Shown here: positions 1 through 62,177 of the stretch, one piece after another
Layout: each line of letters starts with the position of its first letter
Position numbering within the stretch: position 1 is the first letter of the stretch
Assembly: GCA_000442015.1 (NCBI GenBank)
Contig: KE560931.1
Coordinates: forward strand, 1 to 62,177
Source: Rozella allomycis CSF55
Taxonomy: Eukaryota
DNA: 62,177 nucleotides
Direction: 5' to 3'
The notes under the pieces: model-generated
The model's input: the letters and a program-made list of their open reading frames with translations, nothing else
What the model was told of the DNA's origin: nothing
The model's database searches: none
Translations under genes and position numbers: made by a program

Positions 1-712
1 AGCTTTTTAGACCATCAAAAATTCAAATCTGTCGGGTTGATTCGCGCAGATGTTTGTTCAAATGTCCAAAATTGACAGAAAACAATCATTTCATTTTGTA
101 CCCATATTAGCGTAATTGACAAAAATTAACTTTAATACGTACTTAAAGGATCAACAGTCAAGCCTATTAATAGTTAAAAGTTATGAATTGCGATGGACCA
201 CCTAGTCTACCTCCACGGGATATCCTTTTAACACCTATTGAGAAACCTTTTGTGCGTTAGAAACTTTCAAATCATTATATCCTTTTGACAAGCAGCAAAT
301 TCTAATGATGGGCGATGAATGTTGCGATTTTTATGTTGTGCCTCTACAAAGAGCATTGATACCACCACTTTGCACATCCATTTGTATATTAATTTTAGTT
401 GTTAAAGAAATCATCGCGCAAAATTTGGTAGAGACAGATCATTGTAACTTGTAAGCGACATACATGGTAGTCTAATAAGCCTATAGAGACCAATTTCAAT
501 GTTACGATCCCCCAATTTTAGTATATGCTTAACCAATATGTAGTTCATCGTATGCAGTTTGACGGTCGTTAGATTATACACTATGTCTGCTCCAGTTGTG
601 GTCCATAATTCTATCAGGTTTGATGTGGACGCTACATTATTAATTAGAAGGAATGTTGATGCCTATATATTCGCATAATGACTAAGCGTTTTCAAAGTCT
701 AATTTATTATTG

Positions 713-1729
713 ATGGGTTTTGTTCGTTTCACAAAGAGATTGATATCGATAGCTGTTGTACCTTCAATTGTGTTCTGGGCGCTTGTGACGGTCTTTTCTC
801 CTGTAAAGGTCGAACGAGACTGGATGGAATTAGTAGCTAAACTTCCAACAAAATCTGCATTCGTTATGGTCACCGAAGAGTCAAGATTAGACGATGTAAA
901 AGTAACTATTCAGTACATTCAAGACAATTTTAACAGATTCTTCAACTATCCCATCCTGATTCTCAGCAACACACAATTCTCAAAAGAGTTCAAACTCAAG
1001 GTTCGCATATTTGCAAGGTCACGGGTAACCTTTGACATTATTGACCAGTCATTATGGGGCTATCCATCTGAAAAACTACGCGATACGTGGAAACCAAGAA
1101 TGGAGGATTTTGGAAAACAGTTTAAATATTCTATTCTTCATGCTGACAGTGAATCCTTCAGACACATGTCTCGGTTCTGGGCGTTTAAATTCATGCATCA
1201 TAGATTAATAAGGAACCTTGATTATGTCTGGAGACTTGAAGCAGGGTCAAAGTTGACGTGTGTCATCGAAAAAGATATCTTTGCAGAATTCCAGGAAAAA
1301 AATCTTAAATATGGATTCGCCATGGCTATGAAAGAGTTTCATGAAACTGTGACAGACTTTTGGGAACTCACTACAAAGCCTGATCTTATAAGGAACGATG
1401 ACAAGAGCTATAATTTATGCCATTTTTGGACAAACTTTGAGATTATGCATATACCTTCGTTTCAGTCAATTTCTTATAAGGAGTTTTCGGATTTTGTAGA
1501 TGCTACTGGATTGATTTACACCAGCAGACTTTCAGATGGCCCAATAAGAACTATCGGTGTGATGCGAAATTTTAAAACAAATGAGATTGCGCATCTTAGT
1601 GATTTTGGTTATATCCACACTTCTCATTCATTTTGCCCGGTTTTAGATCGCTGCTATTGCAAAGACGGATCAATGAATGAATGCACGGATGCCTTTTCCA
1701 AAGAGTTTGTCAAATATTCTAATGAATAA
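713..1729 (+). CDS. Glycosyltransferase family 15 (KRE2/MNT1-like alpha-1,2-mannosyltransferase)
   Basis: N-terminal TM anchor; SFRHMSRF, DYVWRLE, YGF, YNLCHFWTNFEI, R-x-SD-GPI and GY-x-H motifs typical of GT15. Confidence 0.85.
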   Translation: MGFVRFTKRLISIAVVPSIVFWALVTVFSPVKVERDWMELVAKLPTKSAFVMVTEESRLDDVKVTIQYIQDNFNRFFNYPILILSNTQFSKEFKLKVRIFARSRVTFDIIDQSLWGYPSEKLRDTWKPRMEDFGKQFKYSILHADSESFRHMSRFWAFKFMHHRLIRNLDYVWRLEAGSKLTCVIEKDIFAEFQEKNLKYGFAMAMKEFHETVTDFWELTTKPDLIRNDDKSYNLCHFWTNFEIMHIPSFQSISYKEFSDFVDATGLIYTSRLSDGPIRTIGVMRNFKTNEIAHLSDFGYIHTSHSFCPVLDRCYCKDGSMNECTDAFSKEFVKYSNE

Positions 1730-1808
1730 AGTTGCCTTATTCTCATGATATACGTGAAAATTGTTTTTAAAATTCAGGACCGAAAATTGCGAAATTTCAT
1801 AAACTGTA

Positions 1809-2663
1809 ATGGCCGAAAGAAAAGTTCTCAACAAGTATATTCCTCCAAACTTTGACCCAAATAAAATACCCAGAGGCTTTAAACCAAGAGACAAACTACA
1901 CAGAGTCCGAATTATGGCGCCTTTCACAATGCGCTGTAATAGTTGTGGAGAGTTTATTTATCGCTCAACCAAATTCAATACTAGAAAAGAAATTTGCTAC
2001 GGTGAAAATTATTTGGGAATTCAAATTTACAGATTTTACCTGGACTGCCCTGTCTGTAAAAATGTTATTTCGATAAAAACTGATCCCAAGAATTTAGACT
2101 ATGCTTTAGAGAAAGGTGCAACAAGAAATTTTGAACCTTGGAAAGAAGCCCAGATATGGAATGACTTTGTGTCGAAAATGAGGGAGCAGGAAGAAGAATT
2201 TGATCCGATGAAAGCGTTGGAAAATAGGACAGCCGATTCCAAGCGTGAAATCGAACAAATGGAGATTTTAGATGAATTGAGGACTATGAATGCTCGACAC
2301 GAGAAAGTTAGCTTTGACGACGTGCTCAATATGGTTTCAAATAAAGTTACTCCACAGGAAGCCAAGGAGCTTGAAAAAGAAGAAAAAGAAAAGGAAGAGG
2401 ACGAAGAATTAATTAAGAAATATTTTGGAAAGTTTGAAGAAAGCGAAGAACTTGATCATTATGTTAAAAGAATACAAGATGATGAGTCAGACGATGGTGA
2501 ACCTCCTGTTAGTGTTGATGTCCAAAATATGGTACAGAAAGAAGATAAAAAGATTAAACCCGCAAGTCTCGGTGTTAGAGTCAAGAAAGCACCAAAGAAA
2601 GATTCTGGTAAACAGAAAGTATCCATGAACGGTCTAGCTTTATTGGCATCCTATGAAAATTAA
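1809..2663 (+). CDS. YJU2: Splicing factor YJU2/CWC16/CCDC94
   Basis: MAERKVLNKYIPPNFDP, RIMAPFTMRCNSCGE, YLGIQIYRFY-x2-CPVC, KTDPKNLDY. Confidence 0.95.
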   Translation: MAERKVLNKYIPPNFDPNKIPRGFKPRDKLHRVRIMAPFTMRCNSCGEFIYRSTKFNTRKEICYGENYLGIQIYRFYLDCPVCKNVISIKTDPKNLDYALEKGATRNFEPWKEAQIWNDFVSKMREQEEEFDPMKALENRTADSKREIEQMEILDELRTMNARHEKVSFDDVLNMVSNKVTPQEAKELEKEEKEKEEDEELIKKYFGKFEESEELDHYVKRIQDDESDDGEPPVSVDVQNMVQKEDKKIKPASLGVRVKKAPKKDSGKQKVSMNGLALLASYEN

Positions 2664-2730
2664 ATAAAACACTTTTTGTCTGTATTTTTATCACTGAATC
2701 CCCTAAGTGGGAACGTAGAATTTTCATAAT

Positions 2731-3625
2731 ATGAATGCAAGAACAAAGTTAGGTGTAATCGGATGCGGAACCATGGCCAAGGCAATAATATCTGGTCTAG
2801 AGCAATCGGATCATGATCTTTATTTGTCTGTCTCTTCACAAACCAGTTTTGACAAACTGAAGGAGTCCTTTCCGGCAGCAAGGATCACGTTTTCCAATCA
2901 AGAAGTAGTTGATAAAAGTGACATAATAATGATTGCGTACTCAAGTTTAAAAGTTACAATTTAGTGTGAAACCCTTTAACCTCAAGGATATTTTGGAACC
3001 TTTGAACTGTTCTGACTCGAACAAGGTTTTTGTGTCAGTTTGTGCTGGAGTAAGTAGAGAAAATCTGCAAAAATGGATTGGAAGCCCGAATGTTGTACGT
3101 GCTATGCCAAATACGCCTTGTATGATCAAAGAAGGAATGACTGCTATAACAAGCGATGCACCAATGACAGACGTACAAAAGAGTATTTTGACTGGTAAGA
3201 AAATATTCATATCTTATAATTGCTTTATTTGAGACTGTCGGAAAAGTAATATGGATAGATGAAAAGCACTTTGATTCTGTCACTGCTCTGAGTGGATGTG
3301 GGCCTGCATTTTTTTCGTAATACTTTTATTGGAATTATAAAGAACGATTATCGAAGCAATGACAGATGCCGCGTTGTCTTTAGGATTGCCAAGAACTACT
3401 TCTCATACATTAATCGCCCAAACGATGAAGGGAACTGCCGGTATGGTTCTAAATGGGGCGCATCCATCTTTTGCTAAAGAATCTGTAACAACTCCAGGTG
3501 GTTGTACAATAGCAGGTTTGCTTAAGATGGAAGAATATGGAACACGAAATGCCTTGATAAAAACAGTTCTTGAGGCTGCAAAGTCATCTAAAGAAATGGC
3601 CACCGTAAAACAAAGATCAGATTAA
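2731..3625 (+). CDS. PRO3: Pyrroline-5-carboxylate reductase (4 exons)
   Basis: GVIGCGTMA, VRAMPNTP, TALSGCGPAF, VTTPGGCTIAGL; introns 2937-2964, 3195-3222 (TG acceptor), 3317-3342. Confidence 0.93.
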
Positions 3626-3662
3626 AGTTAATAAACTTCTTCTACCACGGCGTTAGTATACA

Positions 3663-3736
3663 GGTCCTGTGGCCAAATTGGATAAGGCGCCTGACTACGG
3701 ATCAGGCGATTGCACGTTCGAGTCGTGCCAGGATCG
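3663..3736 (+). tRNA. tRNA-Arg (ACG)
   Basis: Acceptor stem GGTCCTG/CAGGATC, anticodon arm CCTGA-CTACGGA-TCAGG, T loop GTTCGAGT, followed by a T run (Pol III terminator). Confidence 0.93.
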
Positions 3737-3878
3737 TTTTATAACTTTTATAACTTTTGCATTCTTTGTGTTTGTTTTCTTTTTTTTCAACATCCACATA
3801 GTGACTATTGTAAAATATCTGTTTGTATATTTGCTGGCTATCGCCTGTGGGAGAAGTGGCTTTGTGTAACCCCTGTTC

Positions 3879-4598
3879 ATGAACGAGAGAAATACAGAGT
3901 CTGTTCGATTGTGGAGAGTTCATAAGACTGTTCATCAAATGGTGCACGATCGTGGCTATGTTGTTTCGCAATCGGAATTAGATTTATCTCTTCAAGACTT
4001 CTTGACCAAGTTTGGACAAAATGGCATGATTACAGAGTAAGCATCACATTCTAAGTAAGAAACTTAAGGCGGACCAAATTAACATTTTTAGTACAGCATA
4101 GAACTGATCCAACAAATCAACTGTACGTGTTTTTTGCTGAAGAACTTTCTTTGGGTGTTAAATCTATAAGAGAGTACATATTAACGAAAAATAATATTTT
4201 AGTTTTGTAGATAAGATGAGTGAGAGCAATGTTTTTCGTGGAATAATTATTCATCGACAAAAAATGACACCACCAGCAAACAAAGTTATCGAACAGCTTT
4301 CCCATAAATTCACTTTGGAAAAATTTGAAGAAAGTGAATTGGTGGTAAATATTACTGAGCATATTCTTGTTCCAAAGCATCAGTTAATGTCTGACGAAGA
4401 AAAGAAAGAATTACTTGAAAAGTATCACTTGAAGGAATCTCAACTTCCAAGAATTTTGATCTCGGATCCTGTTGCAAGATATTATGGATTAAAGCGCGGT
4501 CAAGTAATTGGGTTTTAATGAAATGTCTATAGGTAGTCAAAATTACACGTGCTTCTGAAACTGCAGGTAGATATGTTACCTATCGTATGGCATATTAA
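3879..4598 (+). CDS. RPB5: RNA polymerase I/II/III subunit RPB5 (spliced)
   Basis: [72 protein letters not shown]. Confidence 0.95.
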
Positions 4599-4667
4599 AA
4601 ATGACAATAAATGATTAATTATCTCTTGTTCACAACTTAATTGATATGTGGCTGACTACTTTATTGA

Positions 4668-6191
4668 ATGACGGGTGTCAAACTTGAAAAAACTAGAGCA
4701 AAACAAAGGGCCAAAGAGTTTATTCATGATTATGAGCATTATACTTCAATCATTAAGTAATTTGCTAAAACAACAATGATAGCTCAATACAGCCCCTGCA
4801 ATCATTTTCCAACGCTCAAAGCCAGAATACGTCTAGACCCATTTTAAATAAAAAGAAAAGCAATAATTCGTTTCAAGGATTGGGTGCTGGTGTTGTTGAT
4901 GAAAATGATCAATCTGGAGAATCAGCGGATGATGAAGCTACTACAATTGAGCGAATACAATTCTATCTCATAGATGTTTCAAAACATTTATATTTCCAAA
5001 TACTAATAATGGCAATGGTGCTAACAAGCTCTATTTTGGCGGGTATGGACTTTAGAAATACACCTTACGAAACCCAGATCCAAATTGTTGAACTGGGTTT
5101 CTTGGGAGCATATACTTTTGAGTTTCTTATCAAAGTAAATCGATTAAACTTATTTGCTTGCATAGGTTTTGGGTGATTGGAGAGACTACTTCAATAATAA
5201 CTACACAAGATTTGACTTTCTAATATTAATAGTGAGTTACGTGCAAATATTTCTCACTTCTAGCGGAAGCGGTTCTAATTTAGGGTTTTTGCGTGTTTTT
5301 AGAGGTAAAATATAAAATATTTTATGTCTAAGCGCTCCGTTCACTCCGTGCATTAAGAATGATTGGGTTCTTCAGAACTCTACAGGTTATAGTTAATGCT
5401 CTACTTAAAACATTACGAACAAATGTTAAAGATTTGATATTTTTATTGCTGCTTTTAATGTTCATTTTCGCGGTAATGGCTATAAACTTTTTTGGTCAAC
5501 CTGGAGGCGATGAATACAACTGGGGTTCGTTCGGTGGAGCATTTGCAGTTTTAATGACTCATGTTACTGTAAAAATTTCTTTGCTGTAAATTATCAGGCT
5601 GACAGCTGGACTGATTATCAAGACATTTTAGTTCAAAAAGGCTTCGAGGGTTGCCAATGGTTTTCAATCATCTTTTTGTACATAGGACATTTTTTATTCA
5701 CAAATATATTTATCGCTATAATAATCCAAGTAAAAATATAGATTCAAAGTAATAAGAACATTCACGAAGCAACTGAATTGGAATTGGAAATCCAGGAAAA
5801 AGCGAGAGAGGAAAGTGTATTATTAAAGAAAGCCGTATTCATGTTAAGTTAATGTAAGCTAGGCTTTCCTTGATCAACAACCGTTAAACGGTATAGAAGT
5901 AATTGAGTTGTTAAATTTTTCATAGAAACAATTCTCGCCTAAAAAATTGGAAGATTTGTTGGCGCAATTAAAAAATACAGTCCGACACGATGATATTTTT
6001 CCAACTGATTACTTGTCTTGTGACTTAACTTGGCTCGAAACATACGTAATCACGCTACATCATCAGGAGAATACAATGTATAGGTAAGCGTACCTTTTTT
6101 GTTTTATGAACGATGCCAGCAGCTTCACTTTGAAATCGCATCTGTATTGGCCGGACTTTATGAAAGACAATGTCAGCAGCAGTCTCTTTAG
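4668..6191 (+). CDS. CATSPER3: CatSper3-like voltage-gated cation channel subunit (spliced)
   Basis: S4 FLRVFRALRSLRALR; pore VTADSWTD; S6 FTNIFIAIII; C-terminal TLHHQENTMYRCQQLHFEIASVL resembles the CatSper3 tail. Confidence 0.75.
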
Positions 6192-6286
6192 TCTTTAATA
6201 AACTCAATAAACTTTACATTCTAGATTAGATTAGTTATTGCTAAATTAAAGTTTTGCTCGCTCTGCCACGATTGCTAACATTGAAG

Positions 6287-7636
6287 ATGTCAAAGAGATA
6301 TCTTCAAAATCCGTTTTATAAAACATCTGAGGAGCTTTTATTAAAGTATCTTGATGAAGAAGACGGAGTTTGTAAAATTAAGCAAAGCAGCCAAAAAGAA
6401 ATCTTATATTCTCTTAACGAAGCTTTAAAGGAAATCACTTCAAATGTTAAACCGTCTCTTGGAGCTGATGACTATTCGGTATACTCAGGTATTAAAGTAA
6501 ATAGTAAATCAAAATAGGTTTAGCGGGCATTTCTTACACCTTTCTCAAGATATTTTTGAACGACAGAGCCTTCAGATTTCAAAACCAATCCGCATTAACC
6601 TGGGCCTTGAAGTATATTGAAGCGTCAACCGATATGATCAAAGCCAATGGGATAAAGAAAAACGCGGGTGGGTTCTTAGGGACCCAAACGGGCTGCTTAT
6701 CTCTTGCATCAGTGATATACTCATACACTCTGGAGCACGAAAGAGCTTTTGAATACGTCAACTTAATATTTGATAGTGTAAACAGGGGTATTGTTAAGCC
6801 AAATATCACAAGTGAAGAACTTCTTTACGGAAAGGCCGGTATAATATACTCATTGCTCTTTATTTATCGCAACTTTTTTAACATTTCGCAACATCTGAAA
6901 GCTAATATCGGATTTTTGACTAAAAACATTGCCGAGAGTATTATTAAAGAAGGCAAAAAACATTCGACCACCCTTCCAGATTCTTCTTTTGCACCAAGTT
7001 TATGGTTCTGGCATGGAAAAGCATATCTCGGCGCAGCACATGGTGTGGCTGGCATTTTGGCCGTTCTCTTGCAGATTCCAAAAAGATATTGGCCTGATAA
7101 TCTTTCGGAATTTATCCTTGAATCTTTAAATTTTCTGAGTAGCCAAATAAAGGGAGGAAAGCTGAAAGCGACAACGCAAAGCTCCAATGATGATTTGGTC
7201 CAGTTTTGTCATGGTCCTTCAGGAATTACACATCTTTTGACATTAGCTGCATCCAAATCATCAAATGATCGAGAAAGTATCGTTGAAGTAGCCAAAACAT
7301 GTGTAGACACAGTGTGGCAAAAAGGAATACTAAAGAAGGGTGTCGGACTTTGCCATGGAATTTCGGGAAATGCATATGCATGCTTGGATCTATTTAAGCT
7401 TACCCGAGAAAAACAATATCTTGTGCAAACGCTATATTTTTCTGAGCGGTGTATGAGTTGGAAGCAGGAAACTTTGAACGGTAAAATAGGAGTTTTTTGA
7501 TAATTATATAGGTAAACTTAGGCTACCGGATGCACCGTATTCATTGATGGAAGGCCTATGCGGCGCTGTATGCCTTTGGAATGATCTACTTTGGTTGGAG
7601 AAGTATAAGGGTTTTCCTTGTCTGTCAGATCTCTAA
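6287..7636 (+). CDS. LanC-like protein (LANCL)
   Basis: ELLYGKAG, YLGAAHGVAGI, VQFCHGPSG, GLCHGISGNAY, PDAPYSLMEG; 2 introns. Confidence 0.9.
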
Positions 7637-7927
7637 GAAAATAAAAGAGCCATTAATCTTATAATGCCTTTTAGATGATATAGATTTGTAAGCCTTCATT
7701 CGTACAGGCTGCCCATTTGTTTTGAGGTCAGACCGTTTGGTAATAGATGGCATGTTCTTCTAGGGATTTTGTTTACATCTTGTCTCATTTGGAAAGACAT
7801 GATGAGGTAAAAAGCCCTGTGGGTACTTGAAACTACGCCTCCGCATATTGGTGCGCCTCTAATTCCAAAATATAATCTTATGGTCGACAAGGAGAAAATT
7901 GAAATAGAAAAATTTATTAAATAGGAA

Positions 7928-9423
7928 TTATAGTAGACGATACCACGGCTTTTTGTTCAAAGATTCTTCTAAGGCGTTCTCCTTCGACTCTTCATCTCGA
8001 AGGTATTGGCTGATTCTAAATCCTGATGCGACCGAATCACCAGTAGTAGAATACACAGCTGTGGAGTACACTGGGGAAGAAGATGAGTATGGAGTTGATG
8101 AATATAATGAGATCATTCTTTGTCGGGAACATACTGGCGTCAAAGTTCGTTCTGGGACGTCTGTCAAAACAGATTCACTTTGATCATTATGTAAATTTAA
8201 CTGCGGTTCATGCAATGGCTCGGGAATCGGTTCGCTTAGTTCTTTACTGGTAAAGTTATGTTCAAGGTCAGACATGTTGTCAGCTTCAGTTAAACTCTTA
8301 ATCATGGAAGCCATGTCTTGAACTTCGAAATATTCCTCGTCCTTATCTTCTACTATTGAAGGCAATGGTTTCGTAGTTTGAACAGTTTTTACTTTGTTTG
8401 CAATTGAAGGCATTCGTTGTACCCAAGCTCTAAACTTTTGTTTGAATGTGGAATTGTCTTCATGGGGACGGTCGTTACTTATTGTATGATGACTAATATC
8501 ACCATTTCTAACTCTGATAACTGAACCAATAAAGTAGGCCAAGAAATTGGAAAATCCTCTGAGTGGGGAGAAGAAGGCTTGTGCAACCGAAAAAGAATAG
8601 ATCGCATTTCCTCCGTTTATCGCTATTATAATTCGATTCAGCGTACCTGGTGTCCATGTCACCAAGAAAGCCAACGTATAAAAAACAGTCGTTCTAAGAA
8701 AATTTGTTCTGAATTGTATAAATTTATCCTTGCTCTTAACATCCCTATTAAAGATTTCAAAGAACCTTACTTGGATTTCTTTCCTAAATACCTAAAAACT
8801 GAAACGTACGTTCCTAAATTGACAAAAATGAAAGAGACCCATAAAGGAATAAAAAATAAAACCAATTGAATTGAGAACCAATCAGAAGTAATCCAACACC
8901 TGCTATCATATGAAATTTATATTTACCACAAAATAGCATCACCGTATACTAATGATTTTCTACTCCCGGGAACTATTAGCAAAGGTATCATTGCAATAAA
9001 CATTGCTGTCAGCCAAATTACACCATGAAAGTATTTGTGAATGACTTTGATATCTGCCGTGGTTTTATCATAGAATAGAATAAGTACCAAGCTTAATGAC
9101 ATTGCAATAGTATATAGAATAGATGAAATGTCGCCAAGCTGCATCAAAAAAGCTTGAAGCTGACATATAAAGGAATACGAGCCATTATCCGGACCAACCC
9201 TAATAAGAATAAGACCATGCTCTTACTTTCCAATTATTCGAGATATACTAGAGATAAAGTCTGCGACGCTCATGAACAATAATAGGCGGTTGCTTGTCGA
9301 ACGAAATTTTGGCCAAGCAAAAAATGTGACTATAACAGCGAATGACCCAAACAAAGATAGCGTTGATGTAACTGTCGTGAGTGTAGTTAATATGTTTTTT
9401 TGGTCAATGGTAAATGTCGACAT
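7928..9423 (-). CDS. 7-TM G-protein-coupled receptor (cAMP receptor/Git3-like), spliced
   Basis: SLFGSFAVIVTF, NRLLLFMSVADF, YGDAILWCWI, WTPGTLNRI, PLRGFSNFLAY and a long Ser-rich tail. Confidence 0.8.
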
Positions 9424-9597
9424 GATTCTATCTGCGACTAAGGGGTAAAATGACACAAGTTAAATTTAGAATCTAATTTCTTTTCTAGTGACACTTATAA
9501 GTTTAAACCGAAATTCCACAAAAATCATACTCTCATGTCTCATCTGTCAATTAATGAATGTACCTGTATAGATGTTTATTTGTGTTCAATGATCTAT

Positions 9598-10809
9598 CTA
9601 CCAACCAAAAAAGTCAGTCAACGTTTTCTTGGCAGAGTCAACTATCGAAGATTGACCTTTGGGAGTCTGATAGGTTTGGGAGCTAGCCAGACCACCATTT
9701 ATTACCACAGGACTGTTGATCTTGAGACTGTGACTTGTTCTATTTAGAGATGCAGATTGAGGAGCAGGAGTTTCTAGCTGATAAATATTTTTAGGATATA
9801 AGCCCGGTGTCATATTGTTAGCCAGTGGAGTTGCAGGCATGTACCTAGCAGAATTACTTGTCGGGATTGCACTCCCTGGCATCATGTGAGTTGTTCTGAT
9901 AAACACGGCAGGTGTTTGTTCTTGCTTTAAAGGTGATTTGATAGGAAGTGGAGAGATATCCATCGCCATTGGCTGCAATTTTTGTTCTTGGAAATTGCTT
10001 TGATTAGCGCCTTCATAAACGAAATCTAGTGCCTTGGGAATTCTATTAATAACCTGTAAATTATAAACCATCTTTTTCCATTACTTTTGATAAAGGCATC
10101 ACACCAACAAGAAATGCACCATTCATCATCAATTTAGCATTGCGTGCAGCGATTGCTTTTTGGGCTTGCCACGCAGACTCGTATTCTATCAGCAGCCAAT
10201 TATTCGCTTCATGCATATTAGGGCTCTTGTATCTCAAAATATCACCAAAGGATTGAAAATCCTGTAGAATATTAGTAGTCGACCAAGAAGGAAATCCAAA
10301 GACAACAATACATTGATGAATATTAGGTGGATAAGAACTATCATCACTTGTTATCAAAATAAACAAAATTTACACATTATCAGCTTCTTCTTGTGTAACA
10401 GCGACAGGACTAGTCAAAACCTTTCTCATCGGCGAGCGCCTCGCATTCTATCAACAATAATCAAATCTGCTACCTTTTCCCCATTCCTCACAAACTTATC
10501 CGGACTTCCAATAACATCATAAATAGAATCACACGGCGGCGCATCATCCACTGGCGCCTTTTTCGGCGATCGCAGCAGCGCATTAGATCTATCACTTTAA
10601 CAAATAATATTTACTCTTTCCCAAAACTTGTTTTTTCTTCCCACGGTTTTTTGAGCTGTGGCACCGGACTAGAAAAATTTGTTTGCAATCTCTGTGGATT
10701 TTGCGGTGTTGATTGCTGGGTAAAAGTTTTTTTGAAATGTTACTGAAAAGAAAAATGAAGGTGCGAACGATGATTTGGGAGATTTGGTGGGTGTTTCTGA
10801 AAATACCAT
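9598..10809 (-). CDS. NUP53: Nucleoporin NUP53/NUP35 (MPPN RRM), spliced
   Basis: APPCDSIYD; IVVFGFP...FQSFGDI...NWLLIEYESAWQAQKAI...LVGVMP; C-terminal amphipathic TLTDFFGW. Confidence 0.85.
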
Positions 10810-11069
10810 TTGTGAAATTTTGAGAAATTTGGGGCGGTTTTGAATTGGATGTGGGGTGATTGTTTGGAAGAGGTGGGATGGTTTTGGGTAAATAAAATTT
10901 AGATTGATTGTAATTGAATACTTTTTGGAGGCAATGCGTATGGTACATTAAGTTTGCAGTGTAGAACGCCTTAAATGACCGTAGCGTTAGATTCCCACTG
11001 GAAACTTGACAGTAATTGATAATCAGGAAGCCGCAATAATTTCTTCAATTTTCCAGCAGGGGTTGAGAA

Positions 11070-14000
11070 ATGGAGACGTCGGAACCAGTAACAGCGATGA
11101 CTTTGATATAACCACAGCGTCCTAATATTGATTCCAACAGCGCCGAGGCCATATCCAAGGTGGAAATAAAGCGGGAAGAGGATGTACCGAATGCCGTTGA
11201 GAAAATTGCGCAAGGCGGTGAGACGGATGCGTTTGCTGAAGTAAAAGAGGAGCCTGTCGATGTCAAAATTAAGATGGAAGAGAATGCAGAGGATGGAATG
11301 CAAGTTGAGAGTGAGGAGCGTGGGGAAATGAGCGTGGATACTGAGATGGCGAGTAATGAGGAGGAGCGTGGGTCTGAGCTGGATAGGGATGTGAAGAGCG
11401 AGAATATGGAGGTTGAGGAGGTTGAAGAAAAGAAGGTTGGTAAAAAGAAGACGCATGCCCAAAACAAGGTAGATGGAAACATATTTTGTAATGTAGGCTG
11501 AGGATGCGATGAAGAGGTATAGGTTTCTGCTTGGACAGACGGATATATTTAAGCATTTTATTGATCCAGAGAAATTGGGAATTGATATGAATGAGTTGAA
11601 TGTTAACAAGTAAGAATGGAGGGTGCTTTGGAGGTAGGAATAGAAAGAGGAAGACTGAAAAAGAGGAGGATAAAGAGCTGATGGATCAGGATGAGGACGG
11701 TGTTATAACTAATTTGCGAGAGTCGCCGAGATATGTGAAGGGAACGATGAGGGATTACCAGTTGCAGGGATTGAATTGGATGATATCGTTGTATGAGAAT
11801 GGAATTAATGGGATATTGGCTGATGAAATGGTAAGGAGTGGATGAAAGATAGAAAGGGACTTGGAAAGACGTTGCAGTCGATTTCCATGCTTGGCTATTT
11901 GAAGCATATGAGGGGTATCAGGGGCTCACATTTGGTGATTGTGCCTAAATCAACGTTGCAGAATTGGAAGAATGAATTTAACAAATGGGTTCCAGATTTT
12001 GATGCGTTTATATTTCATGGGAACCAGCAGGAGAGAGCAGAGTTGATTGGTGAGAGGATAAAGACGATGGATTTTGAGATTTGCATTACGAGTTTTGAGA
12101 TTTGTATTTTAGAAAAAAGTGCGTTGAAGAAAATAACGTGGGAGTATATTGTGATAGATGAAGCTCATAGAATAAAGAATGAGAATTCGTTGTTGTCGCA
12201 GATTGTTAGGTTGTTTGAGTGTAGGAATAGATTGCTGTTGACTGGAACTCCCTTGCAGAATAATTTGCATGAGTTGTGGGCCTTGTTGAATTTTCTGTTG
12301 CCGGATGTGTTTAAATCGGCAGAAGATTTTGATTTGTGGTTTGAGAAGCATGGGAATGATCAAGAGAAGATGGTTATTCAATTGAGAAAAGTAAAGAGAT
12401 GCAGTAGTGTTAATTGTTTAGATATTGGAGCCATTTTTGATGAGAAGATTGAAGGCTGATGTTGAACATAGTTTGTTACCAAAGAAGGAGGTGAATTTAT
12501 ATGTTGGAATGACTGAGATGCAAAAGAAATATTATCAAAAGTGTTTGGAAAAGGATATTGATGCAGTTAATGGAGGAATTACTGGGAAAAGACAGAATAA
12601 GAATAGATTGTTGAATATTGTGATGCAGCTGAGAAAGTGTTGTAACCATCCGTATTTGTTTGATGGAGCTGAGCCAGGCCCACCATATTCAACGGGAGAA
12701 CATTTGGTGTATAATTCAGGAAAGATGATTGTTTTGGATAAATTGTTGAAGAAGATGAGAGATAATGGATCAAGGGTTTTAATATTTAGTCAGATGAGTA
12801 GAGTGTTGGATATTTTAGAAGATTATTGCAACTACAGGGGTTATGAATGTTGTAGAATTGATGGACAAACACCGCATGAAGAAAGAATAGAAGCGATTGA
12901 AGAATACAACAAGCCAAACAGTTCAAAGTTTGTGTTTTTATTGACAACGAGAGCGGGAGGGTTAGGAATTAATTTAGCGACTGCAGATGTTGTTGTGTTG
13001 TATGATAGTGATTGGAATCCCCAGGCTGATTTGCAAGCGCAGGATAGAGCGCATAGAATTGGACAAACAAAGCAAGTTTATGTGTTTAGATTTATAACAG
13101 AGAATTCAATTGAAGAGAAAATAATTGAAAGAGCAATTCAAAAGTTGAGATTAGATCAGTTGGTTATTCAGAATGGGAAAAGAGATAATTTGAACCAAAA
13201 GTTGGGACAAGAAGATTTGTTGACAATGATTAGACATGGGGCGCAAGATGCGTTTATTGAAGGATCAACAGTTATTGATGAAGATATTGAAATAGTTTTA
13301 AACAAGGGAGAAGAAAAGACGAGAGAGTTGATGAAGAAGTATGAAACAGCTGGATTGGAAGATTTGCAAAAGTTTAATGTTGATAATTCATTTAATACGT
13401 ATGAATGGGATGGCAAAGATTTTTCTAAAAAGAAGAATAAAAGTTTATTTATTTTAGAAACAAGTAAAAGAGAAAGAAAAAGTAATTATGCGATTGATTC
13501 TTATTATCGCGATACACTTGGAATTCAAATAACAAGAGGGCCTTCTAGTAAAGCACCAAGAGCACCAAAACAGCCAGCTATTTATGATTATCAATTTTAT
13601 CCTTTAAGATTAATTGAATTATTTACTAAAGAGAATCTTTATTATAGGAAAAGTGTTGATTATAAAGTTGTTCAAAGGAAACCAGAAAAGAATGAAACAT
13701 TGGAGCAAGTTGAATTACAAGCGATTCAAGAACAAGAAAAGATTGATAATGCAGAACCATTGAATGAAGAAGAAGAAATTGAAAAAGATAAATTGATTCA
13801 TTTGGGTTATGGGAATTGGACAAGAAAAGACTTTCAACAATTCATTAAAGGCTGTGAAAAGTTTGGCAGAAATAATTTTGTTGAAATTGAAAAAGAAGTT
13901 GAAACAAAATCTTTAGATGAAATTAAAGATTATTCAAAAGTTTTCTGGTCTAGAATTACTGAATTATCAGATCACGAAAAGATTGTTTCTTCAATTGAAA

Positions 14001-14386
14001 AGGGTGAATTAAAACTAAAAAAGATTCAAGAAATTCAATCTCTAATCGACAATAAAATCACTTCTGTTAAAAAACCCTTGCAAGATTTATCTCTATCAAA
14101 TTGCAAAAGTAAGTCTTTCTCTGAAATTGAAGATCGTTTTCTCTTGTTGAAAATTCATCAAATTGGTTATTCTACTGATGATTTATATGAAAAGATTAGA
14201 TTTGAAATCAAAAATTCTCATCTGTTCAAATTTAATTGGTTTTTTAGATCTAGAAACGCTAATGAATTAATGAAAAGATGTCAAACTTTAATTGCTAGTC
14301 TACAAAAGGAATCTGAAATTGAAGAAAGGAAAAAGAGAAAATCTATTCAACAATCAACTAAACCAAAGAAATCAAAGAATGAATAA
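11070..14386 (+). CDS. ISWI-family chromatin remodelling ATPase (SNF2 + HAND-SANT-SLIDE), spliced
   Basis: [60 protein letters not shown]. Confidence 0.95.
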
Positions 14387-14452
14387 ATTAAGTTTTTATG
14401 TAATAATTTTATGAGACTTTTTATGAGTTTTTAATTTGTTGAACTTCTTCTG

Positions 14453-14854
14453 TTAGAGAAATGAGGTCGTGGATGTCATTGAACCTAATACCATAAACAA
14501 TGACAACAAAAGTCCCCATATCATTGCAACCCACGGCGCCATCTTAAATCTACCAGCTTCATACAATAACCCAATCACTATTCCAATAGGCATACTCGTC
14601 ATAAACGCAACCGATGCACCAACTACCACAAACAATGGCATAATAAAAATTGAATATATCCACTTTCTAAAAGTCCAATACGCTCTCATCCCTCCAATGA
14701 AATAGAAACACATGCTAAACACTATACCCCATATAGTTATAAATGGCCAAATGTGCTGGTAACACTCCAAATTAACAGTAGCAAACAATGAGGGCCATGG
14801 TGGGATCGATAAGCTGGAGCATTCTATCAGTGATTCTATATCTGATGAACTCAT
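14453..14854 (-). CDS. TMEM170-family membrane protein
   Basis: PPWPSL...IWPFITIW, three hydrophobic segments, GLLYEAGRFKMAPWVAMIWG. Confidence 0.7.
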   Translation of the reverse strand: MSSSDIESLIECSSLSIPPWPSLFATVNLECYQHIWPFITIWGIVFSMCFYFIGGMRAYWTFRKWIYSIFIMPLFVVVGASVAFMTSMPIGIVIGLLYEAGRFKMAPWVAMIWGLLLSLFMVLGSMTSTTSFL

Positions 14855-14980
14855 CAAATTCAATAAATTTCGTCGATTAAAACTAATTCAACCAAAAACC
14901 AGTTCAAGCATTCATATATTTATTCAATCCTATTCTGCAAGATTAATTGATCACATCACCTCCATTCAGAAATTTCCCCA

Positions 14981-16462
14981 ATGACAGTCAAATTGTCAAC
15001 AAAGCTCGGCATCTCAGACGTTGTGCTATCCGGCAAGCGCGTATTAATCCGGTAATCCACACAATTCGCATTCATAGTGTGGATTTCAATGTACCGCTCA
15101 AGGAGGGCAGAATTACAAACAACCAGAGAATAGTTGCTGCTCTGCCTACAATCCAGTATGCTCTCGATAAAGGTAATTGGATTTGTGCGTGTTAAGGCAG
15201 GTGCCAAGAGTGTTGTGTTGATGAGCCATTTGGGGAGACCCGATGGCAAGGTGGTGCCGTCGCAGAGTATGAAACCGGTGGCGGTGGAGCTCGAGTCGTT
15301 GTTGAATAGGAAAGTTACGTTTTTGGACGATTGTGTTGGGGAGTCGGTGGAAAAGGTTTGCAGAGACGCTTCCGGTGGTACGATTGTGTGTGCGTTTATT
15401 GATTACAGGGCAAGTGATACTCTTGGAAAATCTGAGATTCCATTTGGAAGAGGAAGGGTCAGTTAAGGATGAACAAGGCAACAAGGTAAATATGTAAATT
15501 ATCTCTACTTGAGCTTAAAGCCGAAAAGGCGGCGGTTGACGCTTTTAGAGCATCCTTGTCGAAATTGGGTGATGTGTACATCAACGATGCTTTCGGGACA
15601 GCACACAGAGCTCACAGCTCAATGGTCGGTGTTAATCTTCCTGTTCGGGCAGCTGGAATTCTCATGAAAAAGGAACTAGAATTCTTTGCAAGGGCTCTTG
15701 AAAATCCTGAAAGACCGTTTCTTGCGATTCTTGGAGGTGCTAAGGTGTCTGACAAGATTCAGTTGATTGAAAATCTTTTGGATAAAGTAAATTCAATGAT
15801 TATTGGTGGAGGCATGGCCTTTACTTTTAAGAAAGTTGCGCATGGAGTTAAAGTAACTTTTGAAGTGGTGTTTAAAAGATTGGAAATTCACTGTATGATG
15901 AAGAAGGNGGAAATTCACTTTATGATGAAGAAGGAAGCAAGTTGGTACAAAAGTTGTTGGATAAGGCCAAAAAGAATGGCGTGGAGTTATACTTTCCGGT
16001 TGATTACGTTACTGCAGATAAATTTGACAAGGATGCACAAGTAATTGATAATAATAGATATGATTAGACCGGATCGGCTACTGATGAATCTGGAATACCG
16101 GATGGTTGGATGGGATTAGATTGTGGACCAAAAAGCAATGAAATATTCAAACAAGCCGTTTCTAAAGCCAAAACCATTCTATGGAACGGGTAAGACAGGA
16201 ATGATATCAAAATAGGCCTGCCGGAGTATTCGAGTTTGACAAATTTTCAAGTGGCACAAAATCTATCTTGGACGCTGTTGTGTCCGCCACTAAAGCAGGT
16301 GCAGTTTCAATAGTCGGCGGAGGTGATACCGCAACGGCAGTCGCCAAATGGAAAATGGAAGATAAACTTAACCATGTGAGCACTGGTGGTGGCGCCTCGC
16401 TTGAATTACTCGAAGGAAAAGATTTGCCCGGAGTTGTCGCTCTGTCTGATCGTAGTCAATAA
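14981..16462 (+). CDS. PGK1: Phosphoglycerate kinase (spliced; assembly N at 15908)
   Basis: [64 protein letters not shown]. Confidence 0.97.
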
Positions 16463-16597
16463 ACAAAATCGTTCTCTTAAATTTATTGGTCATAATTCGC
16501 GACTCCTGAATTTCTTATTTTCCCTTCTAATGCCATTTTTGTTAAATTTATTTCCATTTGCCGTCTACTTATTGCCTTTAACGCTACGCCAATAAAT

Positions 16598-17154
16598 TTA
16601 TGACAATCCGGGCGTATCCCTGTGGTCTATCAAATCACGCGACAAAATTCTCGTTACTTTTGTATTCTTGTATGTGTGTTCAGGTGGAAACCTTTCATGG
16701 GAGGTGGGGCCAAGGGAAGTAGTCTCGGGGTAAACTTTGCTTGCAAGGTCGGTTTCGCTTGGCCTTACTATCACTCTCTCCTTGTTTTGGTGGCAGAATT
16801 TTAAAAGATCTGTTAGACTTATATCAGAAAGAGTTTTTATGCTGGCAACCACATCAGGACAAACAGCCTTCGTTCGGCCACATAGGACCATAGACTCTTG
16901 CATTCGCCTAGACATTCCCATCAAAACTTTAGTTTTTCACTAAAAAATATATATTTACTTGTTTCAAGCATGTGAAGCAAAATATCCATGCTTGTTTTTT
17001 CTATACAACCAAATCCTGCGCGTTGGAGTATCCGCACGATAGCCCTCTGGAGAACATAATGGCTAGATGTATTTCCCAAATATTTTTCTAGGGAATATTC
17101 TATCTGTAAAGTATCTGAATCATCTTTTTCTGGGACTGGTATTGGGAGAGACAT
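16598..17154 (-). CDS. TAF8: TAF8-like TFIID subunit (histone-fold/Bromo_TP + TAF8_C)
   Basis: ILQRAGF, LCGRT...PDV histone-fold pattern and FPPEHTYKNT motif; one intron. Confidence 0.7.
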
Positions 17155-17433
17155 GTTTAGGAATTTTCGGGAAAAAAAGAAAAATCCTCAACAGATAAGC
17201 TCAAATTAAAACATTGGGAACATATGACAGGAAAAAAATATGATACACATTGTTAAAAATTAATAGTGATTTTACTAGCAGGCGTTGTTCATTGTCATTG
17301 GTTGTCTGCTCGGATTTGTGATTGTGGTCAATACGCGCAAAGTGTTTAAGAAGTTTTGTCGAAAATGAAAGAAATGTTAGACATAACCACCACAAATGCT
17401 CAAAATTTATTGACCTTATAATATTACATGCAT

Positions 17434-18116
17434 TCAATGGAATGAGATGCTTACAACTTGTTGCCCCCGAATGTAAATAGTGCCAATGGAACGGCAATAT
17501 ATTCCTTGAGAGTCTGTTATAACTTTTTGTTCTAAAACCTGGGCCATTTTTCCAGCAGATAACTCATGTTGCTTACCTGCAGGATCCCATTTTTCAATGG
17601 CATCTTGTAATAGCTGTTAAAAGACAAAAGTATAATTACCAAATTAAAATGCTTATCGTAAAAAGAGAGGAAGCCTATTATCTGGCTTCTTATTGAATCC
17701 TGATTTCTAATTGTAACCTCTATCTTTCTGGTATTATTGAGTGCTTCAAACAGCAGTTTAAAAGGTCCCGCGTTTAACTTTTCTTTAATGCTTTCTTCAT
17801 AAAGATTACCTTTTAATCGATGCGAAAATGGAACATAATTTTCATTTAAAGACGCTTCCAGTTTTTCCTTGAGTTCTTTTTCTTCTATTTCTTTTATCAT
17901 TCGCTTTTGCTTCCTTTGGATAGATGATTTGGTTATTTCTTGAGTTTTTACTTCAACAGGTTTAGCATTAGGTAAAAGTCTTGAGCATTGTTTCACGTAT
18001 TCCAGAGATTTAACTTTGGGATATGGAATCCGAACTAATTCTGGGTTATTCAAACAAAACAGTGGGTCGAATTTCGGCGACAAAAAATTTGTTCTCTCGT
18101 CCATCCTCCTATTCAT
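17434..18116 (-). CDS. LSM11: LSm11-like Sm protein (spliced)
   Basis: N-terminal FLSPKFDPL...IPYP; GPFKLL...IEVTIR...IIGFLSFYDKHFNL|LLQDAIE (Sm1); IYIRGQQVVSI (Sm2). Confidence 0.7.
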
Positions 18117-18142
18117 TTAATTTTGTTTAGGAATTTTCTGGA

Positions 18143-19158
18143 ATGGTTGTTCTTCATTTCAAAAGGTCCGATAAATCATTGTTTCTTTTCCAAACTACCG
18201 TCAACAGTTTGATTAGTGATGTAATTGATTCAGCCATCAGTATACACAATGAGAGACTACGGCTGTTACGGCTAATTTCAAGTAATTTGTGTGTGGATAC
18301 TTAATTTAGGCTGTGAAGACTTAATCAATTATGGGCCAATAAAACCATACATGGAGCAAGGCTTAACCGAAGAACAAATAGCTGGCCATGCTCAAAATAA
18401 GACGCCCGAGAAAATAAGAATGACAAAAAATGGCAGAGAAATCCTCTTCAACCCTGATCCAACTGGTCGAAGAACAGGTGAAGGTAATATCTAGTTTTTT
18501 ATTTTACCTGCTCCAATTGATAGTGTTGCGGCTATGATGACTACAGAGCTGGAACATGCAAATGCAATATTGTCACCAGTAATTTTACTACTTGGTAGTA
18601 TTCTAGAATAGAGTTGCTTTAAATGAATTTTTAACGTTACAAGATATAGACCAGGCATTTCTGAACATCAAGGGGGCAATTATGATCGCATATCCCATGG
18701 GACTTCCTTCGGATGACCCTGTCCAAATTATTTTAGATAATAATGAAGATTTGACTGTTTGTTCAGTATTAATGTTTTAGTTATTTCATTAGAATGCCAA
18801 AGAAATTTTTACGTTAGATAACGTTTCGCTTTGGTGGGCCTCAAAAGAGCTCGTTCCTAACAAGCATCTTTCAGACTTTATTGGAAAAAATGAAAAATCA
18901 AAGGTTATTGTAAAACTACAAAGAAAAGGGCAAGGCGCGCCTGTCAGGGAACCAGCTATTGATGAGAAAACTCAGCGTGAAATGACTGCATTCTTTTATA
19001 AGAAGCAGGAAGAGCACAAAGTAAACAGCTTAAGAAAGAAATAATAGAAATTGGCAGACAATGATGAAGATGATTACTTGAATTCTTCATGGGCAAATCC
19101 AAAGGCTTTGAAAAATCATTTTCAGGGAATATCAAATGTCTCTTGGAGATTTAAATAA
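18143..19158 (+). CDS. CFAP298: Cilia/flagella protein CFAP298 (C21orf59/Kurly), spliced
   Basis: MVVLHFKR, QGLTEEQI, DPTGRRTGEAP, IAYPMGLP, LWWASKEL, GKNEKSKVIVKLQRKGQGAPVREP, YLNSSWA. Confidence 0.9.
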
Positions 19159-19180
19159 GATAATAAAATTTATTACAAAA

Positions 19181-19958
19181 CTACAAAATTGGGTCTTCTA
19201 GATTCAAATAGTTGAACGAATCCTCTGGATAAAACCGGGCACTGACCATTTTTGAATTGTACCTTTTTCCGTTTAATGAATCCCGCGCTAAAATATCTTA
19301 ACTTAATTCTAATTACCAAGTTTGGCCCCATCGAATGAAGAAAACTTTACAAAGATTCGAACTTCAGGGTTTTTAAATGTCTAGAAAACTCAGACAGGCA
19401 TTCTTACCTTGTATACAATGCATTGTTCAACTAAACCATATTTTGTGCATTTTTGGAAAGTATCTTGCTCTAATTCATCATCTACTTCGTCAACAGACGC
19501 TACATTCTATTTAAGCATAAATTTAATTGTACTCGTAACACTATTACGCGCGACTTCATGGTATCATCACCACAGGTATTGTCCATCAAGTCTACAGCTT
19601 TTGTACGCTTCCTGGGAGCACTTTGATATTTTTTCGATGCTTGAATTTTGTTGTTTTCTCTTTCATCAACTAGATCGTCAGCCCTAATTTTCGCCAATTC
19701 TTTCTGATGTTTTTTCTTCTGTAAAATTTGATGATAATCGTTTGGTATAGCGGGATTATATTGATGTGTGCTGTATTCAATAAAAACATCCTCTTTCGAT
19801 GTTTCTTTAGGTAAAGTTTCTGACAAGTCAACTGGCCTCGATTTTTGTTGTGTCTTGTTAGTTCTTTTCCTGCTTAAATGAGTGCTTAGGAACTGTAAGG
19901 ATTTGTCTGATTATTTTCTTATTCATATTTTACTTTGGCTGTGGTCATCTGTGAACAT
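19181..19958 (-). CDS. SPF45/RBM17-like splicing factor (UHM domain), spliced
   Basis: YNPAIPNDY; RVIVLRNV...VDDELEQ...CTKYG...VRIFVKF...LNGKRY. Confidence 0.75.
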
Positions 19959-20068
19959 TTCTGAATCGAAATTTACGGCGACTGAGTAATTCTAGTTTCC
20001 ATATAAAACAACTCAAGGTTCAAGTAGAATAGAAATTAAATAATATAAAATCATAATCAAAAATTAGA

Positions 20069-21799
20069 TTAGACAGGAGGAAGGGAGTATACTTTATTTC
20101 GAATTCGTGATATCACATCATCATAGTCGAATATATTTGCGGATTCATATCCCAAGTCTTCCCAAAGTGTATTCATGCCTGATTTAAGCTTCAATGCTTC
20201 GAGAACAGAAGGTTCGACATACGTAAATGTGGAGTCCGATAAATTATGAATCACAGCGCCGACGTGGATTTTGTAGGAGCTTCGCAGCATTTCAAAGTAC
20301 GTCTCATAATTATGTCTTAGCTTTTCAATGTCAAGAGAAATAGAGTAAACATTTGTGTTAGATTTCCCTTTTGGCACAGATGATATTAATTTTGCTTCCA
20401 CTTCAAATGTCGAGTCACTGTTAAAGATGTAGAATTTTAATACAAAATTCTTTTTTGGCATATTTTCGATGGACACTAGAATATCTTTTTCACCGTAAGA
20501 AAGATTAGAGAAGGATGAATACTTGTCCGTAAAGACCATATGTGGAGACATAGGAACAATAATTTTTCCGTATTCATTCTTTATTTCTGGAGTACAAATC
20601 AACCTAAAACAGCCGGTTTCGCCCGATGTAAATGTGGAGAAATTTGGAATGCCATGGTTCCACCCCCTGCTTGGAATCATTCGCAATTTGTCAGAGTAGA
20701 CGATGTTGCAGTCAGGGTAAAACATAAAATATACAACAGATTTCTTGGTCGCAATAAATGGACATTGCGCATTGTACAACAACTGTTTGTTGATTTTGAC
20801 AATTGGCGTTTCGTTTTCCAAAGTTCCAATGATAGGTTGACCATGGGTAAGAAATTCAAATTGACTATCCTCAAAAGAAAAAATGGGCAAATCAGGTTTG
20901 TTATAAGTCACTTTAATCTCGACTTTTGTAGCTTTGACGATTTTCGATCGAATTGTCAAATGAGGAATTAGAACGTTTGCAAAACCCAAGCGAATATTAG
21001 GATGTAATATACATACCACCTTCAAAGTTCTCGAATTTCTTTTCATAAAATTTGAGCATTTAAAATATTCATTGATGACATTTTCAGAATACAGTTCTAA
21101 AACTAAAGAGGATGAAATAAATGGATTTGACTTTGGCTTGAGGATTACTTTCGCAAAATCTTTATCTGTCAAAACCTTTTGGTGCAACTCTTCGGGGAAT
21201 CTTACATAAAAGTCTATCACTGGTGATGATTCAGCTGGAATAGTCAAATCATAAAACAAATTATCTCTTCCCTTAATTTTCTTGATGTATGCAGTTTTGT
21301 TATTCTTAAACGGAAAGAGTTTGAAATAAACAAAAAAGTGGATTCGATGTTCTTTTCCGCGGTCGGTAAGTTCATGACCGTATACTTCCAAAGCAATCGT
21401 TCTAGTATTTGTAGCAAATTTATCAAACGGTAACATAAATTTAAATTGATTAGCATCATCATTTTTATCCGAATAAAAGCAAACATCCCAATCTTTTCCA
21501 AACCTCTGACTATTTTCTGGCTTCTTAAAGTCAACATCTTTATATAGTCGAGCAAATGAATACCATTTGCTTTTTCCATCACCAAACGTTATATCAAACT
21601 CAGTGCCAGCAACAAATCCCAAATCTAGATCAAAAATCTCCTTATCCATCATATTCTTAAATCTCGTGAACCTAGTATTTTCCAGCAAGTTTTGCACAGT
21701 GCCATCAACTTTTCTCACTGATATAGTTATATCCTCAGCTAAATTTTCTCTAGGCAGTAAAAACAAAAACGAAAAAAATAGAAAAAATGGGGCAATCAT
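20069..21799 (-). CDS. Unknown secreted protein, family member A (intronless)
   Basis: Hydrophobic signal peptide; motifs shared with neighbours (DGT, ALEVxGH, YDLT, EYFxC, GCFxxxC, SPH). Confidence 0.8.
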   Translation of the reverse strand: MIAPFFLFFSFLFLLPRENLAEDITISVRKVDGTVQNLLENTRFTRFKNMMDKEIFDLDLGFVAGTEFDITFGDGKSKWYSFARLYKDVDFKKPENSQRFGKDWDVCFYSDKNDDANQFKFMLPFDKFATNTRTIALEVYGHELTDRGKEHRIHFFVYFKLFPFKNNKTAYIKKIKGRDNLFYDLTIPAESSPVIDFYVRFPEELHQKVLTDKDFAKVILKPKSNPFISSSLVLELYSENVINEYFKCSNFMKRNSRTLKVVCILHPNIRLGFANVLIPHLTIRSKIVKATKVEIKVTYNKPDLPIFSFEDSQFEFLTHGQPIIGTLENETPIVKINKQLLYNAQCPFIATKKSVVYFMFYPDCNIVYSDKLRMIPSRGWNHGIPNFSTFTSGETGCFRLICTPEIKNEYGKIIVPMSPHMVFTDKYSSFSNLSYGEKDILVSIENMPKKNFVLKFYIFNSDSTFEVEAKLISSVPKGKSNTNVYSISLDIEKLRHNYETYFEMLRSSYKIHVGAVIHNLSDSTFTYVEPSVLEALKLKSGMNTLWEDLGYESANIFDYDDVISRIRNKVYSLPPV

Positions 21800-21865
21800 C
21801 AACTAAGCCACAACCTATGGTCAATTTTAAATGTAGCGAAAGAAACACGAAAAATAATGCATTTA

Positions 21866-23690
21866 TTACCACCTGGGTGGAGTGATAGTCATTGGACTTG
21901 AAGGTCCATCAAAAGCTGTGGGAATTTTAGCCTTCGCTTTGTCTTTACCGGGAAAATTGCTAGGATGGTCATATTTTAACATTCTTCCTTCTCTTTCTCT
22001 TCTTTCAGGAAACCTAGAATAAAATGTGCCACCGGATTTCACAAGATATGGAGTAAGAAAAAAGTCGTTTGTGACATGATACTGGTAGCTATTGTCAATG
22101 AAAACAGCAAATATTCTATCTCTTTTCGATTCGGCCATTAAATAGATAATCTGTTCATCGTCAATACTTATTTCAAATTTGTAGTAAGAATCAGTAACTT
22201 TAGTAAGTGATTTAGCAGGAGCTTCGACACTACGAAAATCGTCATGGATAATAAAATGATATGTTCTTGAAAGGCTAACTGGGCGTTCAAAATATATTTC
22301 GCCTCTAATAATTCCCCAATCGTATTGAAAATTGCAAATTCTTGGTGTAGACGCAGTAACAGCAACAGGGGCAGTCAGAGTATGAACTGCATTTCCCCTT
22401 TTGTCACGAACGAGTCTGTTAGGGCATACATATCGGAAACAGCCTAATTCTCCCGGGTGGTTTTCAATTATATTGTCGACGTTGAAAGAATTTGCTTTCT
22501 CTTTGACGTAATACTTCACTTCACTTGGATCCCAATCAGTCACAACACAGCGCGTATGATAGAGAATAAAAAAGTTTCCACCTTCGAAAGGACATTGAAA
22601 ATCAGTAAATGGCGGCTCTCCGCCAATCTTGATCGGTATTTCTCGAGGTGAAGGAAACACCAATGATTGTTGTAACCCGAATTCCATTCGAAATATAGAA
22701 TCAGTATATATATTTTTAGGATATTCAACAATGTCATAGAATATTCTTATTATCGCGTCATCAAATGTGTATGTATGAAGAGCTGCTTCAGTGTATTTTA
22801 AGAAAAGTTTATCTGTAAGCAAATATCTCATTTCAGGAGATATGTAGCACTTTTTGGTGACAAGGCCTAATTTTCGATTATCAACTTTATAGTGATCGCA
22901 TTCAAAATATTCTTCCGCTATCAATTGATTGTATTCATTAAATGGTTTAATATGCCTATTAGATTTTCCTTTTTCTTCTTCCAATGGCTTTGGGAAAATT
23001 TCGACTTTGGCAAAATCAGGATCAGACAAGCGATGATGTAGTTCCTGTGGTACTTTAAGGCTTAGAATGATTTCACCGGGGCCTTCCGTCAAGTCATATA
23101 TTCTTTGCGCATTAACCTTATAAAGTTTGGCAAAATAATCTACGAAAATATCATGATATTTCATTACCAACATTTCCGGTATTTGCTGCATATTTAAATA
23201 CTAAAAATGCCCTAATTTGTTGACTCCCTCCAACAGGTCTTGCCAAGATGTCAACTGCAACATATTCATTTCCGTCGGTTTCCTTGTATGGAATTACCAA
23301 GTTAAAAGTATTCTTAAGAAAGGGTTTTCGCATATCGAAAATCAATTCTGCGTCGCCTTCTTCATCATTCGAAAACATACCACTAGCTGCTAAATTTGGC
23401 AAAGCGTCAAAATCGGTAGAGTGCCTGGCTCGAGTGTGTGCATAATAACCTCCACGGACGAATCTTTGATCAAAAGACACTTGCACTTTTTGACCTGGAT
23501 GCAGAGGAGGGTATCCCTGTTCATAGAGTTTAATATGCTCTATGTACTGACTTTGGAAATTGGACTTCTTGAAAACATGATCTACTTTCCTTTTCTTGCC
23601 ATCGATTCCATGAACAACGACGCTTACATCAAAAGATGAAGTAAAAGCTGTTAACAAACATAATAAAAGTAAATAGTGATAGCTATGCAT
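21866..23690 (-). CDS. Unknown secreted protein, family member B (one 28-nt intron 23140-23167)
   Basis: Signal peptide; GT..AG intron joins the two overlapping ORFs in frame (NV|DYFAK); shared family motifs. Confidence 0.8.
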
Positions 23691-24371
23691 CTTGATAGCG
23701 CAAACTAAAGACCAGGGCCAATTGTCATATCCCAAATTTCCAAATCAAGATGATCTTGTAATAGAATAAATTTTAATTTGCATTCTTACTTGGATAGTAG
23801 GCTGAAACAATAGGAGTCGAAATTGTATATTGGCGGTTTTTAATGTTTTGAAGTGACTTGATGCAATACAAGGTTGAGATACGGATGGATAAAAATTTTC
23901 GGTTTGCTTGGGAAACCGTGACACAGTCCAAAGTGCTGGCAATCACCTGGGGTGCTGGTAATCGAAAATGGTGATGTTAGTCCCCATAAGGGGTACCCGA
24001 AAACATTGGATTGATACCCCCAGGTTTCGAACTTGGAATGTATGTTTAACACTAATACTATGTGAATCACGTTTGGGAATCTCATTCTAGTATGGTCGAT
24101 TCTTTTTCATGATTTATCAATCACATCCATTGCGAGGCTCATTTCTGATTACTTCCAATCTATCATCAATTCTTTCATTTTTAGCATCTTAAATATTTGA
24201 ATTGAACCTTGAATCTCCAGAAACATTATTTCAGTTCTTACGGCTCCTATGAAATAGTAACTTATTTGTAAATAGTTCAAAAGGTGCAAATTATTTACAA
24301 ATAGTTATCAAATACCTAATATGTAAATTTTTATCTATTTATTATCTTCGATTCTTCTTTAATTTTTTTCT

Positions 24372-24740
24372 TCATGTTTTTCCGGCTTGGAGCCATCCTT
24401 CATATACCTGCTTAAATAGCAACGAACAGCGAAAGTCGGTGATACGCTGGCGGCCAAATGAAAACAAAACGTTCAGAATAAGCTGATGTTTCCCAATTTT
24501 TGATAATGTAGGAAACATAAGTTCATTTGATTTCCACCAATTTAGGGGTTGAATGGTTGCATCCACGGTGGACAGGTTAAGGTACTCGTCCAGTTCCGAT
24601 TGTGGGGTAATTTACGCTTCTTGAAAATGGATTGGACAAAGCCTGTCGCTGTAGTAGCCTTCTAGAGAGTTTGTGTGACCTCCTGGTTTTCAAAGGCTTT
24701 ATAATATTCCAATTTCAAACGGAGATCAAGCATGGCATGG
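24372..24740 (-). mobile_element. Degenerate hAT DNA transposase fragment (C-terminal dimerisation domain)
   Basis: AMLDLRLKLEYY ... ELDEYL ... PLNWWKSNELMFPTLSK ... FSFGRQRITDFRCSL; disrupted frames. Confidence 0.75.
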
Positions 24741-24958
24741 CCTGGGGTAAGGCTTGGATACGATAAGATTCCGCAACTATTAGTCTATTCGACCTCGTAA
24801 TGATTTGGGAAGGCATTATAGAAGAACTGAACAACGCTGGCCGTAAAATGGTGTGTCGATAGAGAAAATGTTATTTTTCCATAATTTTAAAATCCTTCTG
24901 TAGATCTTGAATCATGATAGAATTTCAAAGTTAAGCCACACATCTGCCACTTAGCTAT

Positions 24959-26685
24959 ATGATGAAAAATTTGTTGTGGTCTATTTTATTCTTTGCGATA
25001 CATTCATATTGCATAAAGAATGTGTTCCGTGTTACTGTTACTATGCCAGATGGCACGCGTGAAGACCTGGTTCGTGATTTTGACTTTAGCATTTTCAAGA
25101 AACCTGTCGTGGAATATGACACTATACGATTGGATCAAATGGAAATGGAAGGGTTCTATCCTGGGACCAGAATTGAAATTGAACCGGTAGCTGATTGGTA
25201 CTATATGGTACGTCTTCTCCACGATTTGAATTACGACATCCTCTGGCAAAGTCGCGACTGTTTCCGATACTTAAACTTTTATTCTGATCATCAAGATTAT
25301 ATTCCAAAATATGAAATAACAGTTCCTTTTCACAAAGCAAAACCTCCGAAGGATGTGGTGGCATTGGAAGTCATGGGTCATCCCAAATCAGGTCCGCATG
25401 AAGTAGCTGTTCATGTCTATATTTTATTTAAAGTAAAAAGCCTTGGTCCGAAATACGGTAATATATTTTATAGTCATAAATATAAGATTCTATTGCCAAA
25501 ATTACAAAGATGAGGGGTTTAAGGGTGTTCGACTTGACTAAACCTGATAGTTATGCGATTTTTACATTTAGCATATCGCCATATCTTTTGCACAGAGTAA
25601 GAAATGACAGGAACTTTCTCACTGTCAAATTGGAATTTGAGAATATACTTTTGGATGAAGGTTCAATCGCCCCATCTGACTACGGTTTTAATCATTACAA
25701 TCAGATGATAGCAGATGAGTACTTTGAATGCAAGGACTTTTTCGTTTTGGATAACAAAGATGCTGAATTGTACTGCACCTTAAATCCAAGGTTGAGATAC
25801 GCATTGGCTAAAAAATTTCGGTTTGCTTTATATACTGGAAAAAACAAAATTCAAGAACTAAAATATGATTTCAGATTAATGTATCAAAAGCCTGAATATT
25901 TAGTTTATGAGTATGACCATGCCAAATTTCATATAACAACTGGGCCGTATTTTCTACACACTGTGATGACACAGCGGCCAGTCCTGAACATAACTGACCC
26001 AATATTGCAGAATTTGAAATGTCCTAAAAATAGGGCAGTTCTTACTTTTCATGAAAATTGTATGGTTAATAACTACGACGGTGTCATCTTTTTAAATAAA
26101 TATAGCGAGGTCAATAATGAGAAGTTGGATGAATTTTTGGTTCCATGGGTTTTAAGACGAAAAAATGAGGGGAAAACAGGTTGCTTTCAATATGTATGTC
26201 CAGACATTGTCCAAAGGGATTCAAATAACCAGATTCAACTGTTACTATCACCACACTTAAATCTAACTCATGAATTTACAGAGTATAAAAAGAAAGGTCT
26301 TAGTTTCGATTGGGGAAAGATATCAGTGACAGTGGATCTAGGAGATATTTACAATTTTGACACAAGGAGATCAAGAATGTTCATTATTGACAGAAACAAT
26401 TACTTTGTTCAGCCAAAAATTATTGAAATTATAAAAAAAGGTAAAGCAAAATATAAAATTACAGTGTCACTTGAAGTCCCTGGAACTACTGTCCATAACA
26501 TAATTCAGAAGTGGTGTCAACTTTATTTCTCGGGGGTTGTTATCGATAAGGAAACTGGGAAAGGGAAGTTACTGGAAGCAGTTAGCTTTCATAGCAGGGA
26601 AGCCATGTCCGGCGGGAAAACAATAACTCGTAACCCTCAAAGAAGATTTATTAATGATATCGAATTCGAATATGGAAAAAAATAA
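24959..26685 (+). CDS. Unknown secreted protein, family member C (one 29-nt intron 25458-25486)
   Basis: Signal peptide; intron joins ORFs in frame (KY|DSIAKITKMRG); shared family motifs. Confidence 0.8.
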
Positions 26686-26740
26686 ATTACTTTAATTATG
26701 CAAGTTCATATATTTGACATAAAAATAGCATTTTTATTAA

Positions 26741-27724
26741 TTAGCGCTTTTTATAAATGCAAGGTTTCAATAAAGTAAAAGGAGGGTCTCTATATGGAAC
26801 ATTTTCTTCTTTTCGAAAGAAAAACAGCTTGAACATTTTATTTTCTTCTCGTTGTACCAGAAGGAATCCCAGTGATTTTAGCCAAACCAAAAACTTTTCT
26901 TCATTTTCAAAGCGACTAGTAACCTCAGCAATTACTAATTCACCCCTGTAAAAAAGTAATAAAAAAATTACTTGGAGTGTAAAATTCTCATCGCTTCCTT
27001 TATAAATGACGCATAGTTGACACCCATTAGAGATAACGAAAATATGACGGCGTCTACGCTTTCGTCTTTCAGTGGAGTCTAAAACATAAACCTTAAGAAC
27101 ACATCTTACTTTAGAAATATCACATGCAGTAATAAATTCGTTTGCGGCTACCAGATCGAATGAATGAATTTCATGAATAGTGTGAAGAGTTTGTGCAAAT
27201 TTTGCTTCACCGCAGCCCATATCAGCAATTTTCAAATTCTTGAATCTTTTGAAATGTGCTATGATGGCGTCTAGTGGATTCAAAGGCCATTTCTTGACCT
27301 GGGTGCTAAATCCTTCGTGATAAATATCGAAAAGAGATGGAGATTCTTGAAATAAATCGAATGCGGACCCGCTTTTAGTCGTGTATAGTTTCTCATTAAT
27401 CCACCGAAATCGACCGGCGTTTAAGTTCTTCTCCAGCTTTGAAAGTTTACTGACAGGCTTTTTAGCAGATTTTGAAAGCGCTGGAGTTTCCTGACTATTA
27501 TTAATTTTGGTTTCACTGGTATTTAAATTAATTATCTTCTGTTTTTGTGTTTTTAGTCTTTTTGTGGGCAAAATCTCTTTCTCATTTGGCTGTTTCAATT
27601 TTGGTTTAGACTTAATCTCATTAGTACCTGAAGGAGTTTTTCTTTTTTTCTTTCCCTGACTTCTTTCTGTACTCTGTACGGTTGGTGCTTGAAAATCCCA
27701 GTCGGGCACTGAAAAGAAACTCAT
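26741..27724 (-). CDS. RRP8: Ribosomal RNA methyltransferase RRP8 (spliced)
   Basis: GRFRWINEKLYT, YHEGFSTQVKKWPLNP, IADMGCGEA, IAEVTSRF, LLKPCIYKKR. Confidence 0.95.
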   Translation of the reverse strand: MSFFSVPDWDFQAPTVQSTERSQGKKKRKTPSGTNEIKSKPKLKQPNEKEILPTKRLKTQKQKIINLNTSETKINNSQETPALSKSAKKPVSKLSKLEKNLNAGRFRWINEKLYTTKSGSAFDLFQESPSLFDIYHEGFSTQVKKWPLNPLDAIIAHFKRFKNLKIADMGCGEAKFAQTLHTIHEIHSFDLVAANEFITACDISKVRCVLKVYVLDSTERRKRRRRHIFVISNGCQLCVIYKGSDENFTLQVIFLLLFYRGELVIAEVTSRFENEEKFLVWLKSLGFLLVQREENKMFKLFFFRKEENVPYRDPPFTLLKPCIYKKR

Positions 27725-27809
27725 GTACGACCAGCCACTCAACTCCCAAGTAAAATGTACAAAAAGTTTATTGAAATATAAATTACTGGCACAATTAAAT
27801 ATACTATTA

Positions 27810-28246
27810 TTAACGCCCACGGCCTCTCCCTCTGCCACGTTCTATATTCATCTAATTAACAATTTTTACGCATGCCAGATCCTGCTCTTCTACCTCGAAT
27901 AGAGTCTCCTCCGATATGATGGGCTCTCTTTTTCTTTCCTTTTTCATCCTTAACTTTTTCAATAACCTAAGTTTATAGTTGATTGTAACGCTTACTTCGT
28001 CCGGTACACGTAGATACTTTATCATATTTCCTCGAATAAAGCATTCTGGCATCCTCCAAAATCTGTCACCATCTGGTGATGTACAGATTACTTCTCTTAG
28101 GTTAAGATTCATCCAAGTGTCGCAAGTAACAAGATGGCCATTGTATGTCTCACCATTTTTCAGTTCTACAAGCTAAATATATAAAAAATAGCATGGTTTA
28201 CCATGGGAGAACCAAGAGCTGTGTTCAGTAACGAAAGTGGTAACAT
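27810..28246 (-). CDS. LSM4: U6 snRNA-associated Sm-like protein LSm4 (spliced)
   Basis: MLPLSLL...[24 protein letters not shown]...[19 protein letters not shown]-repeat tail. Confidence 0.95.
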
Positions 28247-28643
28247 TCAGTCTTCAGGAAATCAGAAATTTCAAAATGAAGAAACGCGCAACTCTTGAAT
28301 AAATCTGGGCGAGGAAAGTATTTTCATGAATCGGTATAATGAGATTTGCATGATATTCACGAAATCGAGACCACAAAGACTTCATCTCAATGCGCACTAC
28401 CAAAGAGACTAAGATTAATTGAGTCTTTGCTGATTAATTTCACACCATATACGCCATGCGCCATGTACAGCTATTAATGAAATGAGTGCTGGACTACTAC
28501 TCTTTGTAATCATCTGATCCTATAATTCAATATCACAATTTAATAAACGATTCCACAAATTGTAATTTATTCTTCCCACTTTCCTTTCTCAATCCCACCG
28601 CACCAAACTTAAAGCTTCCCAAAAAGTGCAACCCTGGTCCAAG

Positions 28644-31600
28644 ATGAACGTTGAAGAGTGGCAACGTCTTTTAGGCACAGGCAAGTGTATATAATAATAT
28701 GAATGCAGGCGACATATCAAGCTGTGTGAATTATTTAACGGATATCCGAGCGAGCGTGGATTCGCTTATCGAGTCGCCCGACTTTGTGTTGAATTTCCAG
28801 AGCGTGCTCCAATCATATTTTGCGCAGAGTGTTCCTGTATTTATTGACAATTATGAAAATGTAAAAAATTGGGTGTGCTTTAATAGAAATTGAGGCATTT
28901 GATGTTGGAGATTATGAACCATTTGCCGTGTAATGAGAGTGTGAAGCAGAATGTTGGGGCGCTGGCTGGATTGTGTATGGGGGTGATTGAGAATGATAAT
29001 GAGGAGAATGCGTTGGTTGCGTTGCGTGTGTTTGTTGATTTTCAGAGGAATTTTAGGCCGTTGATGGAGGATAGGGTGCAGCCGTTTTTGGATTTTGTGA
29101 TTGCGTTGTATGATCGGCTGCCTGAGCTGGTGAATGAGGCGTTTGAGGTATGTGGTGTAGTTGGTTGAAATGTAGCAGGCGGATGGACTGGGGATGGTTA
29201 CACCGCCACCTGTTGAAGAGGATGCGATTGTGACTGGAAAAAGTTTGATAAAGAGCAGGAATAGTTTTAAAGTGTTGACAGAGTGCCCGATTATTATTGT
29301 GATATTGTTCCAGCTGCATAGAAAGTTTGTGAATCCTAATATCCAAAAGTTTGTTGAAATGATTGTAAAGGCGTTGAGAATCCAAGTGTCGGCGCAAGTT
29401 GAAGCGCAAAACTTGGCTAATAAGAAGGGAAAGTTGTTTTCTGGGGTGAGTTTGGCTATAAAGAATCGAGGATTGTTTACTGATTTGATATCAGCACAGA
29501 TCAAGACAATGTCTTTTTTAGCGTATATTTTGCGTAGTTTTGCATCTGTGTTGAAGCCACACCAGAATGCGATACCAACTTTTATAATTCAATTGTTGCA
29601 AAATTGTCCACCTGAGGCTAGTGGGATAAGAAAGGAGTTGCTCGTTGCATTGAGACATATTTTGAGTACAGAGTTTAGACAATCGTTTATTCCACATTTG
29701 AAGATACTTTTAGATTCTAATATATTGATAGGTACTGGGAACGCATCGTATGAAACGTTGAGACCGTTGGCGTATAGTTTGTTGGCTGATTTCATTCATC
29801 ATGTGAGATTGGAGTTACCTTTACCATTTCTAGTGTTGACCATATCAGTTTATACAAAGAACTTGCATGATTCTACGATTAGTGGGAATATTCAAACCAT
29901 GTCAGCAAAGTTGTTGGTTAATCTAGTTGATTGTATTGTGAGTGATACGTTTCCAGTCGAGCAAAAGAGACCATTGCTAATAAAGATACTTTCTACGTTT
30001 GTTGATAAATTTACAAGTTTGAAGGAAGGATTGGAATTTTCCAAGAAGAATTTGAATAAGAAAGTTGAAGATGAAGGAATGATTAAGATTAGTCAAGGTG
30101 TTAGTGAGAATGTGAATGAGCCTTTTAGAGAAAACAAGTTTTTATTGAGGACGCTTGTTAGTGGGATGAAGAATATACTGTATGGACTGAAGGGCTGTAA
30201 TCCAGGATCGCCGCAGCAGTCGGGATTGCATGTGAGAGGGTTTTCAGCAGAGGAAAGTGATTTATTTATGAGATTGTTTGTTGATGGAATTGAGTGTTTT
30301 GATATGTATGCGATGACTAGACCAAATGAGAAGAGTGAAGGGAAGCCAACACCTGAAGGGTTTCCCAAGGGATTACCGCATTCAACGATTCCATCTGAAG
30401 AGAAGGAGTTGATGGATCAGTTTGCATTGTCATTTACAGTTATAGATCCAGCGTTGTTTTGTGATGTGTTGACTAGTTGTTTTGAGTACTTTATTGAAAA
30501 GGTTCAGTCGAATGTAGCATTGTTAACAATTCCGCAGTATTTTCTGACTGTTGGGCATAATCCATTTCCGAGTATTCTTTTGAGATATTTGATGAATAAT
30601 TTGGAAGAGATTGGAAAGAAGGATGAATTGAAACCGCAGATCTTGTTGAGACTATTCAAGTTGGTGTTTATGTCTGTGAATGCATTTGCAGAGGAGAATG
30701 AAGGTATATTGCGGCCGCATATATCTGATATAATAACTAATTGTTTGAAGATGTATAGGACAGCTGAAGAGCCTTTGAATTATTTTATCTTGTTGAGATC
30801 GTTGTTTAGAAGTATAGGTGGTGGCAAATATGAAGCGTTGTACAAGGAAGTGTTACCGTTGCTTCCATTGTTGTTGGAGACGTTTAATATGTTGATTGAG
30901 ACTAGTGAGAGGAAATCGTATAAAGAGTTGTTTGTAGAGTTGTGTTTGACGGTGCCTGTTAGATTGAGTGTGTTGTTGCCGTATTTGTCGTTGATGATGA
31001 GACCGCTGGTGACTGCCTTGAAGTCTAATAGTGAGTTGGTTAGTCAGGGGTTGAGAACGCTGGAGTTGTGTATTGATAATTTGACGCAAGTAAGATTGAA
31101 TTGTTTTATTGAAAAGGAATTTCTGGATCCAATATTAGCGCCCGTGTCTGAAGAGTTGATGTCAGCGTTGTGGTGTCATTTGAAGCCGTTGCCGTATAAT
31201 TCAGCGCATGCGAGTGCGACTGTTAGAATATTTGGTAAATTGGGTGGACGAAATAGAAGATTGTTTAAGAATAACACTAATTTGAGTGTGGGGAATGTTC
31301 AAGTTGGAATTGAGATGACGTTGAATGAGAGTTTGAAATTGCCTATGGATGAATTGATTAATGTGAGTTTTAATGTGTTGAAGGGAGAAGAAGAGATATT
31401 TTACAAGAGACATGCGTTTAATGTAGTAAAGGAAGGGGTTATGGGAGTGATGAATGAAGTGTGCCAAGGTGAAGATGATGACAAGATTGGGTTGGATTTG
31501 ATGGTTGAAAAGTATTTGAATAAAGATTTGAAAAGAGAGATAAAGAGTAGATTGGAGAATTTAAAGCAGGAGAGTAGGAATAAGAAGAAGAATGTTGTAG

Positions 31601-34600
31601 AGAGTAGAATAGAGCAAGTTTTGAAGGGAGAGATTGTAAAGAATGAGAATACGAGTTTGAAAAAGGAATCAAAGATGAAGAGTTTGGAGTTGATGATGAA
31701 GAGTTTATTTTATTGTTCAAAGATTGAAGAGTTAAAGGAAGAGGCTGTTGAGTGTTTGAAGAATGTGTATAAGATTTATGGGATATTGAAAGTGAGAGAG
31801 TATTTGGAGATTAGAGAATTTAATTTGAATTTGAATAGTGAAATTAAAGATATTGAAATATTGAATTGTTTAAATGAAATTTTGGTTGAAATTTTATCAA
31901 ATGAAAATTCAGAAATTGTGGAAACAGGAAAACAAGTTTTAATTTTGTTTTATGAGATTATTATTGATTTGTTTGAAAAGAATTATGAGATTATTGGAAA
32001 TTTGAGTATATTTTATCAAATAGCGAGTAGTTTTTGTACATTTTGTTATAAGAGTTTGAATGAAAAGAGAGGAGGATGTAGAGGATTGAAGTTGATTGTT
32101 TCAGAGATGTATTTTGGAAATAAATGGATTTGGATGCATGAAATGAAGTTTACGAGAGCATTGTTGTATATTTTGAAGGATGATGTACCTGATTTTAGTC
32201 GTGGGTTGATTAAAGAAGCGAAAGAGACGTTGAAGATGATATTTAAAGTTGGTAGATATCAGGGTGAAGATAAGGAGCTAAAAGAAGGTGGTTTGAATGA
32301 TAGTGTTAATGCAGAGAGAAAAACTTATTTTAATCAATTGATTTGCTTGTTGGTTGCTGAATTGTCTAATAGTAATGAACAAGTGAGAGAAACTATTAAA
32401 GAATCAGTTGAATATTTATCAGAATTGTATTCAATTTCAATAACAGAAATGTTTGTTCCAGTTAAAGATAGATTGTTGATGCCAATATTTGCTAAACCAT
32501 TGAGAGCATTACCATTTCCCATTCAAATAGGATACATAGAAGCAGTTAATTATTGTATGAAATTGAAACCAAGTTTATTGAATTGGAATGAAGAATTGTT
32601 GAGATTAATTCATGAAGCATTGGCATTAGCAGATGCAGAAGATCATGCTCTTGTATCAAAATCAAATCAACCAAAATCAGCTACTTTATTAACTAAATTA
32701 AGAGTTTCATGTTTATTATTGTTATCTTGTTCATTAGAATATGAAGAAATGCAACATCAAAAACAATTGGCTACTAGAAACAGAATTATTTCAATCTTTT
32801 TTAAATCTCTTTATGCAAGATCTGGTGAAATTGTTTTAGTAGCAAAGAATGGTCTTGGTTCTATTCTGGGTGGAAACAATCATAAAATACCAAAAGATTT
32901 ACTTCAAGTTGGGTTAAGACCTGTTTTAATGAATCTAAGTGATCACAAGAGATTAACAGTTCAAGGTTAACAAATATTATTTAATTAATTTGTAGGATTG
33001 GAAGGGTTAGCTAGATTGTTGGAATTATTGACGAGTTATTTCAAGGTAGAAATTGGAAAGAAATTGTTGGAACATTTAAACCAATGGGCAGATCCAAATG
33101 TATTAGAAGAAGCATCAAAGAAATCACTGCAAGATTCCCAAGAGATTAAAATAATCTCATCAATTCTCAATATATTCCACTTGTTGCCACCCACTGCTAA
33201 TATATTCATGGACAATCTAGTTATAATTACAGTTAAGCTAGAAACAATGTTGAAGAGAAGCAATAATAGTCCATTTAGAGATTCATTGATATGGTTTCTG
33301 CAGAGGTATGCGACTGAAGCGATTGACTATTTTCTGGAGAGGATAAAGAATAATCCTATTAGCAGATGTTTTGTGCAGCTGTTGGAGAATGAAAAGGCTG
33401 AAAAGCTGAGATTAGAGTTGAGAGAGAGTGCGCCAAAGTTTATGAGAGCTTTGAGTAATTTGTTGGAGAGGGAGGTTATCAATGGAATTCAAATCATTCA
33501 TGTAATGTTAAGGTAACGAATAATTTTAAATCTTCAATAGGTAAACAGAGTTAATAGCCTGACAATAGGTATTATGGGAATTGGCTGTCAGAGTTTCCTC
33601 AATTACTGAATTGGCTACAAGCATATTTTGATTCTATTTGTTCAAATGAAGGATTGAATGAGAATTTAATGTACTCACTGCGAGACACAACATCACCAAT
33701 GTTAATGTTGAGATCCTTGATAATCCATTCCAGAAACAATTTTAACATTAAACTGTTTTATTCAATGTTCAGAATAGTAGATTGCAATCCAACGCTATTC
33801 GACCAAACAATTTTAATCAATTTCATCTCTGAAATGATTCCATTAAATTATAAAGAAATGTTGAATGAATTTTGGACATTCTTTGTTGATCCAATAGTGT
33901 CTAATAACCAAAAGTTGTTTGTGTTGAAGTGGATGTTGATTCCTACTATAAAGAGGTACAAGATTGATGCAGAGTTTTTGGAAAAGTTTAAAGAGTGTGT
34001 GTGGAATGGCACGATGGTGTATCAGTTTGGTGAAATTGTGTTGTTGAATGTTATTGAAGCGACGTGTATTCTGCTGTATTGTGTACCTGAAGAGCTGAGT
34101 GAGTATAAGAAGGATATTGGAAAGTTTGTATTTAGTCTACTAGGTAATTTAAATATAACATTGTAATGATTAGGTAAAGAAATAGTTTAAACTTAAAAGG
34201 TGTGGATGATCCATTTACAAAGCAGGCTGCGTTTGTTGCCGCTTCATACTACATTAAAAACTTTGAAACACCAATTAAGCTAGTTCTACAAATAATAAAT
34301 TTAATGTTGAAAGCATCGCCCACAGAGACGAGGCATTTAATTAGACAGTCGCTGAATGTATTATTGTCTAGTCAGAATATCAGTGATTTGATTAAAGTGT
34401 TCCAGAGTGCGGTGATAGAAGAGGCGCATTTACCGCAGACGCTGATGATGGTGTGGCAGGTGTTGGTGTCGTTTCCAGATGCGTTTTATGAGTTTAGGAG
34501 TTATTTTATTCCGTGTATTGTGAATTCGCTGAGTAGGATTGGGTTGACTGTGTCTAATTCTGTTGATTCGAAGATGTTGACTGTTGAGTTGGTTGCTGTT

Positions 34601-37600
34601 ATTTATTCGTGGTTAGATGGAGGTGAGAGAGGTGAGAGAGGTGAAAAGGGAGTGGAGAAGAGAGATGAGAAGGGAGTGGAGAAGAGAGTGGATGCTCAAA
34701 TGAATATAGATCAAATGGATGTAGATCAAGAGTTTGAATTGAATTTGAATACTATAAATTTAATTGTTAATTATTTAGTTAAATTGAGTTTGAATGTGAA
34801 TAAAGCAGAGCTATTTGACAAATGCTGTTTGCTAGTAGGCAAGTTTATAAAAAAGTATCCCTCAGTGACCATTCAAATAAACAATTTTGAAAAGATATTT
34901 GTGAATGCAGAATTAACGATAGAAAGTACATCAACGTTGTGTGATGCATTGAAACTGATTGAGACTATATTGAAGGTTGATGAGTTTGATTCTGTTAGAT
35001 TTGTTTCTAGTCTTGATAAATGTTTTGAGAGATTGTTTTCTATTGATTATTTGAAAGTTAATGAAAGTGTTTTGCCTATTTTTGAAATGTTGATTGAAAG
35101 GAATATTATTAGTGAGAGAGTTGAAGAGAGGGAGGCATTGAATGAAGTTGAAATGAACACCAGTGCAAGTGCAGACGTTGTAACTGCATCACCCACTACT
35201 ACTACCACCAACCAGTCTAGTTTGAATGGTTTGATAAGTTTGTCTCATGATAATGTGATACAGCAGAGAAATTTGAATATAACATTGACATTTTTATCAA
35301 TATATTACAAGAATAAGCAAATGAATGAACAATTGTTGATTGCATTGTTGAGAATATTGATGATTTGTTCAAGAGACTTGCAACAGATAATAAATTGTAA
35401 TAAAACAGAATCAAATATAAATTTAATAAATATAGCATCAACACCCAATCTAACAAATGGAAATAATAATAGTAATAGTGTTAAATCTAGTATAACTTCA
35501 ATTCCAAGTGTAATGTTGACTATTAATACGTTGATTCTGTTGATTAATTTATGTTCTGATTGTATTCATTTATCATTTGAACACAAAAGGTAATCTAGTT
35601 TAAACTATTTTGAATAGAAATTATTTTGTTTCAATTTCAAGTATAGCAGAAAAGAGTAATGATAAATTATTATTAAAGAATATTTTTGAATTGATTAAGA
35701 GTTGGATTGTTAAATCAGAGAGTCCAACCATTAAAGAAAAGGCTCAATTAATGTTACGATTATTATGTCTAGAAAAAGATAAAGAATTATTTAAAGAATA
35801 TTTATTGCTAGTTTATGAAATCTACAAGAATCCAATCTATTCGAAATCAGAGTTGACTGTGAGATTGGAGCCTGCGTTTGTTTTTGGGTTGAAGAATGAT
35901 AATTATGAAATTAGAAATTTGTTTTTTGATTTGTTTGATGCTTCTATTCCTAATAGTTTGAATGTTAAATTAAAGTATATTCTGTCGTGTCAGAATTGGA
36001 GTTATTTTAAGGATTATTTTTATTTGAATCAGATATTCAATCTATTACTGCGAGTATATTCAAGTACTACTAGTTCAAATTCCACTTCTACTAGTTCAAA
36101 TCATTCAACTTCTACTAGTTCAAAACATTCAACTTCAACTTCTTCTCCTTCAATCTTTCAGTCAATTGAAAATTTATTGTTTTGTGATAAAAATTCAACT
36201 TGCTTTTATTTTACTGAATTATTTAAACTAATTTATTCAAAAATGAATGAAAATGAAAAGATTGAATTGAAATCTCTTCTTGTAACATTTCTATCTAAAG
36301 AATATCACATCAAATCACAATCATTAAGACCAAATGTTATTCAATGTTTCATGAATGCCATTTCTCAACTAGACCCTATCATTCCAATCTCTTGTCATCT
36401 TGTTAAATATTTAGCCAAAACTTTTAATTGTTGGTATTCAAGTATTATCTATCTAGAGAAATGTTTATCCAGTAGCAGTAGTTTTAATACTGATGATTCT
36501 AATACTAAAAATAATTCTTCAATGATAACTGATGTTCTATCTTCTCTTTACAACACTCTATCAGAAAACGACATGTTCTATGGCTTATGGCGAAGAAGAT
36601 CCATCTACACTGAAACAAACGTAGCGTTATCCTTTGAGCAATTCGGCATGTGGAAGCAAGCCCAAGAAATGTACGAAAGCGTCCAAAACAAAGCACGAGC
36701 GGGACATTTGCAGTTCACTGAATCCGAATACTATTTATGGGAGGAGCGTTGGATTGACTGTACCAGGAAACTGCAGCAGTGGGAGCTGTTGAACGAGCTG
36801 GGCAAGCATGAGAATAACTCTGATTTGTTGCTGGATGCGCATTGGCATAACTCTGATTGGATTCAAGACAAAGAGTTGATACTGCCGCTGGTTAAACAGT
36901 GCAAGAATAACCAGAAGAGAGTCTATGATGCGTTTCTTAATTTGTTGGCGATACAGGAGGGTAATGATAAGGGCATTGAATTTCAGCGTCAATATGAGAA
37001 TGGTAAGCAGATGGTATTTGAGTTATAATAGGTAATTAGTTCAGTTTAAAATGATTATAGGTAAGCAAATGTTAATGTTATTATTATAGGTATTCAAACT
37101 TGCTTGATTAAATGGCATTCTTTTCCAAATATTATCTCTTCTTGCCATATTCCACTACTAGTTGAATTTCAACAATGGTTAGAATTAAATGAAGCATTCG
37201 AAATTTATCAAAACTTTAATTCCAACAATAAACAACAAATGATTCAAAATGTCAAAGGTAAACTTATTAAATCGTTTTATAGTTAAAAGGTGCATTGTCT
37301 ACTTGGAGAGATAGGTTACCGAATATTTGGGACGATATTTCAATCTGGAGTGATCTAGTGGCTTGGAGACAACACGTGTATAATTCCATAAACAAGGTAT
37401 TCCAACCATTTGCATCAGAGCCCAATGCGGCACAGAATGCATCGTTTGCGTTTAGAGGATATCATGAAATTGCATGGATTATTAATAGGTTTGCGCATGT
37501 GGCGAGAAAGCATCAGTTGAATGAAGTTTGTGTTGGTTCTTTGAACAAAATTTACACGTTGCCTAATATTGAGATTCAAGTATTAGTTAATTTATATATG

Positions 37601-40305
37601 GATAGGATGCGTTTTTAAAGTTGAGGGAGCAGACAAAGTGTTTTTTGACGAGTCCTGAAGATTTGCCGACTGGATTGAGAATTATTAATGATACGAATCT
37701 AGGTAATTCTAATGTAGGAATAATCATTTAAGGGTATTTTGCTAATCCACAGAAAGCTGAGTTCTTTACATTGAAAGGGATATTCTTGTCTAAAATGAAT
37801 ATTCACGATGAAGCCAACAAAGTAATTCCAATTTTGAATATCTAATAAAGGTGTTTCAACAAGCTGTTCATATTGATATGAATTTGCCAGTTGGTTGGGC
37901 AGCATGGGGTCACTTCAACGATCAAAGGTACCATCATTAATCCTTTCCTCCAAATATAGATTCCAAGCAACAAAGGACATTGCATTCTGTGCCAACGCCG
38001 TCAACTGTTACCTCCAAGCAGCGAACATTTACCGAAACTACCGTTCCAAAAAGTATCTCGGGCGGTCACTTTGGCTGCTGTCAATAGACGATTCAACTGG
38101 CTCAACGATGAAGAGTTTCGAGCTGCACAGCAATGATATTCCTGCGTGGCAGTGGATCCATTTTATTCCGCAGTTGCTGAATTCTTTGGCCAGAAAGGAG
38201 GCAAAGCAGGTGAGGTGTTTTTTGTTGGTTGAGTAGGTGAGGACTATATTGTTGAAGATTGCGAAAACGTTTCCGCAGGCTGTTTATTTTAATTTGAGGA
38301 CTATTAATGAAGAGTTTTTGCAGTTGAAGGATGAAGAGGTTGGTGGGAGTGAAGGTGATGATGGAAAGGAGTGTGTTGGGAATACAGGGAATACTGGGAA
38401 TAATGGGAAAGATAATACAGTGAATAATGGTGCTACTAGTTCTAATACTTCTACAACTATGTCAGCTAATAATAATCTTTCAATATCTACTTCTACCACG
38501 TTGAATGCTACTCCAGCTACACCAGTTATTGAAGGATTGAATATTCAACCAACATCAATATTAATGCAGAATCCAATACCAACAACACCAATAACAAATA
38601 ACAATGAAACAAGAAAGAAACATCCATGGGAATTAACAGAAGAATTAATGGCAGTTATAAAGACTGGATATTCATTACTAGCGCTTTCAATGGAATCAAT
38701 GGTTGATCATATAATGCAAAGATTGAGGGCAACACCAGATGAAGATTTCTACAGAATAATTATTACCTTGCTATTTGAAAGTTATCAAGTAAATAATCTA
38801 ATTAAGATTGATGAATAGCAATTTAATGCAAAGATTGAAACAAATTTGATTGAAAATAGTTTAATTAAAGTTAGTGAAATGATTTCATCCAGTCAACATC
38901 CAAATCATCATTTCAAGAAAGAATTTGATCAAGATTTTATAAAGAATAGTCCAAATTTGATTCAAACTATTGATAAGTTATTAGAATGGAAGTTTAAATT
39001 GGAACCTTTAATAAAGAAACTGCCAAAAGTTTTGCATTTGGAGAACTTTAGTAGATATCTAGTAGAATTTGAACATCAGAAATACGATGATGTTGAAGTG
39101 CCTGGCCAATATTTACTTGATTTTGAATCTAATAATGAATTCATTAAAATAAAAAGATTTGAACCTCAAATTGATATAATAAAGAGACATGGAACTTGTT
39201 TAAGAAGAATTTACATTAGAGGCCACGACGGTTCTTTATCGCCTTTTGTTATTCAAAATCCAGCTGCTAGGCATTCAAGAAGAGAAGAAAGAGTTTTGCA
39301 ATTGTTTAGAATGTTTAATCAATTAATTCAAAGAAGAAAAGAAACTAGGCAACGCAATTTATCTTTTAATATGCCCTTGATCATTCCTCTATCTATCCAT
39401 GGGAGAATAGTTCAAGATGATCCATTCAATGTTTCTCTTTCTGATATCTACAATTCACACTGTGATTCTATTTCTATTAACCCTGATGATCCTCTAATCT
39501 TTTACAGAAACCAAATCAACCAATTCAATCTTTCTAAATCTTCTCCTGAATTGCTCAACGTCAAATTAGATTTATTCGACAAGATCCAAGCGTTCATCCC
39601 TGACAATATTCTTTCAAACTATTTCATTAATTCTTGTGCCACATTTGATGATTTCTGGATTCTCAGAAAACAATTCACGCTCAATTATGCAACGTTGACT
39701 TTTATCACTTACATTATGAGCATTGGCCATAGATTTCCTTTTAAGATTTTCATTTCAAGAAAAACTGGCAATGTTACATTCTCTGATCTTGTTCCTGGTA
39801 ACTATACATTTCTCCTGTAATCTTAGCGTTGAATGCTGTTGGCCAATTCACTTTAACTGAGCCTGTTCCATTCAGACTCTCTCCAAACATCCAAACATTC
39901 ATCACAACAATCGGCCTCGAAGGCGTCTTTTCATCAGCACTAGTGTCCATCGCCCGCTCCCTATCCGAGCCGCAGGTAACACAACTCTCCAATCCAACCT
40001 AGTTTGAAATGGAAGACTACTTATCGCTGTTCATGCGCGACGAGCTGTACGCATGGTACCTGTCCGCACAAAAGAACACGCACGAGGCGATTGTCATCCC
40101 TGAAAACGAGTTTAAGAGCAGAGTTGCGCAGAATGTCGAGCTGGTTCTAAAGAGGACGCAGACTTTGGCGTGTGTAAAGGAGAGGGAGACGCCTATTGCT
40201 CACCAGACTGTGCCTGTGAACCAGACTATTATTGATCTCGTGTCGTGTGCTGTTAATCCGCAGAAATTGTGTCAGATGGATATGCATTGGCATCCTTGGT
40301 TATAA
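28644..40305 (+). CDS. TRA1: TRA1/TRRAP PIKK pseudokinase (SAGA/NuA4 scaffold), multi-exon; first intron 28681-28708 is GC-AG
   Basis: [40 protein letters not shown] domain, [23 protein letters not shown] ending WHPWL. Confidence 0.96.
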
Positions 40306-40368
40306 TAAATTATTTTTAGTGTGTGATTATTTTTAGTGTTTAAGGTGACTATTTAGGGGTGTGAGATC

Positions 40369-40689
40369 TTTAGTGCGAAAGGAAAGTCGCATTTAAACTC
40401 GACACTGGAGCCTCATGCTCACAGGTTAACAGTCACTTAGCTAAAGTAATCGGCGTGAAAAGCCATCCCAAGCTTCTTATAATTTCCCAGACAGGAGATG
40501 GATCCGTTAAGTGCGACTATTTGGGACTATTTGGGTATGGTGAATGTGGAACTGAAGGGTATTAGCTCGCCATTGGTTATGAGAATAGCGCCGAATCAAC
40601 CTAATGTGCTTGGATTGGATGCGGTGTTTCGGTTTGGAATCGTGATTGATCCGGTTAAAGGGTCGTATACTCAAGACCGGTCCCGCTGA
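40369..40689 (+). pseudogene. Retropepsin-like aspartic protease remnant
   Basis: FKLDTGASCS...LAKVIGV and NVLGLDAVFRFGIVID; frame broken by a 10-bp tandem duplication GACTATTTGG (40515-40534). Confidence 0.6.
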
Positions 40690-41089
40690 AGGATGAAGAG
40701 CATATGTTTGACTTTATTGATTTTAAAAGATACATGTCGAGGATGGGTATCACGGACGAAGATTTGATTCCGGTGGATGATTTGCCGGATCCAAATGTTG
40801 CTTATTATAATCTCTTGAAGGCGGGAAATGCAAATGCAGCGATACATTTACTTTAATGCAAGAATTTGTTATGTCAACTAGCCTCTTAGACTCCTCATAA
40901 TTAAATTTATACTATGTGTTTAACTTTACTGTGTCTTTGTAGAGTGTTTCGTTTTTAATATTACGCGGTTATCCTTTAAAAAGATTGAATTAATTAAATT
41001 AATTTCGTTGACATATAAGAGATCACAAAGTTTTTCACAAATGGAATCAGAATAATGTCAAACAAGTTGTATGCAAATAGAGATATTTA

Positions 41090-41670
41090 TTATCGACGCC
41101 ATTGGCCATTGACTAGATAGCCAGCAAAATTAAAGGCTTCCAACAACTTTGCTTTTCATGTGTCCTTGTCGTATTCCCGAGATATAAAGATCACCCCACC
41201 TCTGAACCATGTTATAGGCTTTAGTTCCAGGGGCACTATGATTTTATTTATACTTTGCTTTACTTTTTATTATCACGCGACTAATTGTTGCCTCAACAAA
41301 GTAATAGTGCCTGTTAAAAAGGAACATTTTTGATCCTCGTGTCGAAATTATAGATATCTTTTAGACCCACAGTCACTTCTATCTTCACAACTTCGAAACT
41401 AACATCCTGTCTTCGACACTTAACATATTCGCGAGTCATATTTAAATGTGGTGATAGCGAGAGCATAATTTGGTTTTTTTGAGCCCCTTTGGATTTTGTC
41501 TGGACATATACATTGAAAGCAACCAGTTAAACTTCCATTTATCACCAATTCATAAACATTTCGATATACAGTATCAAAAACTTTGATTATCGATAGGTAT
41601 GAAACTTGAATGATATCAAAGCAAGATGGTATTGGATAAAAATATGGATTATTATGAACAATCTTCATGG
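41090..41670 (-). pseudogene. Degraded copy of the 3' half of secreted family member C
   Basis: TGCFQCICPDKIQR, DIYNFDTR and AKLLEA match 26180-26600 at protein and DNA level, with frameshifts and stops. Confidence 0.8.
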
Positions 41671-41863
41671 TAGTGTCAGGAACGCCAATTCAACAGGCCG
41701 TCACGGGTATGGAAATCCATAAGAGCGTCAATTAAACATGATTTCATCACAATTTTATCAGTTAAGAAGTTGAATACTTGATTTCTAAAAAGACTATCGT
41801 AACTTGTTATTTCTTGTTAAATTATTGGCTTTATTTATATCGTACCCGGTTACTACATTTCAT

Positions 41864-42437
41864 TTACTCTTCATCACCGTCCATCCAACTCTCCTCTACA
41901 ATCTCCTTTACCCTTCTATAATACTCTTTCCTGTTTTCTTGATAGAGCTGTGCAGCCTCTGCATTAGCTGGACTATTAGGATTAGGATCATTCAACAGCG
42001 ACTATCCTTCCGAAAGCAACATTATACCTGTATACTTGTCAGCACAGCACTCACATCATATGTCGGGCTCCATCTGTTCTGTAAAATATCCAAACAAAGC
42101 TGGCCATTCACATACACTGTAAATTGGTTTTATATAATTTACCATTCGGATGAAACATTTTGGAAACAAATTTTACATTCGGAGCCTTGGTAGGATATTC
42201 TTCGTCAAATATCAACTCTAATTTGAAGGTGCCGTCTTCAAAAGGCGTGTCTTCGGGTCTGTCTTGCATGGGATTTGGTGGTTACCCGATTATCAATGCA
42301 TCCCAGGTTAGCAGGTTGTCGGGCCGTGGCGTACCCGTTATTCCAGTGGGAGCGTCTTGCTGGATTCTGGTGGAATGGTAAAGTTTGGCTTACCGTTTGA
42401 AGTCACGCATTAGGCGGCGTCTGGCTTGTGTAGACAT
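41864..42437 (-). CDS. RAD6: Ubiquitin-conjugating enzyme RAD6/UBC2 (5 exons)
   Basis: [67 protein letters not shown]. Confidence 0.95.
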
Positions 42438-42542
42438 CTTTTTGTGGCGAGGTTACAAAATGCGAGTTCCAAGGAAAGCTGGTAGATTTATTGATATTTT
42501 AATGTTACATATTTGTTATGCGTTGATACAAAATTTATTAAT

Positions 42543-44024
42543 TTAGTAGCCGTATTTTTCATTCAAATGCGTCCTCCCGTCGCCCTTTTGATCAGCTGGC
42601 GGTTGCCATTTTTCTTCATGAGGAATCACCTTATTTCCTATCTCATCTTGATCGGAAAGCGTTTGAGGAGATGCTGATTTTATTTGAATGGTCTGTGGAC
42701 TGGGCAAAGTTGATTGGGGTTTTGTAACTGAGTACTCTTTTTTATTAGTCTTAGGCTCTGACTTTTGTTTCTTTTCAGCACCGCTTATGACATCATCCTG
42801 ATGGTCTGAGCCTTCAATTTTCCTCTTGGTTGGATTTTCAGCTATTTGTTTAACCGTCTGAGTTAAAAATTCAAAGGAACCTGCCGGTTTGGCGATCTTG
42901 ATAAGCTTTTCAAGCCTAGCTTTTTCCTTTTTAACATTTGTATAATAATTACCTTTAAGAGTTCTTCAATTTGTAAATTTTTGATATCATAATCTTCCTC
43001 TTTAATCTTCTTGTTTATTGAATTCATGTATGCATCCAAATCATCTTCTTCTTGCACAATATTGACTAGAATTAATAGAATAAAAGTTTACCTTCAAAGT
43101 CATTCTTGTCTTTTTCAAGTTCAGCTATACTCTTTACAACATGAGCTAACTTTTTGGTCAAAGAGTCAAAAGTTTCCACGGAACTTTCTTTTTCTTCATA
43201 TTTTTTATCTATTTAAATTAACTCTTCAGTTTACTTGTAGCGGTTCTATCAAAGTATTCGTCGTTTCCATCTTCGTCATCAGATTTTTCCCTTTCAATCA
43301 TTTCAACTACAAATTGATAACCTAAAATGCTTTTACCCGGTGCTTCAATCATCCCTTGTTCATCAAGTTGGGCTAGTGCATCCAATGTAGCGGCCTTGCG
43401 GGCTTCAGGTTTCGTTTTTTCACACCCCTTTCCAACTATTTTAAAGGGAGGCTCATCTAACGGTAATTCTATTTCACACAAGAAACTATCCTCCTTTTTG
43501 GAAAAAGAAAAGTTGGCTTCAACTCCGCATTGCTCTGTCCAGTCAGACAAAAATTCTATTGGATTCTCTTCATACCTTTTTCTTGGAGTCTTCACATTCT
43601 CTTGTCTGCTTTCAGGCTCAGGACCGTGAACAATAAATGAGCGAGTGCTTGCACCGAATTTCAGTATAAAGCCTGGATTCAACTTAATGTACGTTCCAGA
43701 CTGTATTTTCTCCTTGTTTAGGAAGGTACCATGCGCTGAACCCAGATCATAAACGAATAATTCATTCTTATCACTCTTAAATTGCAAAACTGCGTGGTAT
43801 CGTGAAACTGAGGCATGCTCCATTGACACATCACAGATTGGTAGTCTAGAATAATGAAATCTCCGTGTGTTTTACCGTCCAACAGTCAGAAATGATTTTC
43901 CAAGTTTGGACAAGTCAAAAATATCTAATACTGATCCTTGTTTGATTATTTCTAATTTCCATCCGTCGCAAATAGGCTCTTTGCTCCATTCTGGCTCTTT
44001 ATATTGTAAAACTGGCTCTTGCAT
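42543..44024 (-). CDS. Kanadaptin/SLC4A1AP-like FHA-domain protein (spliced)
   Basis: YKEPEWS, GRLPICDVSMEHASVSRYHAVLQF, DLGSAHGTFLN, dsRBD-like segment, C-terminal WQPPADQKGDGRTHLNEKYGY. Confidence 0.88.
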
Positions 44025-44046
44025 TATTTCTGAAATTTCACAACCT

Positions 44047-45416
44047 ATGGATCTTTGGGTTTTTCAAATAGGACAGTGTGGTAATAATCTGGGTCAAGAG
44101 CTATTCAGCACTGTCTTTAATTACGCAGAAAACATAATGAAATCAAATCCATGTAAAAAGAGAACACGATTTGTGAAAGAAACGCTAGATATCTTTTTCG
44201 AAATGGATTTAAGAACGATGAGTAATGGAATATTTGATTTTATAAAGAGCCGATTGCAAAAGCGTTTTGCATTGATACAGAACAGAAAGTTGTTAAATCT
44301 TTGGCTAAACAGAGGTCTTGGAGTTACAGCGATAGGCGGAAAGTTACGTTAAAATCTGGGGCCGCCAATAATTGGGCATATGGGTAAGATATTGTAAATA
44401 AAAATAAAGCTATTTTAAACTAGCCCACAAAGCAATTGATATGCTTGATCAAGAATTCGTACGTCTCAAGAAACGTAATAAAAGACTTACATTTTTAGTC
44501 CTGTCTAGCTTATCTGGTGGCACTGGAAGCGGGATAGGGACCTACGTTACGGAAATTTTGAGACTTAGATTTCCTGGTGCTTTTATTATAAATCAAGTCA
44601 TTTGGCCGTTTTTGCATGGTGAAGTTGTCCTGCAGCATTACAATATTCTGCTTTCATTAAGCCATTTAAATAAGGTCTATTTTGATTTTCATTTTGATAT
44701 ATAGGCATCCGATTTGATTTTAATACACGAAAACGACGATTTAACAAATATTTGCAAGAAAAGGTTTCACATCGAGAATGTTACTTTTAAAGATATGAAT
44801 AAATGGGTCATTAGATGCTTAATGCAGGTTCTATTACCCGTCGAAAACTCCGATTGCGAAGAATTCAGACGAAAAGTCTATGGAAATACTCGAAAATGCT
44901 ATTTAATATATTCGGCGCCTCAAGTACGAATGTATTATCGAATCTGATTCAGATATCGGAAGATTTAAAATCATATTCCAATTTCGATTGGAAAAACGTA
45001 GCCAAAAATTGCATTCAAATGGCTTTAACGAAGTGCGCAACCGACGAGGGAATTTCTTGGTACCCATCTCAAAACTCAGTCCAAAATTATATGAATATGA
45101 TAATTATATTACGCGGTCCAAAGTCATTGGAAAATTCTGAAAATTTTCAAAGTTATTCGCCACACGTCATGTATAATGAAGTTGGGATGCCTCAATTTAA
45201 AGATATAAGTTGCACTTTACTTGTGTAATTGTCATTTTTTATTACAATAGAGATTCATCGGCGATTTTTAATTTATTGAGAACATTGATGGGAAAAGTTA
45301 TTTTGATGATGAACCATAACGCTTTCATTTTTCAATATGAAAAACATGGGTGTTCTAAAGAGCATATGCTTGCTTGTAAAGACTTTATCAGTAATTTGAT
45401 GAATTCATATCGGTGA
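44047..45416 (+). CDS. TUBD1: Delta-tubulin (spliced)
   Basis: QIGQCGN, IDTEQKV, GAANNWAYGY, SLSGGTGSG, IWPFLHGEVVLQHYNILLSLSHL, HEND. Confidence 0.85.
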
Positions 45417-45441
45417 AATAAAGTTTTGTAAATTTCTTGTT

Positions 45442-46363
45442 ATGATAAATTCTGTTGCCCATTACTTGGAGGCTATAAATCCAGTTATATCTAAAATACC
45501 AGATTTACAAACAGACAATGCATCATGGTAATTAATGAATATTTTTTGTATTGAAGGTACCTCGGTCCTAGGCAGCACGTCATTGAGTTTCTAATACATA
45601 CTATCCTTTTACTTGTAACTATCCCTTTTGTATTTGGTATTTCATTAAACAATTTTTAATAGGAAAACTACCAAAAATCCCTGATCATTTATTCAGCCAA
45701 AAACTTAGGTTTCGTTCCACGTCTCTTGGAATATTCTCATTATTACTTCTTGTTTATCACAAGTCGAACAACAATACTTTAATATTTTTAATGCAACCAT
45801 GTCATGTAAACTTGATCATATTAATGTGCATTACTTTAATGACAACGCCTATACGAACATATCTTTTCAATGTGTATCTGCACAATCAATGGGGAGTGTA
45901 ACTAATATTGTTTTGTATTTTAGAAGTTGGCTTGCGATATTTAACCCAGATCTCCGTAGTCACCATCAACCGCTGGAAACATTCAACTTCTTTTTCGAAC
46001 ACATTGTATTAGTTGTTTTGCCAATATACTGGATATACTCTAAAAAGATTACAGTGTGGAAGTTTTCATGGAAATTTGCTTTTCAGTCCTATTGGTGTTT
46101 TGCAATGTATCACGCTTGGATACTAGAACCACTAAGTTACATTTCTGCTCAGAACTTGAATTATATGATGGCACCACCTCCAGGTATTTCTAATTATCCA
46201 ACAGTACAACAAAGGGCCACTTAGATTGTTTGGAACTTATTATCGTAATGTTATGTTTATTGCGGGATTTATTTTGACTGTGTCCACTAGATTAATTGTT
46301 GAGTCCATCATGTTGGTCATAAAGTACTGCAATAAACAAAAGAAAATATACAAATTAATGTAA
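45442..46363 (+). CDS. TMEM164-family membrane protein (spliced)
   Basis: WYLGPRQHVIEF, FLMQPCHV, FFFEHIVLVVLP, NLNYMMAPP. Confidence 0.75.
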
Positions 46364-46589
46364 TAATATATGAAGTTTAGGATTTCTTACAATTGGAATA
46401 AACACAATAAAACGAAGTGGTTATAGGTAGACTTCTTTAATACTTTGTCTCTATTAATTATGCAGTTGAGAATATTCTAATTTATCCTGGACAATTGGAC
46501 CAAATACGATTCAGTGGATTCATAAGTTTTTGAAAGCAACAATTTTTCTAAATTTAGGGCAATTTCAAAGTGTGAAATTTGAAATTGAT

Positions 46590-48030
46590 ATGATATTGGC
46601 AGTTGTCCTTTATGATTCAAAAGGGTATGTATTTAAATTTTCTACAAAAATTTTAGTTTATTCTTAGGAAAGCGGACATTCGGGGGAAATTCATGCAATC
46701 TTGACGGTGGTCACTGTGTACTTAAATCTGAGTGCATTAAGAAAGTTGGGTCAACGGCTATTATCCAATATAATGGAATTAACTATATAGCACAAATATT
46801 AACAAACCATGAAGGTATGTATGGTCACTAGTCCAAAGGAGATAGTCCCTCCTGCTTTGATGATTGAATATCTTAAGAAATTTTTAATGGTTTGGGATTC
46901 TATGAAATTGGAATCTTTTGACCCTGTTTGTTTCTATCAGGTAGAGGGCTAATAATTGTTTCGAAAGGTTGTAAATGCGATATTTGATCAAGGTTATGCA
47001 CTACTGGCAAAATCTACGCAAGAAATTCAAAGAAATCTTGGTGAAGCATCATTGATGAAGTCGATATCTCATTACATGTAATTTTGCTCTCGTTATTAAA
47101 ATTTGAGACCCTTACCAAAGTTGAGCCAGTCAAAACTACATTGGAGACCGAATGGCATTACGTATCCTCAAAATGAAATATATTTTGACATTTATGAAGT
47201 TGTATTTACAACTTTAACTTTAAATGGGTATGCATATGTCTGTGTTTCAAAAGGCCCTCTATATCATCAATGGAACTCTGTACTGAAATTTGGTGTAATT
47301 CAAAATTGTCAGGAATGCCAGTTGTTTCTGTCTCCTTTAATAATCCCAATACAATAGTTAACTCCCGTCTTCACCAATGTGTAAAATTGAAAAAGTTTGA
47401 AACTGAGAAAATCCTTAACTTTGTCCCACCTGATGGAAATTTCAATCTTCTGAAGTTCGTGTAAGCAAATCTATTCTACAGGAAGTAAGTACAACTCCTG
47501 TTAATGTTCCCAAATTACCATTCCAAGTTGTTGCCAATTTAACTCGATATGAAAATAGCGTGGGTAAACTAATAGTCAAAGCAAAGTCAACCATTGCCAA
47601 CAAAAAGTTTGAATTTTTTAGAGTGAGGCTATGTTTGCCGGATCAAATCACAATTGGGCGTATCGAAACTAAAACTGGGAAATATGCAAGGAAAGAAAAA
47701 ATTGATGTAATATTTGCTGCGAAAACTTACACAGCAAAGTTATCTGGAATGGGAAGTAGTGGATTTATCTGATAAAGAATATTCATCGTTGAACATATAC
47801 GATATTGTCGGAGACCTAGAGAAATTAGTATCCATTGAAGTAGCATTTAGTTTAAAGCACTTTTCTTTATCCAACTTAAAGATATCTTCAGTTCAAGTGA
47901 CTGGAGAAAACTATAAAGTCACCAAGGTAAATCTCCCGGTTAGTAATAAGAGGGTGTGAAAAGTTCAGTTAAATCTGGGCATATAGAAGTCCGAATCTCA
48001 CATAATAGCAACAACAATAAAATTATTTAG
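46590..48030 (+). CDS. Adaptor complex mu subunit (AP-3 mu-like), spliced
   Basis: HWRPNGITYPQNEIYFDIYE, KLSGMP, LHQCVKL, FVPPDGNF, SNLKISSV, GHIEVR. Confidence 0.8.
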
Positions 48031-48068
48031 TTTGGATTTTTTTTTCTCTTAGCAACGCCATTCCAAAA

Positions 48069-48851
48069 ATGAAATACCCTATAGGTTTCAATAGTCCAAG
48101 ATACACCCAATCCAAGGATTTAGAGAAAGCATATAATAAGCATTGTGAGAGATTGAAAAGCATGGAAGCAAATGTCGATAATCATCCACCAAAGATTTAT
48201 GATCACCTGGTTAATAATGCGAAATCTGTAAAAACAACAAAAGGTAACGCCATTATCATTCCGAAATTGTAGCCCGCCAAGAAAAGATCCACAACGACAA
48301 TATGGTATCAAATTTAGTCGCACATTGACAAGGTTTTACTTAAGCGAATGAACCATCACTTTACCCGCAACAATTTAGGTATTTCTGCACCTCCATGGAG
48401 AATGAGCAGGAATACTTTTTCAGAACATCGGCTAAGACAAGTGAAACAAATAGAAAAGGACAATGAGGTACATTTACAGCATTTAATATAATTTCAGTTT
48501 GTTCTAAAGCGAATCAACGACAACTTCAAAGTCAGTTACTATTCCAAAGAGAAAATGGCAACTGAGGAAAAGAAGCGGGAAGAAGTCTTGCAGATAATGT
48601 CGCATTTCCGTGGAGTGCCTAGATCTATTCCTCCCACAAAGAAGAATTCTAAAAAGGAGAGTGAAGTTAAGAAAGATGAAGTAAAGGCCAAGGCTAGCGT
48701 CAACGCTATCAATAAAAGCAATAAGAGCGATCCGCCTAAAGGAAGAACAAACTATTACCATTCAAAGAAGCTCATTGTCGTAGATTCTCCATACACACCA
48801 ACTTATAATTACAAGAATGCAAAGAATAACATTCTGAAAATAAGCGTTTAA
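48069..48851 (+). CDS. CFAP97/KIAA1430-domain ciliary protein (spliced)
   Basis: YNKHCERLKSMEANVDNHPP...HL; repeated I-x-x-DN-x-x-LxR motifs. Confidence 0.6.
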
Positions 48852-49025
48852 ACGAGGCTCAATTAGCCAGTTTGAGTTTGAGAAAATAAAACGTTTTATA
48901 ATAACGTTATTTTATAGTTAATCAATTTCTTGAATAAAATAGCCGAATTTGAATCCTTTAGCGATTCAACTCGGTCTTTGAAATTTCTTTTGACCCTTAA
49001 CCCGGCATGATTGACCCTGGTAGCA

Positions 49026-50812
49026 ATGTTTTACTCTACAGATATTTTGTCGATGGGCAAGCAAGAGGGATTAACAACCATTTGGTAATAAGTATGTGAA
49101 TATACAACAGGCTTGCCGCCACCATAGGACCACGCTCACAAACCAAGAAACTCTCTAAAAAGGATCTGATAGGCGTTAATGTTGTCAATGCATGGTATTA
49201 TAACATTAAATGTATTATAGCGACTACTTGATTCATTTGCAGCAACCGGTAGCATTACGTTTAACAAGTTCCATGATGGTTGGTGTTTCCAGAGTCTATC
49301 AGCAGCAATACAATTTTTATTATAGTAAAGATATATGATTTGATGGAATAGATGACGTGCAGTCTATGTGGATGAAAGTTAAGCAGCACTCTATTGCAAC
49401 CAATACTGTTAATATTAATCTTGGAGCGAATCCAGTGTAAAACATAGTAATTAAGCTTATCTAGTGCGGATGTTATACCGATGGATGATTCGTTCATTCA
49501 AATGTGGAAGACATCAAATGAAGGTGATCGTATAGTCAATGATGTTTTGAATTGGGAGGCACATGTTCCATCGATTTCTCCAGAAGCACAAAGAAGACAT
49601 ATTGATCATGCAGTTCCTTCATCTACGGGTGTTTCAACACCAGTTAAGCCATTTAGAATGGAAACTCCTTCTATGAGTACTTTAAGTGGAGTACCAATGC
49701 CGTTTTCAAATGATTCATTTGATTGGGAGTAAATATTTGATCTCTTTTGTAATTAGAATGGATGAACTACAAATTGGTGGCTTGGAAGAACCTTTGAATA
49801 TATTTGACTTTCAAACTTTGGAGAAGGAAGAAAAGAAGGGAAAAAATTTGCTGTTCGAAGGGCTTGGTGACATTGATATGAAATGGGATGAAGATCAAAT
49901 CCCATCAATGAAAGCTGAAGTGCCAGAAGTGACCAACAAAAAGAAGAAACCACAAAAAAAGAAAAGAATTGACGAAGATGAAGAAACGCAATTGACAATG
50001 AGAAATTTAGCTGAAAACCAAGACAATTATCTCGCAAACATGAAGGCCAATTCGATACAAAGAAAGAAAATAAAGTTTTTAGAAAAAGAAAAGTACAATG
50101 TTCTTTTTCAGAGTCACGTTTTGAAAGATTTTTCTGTAGATTTACAAAATCTATGGAATTCAGAAATGTTAAGCAAGGGTGTTAAGGTTCATGAGATTCA
50201 GGATCCATTAATTATGGAAACTCCCAAGAGAAAAAAGAGAAAAGAAGAAATTGAAATTCAAGAAGATCAAAATTATGATCAAGTAGGATTTGACGAAACA
50301 ATTGAAATGGGAAGATTTGAAGAGGATTATTCAAATTCAAACCCAGTTGAAACTCCCTGGTTCTCTGATCGACATTCAAGTATTGCAACAAAATCTCTTT
50401 TACCTCCAAGCGTCAAAACTGAATCGTAATTAAATCTAACCAACTTTATAATAGAGTTAGGAACAGCGTCATTTCTTCAACCTCAAGGGCTCCTTCTTCT
50501 ATTCTAGATAAATACATTGCTGAGAATTCATTTTCTAACCTTGAATTGCCCAATGAATCCGAGAACTTTTTAGTGTAATAATTCATTAAAGTTGAAAAAT
50601 AGATTTGTAAAACAAAAATGTGATTTATATGGTAAAACTAAATTCATTGATATTTTGCCGTTAAAAGAAACATCCAAGACTGTTGCGGCTCTTGCTTTTT
50701 ATAAAGTCCTTGGTAAACCTTGCTTGGTTAATTAATTCTAGAACTTTCATCTAAGAATGTTATCAAGGCAAAAAATGTACACAATGACATTGAAATAACA
50801 CTTAACAAATAA
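49026..50812 (+). CDS. REC8: Rad21/Rec8 kleisin, Rec8-like (spliced)
   Basis: MFYSTDIL...TIWLAATIG...KKLSKKD...VNAC...ALRLTSSMMVGVSRVYQQQY; C-terminal winged helix AALAFYKVLEL. Confidence 0.75.
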
Positions 50813-50887
50813 ATTAGTTTTATGATTCACTCACAATAACTTGAAAGTATTGGACAAGATATTGATAATTTAGTGAATAATTATTTA

Positions 50888-52093
50888 TTAAACCCTTTCA
50901 ATTACAACAGCAATACCTTGACCTCCACCAATGCAAGCAGAAGACAGTGCATATTTTTTCTTTGTCTTTAGTAAATTGTAAACTTGATGCGCAATAATTC
51001 TGGACCCAGACGCAGCAAGTGGATGCCCAATAGCGATTGCCCCACCATGAACATTGGTTTTGTCCAAATCAAGTTTCAATGATTTAGATACAGCCAGAAA
51101 TTGGGAGGTAAACGCTTCATTAACTTCAATTAAATCCATTTGATCTAAACTAAGATTTGCCTTTTTCAATGCGCCTTTCATAGCAGGAACAGGCCCAATG
51201 CCCATTACACGCGGTTCTACACCAGCCACGTGGTAGGAAATAATTTTAGCCAATGGAGTTAGTTTATATTCTTTTACAGCTTCTTCCGAAGCGAGAATCA
51301 CAGAAGCAGCACCATCCGTAATCCCAGATGCATTGGCCGCAGTAGTTACCCCGTCTGGCTTAAATATTGCCTTCAACTTAGATATAATCTCTACATCGGT
51401 ATCCTTTCTCGGAGTTTCATCAGTGTCAAACATTCGAGTACCCTTTCTACTATTGATTTCTATTCCAACAATCTCGTCTTTAAATGCATCATTTTCATTA
51501 GCTGTTATATTAATAAATTATTGTTTACCCGCAAACCATCTTTTATGACTCTCAACGGCCCATTTATCACACTCTTCTCTATCAATGCTATATTCTGAAG
51601 CAAGGTTCTCAGCAGTAACCCCCATTGGTGTTGGAGCAGGGTATTGGTCGATCAAAGTTGTATATAACGAATCTTCCATTCTGGGCTGAACTCCATACTT
51701 TATTCCCCATCTACCTTCCCGAACGACAAATGGGCATTGAGACATGCTCTCAGCACCACCAGTCAAAACAACCTTGGAATCTTTGCATACTATTTCCCTG
51801 TAGCCCTGGATCAATGACTCAAACCCAGAACCGCATAGTCGATTAATAGTAACAGCAGGCGTAGATACAGGTAAATTCGAGCGAAGAGCAACGTGTCTTG
51901 CTAAGTATGCAGCATCAGTTGAAGATTGGATGACGTTACCAAAGATTACAGAGTCAATCGGTGTCCCTTCAGGTAATTGCTTCAAAGCAGCTTTCGATGA
52001 AATTGTTCCTAACGAAGTTGCTGAAAACTCCTTCAATGAACCACCAAAGGTTCCAAAGGCAGTTCGTTTTGCGGCGACAATGTACACACTCAT
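50888..52093 (-). CDS. 3-ketoacyl-CoA thiolase (ACAA2-like)
   Basis: TINRLCGSG, NEAF, GGAIAIGHPLAASG, SACIGGGQG; one intron. Confidence 0.93.
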
Positions 52094-52160
52094 TACGTAG
52101 GTAAACTAAGCCCCAATTAATAATTGACGTTAAATATATCAAAATTTATAAAGTCTATAT

Positions 52161-53464
52161 CTAATATTTATTCACATAAACAACATTGGGCTTTGAGAAT
52201 CCATTAAAGGTTGATGATGAAGCAAGTGTATACGCGCCCATGTCTTCAAAGATAAGAAAGTCACCAACTTCAAGTAATGGAAGTTTCGTCTTTTTAACAA
52301 GGCAATCCATTGAATCACAAGTTGGGCCCCATAAACTACATTCCAGAATTTCCGTGGATTCATGTCGTTGGAAAACAATTGGTTCTATTTCTACATGATC
52401 AAATATAAGGCAATTAAAAGATCCATACACCCCATCATTAAGATAATACATTGCGCGTCTTTCTGTTTCAGCGGTTGCGTCTATTATTCTTCTTGATGTC
52501 ACCTGCACAACCAACGTGTAAGCGCCCGCCACATAAAACCTTCCTGGCTCCGAAATGATTTTGATATCTTCCCCAAACAATCTATCAATTGAAGATCTGC
52601 AAACTTCTGCAATCTTTTTAAAGAACTCTGTTGACGTCTTTAAACCCGGGAAACCACCGCCGATATCGAGCAGCTTGAATTTATAGCCACAAACATTCTC
52701 CGCCATATCAAAAAGGTTTCTTGCACTTTGGATAGCTTTTTGATACGACTGAATATCACCACAGTTGCTGCCAACATGGAAACTAATTTATAAACTTCTC
52801 TGCTTGTTACCTTATACCTACGACGTTAAGATCCATGCTCTTTGCTTTCATGATAAGTTTCTCCGCTCTTTCCATGGAAGCACCAAATTTCAGACCGAGC
52901 TGACATTTAGACTTGGAATCATCTGTTAAAATGCGTAAAACGAGTTCAGCTTCCGGAAAGTGCTTTTGGACCTTGACCAATTCGTCTTCATTATCAAATG
53001 TCATGACATTTATTCCCTTTTCCTTTGCATATGTAATCGACGACCCTTGCTTGCATGGATTAGCGTATATAATGCGACTTGCATCTACTCCAAGGCTCAG
53101 CACAAGGTCGATTTCCGCTCTGCTCGCGCAATCGAAATTGGCACCCAACGCTGCTAATTTTTCGATAACTCGGGCATCCGGATTGCATTTAACAGCTAAT
53201 ATCACATTAGCAAATATGAATACCATAATACGGATGCACACGGGGCATCTCGCTTTTCCACAACATATGCTGGCTCTCGACGACATCTAAATCGGCGACA
53301 AAGAACGGTTCATCATTATTTAATAGTTCATGATTAATTAAAGTTTGCATAGCAGCTTTGGACAGCGATGTTGGTGAGTATGATGATTCGGTGGTTTCCA
53401 GGGGTACAAATGGATTAGAGCATAATTTCTCATGGACGGGCACAATAATTTGAGTGGAAGACAT
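52161..53464 (-). CDS. SPE1: Ornithine decarboxylase (3 exons)
   Basis: PYYAVKCNPD, FDCAS, YANPCK, FHVGS, LDIGGGFPG, SEPGRF, WGPTCDSMD, MGAYT. Confidence 0.95.
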
Positions 53465-53555
53465 GAGGTGATTCCCTTTGGCGAGATTTATTTATAATGG
53501 TGTGTGACACGCGTTCTATTTTTTGACGGGGAGTGTAGGAAAAATAGGAAAATTC

Positions 53556-53891
53556 ATGAAAGTTAAAATTAACAGTAAAAATAGGTTGGAGTGGTGATAG
53601 GGTAAGATGGGTTTGTGAAGTTGTACTAGTTGGAAGACTGCTGCGATTTGGAAGTGGAATGTGGAGGACGATGTTTGTGGGATTTGCAGAGCGCCGTTTG
53701 AAGGGTGCTGCCCTGAATGCAAAATTCCTGGGGATGACTGTTCGCTGAGTAAAATGGTTGTGGTTTACTTTATAGTTTGGGGAGCTTGCAAGCACTGTTT
53801 TCATTTGCATTGCCTGATGACCTGGCTGCAGTCGCAGAATGAGAAGCAGCAGTGTCCAATGTGCCGACAGGAGTGGCAATGCCTGAGTTGA
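53556..53891 (+). CDS. APC11: Anaphase-promoting complex RING-H2 subunit APC11 (probable 1-nt exon at 53601)
   Basis: MKVKI...W...[28 protein letters not shown]...CKHCFHLHC...CPMCRQEW. Confidence 0.93.
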
Positions 53892-53969
53892 GCAAGTAGA
53901 ATTTTGAATTTAAATAAAATATTTTTGTAGTTTGTACTTTGGAATGTTTTATGAGTGGCTGTGTTAAGA

Positions 53970-56583
53970 ATGGAAGAGAGTATCCCTGTTAAGCATGTTG
54001 TAAAAATATATTTTGCTGTTTGAAAGGCGCCCGAGGACGTACCGTATGAAGAAGAGTTGGTGAGAAACCCGTTTTATGTCAAGGGCTGGCTGCGCTATAT
54101 CCAGCACAAGCGCGAGTATTCGTACGAGGCCCAGTGTTACGTGTATGAGAGGGCGCTGTTGCATCTTCCGCGCAGTTATAAAATATGGAAGCAGTATTTG
54201 AACCTTCGAACGACGAGGGTGCAGACCAAGTGGATATTGGATCGGGAATATGAGGTTATTAATATGTGTTTTGAGCGAGCTCTGATGCATTTGAATAAAA
54301 TGCCGAGGATATGGCTTGACTATGTGGAGTTTCTGATCAAGCAGAGGAAGGTGACGTTAACGAGACGGGTGTTGGATAGAGCGTTGAGAGCGCTGCCTGT
54401 GACGCAGCATGAGAGAATATGGAAGGTGTATTTGCAGTTTGTTGTGAGAATTAATTTGCCAGAGCTTTCTGTGAGGGTGTATAGGAGATATTTGCAGGTA
54501 CGTGGAGATTGATGGATATAGCGTAGTTGTTTCCAGAAAAGACGGAAGAATATATAAAGTATTTGAGAGAGAATGAGTGTTATGATTTGTGTGCGCAGAA
54601 GATAGTGGATGTGATTAATAATGAGAATTTTGTGAGTGTTGAAGGGAAAACGCATTATATGTTTTGGGTTGAGTTGTGTGAAATGATTTGTGAGCATCCC
54701 AAGGAAATGAAGGGGATTAAAGTGGATGCAATATTGAGGAGTGGAATACAAAGATTTCAAGACCAGAGGGGTAAATTGTGGACATCATTGGCTGATTATT
54801 ATATTTACATGGGACAATTTGACAAGGCCAGAGATGTGTATGAAGAAGGGATCCACACTGTGATGACAGTGAGAGATTTTACTCAAATCTTTGAAGCGTA
54901 TACAAAGTTTGAAGAGACGTTGTTGAGTGGGATGATGGAGAAGGTTGGAGAGGAAGAGATAGATTTGAGATTGGGATATTTTGAGAGATTGATGAAAAGA
55001 AGATCAATTTTGTTGAATGATGTGATGTTGAGACAAAATCCGAATAATGTGCATGAATGGCTAAAGAGGACAGATTTGTTTAAAGAGAATGAAAGAATGT
55101 TAATTGAAACATTTGAAAATGCAGTGAGAACTGTGAATTCTAAACAAGCGGTAGGAAAATACAGTGAACTGTGGATTGAATATGCGTTGTACTTTGAAAG
55201 AAAGGGGGATATTGAAGAAGCGAGTAGAGTGTATGAAAGGGCGATAGAAGAAGAATATAAAACAGTGAATAGTTTAGCAGAAGTTTGGATTTCATATTCA
55301 AATTTGTTTAAAGATAAAAGAAGGTCAATTGAAATAATGGCAAGGGCTGTTAGACCAACAAAGGGATACAAAGTTGATTATCATGATGAAGTAACCATAG
55401 AATGTTTTATTTAGTAGATGATTGAACCAAAGCATAGATTATTCAAGTGTTTAAAGCTGTGGAATCATTATGTAGATTTAGAAGAAGCGTTTGGAACATT
55501 TGAGACTACTAGGGCTGTTTATGAGAGAATTTTAGATTTGAAAATAGCGAATTTGCAAACAATAATAAATTATGGATTATTTTTAGAAACAAATGAACAT
55601 TTTGAAGAATCATTTAAGATTTATGAAAGAGGAATTGATTTGTTTGGATATCCAATGGCATTTGAAATTTGGAATATTTATTTAGCTAAATTCATTAAAA
55701 GATATTCAGGAACAAAATTAGAAAGAGCAAGAGATTTATTTGAACAAGCGTTGGATAAATGTCCTCCAAAATATTCTAAAAATATTTATTTAATGTATGC
55801 TAAATTAGAAGAAGATTTTGGTATTATTAGACATGCTTTAAGAATCTATGATAGAGCAACTAAAAATGTTGCTAAAGAAGATAAATTACAAATCTTTAAA
55901 GTTTACATTACAAAAATTGCTCAATCTTACGGTTTAACTTTTACGAGAGAAATTTATGAAAAAGCTATTCAAAATTTAAATGATTCTGACGCTAAAATTA
56001 TTTGTTTAGAATACGCTGAAATGGAAAAGAAATTAGGTGAAATTGATCGTGCAAGAGCCCTCTATTCTTACGCTGCTCAATTCTGTGATCCAAAAGTAAA
56101 GAAATTATTTCTTTTATAATAGACAAACCCTGAATTTTGGAATGTTTGGAATGATTTTGAAGTTAAACATGGAAATGAAGACACTTTTAGAGAAATGTTA
56201 AGAGTTAAAAGAAGCGTTCAAGCTTTATTCAACACTCAAGTAATAATTTTATTTCTCTTTTCATTAAAGTTGGAATCTATCGCTGCTCAACACGTCAAAG
56301 AAGCAAAAGATGCTATGGAGTCTCTTGAAATTAACGTTGATGAAGAAACTAACCAAATTGATAATCAAACTGCTGATGATCAAATTGAATCAATTGATAA
56401 CGTTGAGATTCAAAACAATGAAATTGATGACCAAGAAGAGTATCTCATTTCTTCCATTCTAATTTTAGATTAAACGATAAAGTAGAAATTGAAGCGTTGC
56501 CTGAACAAGTCTTGAAAGTTGTTGCCACCGAAGAAGAAGAACAAATAGTAATCGGCGCTAAAGCTCGCTTCATGAAAAAATAA
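53970..56583 (+). CDS. SYF1: Pre-mRNA splicing factor SYF1/XAB2 (HAT repeats), spliced
   Basis: [62 protein letters not shown]. Confidence 0.95.
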
Positions 56584-56624
56584 ACTCTTAAACTTTATTT
56601 TTATTTTCCTTCAACTCCTTGGTG

Positions 56625-58783
56625 ATGTCTTTCATGCAAAAGGAATTATCAGACTTGATTTCCTTTTACTCTGACTGGATCTCCCAAAACAACAACCTCA
56701 AAAATGAAACATCTTTCATCATCCTCAATCATCTAGTTAATGACCTGCATTTACTAGCTGCCAAAGTTAAAGCCACTAAATCAGTACTCTTCTAAAATTC
56801 TTCCCAAAGGATTCCACAATGAAAAAATCTCTTTCAAATCTCACTACTCTCTTCTCCTCCTACAAAGATTCAGACACAGAATCTCCAAAGAAATCTTCAG
56901 ATTCTCACGACCATCACAGAAACAATGTTTTCAAATTCTTCTCTGCAAAATCCAGAGGTAATTACTCCACATATTTACAATAGATTCAGAACACAACGTC
57001 ACACGCTCATACTCGGATCCATCCGTTTCCTCGTACAACTCTTACAAAGACACTACTGAGAAATACACCCAATCTTCAACTTCCAATTCTCCACTCAAAG
57101 AAATCGAAACAGTTTCTAATAGCGCTGATTCTGACAATGCGCAAAAAGACTTTGCATTGACTGAAATGAAGAAGCATTTCGCCGGTATCAAAGAGAATAT
57201 CCATAAACAGTCAAACTCTGTTTCTTCCCAAGAAGATATCTTTCTCAAAGGTATAGTAATGGACTTTATCGGCAACGTAGAATTTTCTCAGAATAATTCT
57301 ATTGTTAGGAAACCGTCTAAATCGGCGGAAAAGAGGAAACCTTTGAAATGGTTTGTCAGAGAATTCAACAAGAATCCTTCAAAGGTAACAATTCGCATGT
57401 TTTATTAATTCAGGTACCCAGACTTTGTTAATGTGATATATAGGTTCAAAAATTCATTAGGAAATAACAATAGGCTATTAACAGTCTGGTCGAAGAAAAG
57501 TATCTAGAGTTGGATCCTCAATCAGTGTCATCCTTTCTTCATACAGAAAAGCGTTTAAATAAGAAGAAAATAGGTGAATATCTAGGCGAACAGTAAATTT
57601 CAATGGTACATATTATAGCGACCCATTCAATCTCAATGTCTTGAAAGCATTCGTCGGTGACTTCAATTTTCAGGGTCTAGATTTTGACGTCGCATTACGG
57701 TAATCATCTCTATATTCAATTGTAGGAAACTTTTATCTGAATTCAGATTGCCCGGGGAGGCTCAGAAGATTGACAGAGTTGTCAACACATTCGCCGCACG
57801 GTACTGTGAAAACAACCCTACAGTTTTTGAATCACCAGGTACTCAATTCCAACAAATAACATTAGACACCGCCTATGTCCTTGCATTTTCGCTAATCATG
57901 CTGAACACAGATGCGCACAATCCTAACGTCAAACACAAGATGACACTCAGAGAATTTATCAGAAACAACAGAGGTACTACTATTAACAAGTTACAATAGG
58001 CATTAATCACCAAAAAGACTTGCCCGAAGAGTTTTTGAAAAAGATGTTTTGCAATATCACCGAAAACGAAATTAAAATGGACTCGATAGATGACGAGCAA
58101 CAGAAAATGGAGAGCTTGATGGCTACGCTAGTGGCGAAACCGGATGTATGATTATATATGGGTTTTCAAAAGGATTTGAGCTCGCCGGATAGATGTCTCA
58201 TTCAGCAATTCAATGTTGGGATGCTGACTGAAGTTGATACTGAGCCTGTTGAGCATTCTCGCGTGTTGTATCTTTTCAATGATTTAATTTTGGTAATCAA
58301 TTTGGGTTTAACGTATTAGATTACTAAAGCCATAAAGAATGGGCGCAAATTTCAAGTAAAATCAAAATACTGCATTGGCAATGATACGTGTGTTGAAAAT
58401 ATCTCATTAAATGGTAATGCATAGCCCATGTTTTTTATAGATCATCCGTATTCCGTTAGGTTATTTTCAAACACGTCGGATAAAACAAACTCTTTCATTT
58501 TTGATTTCAAGATACAAAATAACAGGAAACTGTTTTTTGATTCCATAAAGGAAATTCTCGCTGAAATGAAAGGCGAGATTTACGAGGCTAGCGGTAAAGA
58601 CTTCAGGTGATAGTGTTTAGATGACGATTTCAATGATCATACTCTTACAAAGGCCGCCGCTGCAAAAGCTATTCTTGAGCAAACATATGCGGCAGATGAA
58701 GGGAATAGATATAAGAAATTCGGATCGTTGAGAGAAGCAAGGACAAAATTACATGCCAGGTTTATTCCTGTAAAGGATCCATG
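56625..58783 (+). CDS. Sec7-domain ARF guanine nucleotide exchange factor with PH-like domain (multi-exon; ends approximate)
   Basis: [58 protein letters not shown]. Confidence 0.88.
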
Positions 58784-58888
58784 ATATGCTGGCTGTTATC
58801 GGCGTAATTTAAGTTTTTGAGGTCCTTTGAAGATATATGCAATAAAATTATAGTTTTTAATCTAGTTTTTGAACTGACCACTCCGCGT

Positions 58889-59365
58889 TTGGTGTTTTGA
58901 ATAAATCTTTAATTTCATGTTGTTAGCGGCTCGGCTTGGCTGGACCTCGGTTGGCACAGTGGCTTATTTTGATTCGAAAGCCGAGCCGAGTGTCTCCGAA
59001 ATTGTTGCCCTGGAAGGTTTCTCTCATATCCGGGTCCCAATTAGTCCGTTGATGTTTTATGTGATGTCTTTAACAATCATTAGTAAAAACTCTCGAGACA
59101 GGAAGTTTGCTGGAAATCAAGATTCGAACCAGCCTATTAATGTTCCACTAGTCATAAAGATAATTAATTGAATATGCGTTAATGTTAAAGCTCGATGGAT
59201 TGGATTTATATAAATAGAATGGGTTGAGTAAGAAAGGCTTAAAGATAAAGTTATCAGAAAATTCTATCAGTGTAATTGAACATGCATCAAATTTATTAAC
59301 CTCCGTTGAAGCCGAGCTCGTCCAAGTCACTCAGCCGAGCCAAGCCAGAGAAGCGAAAACACCTA
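58889..59365. repeat. Possible degenerate non-autonomous DNA transposon (MITE-like)
   Basis: GGCTCGGCTTGGCTG near 58928 and CAGCCGAGCCAAGCC near 59332 form an imperfect inverted pair; further GCCGAG pentamer-type repeats; GGTGTTTT/AAAACACC at the outer ends. Confidence 0.35.
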
Positions 59366-59412
59366 TATTTAAGCAAAACGAAGTTAAATAACCTAACCTA
59401 TCACTAAAAACT

Positions 59413-61981
59413 TTATTGATTGTCAATTTGATGAAACTTTTTAAAGGCTTTAACAATTTTATCACCTAGCAAAGTAACAGTTTCATCATTTCGTAAATCC
59501 AGCCATAGGTGCAAATCATTTTCAAAAATTTCATAGTCTTTATCAAGACCTTTATACGGAAGCTCTAAATGAATTTTAATCGTCCCTTTCATTAATTCCT
59601 TTTTCAAGCCTAATGCATGCAAATTGGGAGATTCTGAGTCTCGATTGGTGGCGAAAGTAAGATCAGAACGCACAGAGAGAAAATTACTTTTGAACACTTG
59701 AGTGGGAACAGCTTCTCCTACCTTCCAATGTGTCTTTAAAGCAAAGAAAAATGGAAACAAAATAACATCTGGACCAGCAAATACAGATGGAAAATACACC
59801 GAGTCGCATTCCTGGTGAAAATGGATTTTGACATAGTCATACATGTCAACGTCTCGATTGCTATCTCCAATTTTGATATTTGTTGCGCCGACCAAGCGAA
59901 AATGTTGAATTCCTGGCGGGATGCTATCTTTTGGTATTCTTTTCAAAATATCTAAATCACAAACTGCTTCACCACTAAACATTCCAATCAATCGCAAACC
60001 TAAAACATATTCAAGCAATTTCCCGCGGTAAGTCGCTGGATATTTAATAAAATCTTTTGAAGCGAAAATGCTAGAAAAGAAAGATAAAATGTCGAAGGAA
60101 GCTCTGGGATTGTCAGAGTGTGCCATTAACGATTTCAGAAAATTAAATCCAGAAAAAACAGCCATGTATTCAGCCATGTAGCCGCCATTGTTTTCGAGAA
60201 ACAGCAAATGTGAAGAAATTTCAGCGTAAATTGAATCAACAAGAACCACATGTCTTTTCCCTTCGCTCAATGCGACCGCTGAAAGTGTTATAAAATCGAC
60301 TAGTTCGTTTAACGCATCAACGACAAAGTTGTCCTTATTAAAGAAAGGTACAAATACTCTATTTTGACCTGTCGGGATATATTCATCAGGCATAAATCGA
60401 CACCAAAAGCTGTACAAAGAGTAATCATGAATATTCACAGGCATGTCTGGATTTTGATGAGGACAACATACTGCATCAATGTACCAATGAGCTATTTCAC
60501 GCGCAGTTTTGCTGAATTGCGTTTGCGAAACATTCCGATATGCTATGTCCTTAAAGAGTAATACAACATAGGTTGCAACAAATCTAGGCCGACCAATGAA
60601 GGCGCGACCCAAAGCTTCGAGCAAACCACGATCAAACGCTTCTTTAGCAAATACTAAACAAATAAAATTTTTAACATCATTTTCGTTGTAAAAATCAACG
60701 TTAAATACACAACCGATGTAAGAGTCTTTCGTAGCGTCGTAAACGGCCCCTACTGCCGACTTTGAAAGGGACACGTGGCGAAGACTAAAGGCGGTGCCAC
60801 AAAAGAGCAAACGGCAGCGGTCACTAATTTTAAGAGCGCATCGACACAAGGCATAGTATAGGGGGCGTAAAGTGTCAAACCGTCCTGTGCCATTAAAACA
60901 GTGAGGCAATATACTTAAAGAGAGGTCTACTTCATCAAATACAATAACCGTGCAGAAGCGAATTTCAAAATGCTTTGTGATCTTACCTTTATAAAGCACA
61001 TCGGACAATGCGTTTGCCATCTTCTTACAGCAGTGTCTAGACCGTTGAAAATCAAGCCAATCTGAGGGCCCGTAATTTGTATTTGAGTCCAGCAAAAGAC
61101 CCAAAAAAATTTCGCGAATTTTAATTAAAGTGAAAAGTCCATGGTAAAAGTGCAGTTCTAATAGACCAGGATCGTTTTGGTTTAACCCTATAAGCCATTC
61201 AATTAATACTTGAAAGCCACAATGCTCGTTTGATATGTCAATGTATAGTCCAAAGTTTTGCCGCAAAATGTCAAAAGCCCTCCGTGTTTTTCCTGAACCA
61301 GATACATTCACAAGCAGATTGATAGGGGAGGTCATTTGTTCAAGAAGATTGTTTGCCTTCTCAAAGGCGCCCGGAAATTCAAAATCGACCATCGAGTATT
61401 TGCCTGTTATTTTGGGAATAGGCGTAGCCACGAATGCGCACTTGATGGCGTCTAAATCAAAAGTAATGCTGTCATATTTTTCTAAAGTTTCAAAGTGATA
61501 CCTACAAGCATTCCTCATTTCCTCCTTTGAAAATTCATCTCCTGTATCGGGGCCTAGCTTATATGGATCAGGGACCATGACGATGAGCATATCTTCCTCA
61601 CTTTCTCCCAGTCCATCCAGAGGAACAGAAGATTTTAAGGACTCGATTTTTTTAAAATTATTGTGTGCTGTGTCAAAACCAATATTATTTTTGTAAACCA
61701 GAAGTTGAGCAGGAACGTAAACAGAGAGTATTTTTTCGTTCTTGCTATAGACTGCATCACGAAACTGCCAAATATATGAAGNGGTCAAAAACAATATTAT
61801 TTTTGTAAACCCGAAGTTGAGCGGGAACGTAAACAGAGAGTACTTTTTCGTTCTTGCTATAGACTGCATCACGAAACTGCCAAATATATGAAGAAACAGG
61901 CAATGAGACAACATCTGTAGCTAAGCCTTTGTACGGTTGTCCGTTTGAATCCAAAAGTGTAAACCAAACAAAACGGGACAT
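59413..61981 (-). CDS. Crinkler (CRN)-type protein: CR ubiquitin-like header + P-loop NTPase + REase-like C-terminus (5' region has assembly duplication at N 61782)
   Basis: FVWFTLLDSNGQPYKG...FRDAV...LxVYKN...LIVMVP header; SGSGKT Walker A; VIVFDEVD Walker B; GKLLEY and FPSVFAGPDV...ALK REase-type motifs. Confidence 0.8.
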
Positions 61982-62177
61982 GGTGGTGGCTTGGTGAGGT
62001 ATTAAAGAAATACGATCTGCCATTACAAACAACATTTTTCCAACCATGGTTTAATCGAATCATGTAACATTATTTCGCACAATTATCCTACCTATTAAAG
62101 AAAATAAGGCGTCAAATTTTGTATATTGCAAGCGCAACAAATGGACGTGTTTCGAAAATCGCGCAAACGAAAATTTG

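Follow-up and report, generated by a model that had tools for sequence, protein, structure and literature searches.

Recursive splicing has already been described in flies, humans and two yeasts. The accessible parts of the reports on BOT1 of C. neoformans (10.1101/224170) and SPNCRNA.445 of S. pombe (10.1101/226894) describe two introns that meet at AG|GT without any exon base, in introns of 375 nt (210 + 165) and 336 nt, with lariats and junctions demonstrated and one or two cases per genome. Ratchet points of Drosophila and mammals, as presented in the available portions of two papers (PMC8605326, PMC10156609), lie mostly in long introns and require a cryptic RS-exon of ~50 nt (exon definition). 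The stwintrons or nested introns of ascomycetes undergo two consecutive U2 reactions, with one- and two-step routes coexisting in L. starkeyi; the inner intron interrupts or adjoins the outer donor, which fixes the order, and "abutting" refers there to two donors (PMC7138796, accessible sections).

Here we describe a 56-nt element in the TRA1 gene of Rozella allomycis CSF55, located in a stretch of 62,177 nt of contig KE560931.1 (the window), in which an acceptor AG is followed directly by a donor GT and the whole has to be removed. It resembles BOT1 and SPNCRNA.445 in that a seemingly single intron consists of two introns meeting at a zero-nucleotide exon, but TRA1-type units are all minimal (26–32 nt), form chains of up to eight, occur in many essential genes and are known from DNA alone. 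Juxtaposed acceptor and donor, their strong conservation and a 5′ site that would be regenerated are features shared with ratchet points, whereas the TRA1 element measures 56 nt in all and its setting points to length-based intron definition; a classical ratchet point, which needs a long (kilobase) intron, was rejected on this length. As in stwintrons, a complex intervening sequence would be cleared by two consecutive U2 removals, but in TRA1 these are whole introns in series, only a disfavoured route through 33502–33557 being nested, and a strict stwintron was rejected as both units are already complete in the primary transcript. Chains of minimal introns are what differs here, and our literature search, in which subscription literature was thinly covered, returned none, including for Rozella or for tiny introns with recursive splicing.

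The double intron in TRA1

The gene was identified by Pfam matches to Tra1_central, Tra1_ring, PI3_PI4_kinase and FAT, with Tra1_ring matched in order by five consecutive ORFs, and its best named homologs are fungal. Removal of all 17 intervening sequences (14 single introns and chains of 56, 56 and 87 nt) yields 3660 codons without a stop; sixteen of the positions come from the blind parser described below and 33513–33568 was placed by hand. Genetic code 6 was considered and not needed, the full protein being obtained with the standard code. GC skew is strong (up to 0.55) in the 5′ two-thirds of the gene (window 28000–36000).

Table 1. Features of the TRA1 locus, in window coordinates.
Feature	Position	Strand	Remarks
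TRA1/TRRAP gene	28723..40305	+	start codon not fixed; 17 intervening sequences: 14 single introns of 26–32 nt and 3 chains
Upstream exon	32996..33512	+	ends AG (phase 0 + 2; split Arg codon AG|G)
Unit 1, 28-nt GTAA...TAG intron	33513..33540	+	5′ site 6.7 bits, 3′ site 4.8 bits
Internal junction TAG|GTAA	33538..33544	+	zero-length exon between 33540 and 33541
Unit 2, 28-nt GTAA...TAG intron	33541..33568	+	5′ site 7.3 bits, 3′ site 5.9 bits
Candidate branch site CTGAC in unit 2, A at −7	33559..33563	+	weak, putative; no such motif in unit 1
Rival outer ends	33502..33557	+	cutting unit 1 would join 33502–33512 and 33541–33557 into a 28-nt GTAA...TAG intron; 56 nt in total, in frame
Downstream exon	33569..34143	+	starts GT; donor weak, 3.1 bits; next AGs at 23 and 25 nt
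Second TRA1 chain, 30 + 26 nt	34144..34199	+	no gap in homolog-profile alignment
Third TRA1 chain, 29 + 29 + 29 nt	37003..37089	+	pattern match and parser

An earlier note on this DNA had proposed two abutting 28-nt introns at 33513–33568 in TRA1, and the letters bear this out, the two units adjoining with zero bases between them. Both end in CAATAG, as the note had it, and both also begin with GTAA. Its prediction that either unit, if retained, gives AGG TAA holds in the unspliced, unit-1-only and unit-2-only forms alike, and removal of both does restore the frame, which is that of a stop-to-stop ORF at 33558–34166; 33654, the position it named, is an in-frame TTG. The host gene was also correctly recognised: the Pfam Tra1_ring profile stops at 739 upstream of the element and picks up at 744 downstream, and the four residues missing between these positions are exactly those left after removal of 56 nt. 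The note had missed a second in-frame 56-nt solution, 33502–33557, and two further chains in the same gene. Its interpretation as a double intron is supported by the sequence, whereas we infer the two-step excision itself. Among the 10 frame-opening GT/GC–AG pairs in the region, 33513–33568 ranked best and 33502–33557 second, and against a Tra1 profile made from those homologs, 96 of 120, that cover the region, the spliced protein aligned without a gap at both 33513–33568 and 34144–34199.

In length and in the strength of its splice sites, each unit is ordinary among the introns of this genome, the medians for 364 single introns being 6.3 bits (5′) and 4.9 bits (3′). When aligned, the units have 14 of 28 bases in common, and 10 of these lie at the ends. 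Their junction, TAG|GTAA, is the commonest one in chains (24 of 37 diverged neighbour pairs), and in 200,000 shuffles of the interior it arose in 0.07%, with AG|GT at 26–30 nt arising in 1.2%. The motif T[AG]A with its A at −7 occurs in 16% of the 364 single introns, compared with 6–9% at positions −20 to −8. The GT at 33569, looked at as a possible downstream donor of an RS-exon, has no acceptor 26–32 nt away and its bases are needed as coding sequence; a third unit starting there was rejected, as it would measure 23 or 25 nt (no longer than the length floor), with weak sites and a broken or shortened frame. In the third TRA1 chain, units 1 and 3 are 64% alike inside. The predicted fold of 33495–33590 has −9.4 kcal/mol, a value without a shuffle control.

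Intron size and chains across the genome

The genome assembly comprises 11.86 Mb in 1059 contigs. Introns of ~30 nt are mentioned for R. allomycis in the accessible part of one source (PMC6349667), and U2 snRNA was found (139 bits) with the usual branch-pairing letters. Intron length was measured with a parser whose gene model is blind to internal sites and has a flat length prior above 40 nt, counting frame-necessary introns only, in 600 kb of tiles (four large contigs) and in the window; the tiles avoided the chains listed for these four, and the finding itself determined the choice of window. Among 281 such introns, 267 measured 26–32 nt, two were shorter and 12 were at least 34 nt long, five of the latter holding chains (three with hand-corrected ends). 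None of the remaining seven was confirmed as truly long: one call joined a histone H3 end to the next gene, one arose from an N gap, one consisted of a 7-nt exon with a normal intron on each side, another, 36 nt long, had an AG at 27, one of 209 nt had no Pfam support on either side, and two were candidate 27–28-nt introns with GT...TG ends. Without hand correction, full tiling is reached by only two of 10 long introns from the tile sample, and the 209-nt case and one of 48 nt have no clear assignment. In 168 kb picked for chains, where the comparison is partly circular, full tiling into units of 25–33 nt is seen in 30 of 37 long calls (0.36 when shuffled).

One of the GT...TG introns, 28 nt at L039:6760–6787 (+), leaves the SNF2 profile contiguous (235>236) and reflects either a non-canonical acceptor placed by length or an assembly base error; the other candidate, 27 nt at L051:8443–8469 (−), is in frame and has flanks without Pfam support. 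Probable micro-exons of 6 and 7 nt lie between introns of normal size at L014:6098–6159 (−) and L081:1332–1416 (+), and in the window, at 53575–53629, a 26-nt intron, one G and a 28-nt intron follow each other (letters read by eye).

Across the whole genome, a three-unit pattern gave 119 matches at a period of 26–33, none when reversed and none at a period of 37–44; overlapping matches of one chain are counted separately in this figure, and 78 distinct matches were used for comparison of interiors. A loose two-unit pattern was rejected as a diagnostic, with 439 matches against 785 in the reversed control. A second unit began at offset 0 for nine of 545 anchors, offsets 1–12 combined accounting for seven. 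The chains have two to eight units and long in-frame ORFs on either side; a Pfam match was obtained for 34 of 46 such ORFs. Affected genes include dyneins, SMC, UBA1, HYDIN/CFAP65-like, topoisomerase II, PRP8, P-type ATPase and a phage-type RNA polymerase, and the chains cut into conserved domains, with profile positions continuing from one side to the other (for example dynein AAA_8 73>76, MT 106>108, Prp8 41>43, topoisomerase 381>380). Of the 32 curated chains, 30 come from loci selected by the TAG|GTAA pattern.

Chains are concentrated in very long genes (L018:5785–5842 (−), and loci L002, L003, L008, L010, L013–L016, L020 and L021), PRP8 being one of these, and several genes have at least three. 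Some chains at L003, L017 and L018 are duplicated on either side of an N, which suggests scaffolding overlaps, and counts from the pattern scan may be slightly inflated. A metagenome scan with a similar pattern returned 70 loci and no second organism with such chains. These matches were mostly high-identity repeats, only one in 70 having open frames of more than 80 codons on both sides (L106; 85 and 87 open codons, GC 0.61, identity 0.86), and we rejected them as chains of relatives, reading them as ordinary repeats. RNA contigs from a run with the same species label (X1) gave seven partial matches to the chain locus L007, in pieces of 24–38 nt without joints, and had next to no words in common with 29000–38900.

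Internal junctions and the route of excision

Over the 78 distinct three-unit matches, interiors mismatch at a mean of 0.31 (31% of aligned bases), which gives a rough expectation of ~23 single-base variants per junction position among the 119 matches if neutral. Scored within this one genome, the A of AG, G of AG and T of GT showed 0, 1 (in a match containing N) and 0 variants, counts lowered by the fact that duplications move variants in pairs, and +4, chosen as a tolerated control, showed two. As +4 is nearly invariant too, the variant test shows a conserved 6–7-mer and no contrast between the splice dinucleotides and +4. Position −3 does vary, with 19 matches carrying a non-T at both junctions (VAG/VAG) compared with 119 of TAG/TAG. 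Internal sites are stricter than those of ordinary introns (n = 364), of which 267 have GTAA and 203 have T at −3. Intact junctions despite diverged interiors point to selection on the internal splice sites. If retained alone, four of 98 units would be silent.

We consider it likely, from anatomy, frame and homolog profile, that the element comprises two independent minimal introns of U2 type split by a zero-length exon, and equally likely that it is excised stepwise, by two successive U2-type reactions each acting on one length-defined 28-nt intron and in either order. The spliceosome would pair a GTA donor with an AG ~26–32 nt away (intron definition, probably with a weak branch signal), and with pairing limited to this range the chain would be removed in two reactions. 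Were unit 1 cut first, exon-AG|GTAA would be re-formed for unit 2; were unit 2 cut first, unit 1 would be left with TAG|G and the nested route through 33502–33557 would be avoided. The final mRNA would be identical for both orders, and the half-spliced form would have an immediate stop either way. With somewhat less assurance, we lean towards a broader model of a near-fixed-ruler spliceosome (limit ~32 nt per reaction), for which recursive splicing would be obligatory in longer introns, and of growth by whole-intron tandem duplication at AG|G repeats, giving the chains of up to eight units in TRA1, PRP8, dyneins, SMC, topoisomerase II and UBA1.

Excision of all 56 nt in one step is unlikely. 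The internal TAG|GTAA would then be a relic of duplication, or be kept for another role such as factor binding or the supply of stops for decay of mis-spliced RNA, but interiors diverge while junctions stay intact, and units hold to the 26–32-nt length of single introns. The outer sites are strong (6.7 and 5.9 bits) and two long candidates of the tile sample have no clear assignment, yet among 47 parser calls of at least 45 nt no long intron lacking internal sites was confirmed. Human introns below 1 kb favour conventional over recursive lariats (PMC10156609, available part), which would also speak for one step.

Less probable still, and in our estimate very improbable, is a nested route in which unit 1 lies inside an outer intron, 33502–33557, giving an mRNA of equal length with P-D-N replacing V-M-L. 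This outer intron, which would form once unit 1 is cut and would be a nested intron in the wide sense, has usable sites (5.7 and 5.1 bits) at its regenerated length of 28 nt, keeps the frame open and had its ends picked by the blind parser. Its protein, however, scores 353.1 against the homolog profile, 2.9 bits lower than the 356.0 of 33513–33568, and in the middle column 96 of 96 homologs carry L, M, I or F, with D absent; P is absent from the first column, but so is V. Furthermore, the sites of unit 2 are stronger, and the outer intron cannot form if unit 2 goes first. The hydrophobic middle column and the lower profile score suggest that the 33502–33557 product, disfavoured by the homologs, may be a minor one at most. 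TRA1 33513–33568 is one instance of its class, and this competing in-frame nested route is its own extra; a similar competitor is present in three of 32 other chains.

An assembly duplication or an ordinary minisatellite without splicing function is scarcely credible: some chains elsewhere do adjoin N gaps with duplicated flanks and some are near-perfect repeats, but only 14 of 28 bases are common to units 1 and 2, where a minisatellite would show high identity along the whole unit, Tandem Repeats Finder has no match at 33513–33568, the two N of the window lie at 15908 and 61782, and the metagenome loci with a similar pattern were for the most part the high-identity repeats described above, rarely flanked by open frames.

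If the units are cut separately, as the stepwise reading holds, this would be recursive splicing at the smallest possible scale, routine and genome-wide, and not a rare device of long introns. The zero-length exons would be genuine, with no space for a cryptic exon, and the chains would make it simple to test the choice of sites and order by a length-limited spliceosome. Annotation is affected as well, chains resembling single long introns.

Origin of the chains

Exon AG precedes 31 of 32 chains, compared with 83 of 364 single introns, and G follows 29 of 32, compared with 142 of 364; singles from the chain loci have these flanks in only 22 and 42 of 97 cases. The mean microhomology between ends is 4.3 nt for chains and 1.3 nt for singles. 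Neighbouring units range from near-identical to unrecognisable, with 29 of 66 pairs above the 95th percentile of between-chain identity. This pattern fits chain growth by tandem duplication of whole introns, in which slippage or unequal exchange between direct repeats at the intron ends (AG|GTA, 5 nt here) would copy one whole intron. The duplicated unit would be tolerated because the copy is itself a removable intron, and interiors would then drift while TAG|GTAA stays. If so, the chains, with two to eight units from near-identical to fully diverged, would form a natural series for the birth of spliceosomal introns by duplication. At 33513–33568 the interiors of units 1 and 2 have an identity of 0.33, no higher than that of unrelated units (mean 0.30), so duplication there rests on the common CAATAG end and on the class.

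Introns can be gained by tandem duplication of AGGT-bearing DNA. The chains share with this the AG|G flanks and duplication as a source of new splice sites, but in them it is the intron that would be copied, with a new exon of zero length. AG|G flanks are likewise a feature of protosplice sites, (A/C)AG|G, at which intron gain is described in the accessible part of one source (PMC3488318). Duplication across the 5′ splice site, or of exon sequence, found no support, the upstream exon end showing no similarity to the unit ends (p = 0.86). Mobile introns of the introner type exist as many near-identical copies at dispersed sites; the chains do not show this, identity between units of different chains being 0.30 and that of random single introns 0.28 (~0.83 of 11.86 Mb sampled). 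Decayed chains were likewise sought in ~0.83 Mb.

Simple copying leaves three features unaccounted for: internal acceptors end in TAG and terminal ones in AAG (59 of 66 internal acceptors have T at −3, and 21 of 32 last units have A there), units are longer than singles (median 29 nt compared with 27 nt), and phase 1 is in excess among chains (23 of 32). Our guess is that selection favours internal acceptors that are strong, or half-spliced RNA that carries a stop. A young chain of near-identical 28-nt units with AAG junctions lies at L055:1637–1749 (+), 5′ of a cation ATPase domain.

What the first reader, a model, noticed from the sequence alone, without database searches (positions are those of the whole stretch)
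37003..37089. Triple abutting mini-intron array in TRA1 (candidate recursive splicing, zero-length exons)
Between ...GAG AAT G and GT ATT CAA ACT lie three back-to-back 29-nt units, each GT..AG: gtaagcagatggtatttgagttataatag | gtaattagttcagtttaaaatgattatag | gtaagcaaatgttaatgttattattatag. Retaining any one unit gives an in-frame stop. Removing all 87 nt gives [11 protein letters not shown], which matches the Tra1 EGIQ-x-x-LIKW motif without a gap. Almost every other intron in the window is 26-32 nt, so I infer stepwise removal through regenerated AG|GT sites. Units 1 and 3 resemble each other, which suggests tandem duplication of an intron.
Basis: partly seen in the sequence, partly recalled or inferred. 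Interest (0 to 1): 0.9.

Follow-up and report, generated by a model that had tools for sequence, protein, structure and literature searches.

The report
Back-to-back mini-intron arrays in Rozella
In a fungus whose introns are almost all about 28 bases long, every longer interruption found in this stretch of genome is built from two or three complete mini-introns placed end to end with no exon between them, which suggests that they are cut out one unit at a time, although no RNA data were available to show it.

Summary
Window 37003-37089 is three abutting 29-nt GT..AG units inside TRA1. A 100%-identical protein record names the organism Rozella allomycis CSF55. Removing all 87 nt gives a gap-free fit to 51 homologs and matches the public gene model. 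All 7 partial-retention states give early stops.

It is not a one-off. I found 54 confident single introns of 24-38 nt (50 of them 26-32 nt). All four intervening sequences longer than 40 nt split exactly into 26-30-nt units: 28+28, 30+26, 29+29+29 and 29+30+30, the last in a Sec7 gene.

- Each unit scores like a stand-alone intron; the TRA1 units score 17.0-18.2 against a median of 13.3.
- Shuffled interiors decompose this way in 0.2-3% of trials per array.
- Abutting intron pairs: 6 seen, 0.15 expected (P about 1e-8).
- Units 1 and 3 are 21/29 identical; the other 7 within-array pairs are at background.

Best reading (about 0.6): modular arrays of independent mini-introns, removed unit by unit through zero-length exons. 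This is inferred, not shown. The main rival is one-step removal with unused relic internal sites. I rate it a new variant of recursive splicing.

The parts
28699..40305 (+). TRA1/TRRAP gene: 16 intron positions holding 20 mini-intron units
   Evidence: Pfam hits Tra1_central, Tra1_ring and PI3_PI4_kinase. My spliced model matches the public protein P0174 (3676 aa) over 3677 aligned columns at 99.8% identity, with 6 differing positions.
37003..37031 (+). Unit 1 of the triple array (29 nt, GTAAGC...TAATAG)
   Evidence: Score 18.2 on a matrix trained on stand-alone introns only, whose median score is 13.3.
37032..37060 (+). Unit 2 of the triple array (29 nt, GTAATT...TTATAG)
   Evidence: Score 17.0. 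No more similar to units 1 or 3 than unrelated introns are.
37061..37089 (+). Unit 3 of the triple array (29 nt, GTAAGC...TTATAG)
   Evidence: Score 17.7. 21 of 29 bases identical to unit 1.
34144..34199 (+). Double array in TRA1: 34144-34173 (30 nt) plus 34174-34199 (26 nt)
   Evidence: Removing all 56 nt gives SLL|GVDD, which is gap-free against 38 full-length homologs and matches P0174. A minor allele in run X2 carries an extra C behind 34191, inside unit 2. That base would be coding, and the insertion a frameshift, under the alternative 23-nt intron model. An X3 contig covers 26000-34462 with no differences.
33513..33568 (+). Probable double array in TRA1: 33513-33540 (28 nt) plus 33541-33568 (28 nt)
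   Evidence: unit scores 14.5 and 14.5. The public model instead removes 33502-33557, also 56 nt, giving PDNR where my model gives VMLR. Homology cannot decide between them.
57385..57473 (+). Second triple array, in a Sec7-domain gene: 57385-57413 (29 nt), 57414-57443 (30 nt), 57444-57473 (30 nt)
   Evidence: The downstream exon matches Sec7 profile positions 19-57 starting at its first residue. The shortest frame-consistent single GT..AG removals are 86 or 89 nt. Unit scores are 11.2, 11.2 and 8.7.

Best explanation
The 87 nt form a modular array of three complete, independent spliceosomal mini-introns with zero-length exons between them. Such arrays are a regular feature of this genome. Introns here sit at about 26-32 nt, and longer intervening sequence exists only as whole multiples of that unit.

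Mechanism (inferred). Each unit carries its own 5' site (GTAA..), its own 3' motif ([A/T]N[A/T]ATAG) and the species-typical length. Pairing each 5' site with the nearest competent 3' site therefore removes one unit at a time.

Every boundary is AG|GT. Removing any unit, or any run of units, leaves either the finished exon junction or a shorter array that is still made of intact introns. Any order of removal therefore converges on the same mRNA. Any incomplete product carries an early stop.

Origin (inferred). The arrays were gained in this lineage, at least partly by local duplication between AG|GT microhomologies (units 1 and 3). The internal sites have since been kept by selection.
For: Shown:
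- The whole array must be removed.
- 54 confident single introns are 24-38 nt long, 50 of them 26-32 nt. All 4 of 4 intervening sequences longer than 40 nt decompose into 10 units of 26-30 nt.
- On a matrix trained on the 54 single introns only, the 10 array units score 8.7-18.2. Single introns, scored leave-one-out, have a 5th percentile of 7.2 and a median of 13.3. The three TRA1 units score 17.0-18.2.
- Shuffled interiors decompose into GT..AG units in 1.6%, 3.1%, 0.4% and 0.16% of 20000 trials for the four arrays.
- In a context-free scan at score 11 or more, there are 6 unit pairs at gap 0 (5 distinct boundaries) against 8 pairs in total over gaps 1-30.
- Internal exon lengths in the gene models are six zeros, one false 3-nt exon beyond the TRA1 stop, then 55 nt or more. 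About 0.15 abutting pairs are expected; Poisson P = 1.3e-8.
- 7 of 8 within-array unit pairs have diverged to background similarity, yet all keep splice signals.
- Between units 1 and 3, none of the 8 mismatches falls in positions 1-7 or in the last 4 (read). Hand hypergeometric P is about 0.01; the choice of positions was post hoc.
- No stable RNA fold would shorten the 87-nt or 89-nt segments: z = 0.45 and 1.06.
- The downstream exon starts with GT in 3 of 4 arrays against 5 of 54 single introns (Fisher P = 0.007).
- 79 of 80 distant TRA1 loci have no intron at this site; the 80th is truncated.
- The arrays are in the DNA. An X1 contig spans 33222-45703 with no gaps, and an X3 contig spans 26000-34462 with no differences.
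Against: - No splicing intermediate, lariat or partial junction has been seen. Unit-wise removal is an inference from the sequence.
- The public gene model is equally consistent with single 56-nt and 87-nt introns. At 33502-33557 it chooses boundaries that do not decompose into units.
- The single-intron set was found with a search limited to 20-40 nt, so the absence of undecomposable long introns is not an independent result. When longer introns were allowed, 16 proposals were inspected. Three are contradicted by homology or Pfam continuity, two were resolved as coding exon, and the rest are unverified.
- One junction, in the P5CR gene at 3195, has no canonical short solution. It is either a 28-nt GT..TG segment, which homology favours, or an undecomposable 52-nt GT..AG intron.
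- Relatives can splice longer introns in one step. A 76-nt intron of the microsporidian Encephalitozoon cuniculi is reported as spliced at about 80% (PMC6349667, passages read).
- Only 4 arrays from one 62-kb window were examined.
Confidence: 0.6

Rival explanations
1. The array is one ordinary 87-nt intron. Only the outer 5' site (37003) and the last 3' site (37089) are used. The internal AG|GT sites are unused relics of tandem duplication of a 29-nt intron.
For: - Units 1 and 3 are 21/29 identical, so a duplication did occur.
- The public gene model is consistent with single long introns, and at 33502-33557 it picks an undecomposable 56-nt intron.
- A related lineage splices a 76-nt intron efficiently (PMC6349667, passages read).
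- Fungal spliceosomes in general handle 50-100-nt introns (established knowledge).
Against: - 7 of 8 within-array unit pairs are at background similarity. Most units are therefore old or unrelated, yet all 6 internal boundaries keep both a 3' and a 5' site, and the unit scores fall in the range of working introns.
- Every unit is 26-30 nt long, which a one-step model does not require.
- No decayed, undecomposable intervening sequence longer than 40 nt was verified among 58 intron positions.
- One-step removal would mean skipping two competent 3' sites that lie nearer to the 5' site.
Confidence: 0.27
2. The array is an artefact. Either it is an assembly error that duplicated a short intron, or the gene is broken and the 87 nt are not removed.
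For: The window differs from three read sets at 5 sites in 36464-36504, so it is not error-free.
Against: - The three units differ from one another at 8-13 of 29 positions, so they are not collapsed or expanded identical repeats.
- An X1 contig spans the array without gaps, and an independent X3 contig confirms the two double arrays base for base.
- The flanking exons stay open and conserved for 466 and 64 codons.
- The same architecture recurs in another gene 20 kb away.
Confidence: 0.02
3. The units are removed by something other than the spliceosome, such as DNA-level excision as for ciliate internal eliminated sequences, or translational bypass.
For: The unit size resembles that of the short internal eliminated sequences of ciliates (recalled, not tested).
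Against: - The units have the same GTAA...[A/T]ATAG ends, composition and length as the 54 other introns of the window.
- The organism is a fungus that uses the standard genetic code.
- DNA read sets carry the units.
Confidence: 0.01

Closest known systems
Recursive splicing at zero-length exons (ratchet points) in long Drosophila and human introns
   Same: A 3' splice site lies directly against a 5' splice site (AG|GT). The intervening sequence can be removed piecewise, and a 5' site is regenerated after each step. (PMC8605326, abstract seen in the search listing; PMC10809524, passages read.)
   Different: In those cases a few ratchet points subdivide introns of tens of kilobases, and removal is thought to be strictly sequential. 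Here the whole segment is 56-89 nt, every piece is a minimal complete intron, and the pieces could be removed in any order. The long-intron context is recalled from general knowledge.
Zero-length exons in Schizosaccharomyces pombe
   Same: Fungal examples of a 3' site immediately adjacent to a 5' site, with the full intervening sequence removed (bioRxiv 10.1101/226894, passages read).
   Different: That paper reports two instances in the whole genome, one of them in a 336-nt intron of a non-coding snoRNA host. Here there are 4 arrays (6 boundaries) in 62 kb, all in protein-coding genes, and all with units at the species' standard intron length.
Stwintrons (spliceosomal twin introns) of filamentous fungi and Lipomyces
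   Same: Complex intervening sequences in fungi that are removed by consecutive standard splicing reactions (PMC7138796, abstract and passages read).
   Different: Stwintrons are nested. The internal intron interrupts or sits inside the external one and must be removed first. Here the units are side by side, complete, and do not depend on one another.
Dual-specific AGGT splice sites
   Same: One AGGT serves as both a 3' site and a 5' site. Arrays of such sites occur in tandem repeats, and duplication has been proposed as a route to new introns (PMC10809524, passages read).
   Different: In human UBC the repeated units are coding ubiquitin monomers that are skipped at random. Here the units are non-coding mini-introns that must all be removed.
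Tiny-intron genomes (Paramecium about 25 nt; microsporidia)
   Same: A narrow intron length distribution near the lower limit for splicing. (Paramecium: abstract of 10.1101/2021.08.05.455221, seen in the listing. R. allomycis S23 introns of about 30 nt: PMC6349667. Intron medians of 29-197 bp among a set of fungi that includes R. allomycis: PMC8042348.)
   Different: In the passages, abstracts and listings I saw, none of these sources mentions abutting arrays. I did not read the papers in full, and their supplements were closed.

Membership tests
U2-type GT-AG spliceosomal intron (each 29-nt unit) | GT at the 5' end and AG at the 3' end | tested here: met
   All three units of this array, and all 10 units of the four arrays.
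U2-type GT-AG spliceosomal intron (each 29-nt unit) | Extended 5' and 3' signals and length typical of the species' own introns | tested here: met
   A matrix was built from the 54 stand-alone introns only. The units score 18.2, 17.0 and 17.7 against a median of 13.3 for single introns. Each is 29 nt, within the 26-32-nt main range.
U2-type GT-AG spliceosomal intron (each 29-nt unit) | Removed from the mature mRNA through a lariat | not testable with these tools
   This needs RNA or lariat data from the organism. Removal of the whole 87 nt is supported only by homology and by the public gene model.
Recursive splicing / zero-length exon | A 3' splice site directly abutting a 5' splice site inside an intervening sequence | tested here: met
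   TAATAG|GTAATT at 37031/37032 and TTATAG|GTAAGC at 37060/37061.
Recursive splicing / zero-length exon | A 5' site is regenerated at the exon end after the upstream piece is removed | tested here: met
   Read directly from the sequence: AATG|GTAATT after unit 1 is removed, and AATG|GTAAGC after units 1-2 are removed.
Recursive splicing / zero-length exon | Splicing intermediates observed (partial junctions, separate lariats) | not testable with these tools
   No usable RNA data; see Tried and rejected.
Stwintron | An internal intron interrupts a splice signal of an external intron, so that removal must proceed inside-out | tested here: not met
   The units are side by side. Each has intact signals before any splicing takes place.
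Tandemly duplicated intron | Units more similar to each other than unrelated introns are | tested here: inconclusive
   Met for unit 1 versus unit 3 (21/29; top 0.07% of 1431 background pairs). Not met for the other 7 of 8 within-array pairs.
Tra1/TRRAP | Tra1 HEAT-repeat regions, a FAT region and a PI3K-like domain, in that order | tested here: met
   Pfam Tra1_central, Tra1_ring and PI3_PI4_kinase on successive exons. Full-length homologs are 37-50% identical.

The most novel reading that the evidence does not exclude
The splicing machinery of Rozella allomycis pairs splice sites only over about 24-40 nt. Introns multiply by AG|GT-mediated local duplication. Longer intervening sequence therefore exists genome-wide only as quantised arrays that must be removed by serial splicing through zero-length exons. 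If so, this would be, as far as I know, the first organism in which recursive-type splicing is a routine, constitutive step for many protein-coding genes. About 7% of intron positions in this window are arrays.
Probability: 0.3. Interest if true: 0.85.

Novelty: new variant of a known kind. Interest (0 to 1): 0.7.

Why it matters
- **Length limit on splicing.** It would show that intron length can be quantised. A lineage close to the microsporidia would tolerate extra intervening sequence only as whole extra introns. That points to a tight length ruler in splice-site pairing and gives a natural system in which to test it.
- **Intron gain.** It offers a simple, observable route to new introns. 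Duplicating a whole mini-intron between AG|GT microhomologies yields a unit that is functional at once.
- **Annotation.** Gene models that forbid zero-length exons will record 56-nt and 87-nt introns. They will undercount introns and sometimes pick wrong boundaries, as may have happened at 33502-33557.
- **Recursive splicing.** Zero-length exons have been known as rare devices of very long animal introns. This would make them a common feature of a compact fungal genome.

Tried and rejected
**RNA evidence**
- The look-up of sequencing runs listed no RNA holder.
- I laid the one RNA run that shares the species label (X9). It gave only matches of about 20 nt that run on into unrelated sequence, so there is no usable cover. 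This says nothing about expression or about the splicing route.

**Whole genome and relatives**
- No whole genome is held for the window, so the genome-wide intron histogram could not be made.
- A search for close relatives in metagenome contigs found none.
- The alignment-based scan gave only distant TRA1 loci, 32-45% identical.
- Earlier findings of this scan held nothing for this genome or for these words.

**Gene finding**
- My first runs with a flat intron length prior either over-used introns or jumped over real exons and were discarded.
- The final set comes from a search limited to 20-40-nt units, with arrays allowed, followed by filters: gene score 40 or more; at least 25 open codons on each flank; read-through closing soon after the donor.
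- Rows dropped by these filters include 35397-35435, 56240-56269, 27079-27109, 43307-43336, 42927-42952, 17614-17639, and the false 40299-40319 and 40323-40356.
- I replaced 37586-37605 with 37580-37605 and added 37928-37959, both from homology.

**Other candidate abutting pairs**
- 11440/11469 is rejected because the first "unit" is coding in the public protein.
- 35562/35590 is rejected because it is not frame-consistent.
- 41571/41597 and 48210/48244 are rejected because neither has open flanks.

**Other checks**
- RNA structure that might shorten a long intron: none beyond shuffled sequences.
- Literature searches for abutting, tandem, juxtaposed or contiguous introns, zero-length exons, and Rozella introns returned no paper whose listing or read passages describe arrays of abutting mini-introns. 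Only open-access full text was searched, and supplements were closed. Table S7 of PMC8042348, which would give the per-species intron medians, could not be seen.
Full report
**The observation**

Window 37003-37089 reads as three back-to-back 29-nt units: GTAAGCAGATGGTATTTGAGTTATAATAG, GTAATTAGTTCAGTTTAAAATGATTATAG and GTAAGCAAATGTTAATGTTATTATTATAG. They lie between ...GAGAATG and GTATTCAAACT....

**Gene and organism**

The surrounding + strand open frames carry Pfam Tra1_central, Tra1_ring and PI3_PI4_kinase in order, so the gene is TRA1/TRRAP. Long open frames under the standard code and fungal best hits indicate a fungus.

A later protein search returned a record 100% identical to the window's ISWI exon, on a contig of 62177 nt. 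NCBI names it as from Rozella allomycis CSF55. The full TRA1 model of the same organism is P0174, 3676 aa.

**All 87 nt must be removed**

- With the 87 nt removed, the protein reads ...[17 protein letters not shown].... This aligns without a gap at the junction to 51 of 51 homologs.
- My hand-curated TRA1 model has 16 intron positions. It equals P0174 over 3677 aligned columns except at six positions, and P0174 contains [12 protein letters not shown].
- All 7 of 7 states that retain one, two or three units give an in-frame stop 2-9 codons after the junction.
- The only shorter frame-consistent removal is 37003-37065 (63 nt). It would leave 24 nt, 8 residues, that are absent from every homolog.

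**The intron population of the window**

I built a simple gene finder using codon usage from the long open frames plus a splice-site matrix. Runs with a flat intron length prior misbehaved and were discarded. The final run allowed units of 20-40 nt and arrays of abutting units.

After filtering and two homology-based corrections, 54 confident single introns remain.

| Length (nt) | 24 | 26 | 27 | 28 | 29 | 30 | 31 | 32 | 34 | 36 | 38 |
|---|---|---|---|---|---|---|---|---|---|---|---|
| Introns | 1 | 11 | 13 | 11 | 7 | 5 | 1 | 2 | 1 | 1 | 1 |

Fifty of the 54 are 26-32 nt long. Their consensus is GTAA at the 5' end and [A/T]N[A/T]ATAG at the 3' end. Pfam profile continuity across several of them (SYF1, thiolase, P5CR) supports the models.

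Caveat: the search was limited to 20-40 nt by construction, so it cannot discover long introns. When long introns were allowed, I inspected 16 proposals.
- Three are contradicted by homology or Pfam continuity.
- Two resolve into coding exon.
- The rest look like coding or intergenic sequence but are unverified.

**The finding is one of four arrays**

Every intervening sequence longer than 40 nt that I could establish splits exactly into standard units.

| Array | Gene | Units (nt) | Support |
|---|---|---|---|
| 37003-37089 | TRA1 | 29+29+29 | Homology and the public model, as above |
| 34144-34199 | TRA1 | 30+26 | Removing 56 nt gives SLL\|GVDD, gap-free against 38 full-length homologs and identical to P0174 |
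| 33513-33568 | TRA1 | 28+28 | Probable; the public model removes 33502-33557 instead |
| 57385-57473 | Sec7-domain gene | 29+30+30 | See below |

For 34144-34199, the rival 23-nt intron would add 11 residues that no homolog has. A minor allele in run X2 has an extra C behind 34191. This is harmless inside unit 2, but it would be a frameshift under the 23-nt model.

For 33513-33568, the public model's alternative removal is also 56 nt, and the local sequence is too poorly conserved to decide between the two.

For the Sec7 array, the downstream exon matches Sec7 profile positions 19-57 from its first residue. The shortest frame-consistent single removals are 86 or 89 nt.

The arrays are present in DNA read sets. 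An X1 contig spans 33222-45703 without gaps, and an X3 contig spans 26000-34462 without any difference.

**Statistics**

- **Unit quality.** On a matrix trained on the 54 single introns only, the ten array units score 8.7-18.2. Single introns scored leave-one-out have a minimum of 5.8, a 5th percentile of 7.2, a median of 13.3 and a maximum of 19.6. The three TRA1 units score 18.2, 17.0 and 17.7.
- **Decomposability.** Shuffling each array's interior gives a decomposition into GT..AG units of 24-38 nt in 1.55%, 3.05%, 0.42% and 0.16% of 20000 trials. The rates are lower still when the score threshold is also applied.
- **Context-free scan.** On both strands at score 11 or more, there are 6 unit pairs at gap 0. 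These are 5 distinct boundaries plus one alternative end. Gaps 1-30 hold 8 pairs in total. At score 8 or more the counts are 12 at gap 0 against a mean of 2.5 per gap.
- **Exon lengths.** Internal exon lengths in the gene models are six zeros, one false 3-nt exon beyond the TRA1 stop, then 55 nt or more. With 73 units in 36 kb of coding sequence, 0.15 abutting pairs are expected; Poisson P = 1.3e-8.

**Origin**

Units 1 and 3 share 21 of 29 bases. This exceeds all 220 same-length background pairs, whose maximum is 65%. The other seven within-array pairs are at background.

The eight mismatches between units 1 and 3 all avoid positions 1-7 and the last four positions (read). By hand hypergeometric calculation P is about 0.01, but the site set was chosen after the fact.

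In 3 of 4 arrays the downstream exon begins with GT, against 5 of 54 single introns (Fisher P = 0.007). In 3 of 4 arrays the upstream exon ends with AG, against 15 of 54 (P = 0.08). Arrays therefore tend to be bracketed by AG|GT. That fits duplication or deletion of whole units by slippage between these short repeats.

In 79 of 80 distant TRA1 loci from metagenomes, the protein match runs straight through this site, so there is no intron there; the 80th locus is truncated. The array position is therefore a gain in this lineage or a loss in all the others.

**Mechanism**

Shown:
- Each unit has the complete signal set and length of a working intron.
- All boundaries are AG|GT.
- Any subset of whole units can be removed and what remains is still a set of intact introns.
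- Incomplete products carry early stops.

Inferred:
- Each 5' site pairs with the nearest competent 3' site, so units leave one at a time, in any order, perhaps with occasional multi-unit jumps.
- The internal sites are kept by selection, because most units have diverged completely yet none has lost a site.

Neither the 87-nt nor the 89-nt segment folds better than shuffled sequences (z = 0.45 and 1.06). A structure-shortened long intron therefore has no support.

**Main rival**

The main rival is one-step removal of a single 87-nt intron with relic internal sites. In its favour:
- The unit 1/unit 3 duplication.
- The public model, which is consistent with single long introns.
- The report that a 76-nt intron of a related microsporidian is spliced efficiently (PMC6349667, passages read).
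- The fact that my absence of long introns is partly built into the search.
- One awkward junction in the P5CR gene at 3195. Homology to solved P5CR structures (5bse_A, E = 5.5e-5) says LFETVGK... is coding. That leaves a 28-nt GT..TG segment, or a base error at 3221, as the short solution. The only canonical alternative is an undecomposable 52-nt intron that would delete conserved residues.

I put unit-wise removal at about 0.6 and one-step removal at about 0.27.

**Comparison with what is known**

| Known system | How this case differs | Source |
|---|---|---|
| Zero-length exons subdividing very long animal introns | Here the whole segment is only 56-89 nt | Listing |
| Two zero-length exons reported in all of S. 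pombe | Here 6 boundaries in 62 kb, in coding genes | 10.1101/226894, |
| Fungal stwintrons, which are nested and removed inside-out | Here the units lie side by side and are independent | PMC7138796, |
| Dual-specific AGGT sites that delimit coding repeats in UBC | Here the units are non-coding and must all be removed | PMC10809524, |

Short (about 30 nt) introns in R. allomycis are on record (PMC6349667). So is an intron median of 29 bp in one of a set of fungi that includes it (PMC8042348; the table with per-species values is a supplement I could not see).

Six literature searches returned no paper whose listing or read passages describe arrays of abutting mini-introns. Subscription papers and supplements were not searched.

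I therefore rate this a new variant of a known kind. The principle of zero-length exons is known. New here are the arrays made wholly of minimal introns, their frequency (4 of 58 intron positions in this window) and the apparent quantisation of intron length.

**Limits**

- This is one 62-kb window with four arrays.
- There are no RNA data.
- The gene models are partly my own.
- One array (33513-33568) has disputed boundaries.

Noticed in passing
window 3195-3246 (P5CR gene, about 2731-3625, + strand): This junction has no canonical short solution. Homology to solved P5CR structures and Pfam framing require removal of 28 nt (3195-3222) that begin GT but end TG. The only GT..AG alternative is 52 nt and would delete conserved residues. 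It is either a non-canonical intron or a base error at 3221, where an A would give the usual ATAATAG end.
   Followed up: partly
window 26000-45999 in runs X2 and X3: Many variant positions sit at about one third of the local depth (for example 88 of 238, 95 of 266, 108 of 313, 121 of 365, 209 of 608). This would fit three genome copies with one divergent copy, or a mixed population.
   Followed up: no
window 36464-36504: At five positions all three DNA runs (X1, X2, X3) agree with each other against the window. The public TRA1 protein likewise has A and A where the window encodes D and T, in a serine/asparagine-rich stretch. This is probably an assembly or strain difference.
   Followed up: partly
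window 29148-29178: There are tandem acceptors 3 nt apart (..TGTAG CAG). My model uses the 28-nt intron, while the public model uses the 31-nt one and so lacks one glutamine.
   Followed up: partly
window 10001-14000 and 30001-36000: Very strong G over C skew on the coding strand of the ISWI and TRA1 exons: GC skew is 0.26-0.55 in 2-kb windows, against about 0-0.1 elsewhere.
   Followed up: no
window 56240-56269 (SYF1 gene): A 30-nt segment has perfect intron ends and a T-rich interior, but its length is a multiple of three and it has no in-frame stop. It could therefore be an intron or coding sequence. I left it out of the counts.
   Followed up: no
window 7511/7512 (LanC-like gene): A real exon begins with GTAAAC directly after an intron's TATAG, so a strong-looking AG|GTAA boundary is not always an array. 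Here no AG lies at intron distance downstream, and the sequence encodes what looks to me like the usual LanC C-terminal motif (judged by eye; no family search was run on this exon).
   Followed up: yes
protein P0175: A JGI-sourced TRA1 of 3249 aa is 50% identical to the window's, closer than any named fungus (45% or less).
   Followed up: no

Follow-up and report, generated by a model that had tools for sequence, protein, structure and literature searches.

Can a single nucleotide serve as a complete exon between two introns of fewer than 30 nt each? The question is raised by the 5′ end of one gene in the window, by which we mean the whole 62,177-nt stretch of DNA that was analyzed (GenBank assembly GCA_000442015.1, contig KE560931.1, positions 1 to 62,177 of the forward strand). 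The source is a contig of Rozella allomycis CSF55, a fungus-like parasite with the standard genetic code, and the gene, located at 53556–53891 on the forward strand, is the cell-cycle gene APC11. Translations of its two larger exons (here numbered 3 and 4) score well above the Pfam cut-off of 25 bits with the zf-ANAPC11 profile (47.3 bits for exon 3 and 54 bits for exon 4), the matches to zf-rbx1 are weaker (27.4 and 39.4 bits, respectively), and the translated exon 3 is 100% identical to an R. allomycis CSF55 protein. The best matches in the PDB are human APC11 chains; the alignment of exon 3 with residues 8–46 of chain 4ui9_B is free of gaps, and all RING-H2 ligand positions of the Rozella protein are aligned. 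Profile coordinates are contiguous across the two larger exons (1–27 in exon 3, 29–63 in exon 4), and because they run on from one exon to the other, the 27-nt intron between them (intron 3, 53749–53775, GTAAAA...TTATAG, phase 1 in codon 47) is validated. Upstream of APC11 lies an ornithine/arginine decarboxylase gene that starts at 53464 on the opposite strand, and downstream lies the gene for the splicing factor SYF1.

The difficulty lies in joining the conserved part of APC11 to its start. Exon 3 (119 nt, 53630–53748) carries codons 8–46 and the first base of codon 47, and exon 4 (53776–53891) runs to the stop codon TGA at 53889–53891. Traced upstream, the frame in which the conserved exon 3 is read (TGG at 53631) reaches a stop codon (TGA, 53616–53618) before any ATG, and exon 3 therefore needs to be spliced to an upstream exon. 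The frame that begins with the ATG at 53556–53558 encodes the conserved M-K-V-K-I of the family and meets a TGA after 13 codons. The earlier, sequence-only reading of this DNA had resolved the difficulty by proposing that the codon for residue 7 is assembled from three exons, and the layout that it described, in which AAC A, a 26-nt stretch, a lone G, a 28-nt stretch, and T TGG follow one another, is exact to the nucleotide. Exon 1 (19 nt, 53556–53574, forward strand) contains the ATG, codons 2–6, and the A that opens codon 7, ending in ...AAC A. It is followed by intron 1 (26 nt, 53575–53600, GTAAAA...GATAG, phase 1 in codon 7; donor score 7.4, acceptor score 1.3), by the proposed 1-nt exon, a G at 53601 that would sit in the middle of codon 7 (A|G|T, Ser), and by intron 2 (28 nt, 53602–53629, GTAAGA...ACTAG, phase 2 in codon 7; donor 5.9, acceptor 4.9), which the public annotation uses too; the third base of the codon is the T that opens exon 3. 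The base at 53601 is flanked by AG and GT, has a complete intron on either side, and is needed for the conserved frame. When it is skipped, that is, when a single 55-nt intron (53575–53629) is removed, the frame shifts, as had been claimed, and a stop is reached after 45 codons. When it is retained, the product is 84 aa long, which equals the length of chain 4ui9_B.

To compare the possible splice solutions on equal terms, we enumerated every GT..AG solution with one or two introns that leads from any ATG in 53400–53640 into exon 3 in frame, allowing introns of 15 nt or more and exons down to 1 nt, which gave 133 solutions. Each was scored with a hidden Markov model (HMM) of the APC11 N terminus built from the 38 unique contiguous N termini found in 68 metagenome loci, a training set that is free of annotation bias because these N termini are encoded contiguously in the DNA. 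The solution with the 1-nt exon ranks first (88.2 bits), ahead of a second-best solution at 82.4 bits, which bears out the choice made from the letters alone. The top places go to solutions that retain exon 1. The spacing between Met1 and the WxW motif points the same way: it is 13 residues in all 68 metagenome loci with a contiguous MK start (80 loci were considered, the other 12 having no contiguous MK start or no WxW motif), and among the 133 solutions it is kept only by the one with the 1-nt exon. The weakest element is the acceptor of intron 1, whose score of 1.3 falls below those of all 20 reference introns (1.9–8.7); its donor (7.4) is within the reference range. Weighing these observations, we estimate the probability that the one-base exon of Rozella APC11 (G 53601, codon 7 split as A|G|T) is real at roughly 0.8. 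The mRNA junction predicted by this model is AACAGTTGG, and the same mRNA would result if the interval lost a single intron of 54 nt whose ends are non-canonical. No RNA run containing the stretch was found among those listed, and one carrying the same species label yielded only 19–33-nt chance pieces elsewhere and no joints on APC11.

How the competing solutions are judged depends in part on the size of introns in this genome. The SYF1 introns, obtained by mapping the deposited protein P0003 onto the DNA, measure 27, 29, 27, 27, 30, and 29 nt, in addition to a doubtful one of 18 nt, and two introns in the Tra1/TRRAP gene (29176–39817) that are validated by continuity of the Tra1_ring profile measure 30 and 28 nt. 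As the introns checked here are 27–30 nt long, an intron of 45 or 55 nt would be atypical; the two introns flanking G 53601, at 26 and 28 nt, sit in the 26–31-nt class and are, as the sequence-only reading held, of normal size. A gene finder run without a length prior placed 17 of 29 introns at 26–31 nt in its 15 best-scoring genes (score of at least 60), a count that includes its own guess at the 5′ end of APC11. Of its long "introns", those that we inspected were artefacts, namely, gene fusions, intergenic skips, and unresolved tandem mini-introns. An intron census by open-frame or coding-score filters proved too noisy, and the length spectrum of all GTA..TAG units shows a modest excess only (33, 28, and 30 units at 26, 27, and 28 nt, compared with ∼9–28 at other lengths). 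The 20 reference introns had been selected within the 25–31-nt band to begin with and therefore do not prove a length limit. Published descriptions agree in that Rozella introns are short, ∼30 nt (PMC6349667), and occur at ∼2.5 per kb of coding sequence (PMC8476143); the word "intron" is absent from the Paramicrosporidium genome paper (PMC5701793).

Longer intervening sequences do occur in the Tra1 gene, where they are tiled by mini-introns. The intervals at 33513–33568 and 34144–34199 (56 nt each) are divided into units of 28 + 28 nt and 30 + 26 nt, and that at 37003–37089 (87 nt) into 29 + 29 + 29 nt. Both 56-nt intervals are removed whole, as judged from profile continuity (positions 737 to 745 and 952 to 955). 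Each tile has its own GTA...AG ends, and neighboring tiles are joined at AG|GT. Abutting GTA..TAG pairs occur three times in the window against an expectation of 0.32, and three or more were seen in none of 200 shuffles. Among the intervening sequences checked, a small sample, none longer than 31 nt was untiled. Unusual similarity is confined to the first and third units of the 87-nt interval, which fall in the top 0.5% of 190 background intron pairs. For the two APC11 introns, a recent tandem duplication as the origin finds no support, as 22.6% of the 190 background pairs are equally similar.

We searched both strands of the whole window for two GTA..TAG units of 22–32 nt each with a 1-nt gap; 0.31 such pairs are expected by chance per window, and at least one was found in 49 of 200 dinucleotide-preserving shuffles. 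The bare 1-nt-gap pattern is not significant at window scale. A further 1-nt-gap pair returned by a relaxed scan (49408–49464) proved spurious, as the first of its units is coding sequence, and a tandem pair candidate at 57385–57443 was dropped when the frame was seen to stop soon whatever the splice choice. The APC11 pair lies on the correct strand and within the 73 nt that separate the conserved start from the conserved exon, a placement for which we estimate a chance expectation of the order of 1e-4. What goes beyond chance is the placement of the pair, together with its production of the best-fitting splice solution, and not the pattern itself.

Against this background, the alternatives can be weighed in turn. 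The one that survives best, although we consider it very unlikely, starts at the same ATG with a 6-nt exon, removes a 23-nt intron (53562–53584, GTTAAA..AATAG), and inserts a 17-nt exon (53585–53601) before intron 2. It retains the conserved phase-2 intron, and its splice sites have the highest mean score among the 133 solutions (10.5, with a donor of 3.7 and an acceptor of 6.6 for its first intron, slightly above the 9.7 of the model with the 1-nt exon), but in the HMM ranking it comes only 13th of 133 (78.2 versus 88.2 bits). It moves Trp to position 9, departs from the 13 residues that all 68 loci have in common, and loses the conserved Lys4-Ile5; the capacity of 53562–53573 to encode V-K-I-N would be a coincidence, and the 23-nt intron would be shorter than all those checked.

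A second alternative, which had been put forward alongside the one-base exon in the sequence-only reading and is just as described there, is a single 45-nt intron (53585–53629) that adds three residues before Trp8. One intron suffices in this case, and the solution ranks third of 133, with a lower score of 82.0 bits. Its donor, GTTGGAG, scores −1.4, however, under all 20 reference donors (1.9–8.4), its length falls outside the checked range of 27–30 nt at a locus in a genome where the checked longer intervals are all tiled by mini-introns, and it breaks the invariant 13-residue spacing, which together make it very improbable. We assign a similarly small chance to the view that the gene is damaged, or the assembly off by 1 nt, such that no functional 5′ splice solution exists; two N positions are present elsewhere on the contig, but the gene is otherwise intact, with every RING-H2 ligand position aligned, and an exact 84-aa solution with consensus signals is available.

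A further explanation has one intron of 54 nt whose ends are non-canonical (TA..AG from 53576, or GT..TA to 53628); it dispenses with a separate exon while giving the same product as the favored model, and a single phase-2 intron in codon 7 preceded by a 20-nt exon 1 is in fact found on a fungal-like metagenome contig described below (L004). It requires non-GT or non-AG ends, though, lies beyond the local length class, and leaves unexplained two complete consensus mini-introns that exactly fill the interval; we give it very little credence. As little can be said for the remaining models, the deposited one (start at 53432, a 117-nt intron at 53468–53584 followed by intron 2, and fusion to SYF1) and the naive gene finder's choice of a 30-nt GTG..AAG intron (53591–53620), which rank only 72nd and 105th of 133 (74.4 and 72.9 bits). 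The public model is wrong at this locus: in the deposited protein P0003 (916 aa) the stop codon of APC11 is skipped and SYF1 is fused on, the 27-nt intron 3 is read through in frame, contrary to the Pfam profile, and the misplaced start makes the first exon overlap the start region of the opposite-strand decarboxylase gene.

A 1-nt exon in APC11 has a precedent in plants, as the sequence-only reading had correctly noted. Arabidopsis APC11 (At3g05870) is reported to contain a constitutive 1-nt exon, demonstrated by cDNA and base substitution, that consists of the A at position 333 of a 422-nt interval; an old annotation of 87 rather than 84 residues arose because 10 intron bases had been appended to exon 1 (Guo and Liu, 2015; PMC4674806). 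Yu et al. (PMC8831610) describe the microexon as conserved in land plants and as lost, with all introns, in most monocots, and place its origin in early plants. The codon position of the plant microexon is absent from the main texts of both papers (PMC4674806, PMC8831610), and we worked it out from database proteins. Among 159 plant-like APC11 models, 34 have a canonical N terminus (with Gln as residue 7 in 30 of them) and 125 an aberrant one, and all 125 aberrant N termini part from the family directly before Trp8. Of the 17 plant models that continue past the conserved start, 16 have a C-initial codon for residue 7, which excludes phases 0 and 2 for the first plant intron; that residue is Arg in 8 of these 16, with Ile next in 5, as read-through of a C|GT-AT donor predicts. 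On the acceptor side, the residue preceding Trp8 is encodable as xxG in 122 of the 125 aberrant models (Arg in 57), as expected from read-through at AG|G. Codon 7 is CAG in eight of eight intronless grass-like loci, and this, the pattern in the protein models, and the Arabidopsis A together lead to a plant codon 7 of C|A|G. We infer that plant APC11 has a 19-nt exon 1, a 1-nt exon that is the second base of codon 7, and an exon 3 that begins with the third, with phases derived from the protein models.

Rozella and plants apparently split codon 7 at the same position and in the same phases, with exon lengths of 19, 1, and 119 nt. The conjecture in the sequence-only reading that the two positions are homologous has in this way gained indirect support, from the plant protein models, the grass-like loci, and the Arabidopsis A, with plant phases that come from those models rather than from plant DNA. 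The next intron agrees as well. Plant models that diverge after DDCPL have an A-initial codon at the first divergent residue in 33 of 34 cases (Ser in 18, as read-through of A|GT predicts), Rozella reads CTG A|gt..ag|TT TGG at codon 47, and A|GT stands right after DDCPL in 33 of 68 fungal-like loci. The phase-1 intron of codon 47 is, judging on the plant side from the models, common to Rozella and plants. The land-plant and Rozella cases are alike in that they concern the same family, have one frame-essential base between AG and GT, and are misread by automatic annotation in the same way. They differ in the microexon base (A in Arabidopsis, G in Rozella) and in the size of the flanking introns, which amount to hundreds of nucleotides in total in plants and to 26 + 28 nt in Rozella; moreover, the plant exon is proven with cDNA and base-substitution tests, whereas that of Rozella is predicted from the DNA sequence.

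Traces of introns at codon 7 are found in other lineages too. The metagenome contig L004 mentioned above has a 76-nt intron at phase 2 of codon 7 after its 20-nt exon 1, and another contig (L056) has an acceptor, ...cag|G TGG, at the same position as the acceptor of Rozella intron 2. Just before Trp8 a Nematostella model (labeled "LOW QUALITY PROTEIN") parts from the family, as does a partial model from Syncephalis. Among 93 non-plant APC11 models, 52 are canonical and 41 aberrant. The residue before position 8 in the aberrant ones is Ser in 13, Arg in 11, Gly in 10, Asp in 3, Lys in 2, and Glu and Ala in 1 each, and AGN or GNN codons account for 39 of the 41, which fits acceptor read-through 1 or 2 nt before TGG; an intron in phase 2 is indicated for ∼24 of the models and one in phase 1 for 15. 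From these protein models, phase-1 and phase-2 introns of codon 7 each seem widespread singly. A second genomic example of the 1-nt exon was not seen in the metagenome scan, in which 80 loci were kept with a bias toward contiguous first exons.

A reading that would join these observations is that the 19 + 1 + 119 structures of Rozella (a member of Holomycota) and land plants are orthologous, that the 1-nt exon predates the split of the two lineages and arose near the last eukaryotic common ancestor, that the single codon-7 introns elsewhere reflect differential losses, and that units of ∼26–31 nt may be all that the Rozella spliceosome can process. We put this forward tentatively, at somewhat less than even odds. 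Were the structures orthologous, the smallest possible exon would also be one of the oldest known, and the published early-plant origin would be in conflict with it.

As for mechanism, we propose that the two APC11 mini-introns would be excised in sequence by intron definition. Splice sites 1 nt apart would not be able to hold two spliceosomes, and either order of removal would leave a usable site (...AACAG|GTAAGA if intron 1 goes first, ...GATAG|GTTGG if intron 2 does). Rozella introns appear to be limited to ∼26–31 nt, a limit that would disfavor joining of the outer sites across 55 nt and would thereby have helped the single base to stay. Longer intervening sequences would go as chains of abutting mini-introns, which would make a 1-nt or even a 0-nt exon workable; the abutting introns in Tra1 suggest that the same machinery routinely handles neighbors with no exon between them.

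Several known systems resemble this arrangement in part. Proven one-nucleotide exons are few; those in print include the ones of plant APC11 and VPS55, that of Fusarium CYP621A (PMC12940212), and those of Coprinopsis (PMC12230235), where a long-read annotation of C. cinerea gives 13 of them. The Fusarium CYP621A case shares the AG|G|GT motif with Rozella and belongs, like it, to the fungal kingdom in the broad sense (PMC12940212). The Fusarium and Coprinopsis exons lie in other genes, have transcript-read support, are flanked by introns of ordinary fungal size (the F. graminearum interval is 139 nt, compared with 55 nt in Rozella), and come with no claim of a cross-kingdom positional match in the two reports. 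In fungal stwintrons (PMC5587772, PMC9024468), consecutive splicing also takes place within a small interval and has been linked to 1-nt shifts of intron position, but according to these sources the outer intron of a stwintron has one of its splice signals interrupted by an inner intron, whereas the two Rozella introns are each whole and sit next to each other; no donor- or acceptor-split nesting ([D1,2]-type) fits the sequence of the APC11 interval. Drosophila ratchet points, which are juxtaposed AG|GT sites or zero-nucleotide exons, are described as allowing stepwise removal of adjacent segments (PMC8605326), and by analogy the same is likely for APC11 and Tra1. Recursive splicing in Drosophila, as presented there, subdivides introns of many kilobases, whereas the Rozella units are 26–30 nt long and their intervals 55–87 nt. 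Closest in size are the introns of Paramecium and Nyctotherus (∼25 nt; PMC5014332), which, like those of Rozella, are reported to form a narrow class near the lower limit of the spliceosome with GTA..TAG ends. Rozella differs from that comparison in using the standard code, and in the papers searched on these ultra-short-intron genomes we found no description of tandem or 1-nt-spaced introns.

No report of a 1-nt exon in Rozella or in a non-plant APC11 was found among the literature matches listed, and the new element is the apparent cross-kingdom positional identity of the exon, as suggested by the comparison of gene and protein sequences. If real, the Rozella exon would be the first of 1 nt reported in a non-plant APC11, at an apparently identical nucleotide, and the time at which the exon arose would become something that can be tested through the evolution of intron positions among eukaryotes. 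One-base exons are an extreme test of splice-site recognition because exon definition is impossible for them, and with intron, exon, and intron in 55 nt the Rozella case, if real, would be the most compact known system for sequential splicing. Finally, annotation goes wrong at the codon-7 site in 125 of the 159 plant-like models and in 41 of the 93 non-plant ones, so that pipelines could treat it as a known trap.

Three intervening sequences within the Tra1/TRRAP gene (29176-39817, forward strand) are tiled exactly by mini-introns that abut one another: two 56-nt intervals at 33513-33568 and 34144-34199, each made up of two mini-introns, and an 87-nt interval at 37003-37089 made up of three, all on the same strand as the gene. 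The individual units are 26-30 nt long, each with GTA..AG ends, and meet at AG|GT junctions; for both 56-nt intervals, continuity of the Tra1_ring profile shows that the interval is removed as a whole. Across the window, 3 abutting mini-intron pairs were observed versus 0.32 expected (0 of 200 dinucleotide-preserving shuffles), which is far above chance. Chains of ~28-nt units may thus be how longer intervening sequences are removed in Rozella.

One further candidate abutting pair (29 + 30 nt; 57385-57443, forward strand) leads, with every choice of splice sites, to a frame stop within a few codons, so the pair may merely be located where a gene ends or past that point. Under relaxed criteria, a second pattern of two mini-introns separated by a 1-nt gap, as proposed for APC11, was found at 49408-49464 (forward strand). 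It was rejected as such a pair, given that no intron other than the 28-nt one at 49437-49464 is needed there and what would be its first unit is plain coding sequence, and it serves as a useful false-positive control for the 1-nt-gap pattern.

In the APC11 gene of L004, a fungal-like metagenome locus (143-260 and 355-444 in its own coordinates), a first exon of 20 nt is followed by a phase-2 intron of 76 nt in codon 7; codon 47 is also split, by a phase-1 intron. At L056 (400-425), an animal-like locus, the third base of codon 7 is likewise the first base of the conserved APC11 exon. Gly precedes Trp8 in the protein models P0113 (a 58-aa metagenome model), P0008-P0011 and P0033; P0113 looks like an in-frame read-through of a 21-nt phase-1 intron in codon 7 of a tiny-intron organism, which suggests the existence of lineages with the phase-1 codon-7 intron alone. 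The conserved start is lost exactly ahead of Trp8 in two further APC11 models, both in P0036 from the animal Nematostella vectensis, whose 'LOW QUALITY PROTEIN' flag might reflect a base that the pipeline could not place, and in P0020, a partial model from the zoopagomycete Syncephalis plumigaleata. Six metagenome APC11 loci (L054, L057, L058, L066, L078 and L080) have L-K-V in place of M-K-V at the conserved start, with an open frame of 64-94 codons upstream, and may carry an N-terminal extension, a fusion or a start codon on another exon.

The deposited Rozella protein covering APC11 (916 aa, 'TPR-like protein'; 53432-56583, forward strand) fuses APC11 to the splicing factor SYF1 by splicing out the stop codon of APC11 within a 72-nt 'intron', keeps the 27-nt APC11 intron 3 in frame, has a first intron of 117 nt, and starts within the start region of a decarboxylase gene on the opposite strand; all four features are faults of the model.

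As to composition, the contig contains two single N positions (15908 and 61782), and GC skew, ~0.05 on average in the window, is strongly positive (up to 0.55) at 30001-36000 and 12001-14000, stretches that cover the coding strand of Tra1 and a further gene.

Follow-up and report, generated by a model that had tools for sequence, protein, structure and literature searches.

How is an intervening sequence of 89 nt removed on a contig whose other introns mostly measure 26-32 nt? The question is raised by the Sec7-domain ARF-GEF gene of Rozella allomycis CSF55, in which the 89 nt consist of three abutting units that each carry the ends of an intron. Recursive splicing is an occasional way to shorten long introns. 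We studied the array in the context of the window, the whole 62,177-nt stretch analysed, which is an AT-rich eukaryotic contig with a G+C content of 31-41%. Our results favor a reading, with a probability of about 0.7, in which the array would be removed stepwise through zero-length exons, forced by length-limited splicing.

The 89-nt array and its host gene

The best match of the Sec7 open reading frame is a Rozella allomycis CSF55 protein (98% identity), and a Pfam search with the public model P0241 returned Sec7 (E=3e-72) and IQ_SEC7_PH (E=1.4e-8). Besides the 89-nt array, the gene is interrupted by nine introns of 26-27 nt, which makes 10 intervening sequences in all. The relevant features are as follows:

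56819..58784, + strand: host gene, Sec7-domain ARF-GEF with an IQSEC-type PH domain (gene parse and Pfam)
56984..57384, + strand: preceding exon, which ends in AAG and holds the beginning of the Sec7 domain (parse and homologs)
57385-57473, + strand: whole array, 89 nt, three abutting GT..AG units
57385..57413, + strand: unit 1, 29 nt, GTAAC..TCAG; donor at the 59th and acceptor at the 55th percentile of single introns
57414..57443, + strand: unit 2, 30 nt, GTACC..ATAG; donor at the 22nd and acceptor at the 20th percentile
57444..57473, + strand: unit 3, 30 nt, GTTCA..ATAG; weak donor (1st percentile) and strong acceptor (95th percentile)
57474..57592, + strand: exon downstream of the array, matching Sec7 profile positions 19-57 (homologs and Pfam)

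An earlier note on this DNA had described three GT..AG units of 29, 30 and 30 nt at these coordinates, with YAG ends and an in-frame TAA in each unit if retained. All of this was exact: a unit that is left in alone carries an in-frame TAA, the acceptors are CAG, TAG and TAG, and no base lies between the units, which meet as CAG|GT at 57413/57414 and as TAG|GT at 57443/57444. The unspliced form and the six partly spliced forms all reach a stop ahead of the next intron, which bears out the note's view that no unit is a coding microexon. When all 89 nt are removed, the protein alignment across the site is gap-free in every one of the 15 homologs that reach it (18 were aligned, three of which start downstream), and P0241, a prediction, makes the same 89-nt cut. 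Given this alignment and the stop in every partial form, exactly these 89 nt have to be absent from the predicted mature message. By the same homology it keeps none of the internal bases; a coding microexon, whose bases would add residues or set the frame, was not found among the units.

Each unit fits the U2-type mini-intron of Rozella in being a GT..AG sequence of 26-32 nt that is AU-rich and ends at the first AG from base 26. Units 1 and 2 have the usual GTA donor, while unit 3 begins with GTTC, and T at position +3 occurs in only 1 of 105 single introns. The G+C content of the units is 0.23-0.33, compared with 0.36 in the flanks, and no likeness was detected between any unit and the flanking exons (p 0.27-0.98). 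The units had also been said not to be obviously alike, and their global alignment scores (-3, -2 and -2) agree with this when set against 5,460 pairs of single introns (mean -0.33, sd 3.7). With pairs scoring at the null mean, the array is neither a recent tandem repeat nor a repeated intron-generating element. The best outside match, between unit 2 and the ODC intron (score 14), was rejected as chance, as 18% of 300 shuffled sets reach the same score.

In another assembly, the protein P0001 reads through two introns of this gene (57839-57865 and 58414-58440, + strand). Its differences from the window, which lie inside both introns and at a few positions in exons, may point to a second, diverged haplotype.

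Introns, arrays and splice signals across the window

To place the array among its neighbors, we curated 109 intervening sequences in the window with a self-trained parser and by eye. The large majority (105) have a length of 26-32 nt (mean 27.8, sd 1.6); the exceptions are four of 56, 56, 87 and 89 nt. Each of these four, the sole sequences longer than 33 nt, splits exactly into GT..AG units of 26-30 nt. The choice of single introns relied on a length prior (28 +/- 2.5 nt) and on inspection by eye, in most cases with no homolog check, so both the 26-32-nt range and the first-AG rule given below are partly circular. About 20 short candidates were left out altogether, among them about 16 of 26-32 nt; uncertain cases outside the set are RPB5 4037 (23 or 32 nt), the first TRA1 intron (GC donor) and ISW1 11088. 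Parser calls excluded as coding or doubtful were 8646-8623, 14109-14132, 28091-28063, 17809-17783, 26441-26464, 26568-26597 and 19885-19864, and the count leaves aside stretches with no clear gene (1-700, 16590-17420, 23700-24950 and 40310-41860). A permissive gene parse merged genes and was therefore not used. In 13 harder genes, 14 forced parses all read through with introns of at most 36 nt and called for no further long intron; judged by eye, the long-intron alternatives would delete apparently conserved coding stretches.

Next, we asked how often such splits arise by chance. When the interior of the 89-nt sequence was shuffled, a split into GT..AG units of 25-33 nt appeared in 60 of 200,000 trials, and when the interior was drawn from pooled real intron interiors, a split into 26-32-nt units appeared in none of 200,000. 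For the four sequences of 56, 56, 87 and 89 nt the shuffled counts were 2,481, 5,973, 438 and 60 per 200,000, a joint probability of 2.4e-10.

The earlier note had proposed that the pattern is not limited to TRA1. Besides the Sec7 triple, this holds for a pair of introns in APC11 parted by a 1-nt exon, and TRA1 itself has two doubles in addition to its triple:

33513..33568, + strand: TRA1 double, 28+28 nt, in a poorly conserved region; gap-free mainly against P0122
34144..34199, + strand: TRA1 double, 30+26 nt; gap-free against 13 foreign homologs
37003..37089, + strand: TRA1 triple, 29+29+29 nt; full removal gap-free against homologs
53575..53629, + strand: APC11, 26-nt intron, 1-nt exon at 53601 and 28-nt intron (best reading)

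Units 1 (37003) and 3 (37061) of the TRA1 triple are alike, with a score of 13 that lies above all 5,460 single pairs, a likeness that is modest given 198 of 20,000 shuffles and that concerns one of eight pairs. Both public models cut the 33513 array differently and one does so at 37003, so two of the three TRA1 arrays are mis-cut in at least one assembly; P0121 also retains a 27-nt TRA1 intron at 31090, which it reads as coding. When metagenomes were scanned with an alignment of TRA1, there were 466 confirmed matches; of the 80 listed, with 31-45% summed identity to P0121, none was close to Rozella. The RNA run X1 gave 21 partial contig matches on 38800-58790, mostly of low identity, none of which covers the Sec7 array site; they speak neither for nor against splicing there.

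The APC11 gene (53556-53891, + strand) has an apparent single-nucleotide exon near its start, like plant APC11. With this reading the conserved Trp falls at residue 8, its place in the solved chain. Cutting out all 55 nt at once puts the sequence out of frame, and nine other single cuts keep the frame but add or delete residues. Should the position of the microexon equal that in plants, the microexon could be very old.

The single introns share a GTA donor (103 of 105), mostly end in TAG and have 27% G+C. No positional consensus for a branch-point motif was found in them, and none able to support long-range pairing was detectable; TGCT is enriched (12 against 3.9 expected) at no fixed position. 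Among the 105 singles, an AG ending at bases 8-25 is skipped 71 times in 1,865 positions, which is the background rate, and ten of these lie at bases 22-25. From base 26 on none is skipped in 112 positions (Fisher p=0.03 against bases 8-25, partly circular). The rule "first AG from base 26" predicts 10 of 10 unit ends in the arrays. Two introns appear to stop at this distance at a TG:

18484-18510 and 3195-3222, + strand: introns of CFAP298 and P5CR apparently ending in TG at base 27-28, with CT next; the next AG is at base 40 and 39

With the TG acceptor, CFAP298 aligns gap-free and retains a G-x-x-P motif that is present in 12 of 12 foreign homologs; the motif is lost in the public model, the same in two assemblies, which takes a weaker GT..AG pair instead. 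The P5CR case rests on the frame and on what we take to be the pattern of the family. These TG acceptors and the APC11 case point the same way, to a machinery that prefers short pieces.

Of 16 exons that start with GT, five are read as coding although an AG follows at 26-33 nt, and three of these five start with GTT; a GT with an AG at the right distance is thus not sufficient. A required single intron in TRA1 (32966) has a GTT donor, so such donors can work. Other unusual sites in the window are a candidate GC donor in the first TRA1 intron (28672-28705, + strand, by eye) and a GTC donor that is the best parse in a delta-tubulin-like gene (44675-44704, + strand). A cation-channel gene (6084-6115, + strand) may extend beyond an intron whose last bases are CG (29 nt) or TG (32 nt), or it may just stop at 6087.

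Routes of removal and origin of the array

On the stepwise reading, the array would consist of three Rozella introns of the ordinary kind, parted by zero-length exons and cut out in a separate splicing reaction each. The spliceosome would define introns over a fixed short span, consisting of a GT(A) donor, an AU-rich interior and the first AG from about base 26, and by this definition the donor at 57385 would pair with the AG at 57413. Ligation would then set the AAG of the exon against the next GT, producing a new donor, and the cycle would repeat for the following units. The AAG at the end of the upstream exon allows donors to be rebuilt in this 5'-to-3' direction. Since every cut leaves either this AAG or the AG of the previous unit against the next GT, any of the six orders would work and end in the same product, and all six are equal on paper.

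We counted 10 paths that remove the array in short steps: the six orders of the abutting units and four nested ones. The nested paths avoid the GTTC donor and all start from rare donors. The weak donor of unit 3, together with the four nested paths out of ten, makes the second junction (57443/57444) less secure, as judged from the sequence, than the first (57413/57414). Unit 3 is the weak point of the stepwise reading, and the five coding exons with an AG at unit distance from their GT count against it as well. One nested piece is:

57433..57460, + strand: hypothetical nested 28-nt piece with a GTG donor and its AG at 57460, by which units 2 and 3 would be removed with no use of the GTTC donor (removal-path enumeration)

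The best-surviving rival, which we regard as unlikely, is that unit 1 leaves alone while the last 60 nt leave either by a nested route, for example as this piece followed by a 32-nt remainder, or in one step, the GTTC donor having decayed. The first-percentile donor of unit 3, the share of nested paths and the fact that GTT at exon starts is usually ignored all speak for it. Against it, the nested pieces likewise begin with rare donors (GTG, GTT), and the first AG that the donor of unit 2 encounters at or beyond base 26 belongs to a TAG ending precisely at base 30. Moreover, the GTT donor at 32966 is required and the GTC donor at 44675 is the best parse.

Somewhat less probable still is excision of the 89 nt in one step, with the internal AG|GT sites as unused leftovers of duplication or chance. 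Both ends of the 89 nt are canonical, and P0241 treats the array as one intron, a prediction and not RNA. Microsporidia do splice longer introns: Encephalitozoon cuniculi efficiently splices a 76-nt intron with an extended branch point, its other introns being about 25 nt, so a tiny-intron spliceosome can take out a longer intron (PMC6349667). In Rozella, however, the donor would have to skip the AG at base 29, and no such skipping occurs in the curated single introns; the shuffles make a chance array rare, and unused sites would have been lost just as all similarity between the interiors was. The conservation of the junctions between fully diverged interiors is best explained by use of the sites, as the shuffles and the dissimilarity of the units suggest, and in this respect we concur with the earlier suggestion of selection on the internal splice sites.

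A cause other than splicing (an assembly duplication, a hidden microexon or an exon turned intron) is very improbable: units 2 and 3 are multiples of three, and the window has two Ns with a short duplicated stretch adjoining the one in PGK, but the dissimilar units are not a mis-joined repeat, alignment with the 15 homologs shows neither a lost nor an added residue at the site, and the units resemble the flanking exons neither in sequence nor in G+C.

A bolder form of the stepwise reading, to which we give even odds, is a spliceosome that acts as a ruler. Its limit for a single cut would lie not far above about 32 nt, and it would accept a non-AG acceptor before reaching farther. Long introns would then exist only as polymers of units, recursive splicing would be obligatory, and length would change in whole units by AG|G slippage. 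The Sec7 triple would be an old array, with diverged interiors and junctions under selection.

As to origin, the array probably arose by intron duplication between AG|G repeats. A whole intron would be duplicated in tandem by slippage between the repeats at its two ends; the interiors would then diverge, and the junctions would be kept since a longer piece is not efficiently removable. The repeat shared by the intron ends is 3-5 nt at the four arrays compared with a mean of 1.4 at single introns (p=0.001, post hoc), the Sec7 array having the shortest (3 nt), and the next exon starts with GT at three of the four arrays compared with 13 of 105 singles (p=0.01, post hoc, n=4). Both observations fit duplication by slippage, of which the Sec7 array would be an old case. 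No trace of duplication was found among its units, whose scores are no higher than those of random intron pairs; such complete divergence argues for selection rather than recent duplication. The same arrangement would also result if new introns were inserted independently at AG|G sites.

Comparison with known systems and other features of the window

The closest parallel in the published texts available to us is BOT1 (CNAG_07884) of Cryptococcus neoformans, where recursive splicing at a zero-nucleotide exon divides a 375-nt intron into 210 + 165 nt (10.1101/224170). Removal of the Sec7 array would likewise be recursive splicing at zero-nucleotide exons. The case of Cryptococcus was shown by junctions and branches (10.1101/224170), whereas that of Rozella is predicted from the sequence. 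The Sec7 array also differs in having three units of the size standard for its genome (29-30 nt), and in Rozella every long intron in the window is such an array.

Recursive splicing in flies and mammals concerns very long introns (Duff 2015 and Sibley 2015, as cited in 10.1101/224170 and PMC10156609). The Sec7 array has in common with these a YAG|GT junction in which the acceptor abuts the donor and no exon base is kept. In the tabulated sets from Drosophila and mammals the host introns have medians of hundreds of kb, and the feature is a minority one (PMC10156609); the Rozella segments, in contrast, are about 30 nt, seemingly set by an upper length limit. Fungal stwintrons and complex intervening sequences, for instance those of Lipomyces (PMC7138796), are short and are excised by consecutive U2 reactions under intron definition, as the array would be. 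As described there, stwintrons are nested and removed in a fixed order, internal first (PMC7138796), whereas the Sec7 units abut and any order would work; only the nested rival would come close to a stwintron sensu lato.

Tiny-intron genomes are known from Stentor (PMC9505925), Paramecium bursaria (PMC12862383) and microsporidia (PMC6349667), and share with Rozella a narrow length peak, an AU-rich interior and a weak branch consensus. In P. bursaria, intron length affects splicing efficiency (PMC12862383). The word "recursive" is absent from the main text of the Stentor (PMC9505925) and P. bursaria (PMC12862383) papers, and the rare long introns of microsporidia have, in the available text of PMC6349667, an extended branch point rather than internal splice sites. 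In plants, APC11 has a single-nucleotide exon (PMC4674806, PMC8831610); its introns are, like those of the Sec7 array, parted by a minimal exon, but plant APC11 keeps one base in the message and the Sec7 array would keep none. The literature covered on Rozella introns and recursive splicing, with subscription papers and supplements outside its scope, yielded no description of such arrays.

If the stepwise reading is true, recursive splicing would be the sole route by which a short-intron spliceosome goes beyond one unit, and adjacent spliceosomes or successive rounds would act on 30-nt pieces with no exon between them. The arrays would be a natural place to test pure intron definition, to learn the greatest length that a tiny-intron spliceosome can handle and to study how introns are gained when a whole intron is duplicated. 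To this the Sec7 array itself would contribute a case with fully diverged units.

Other features of the window were recorded in passing. Both Ns (15880-15935 and 61660-61900) adjoin short duplicated stretches and are probably scaffold-gap artefacts. Three related-looking long genes at 20069-26685 are nearly intron-free, with signal-peptide-like starts and no obvious family. On the minus strand, 59413-61920 holds an intronless 800-residue open reading frame with a P-loop-like motif, which may be Crinkler-like; upstream of it, on the plus strand, 58905-59350 is a stretch with apparent inverted ends. Finally, the region 28000-37000 shows strong GC-skew swings within coding sequence, up to 0.55 in TRA1.
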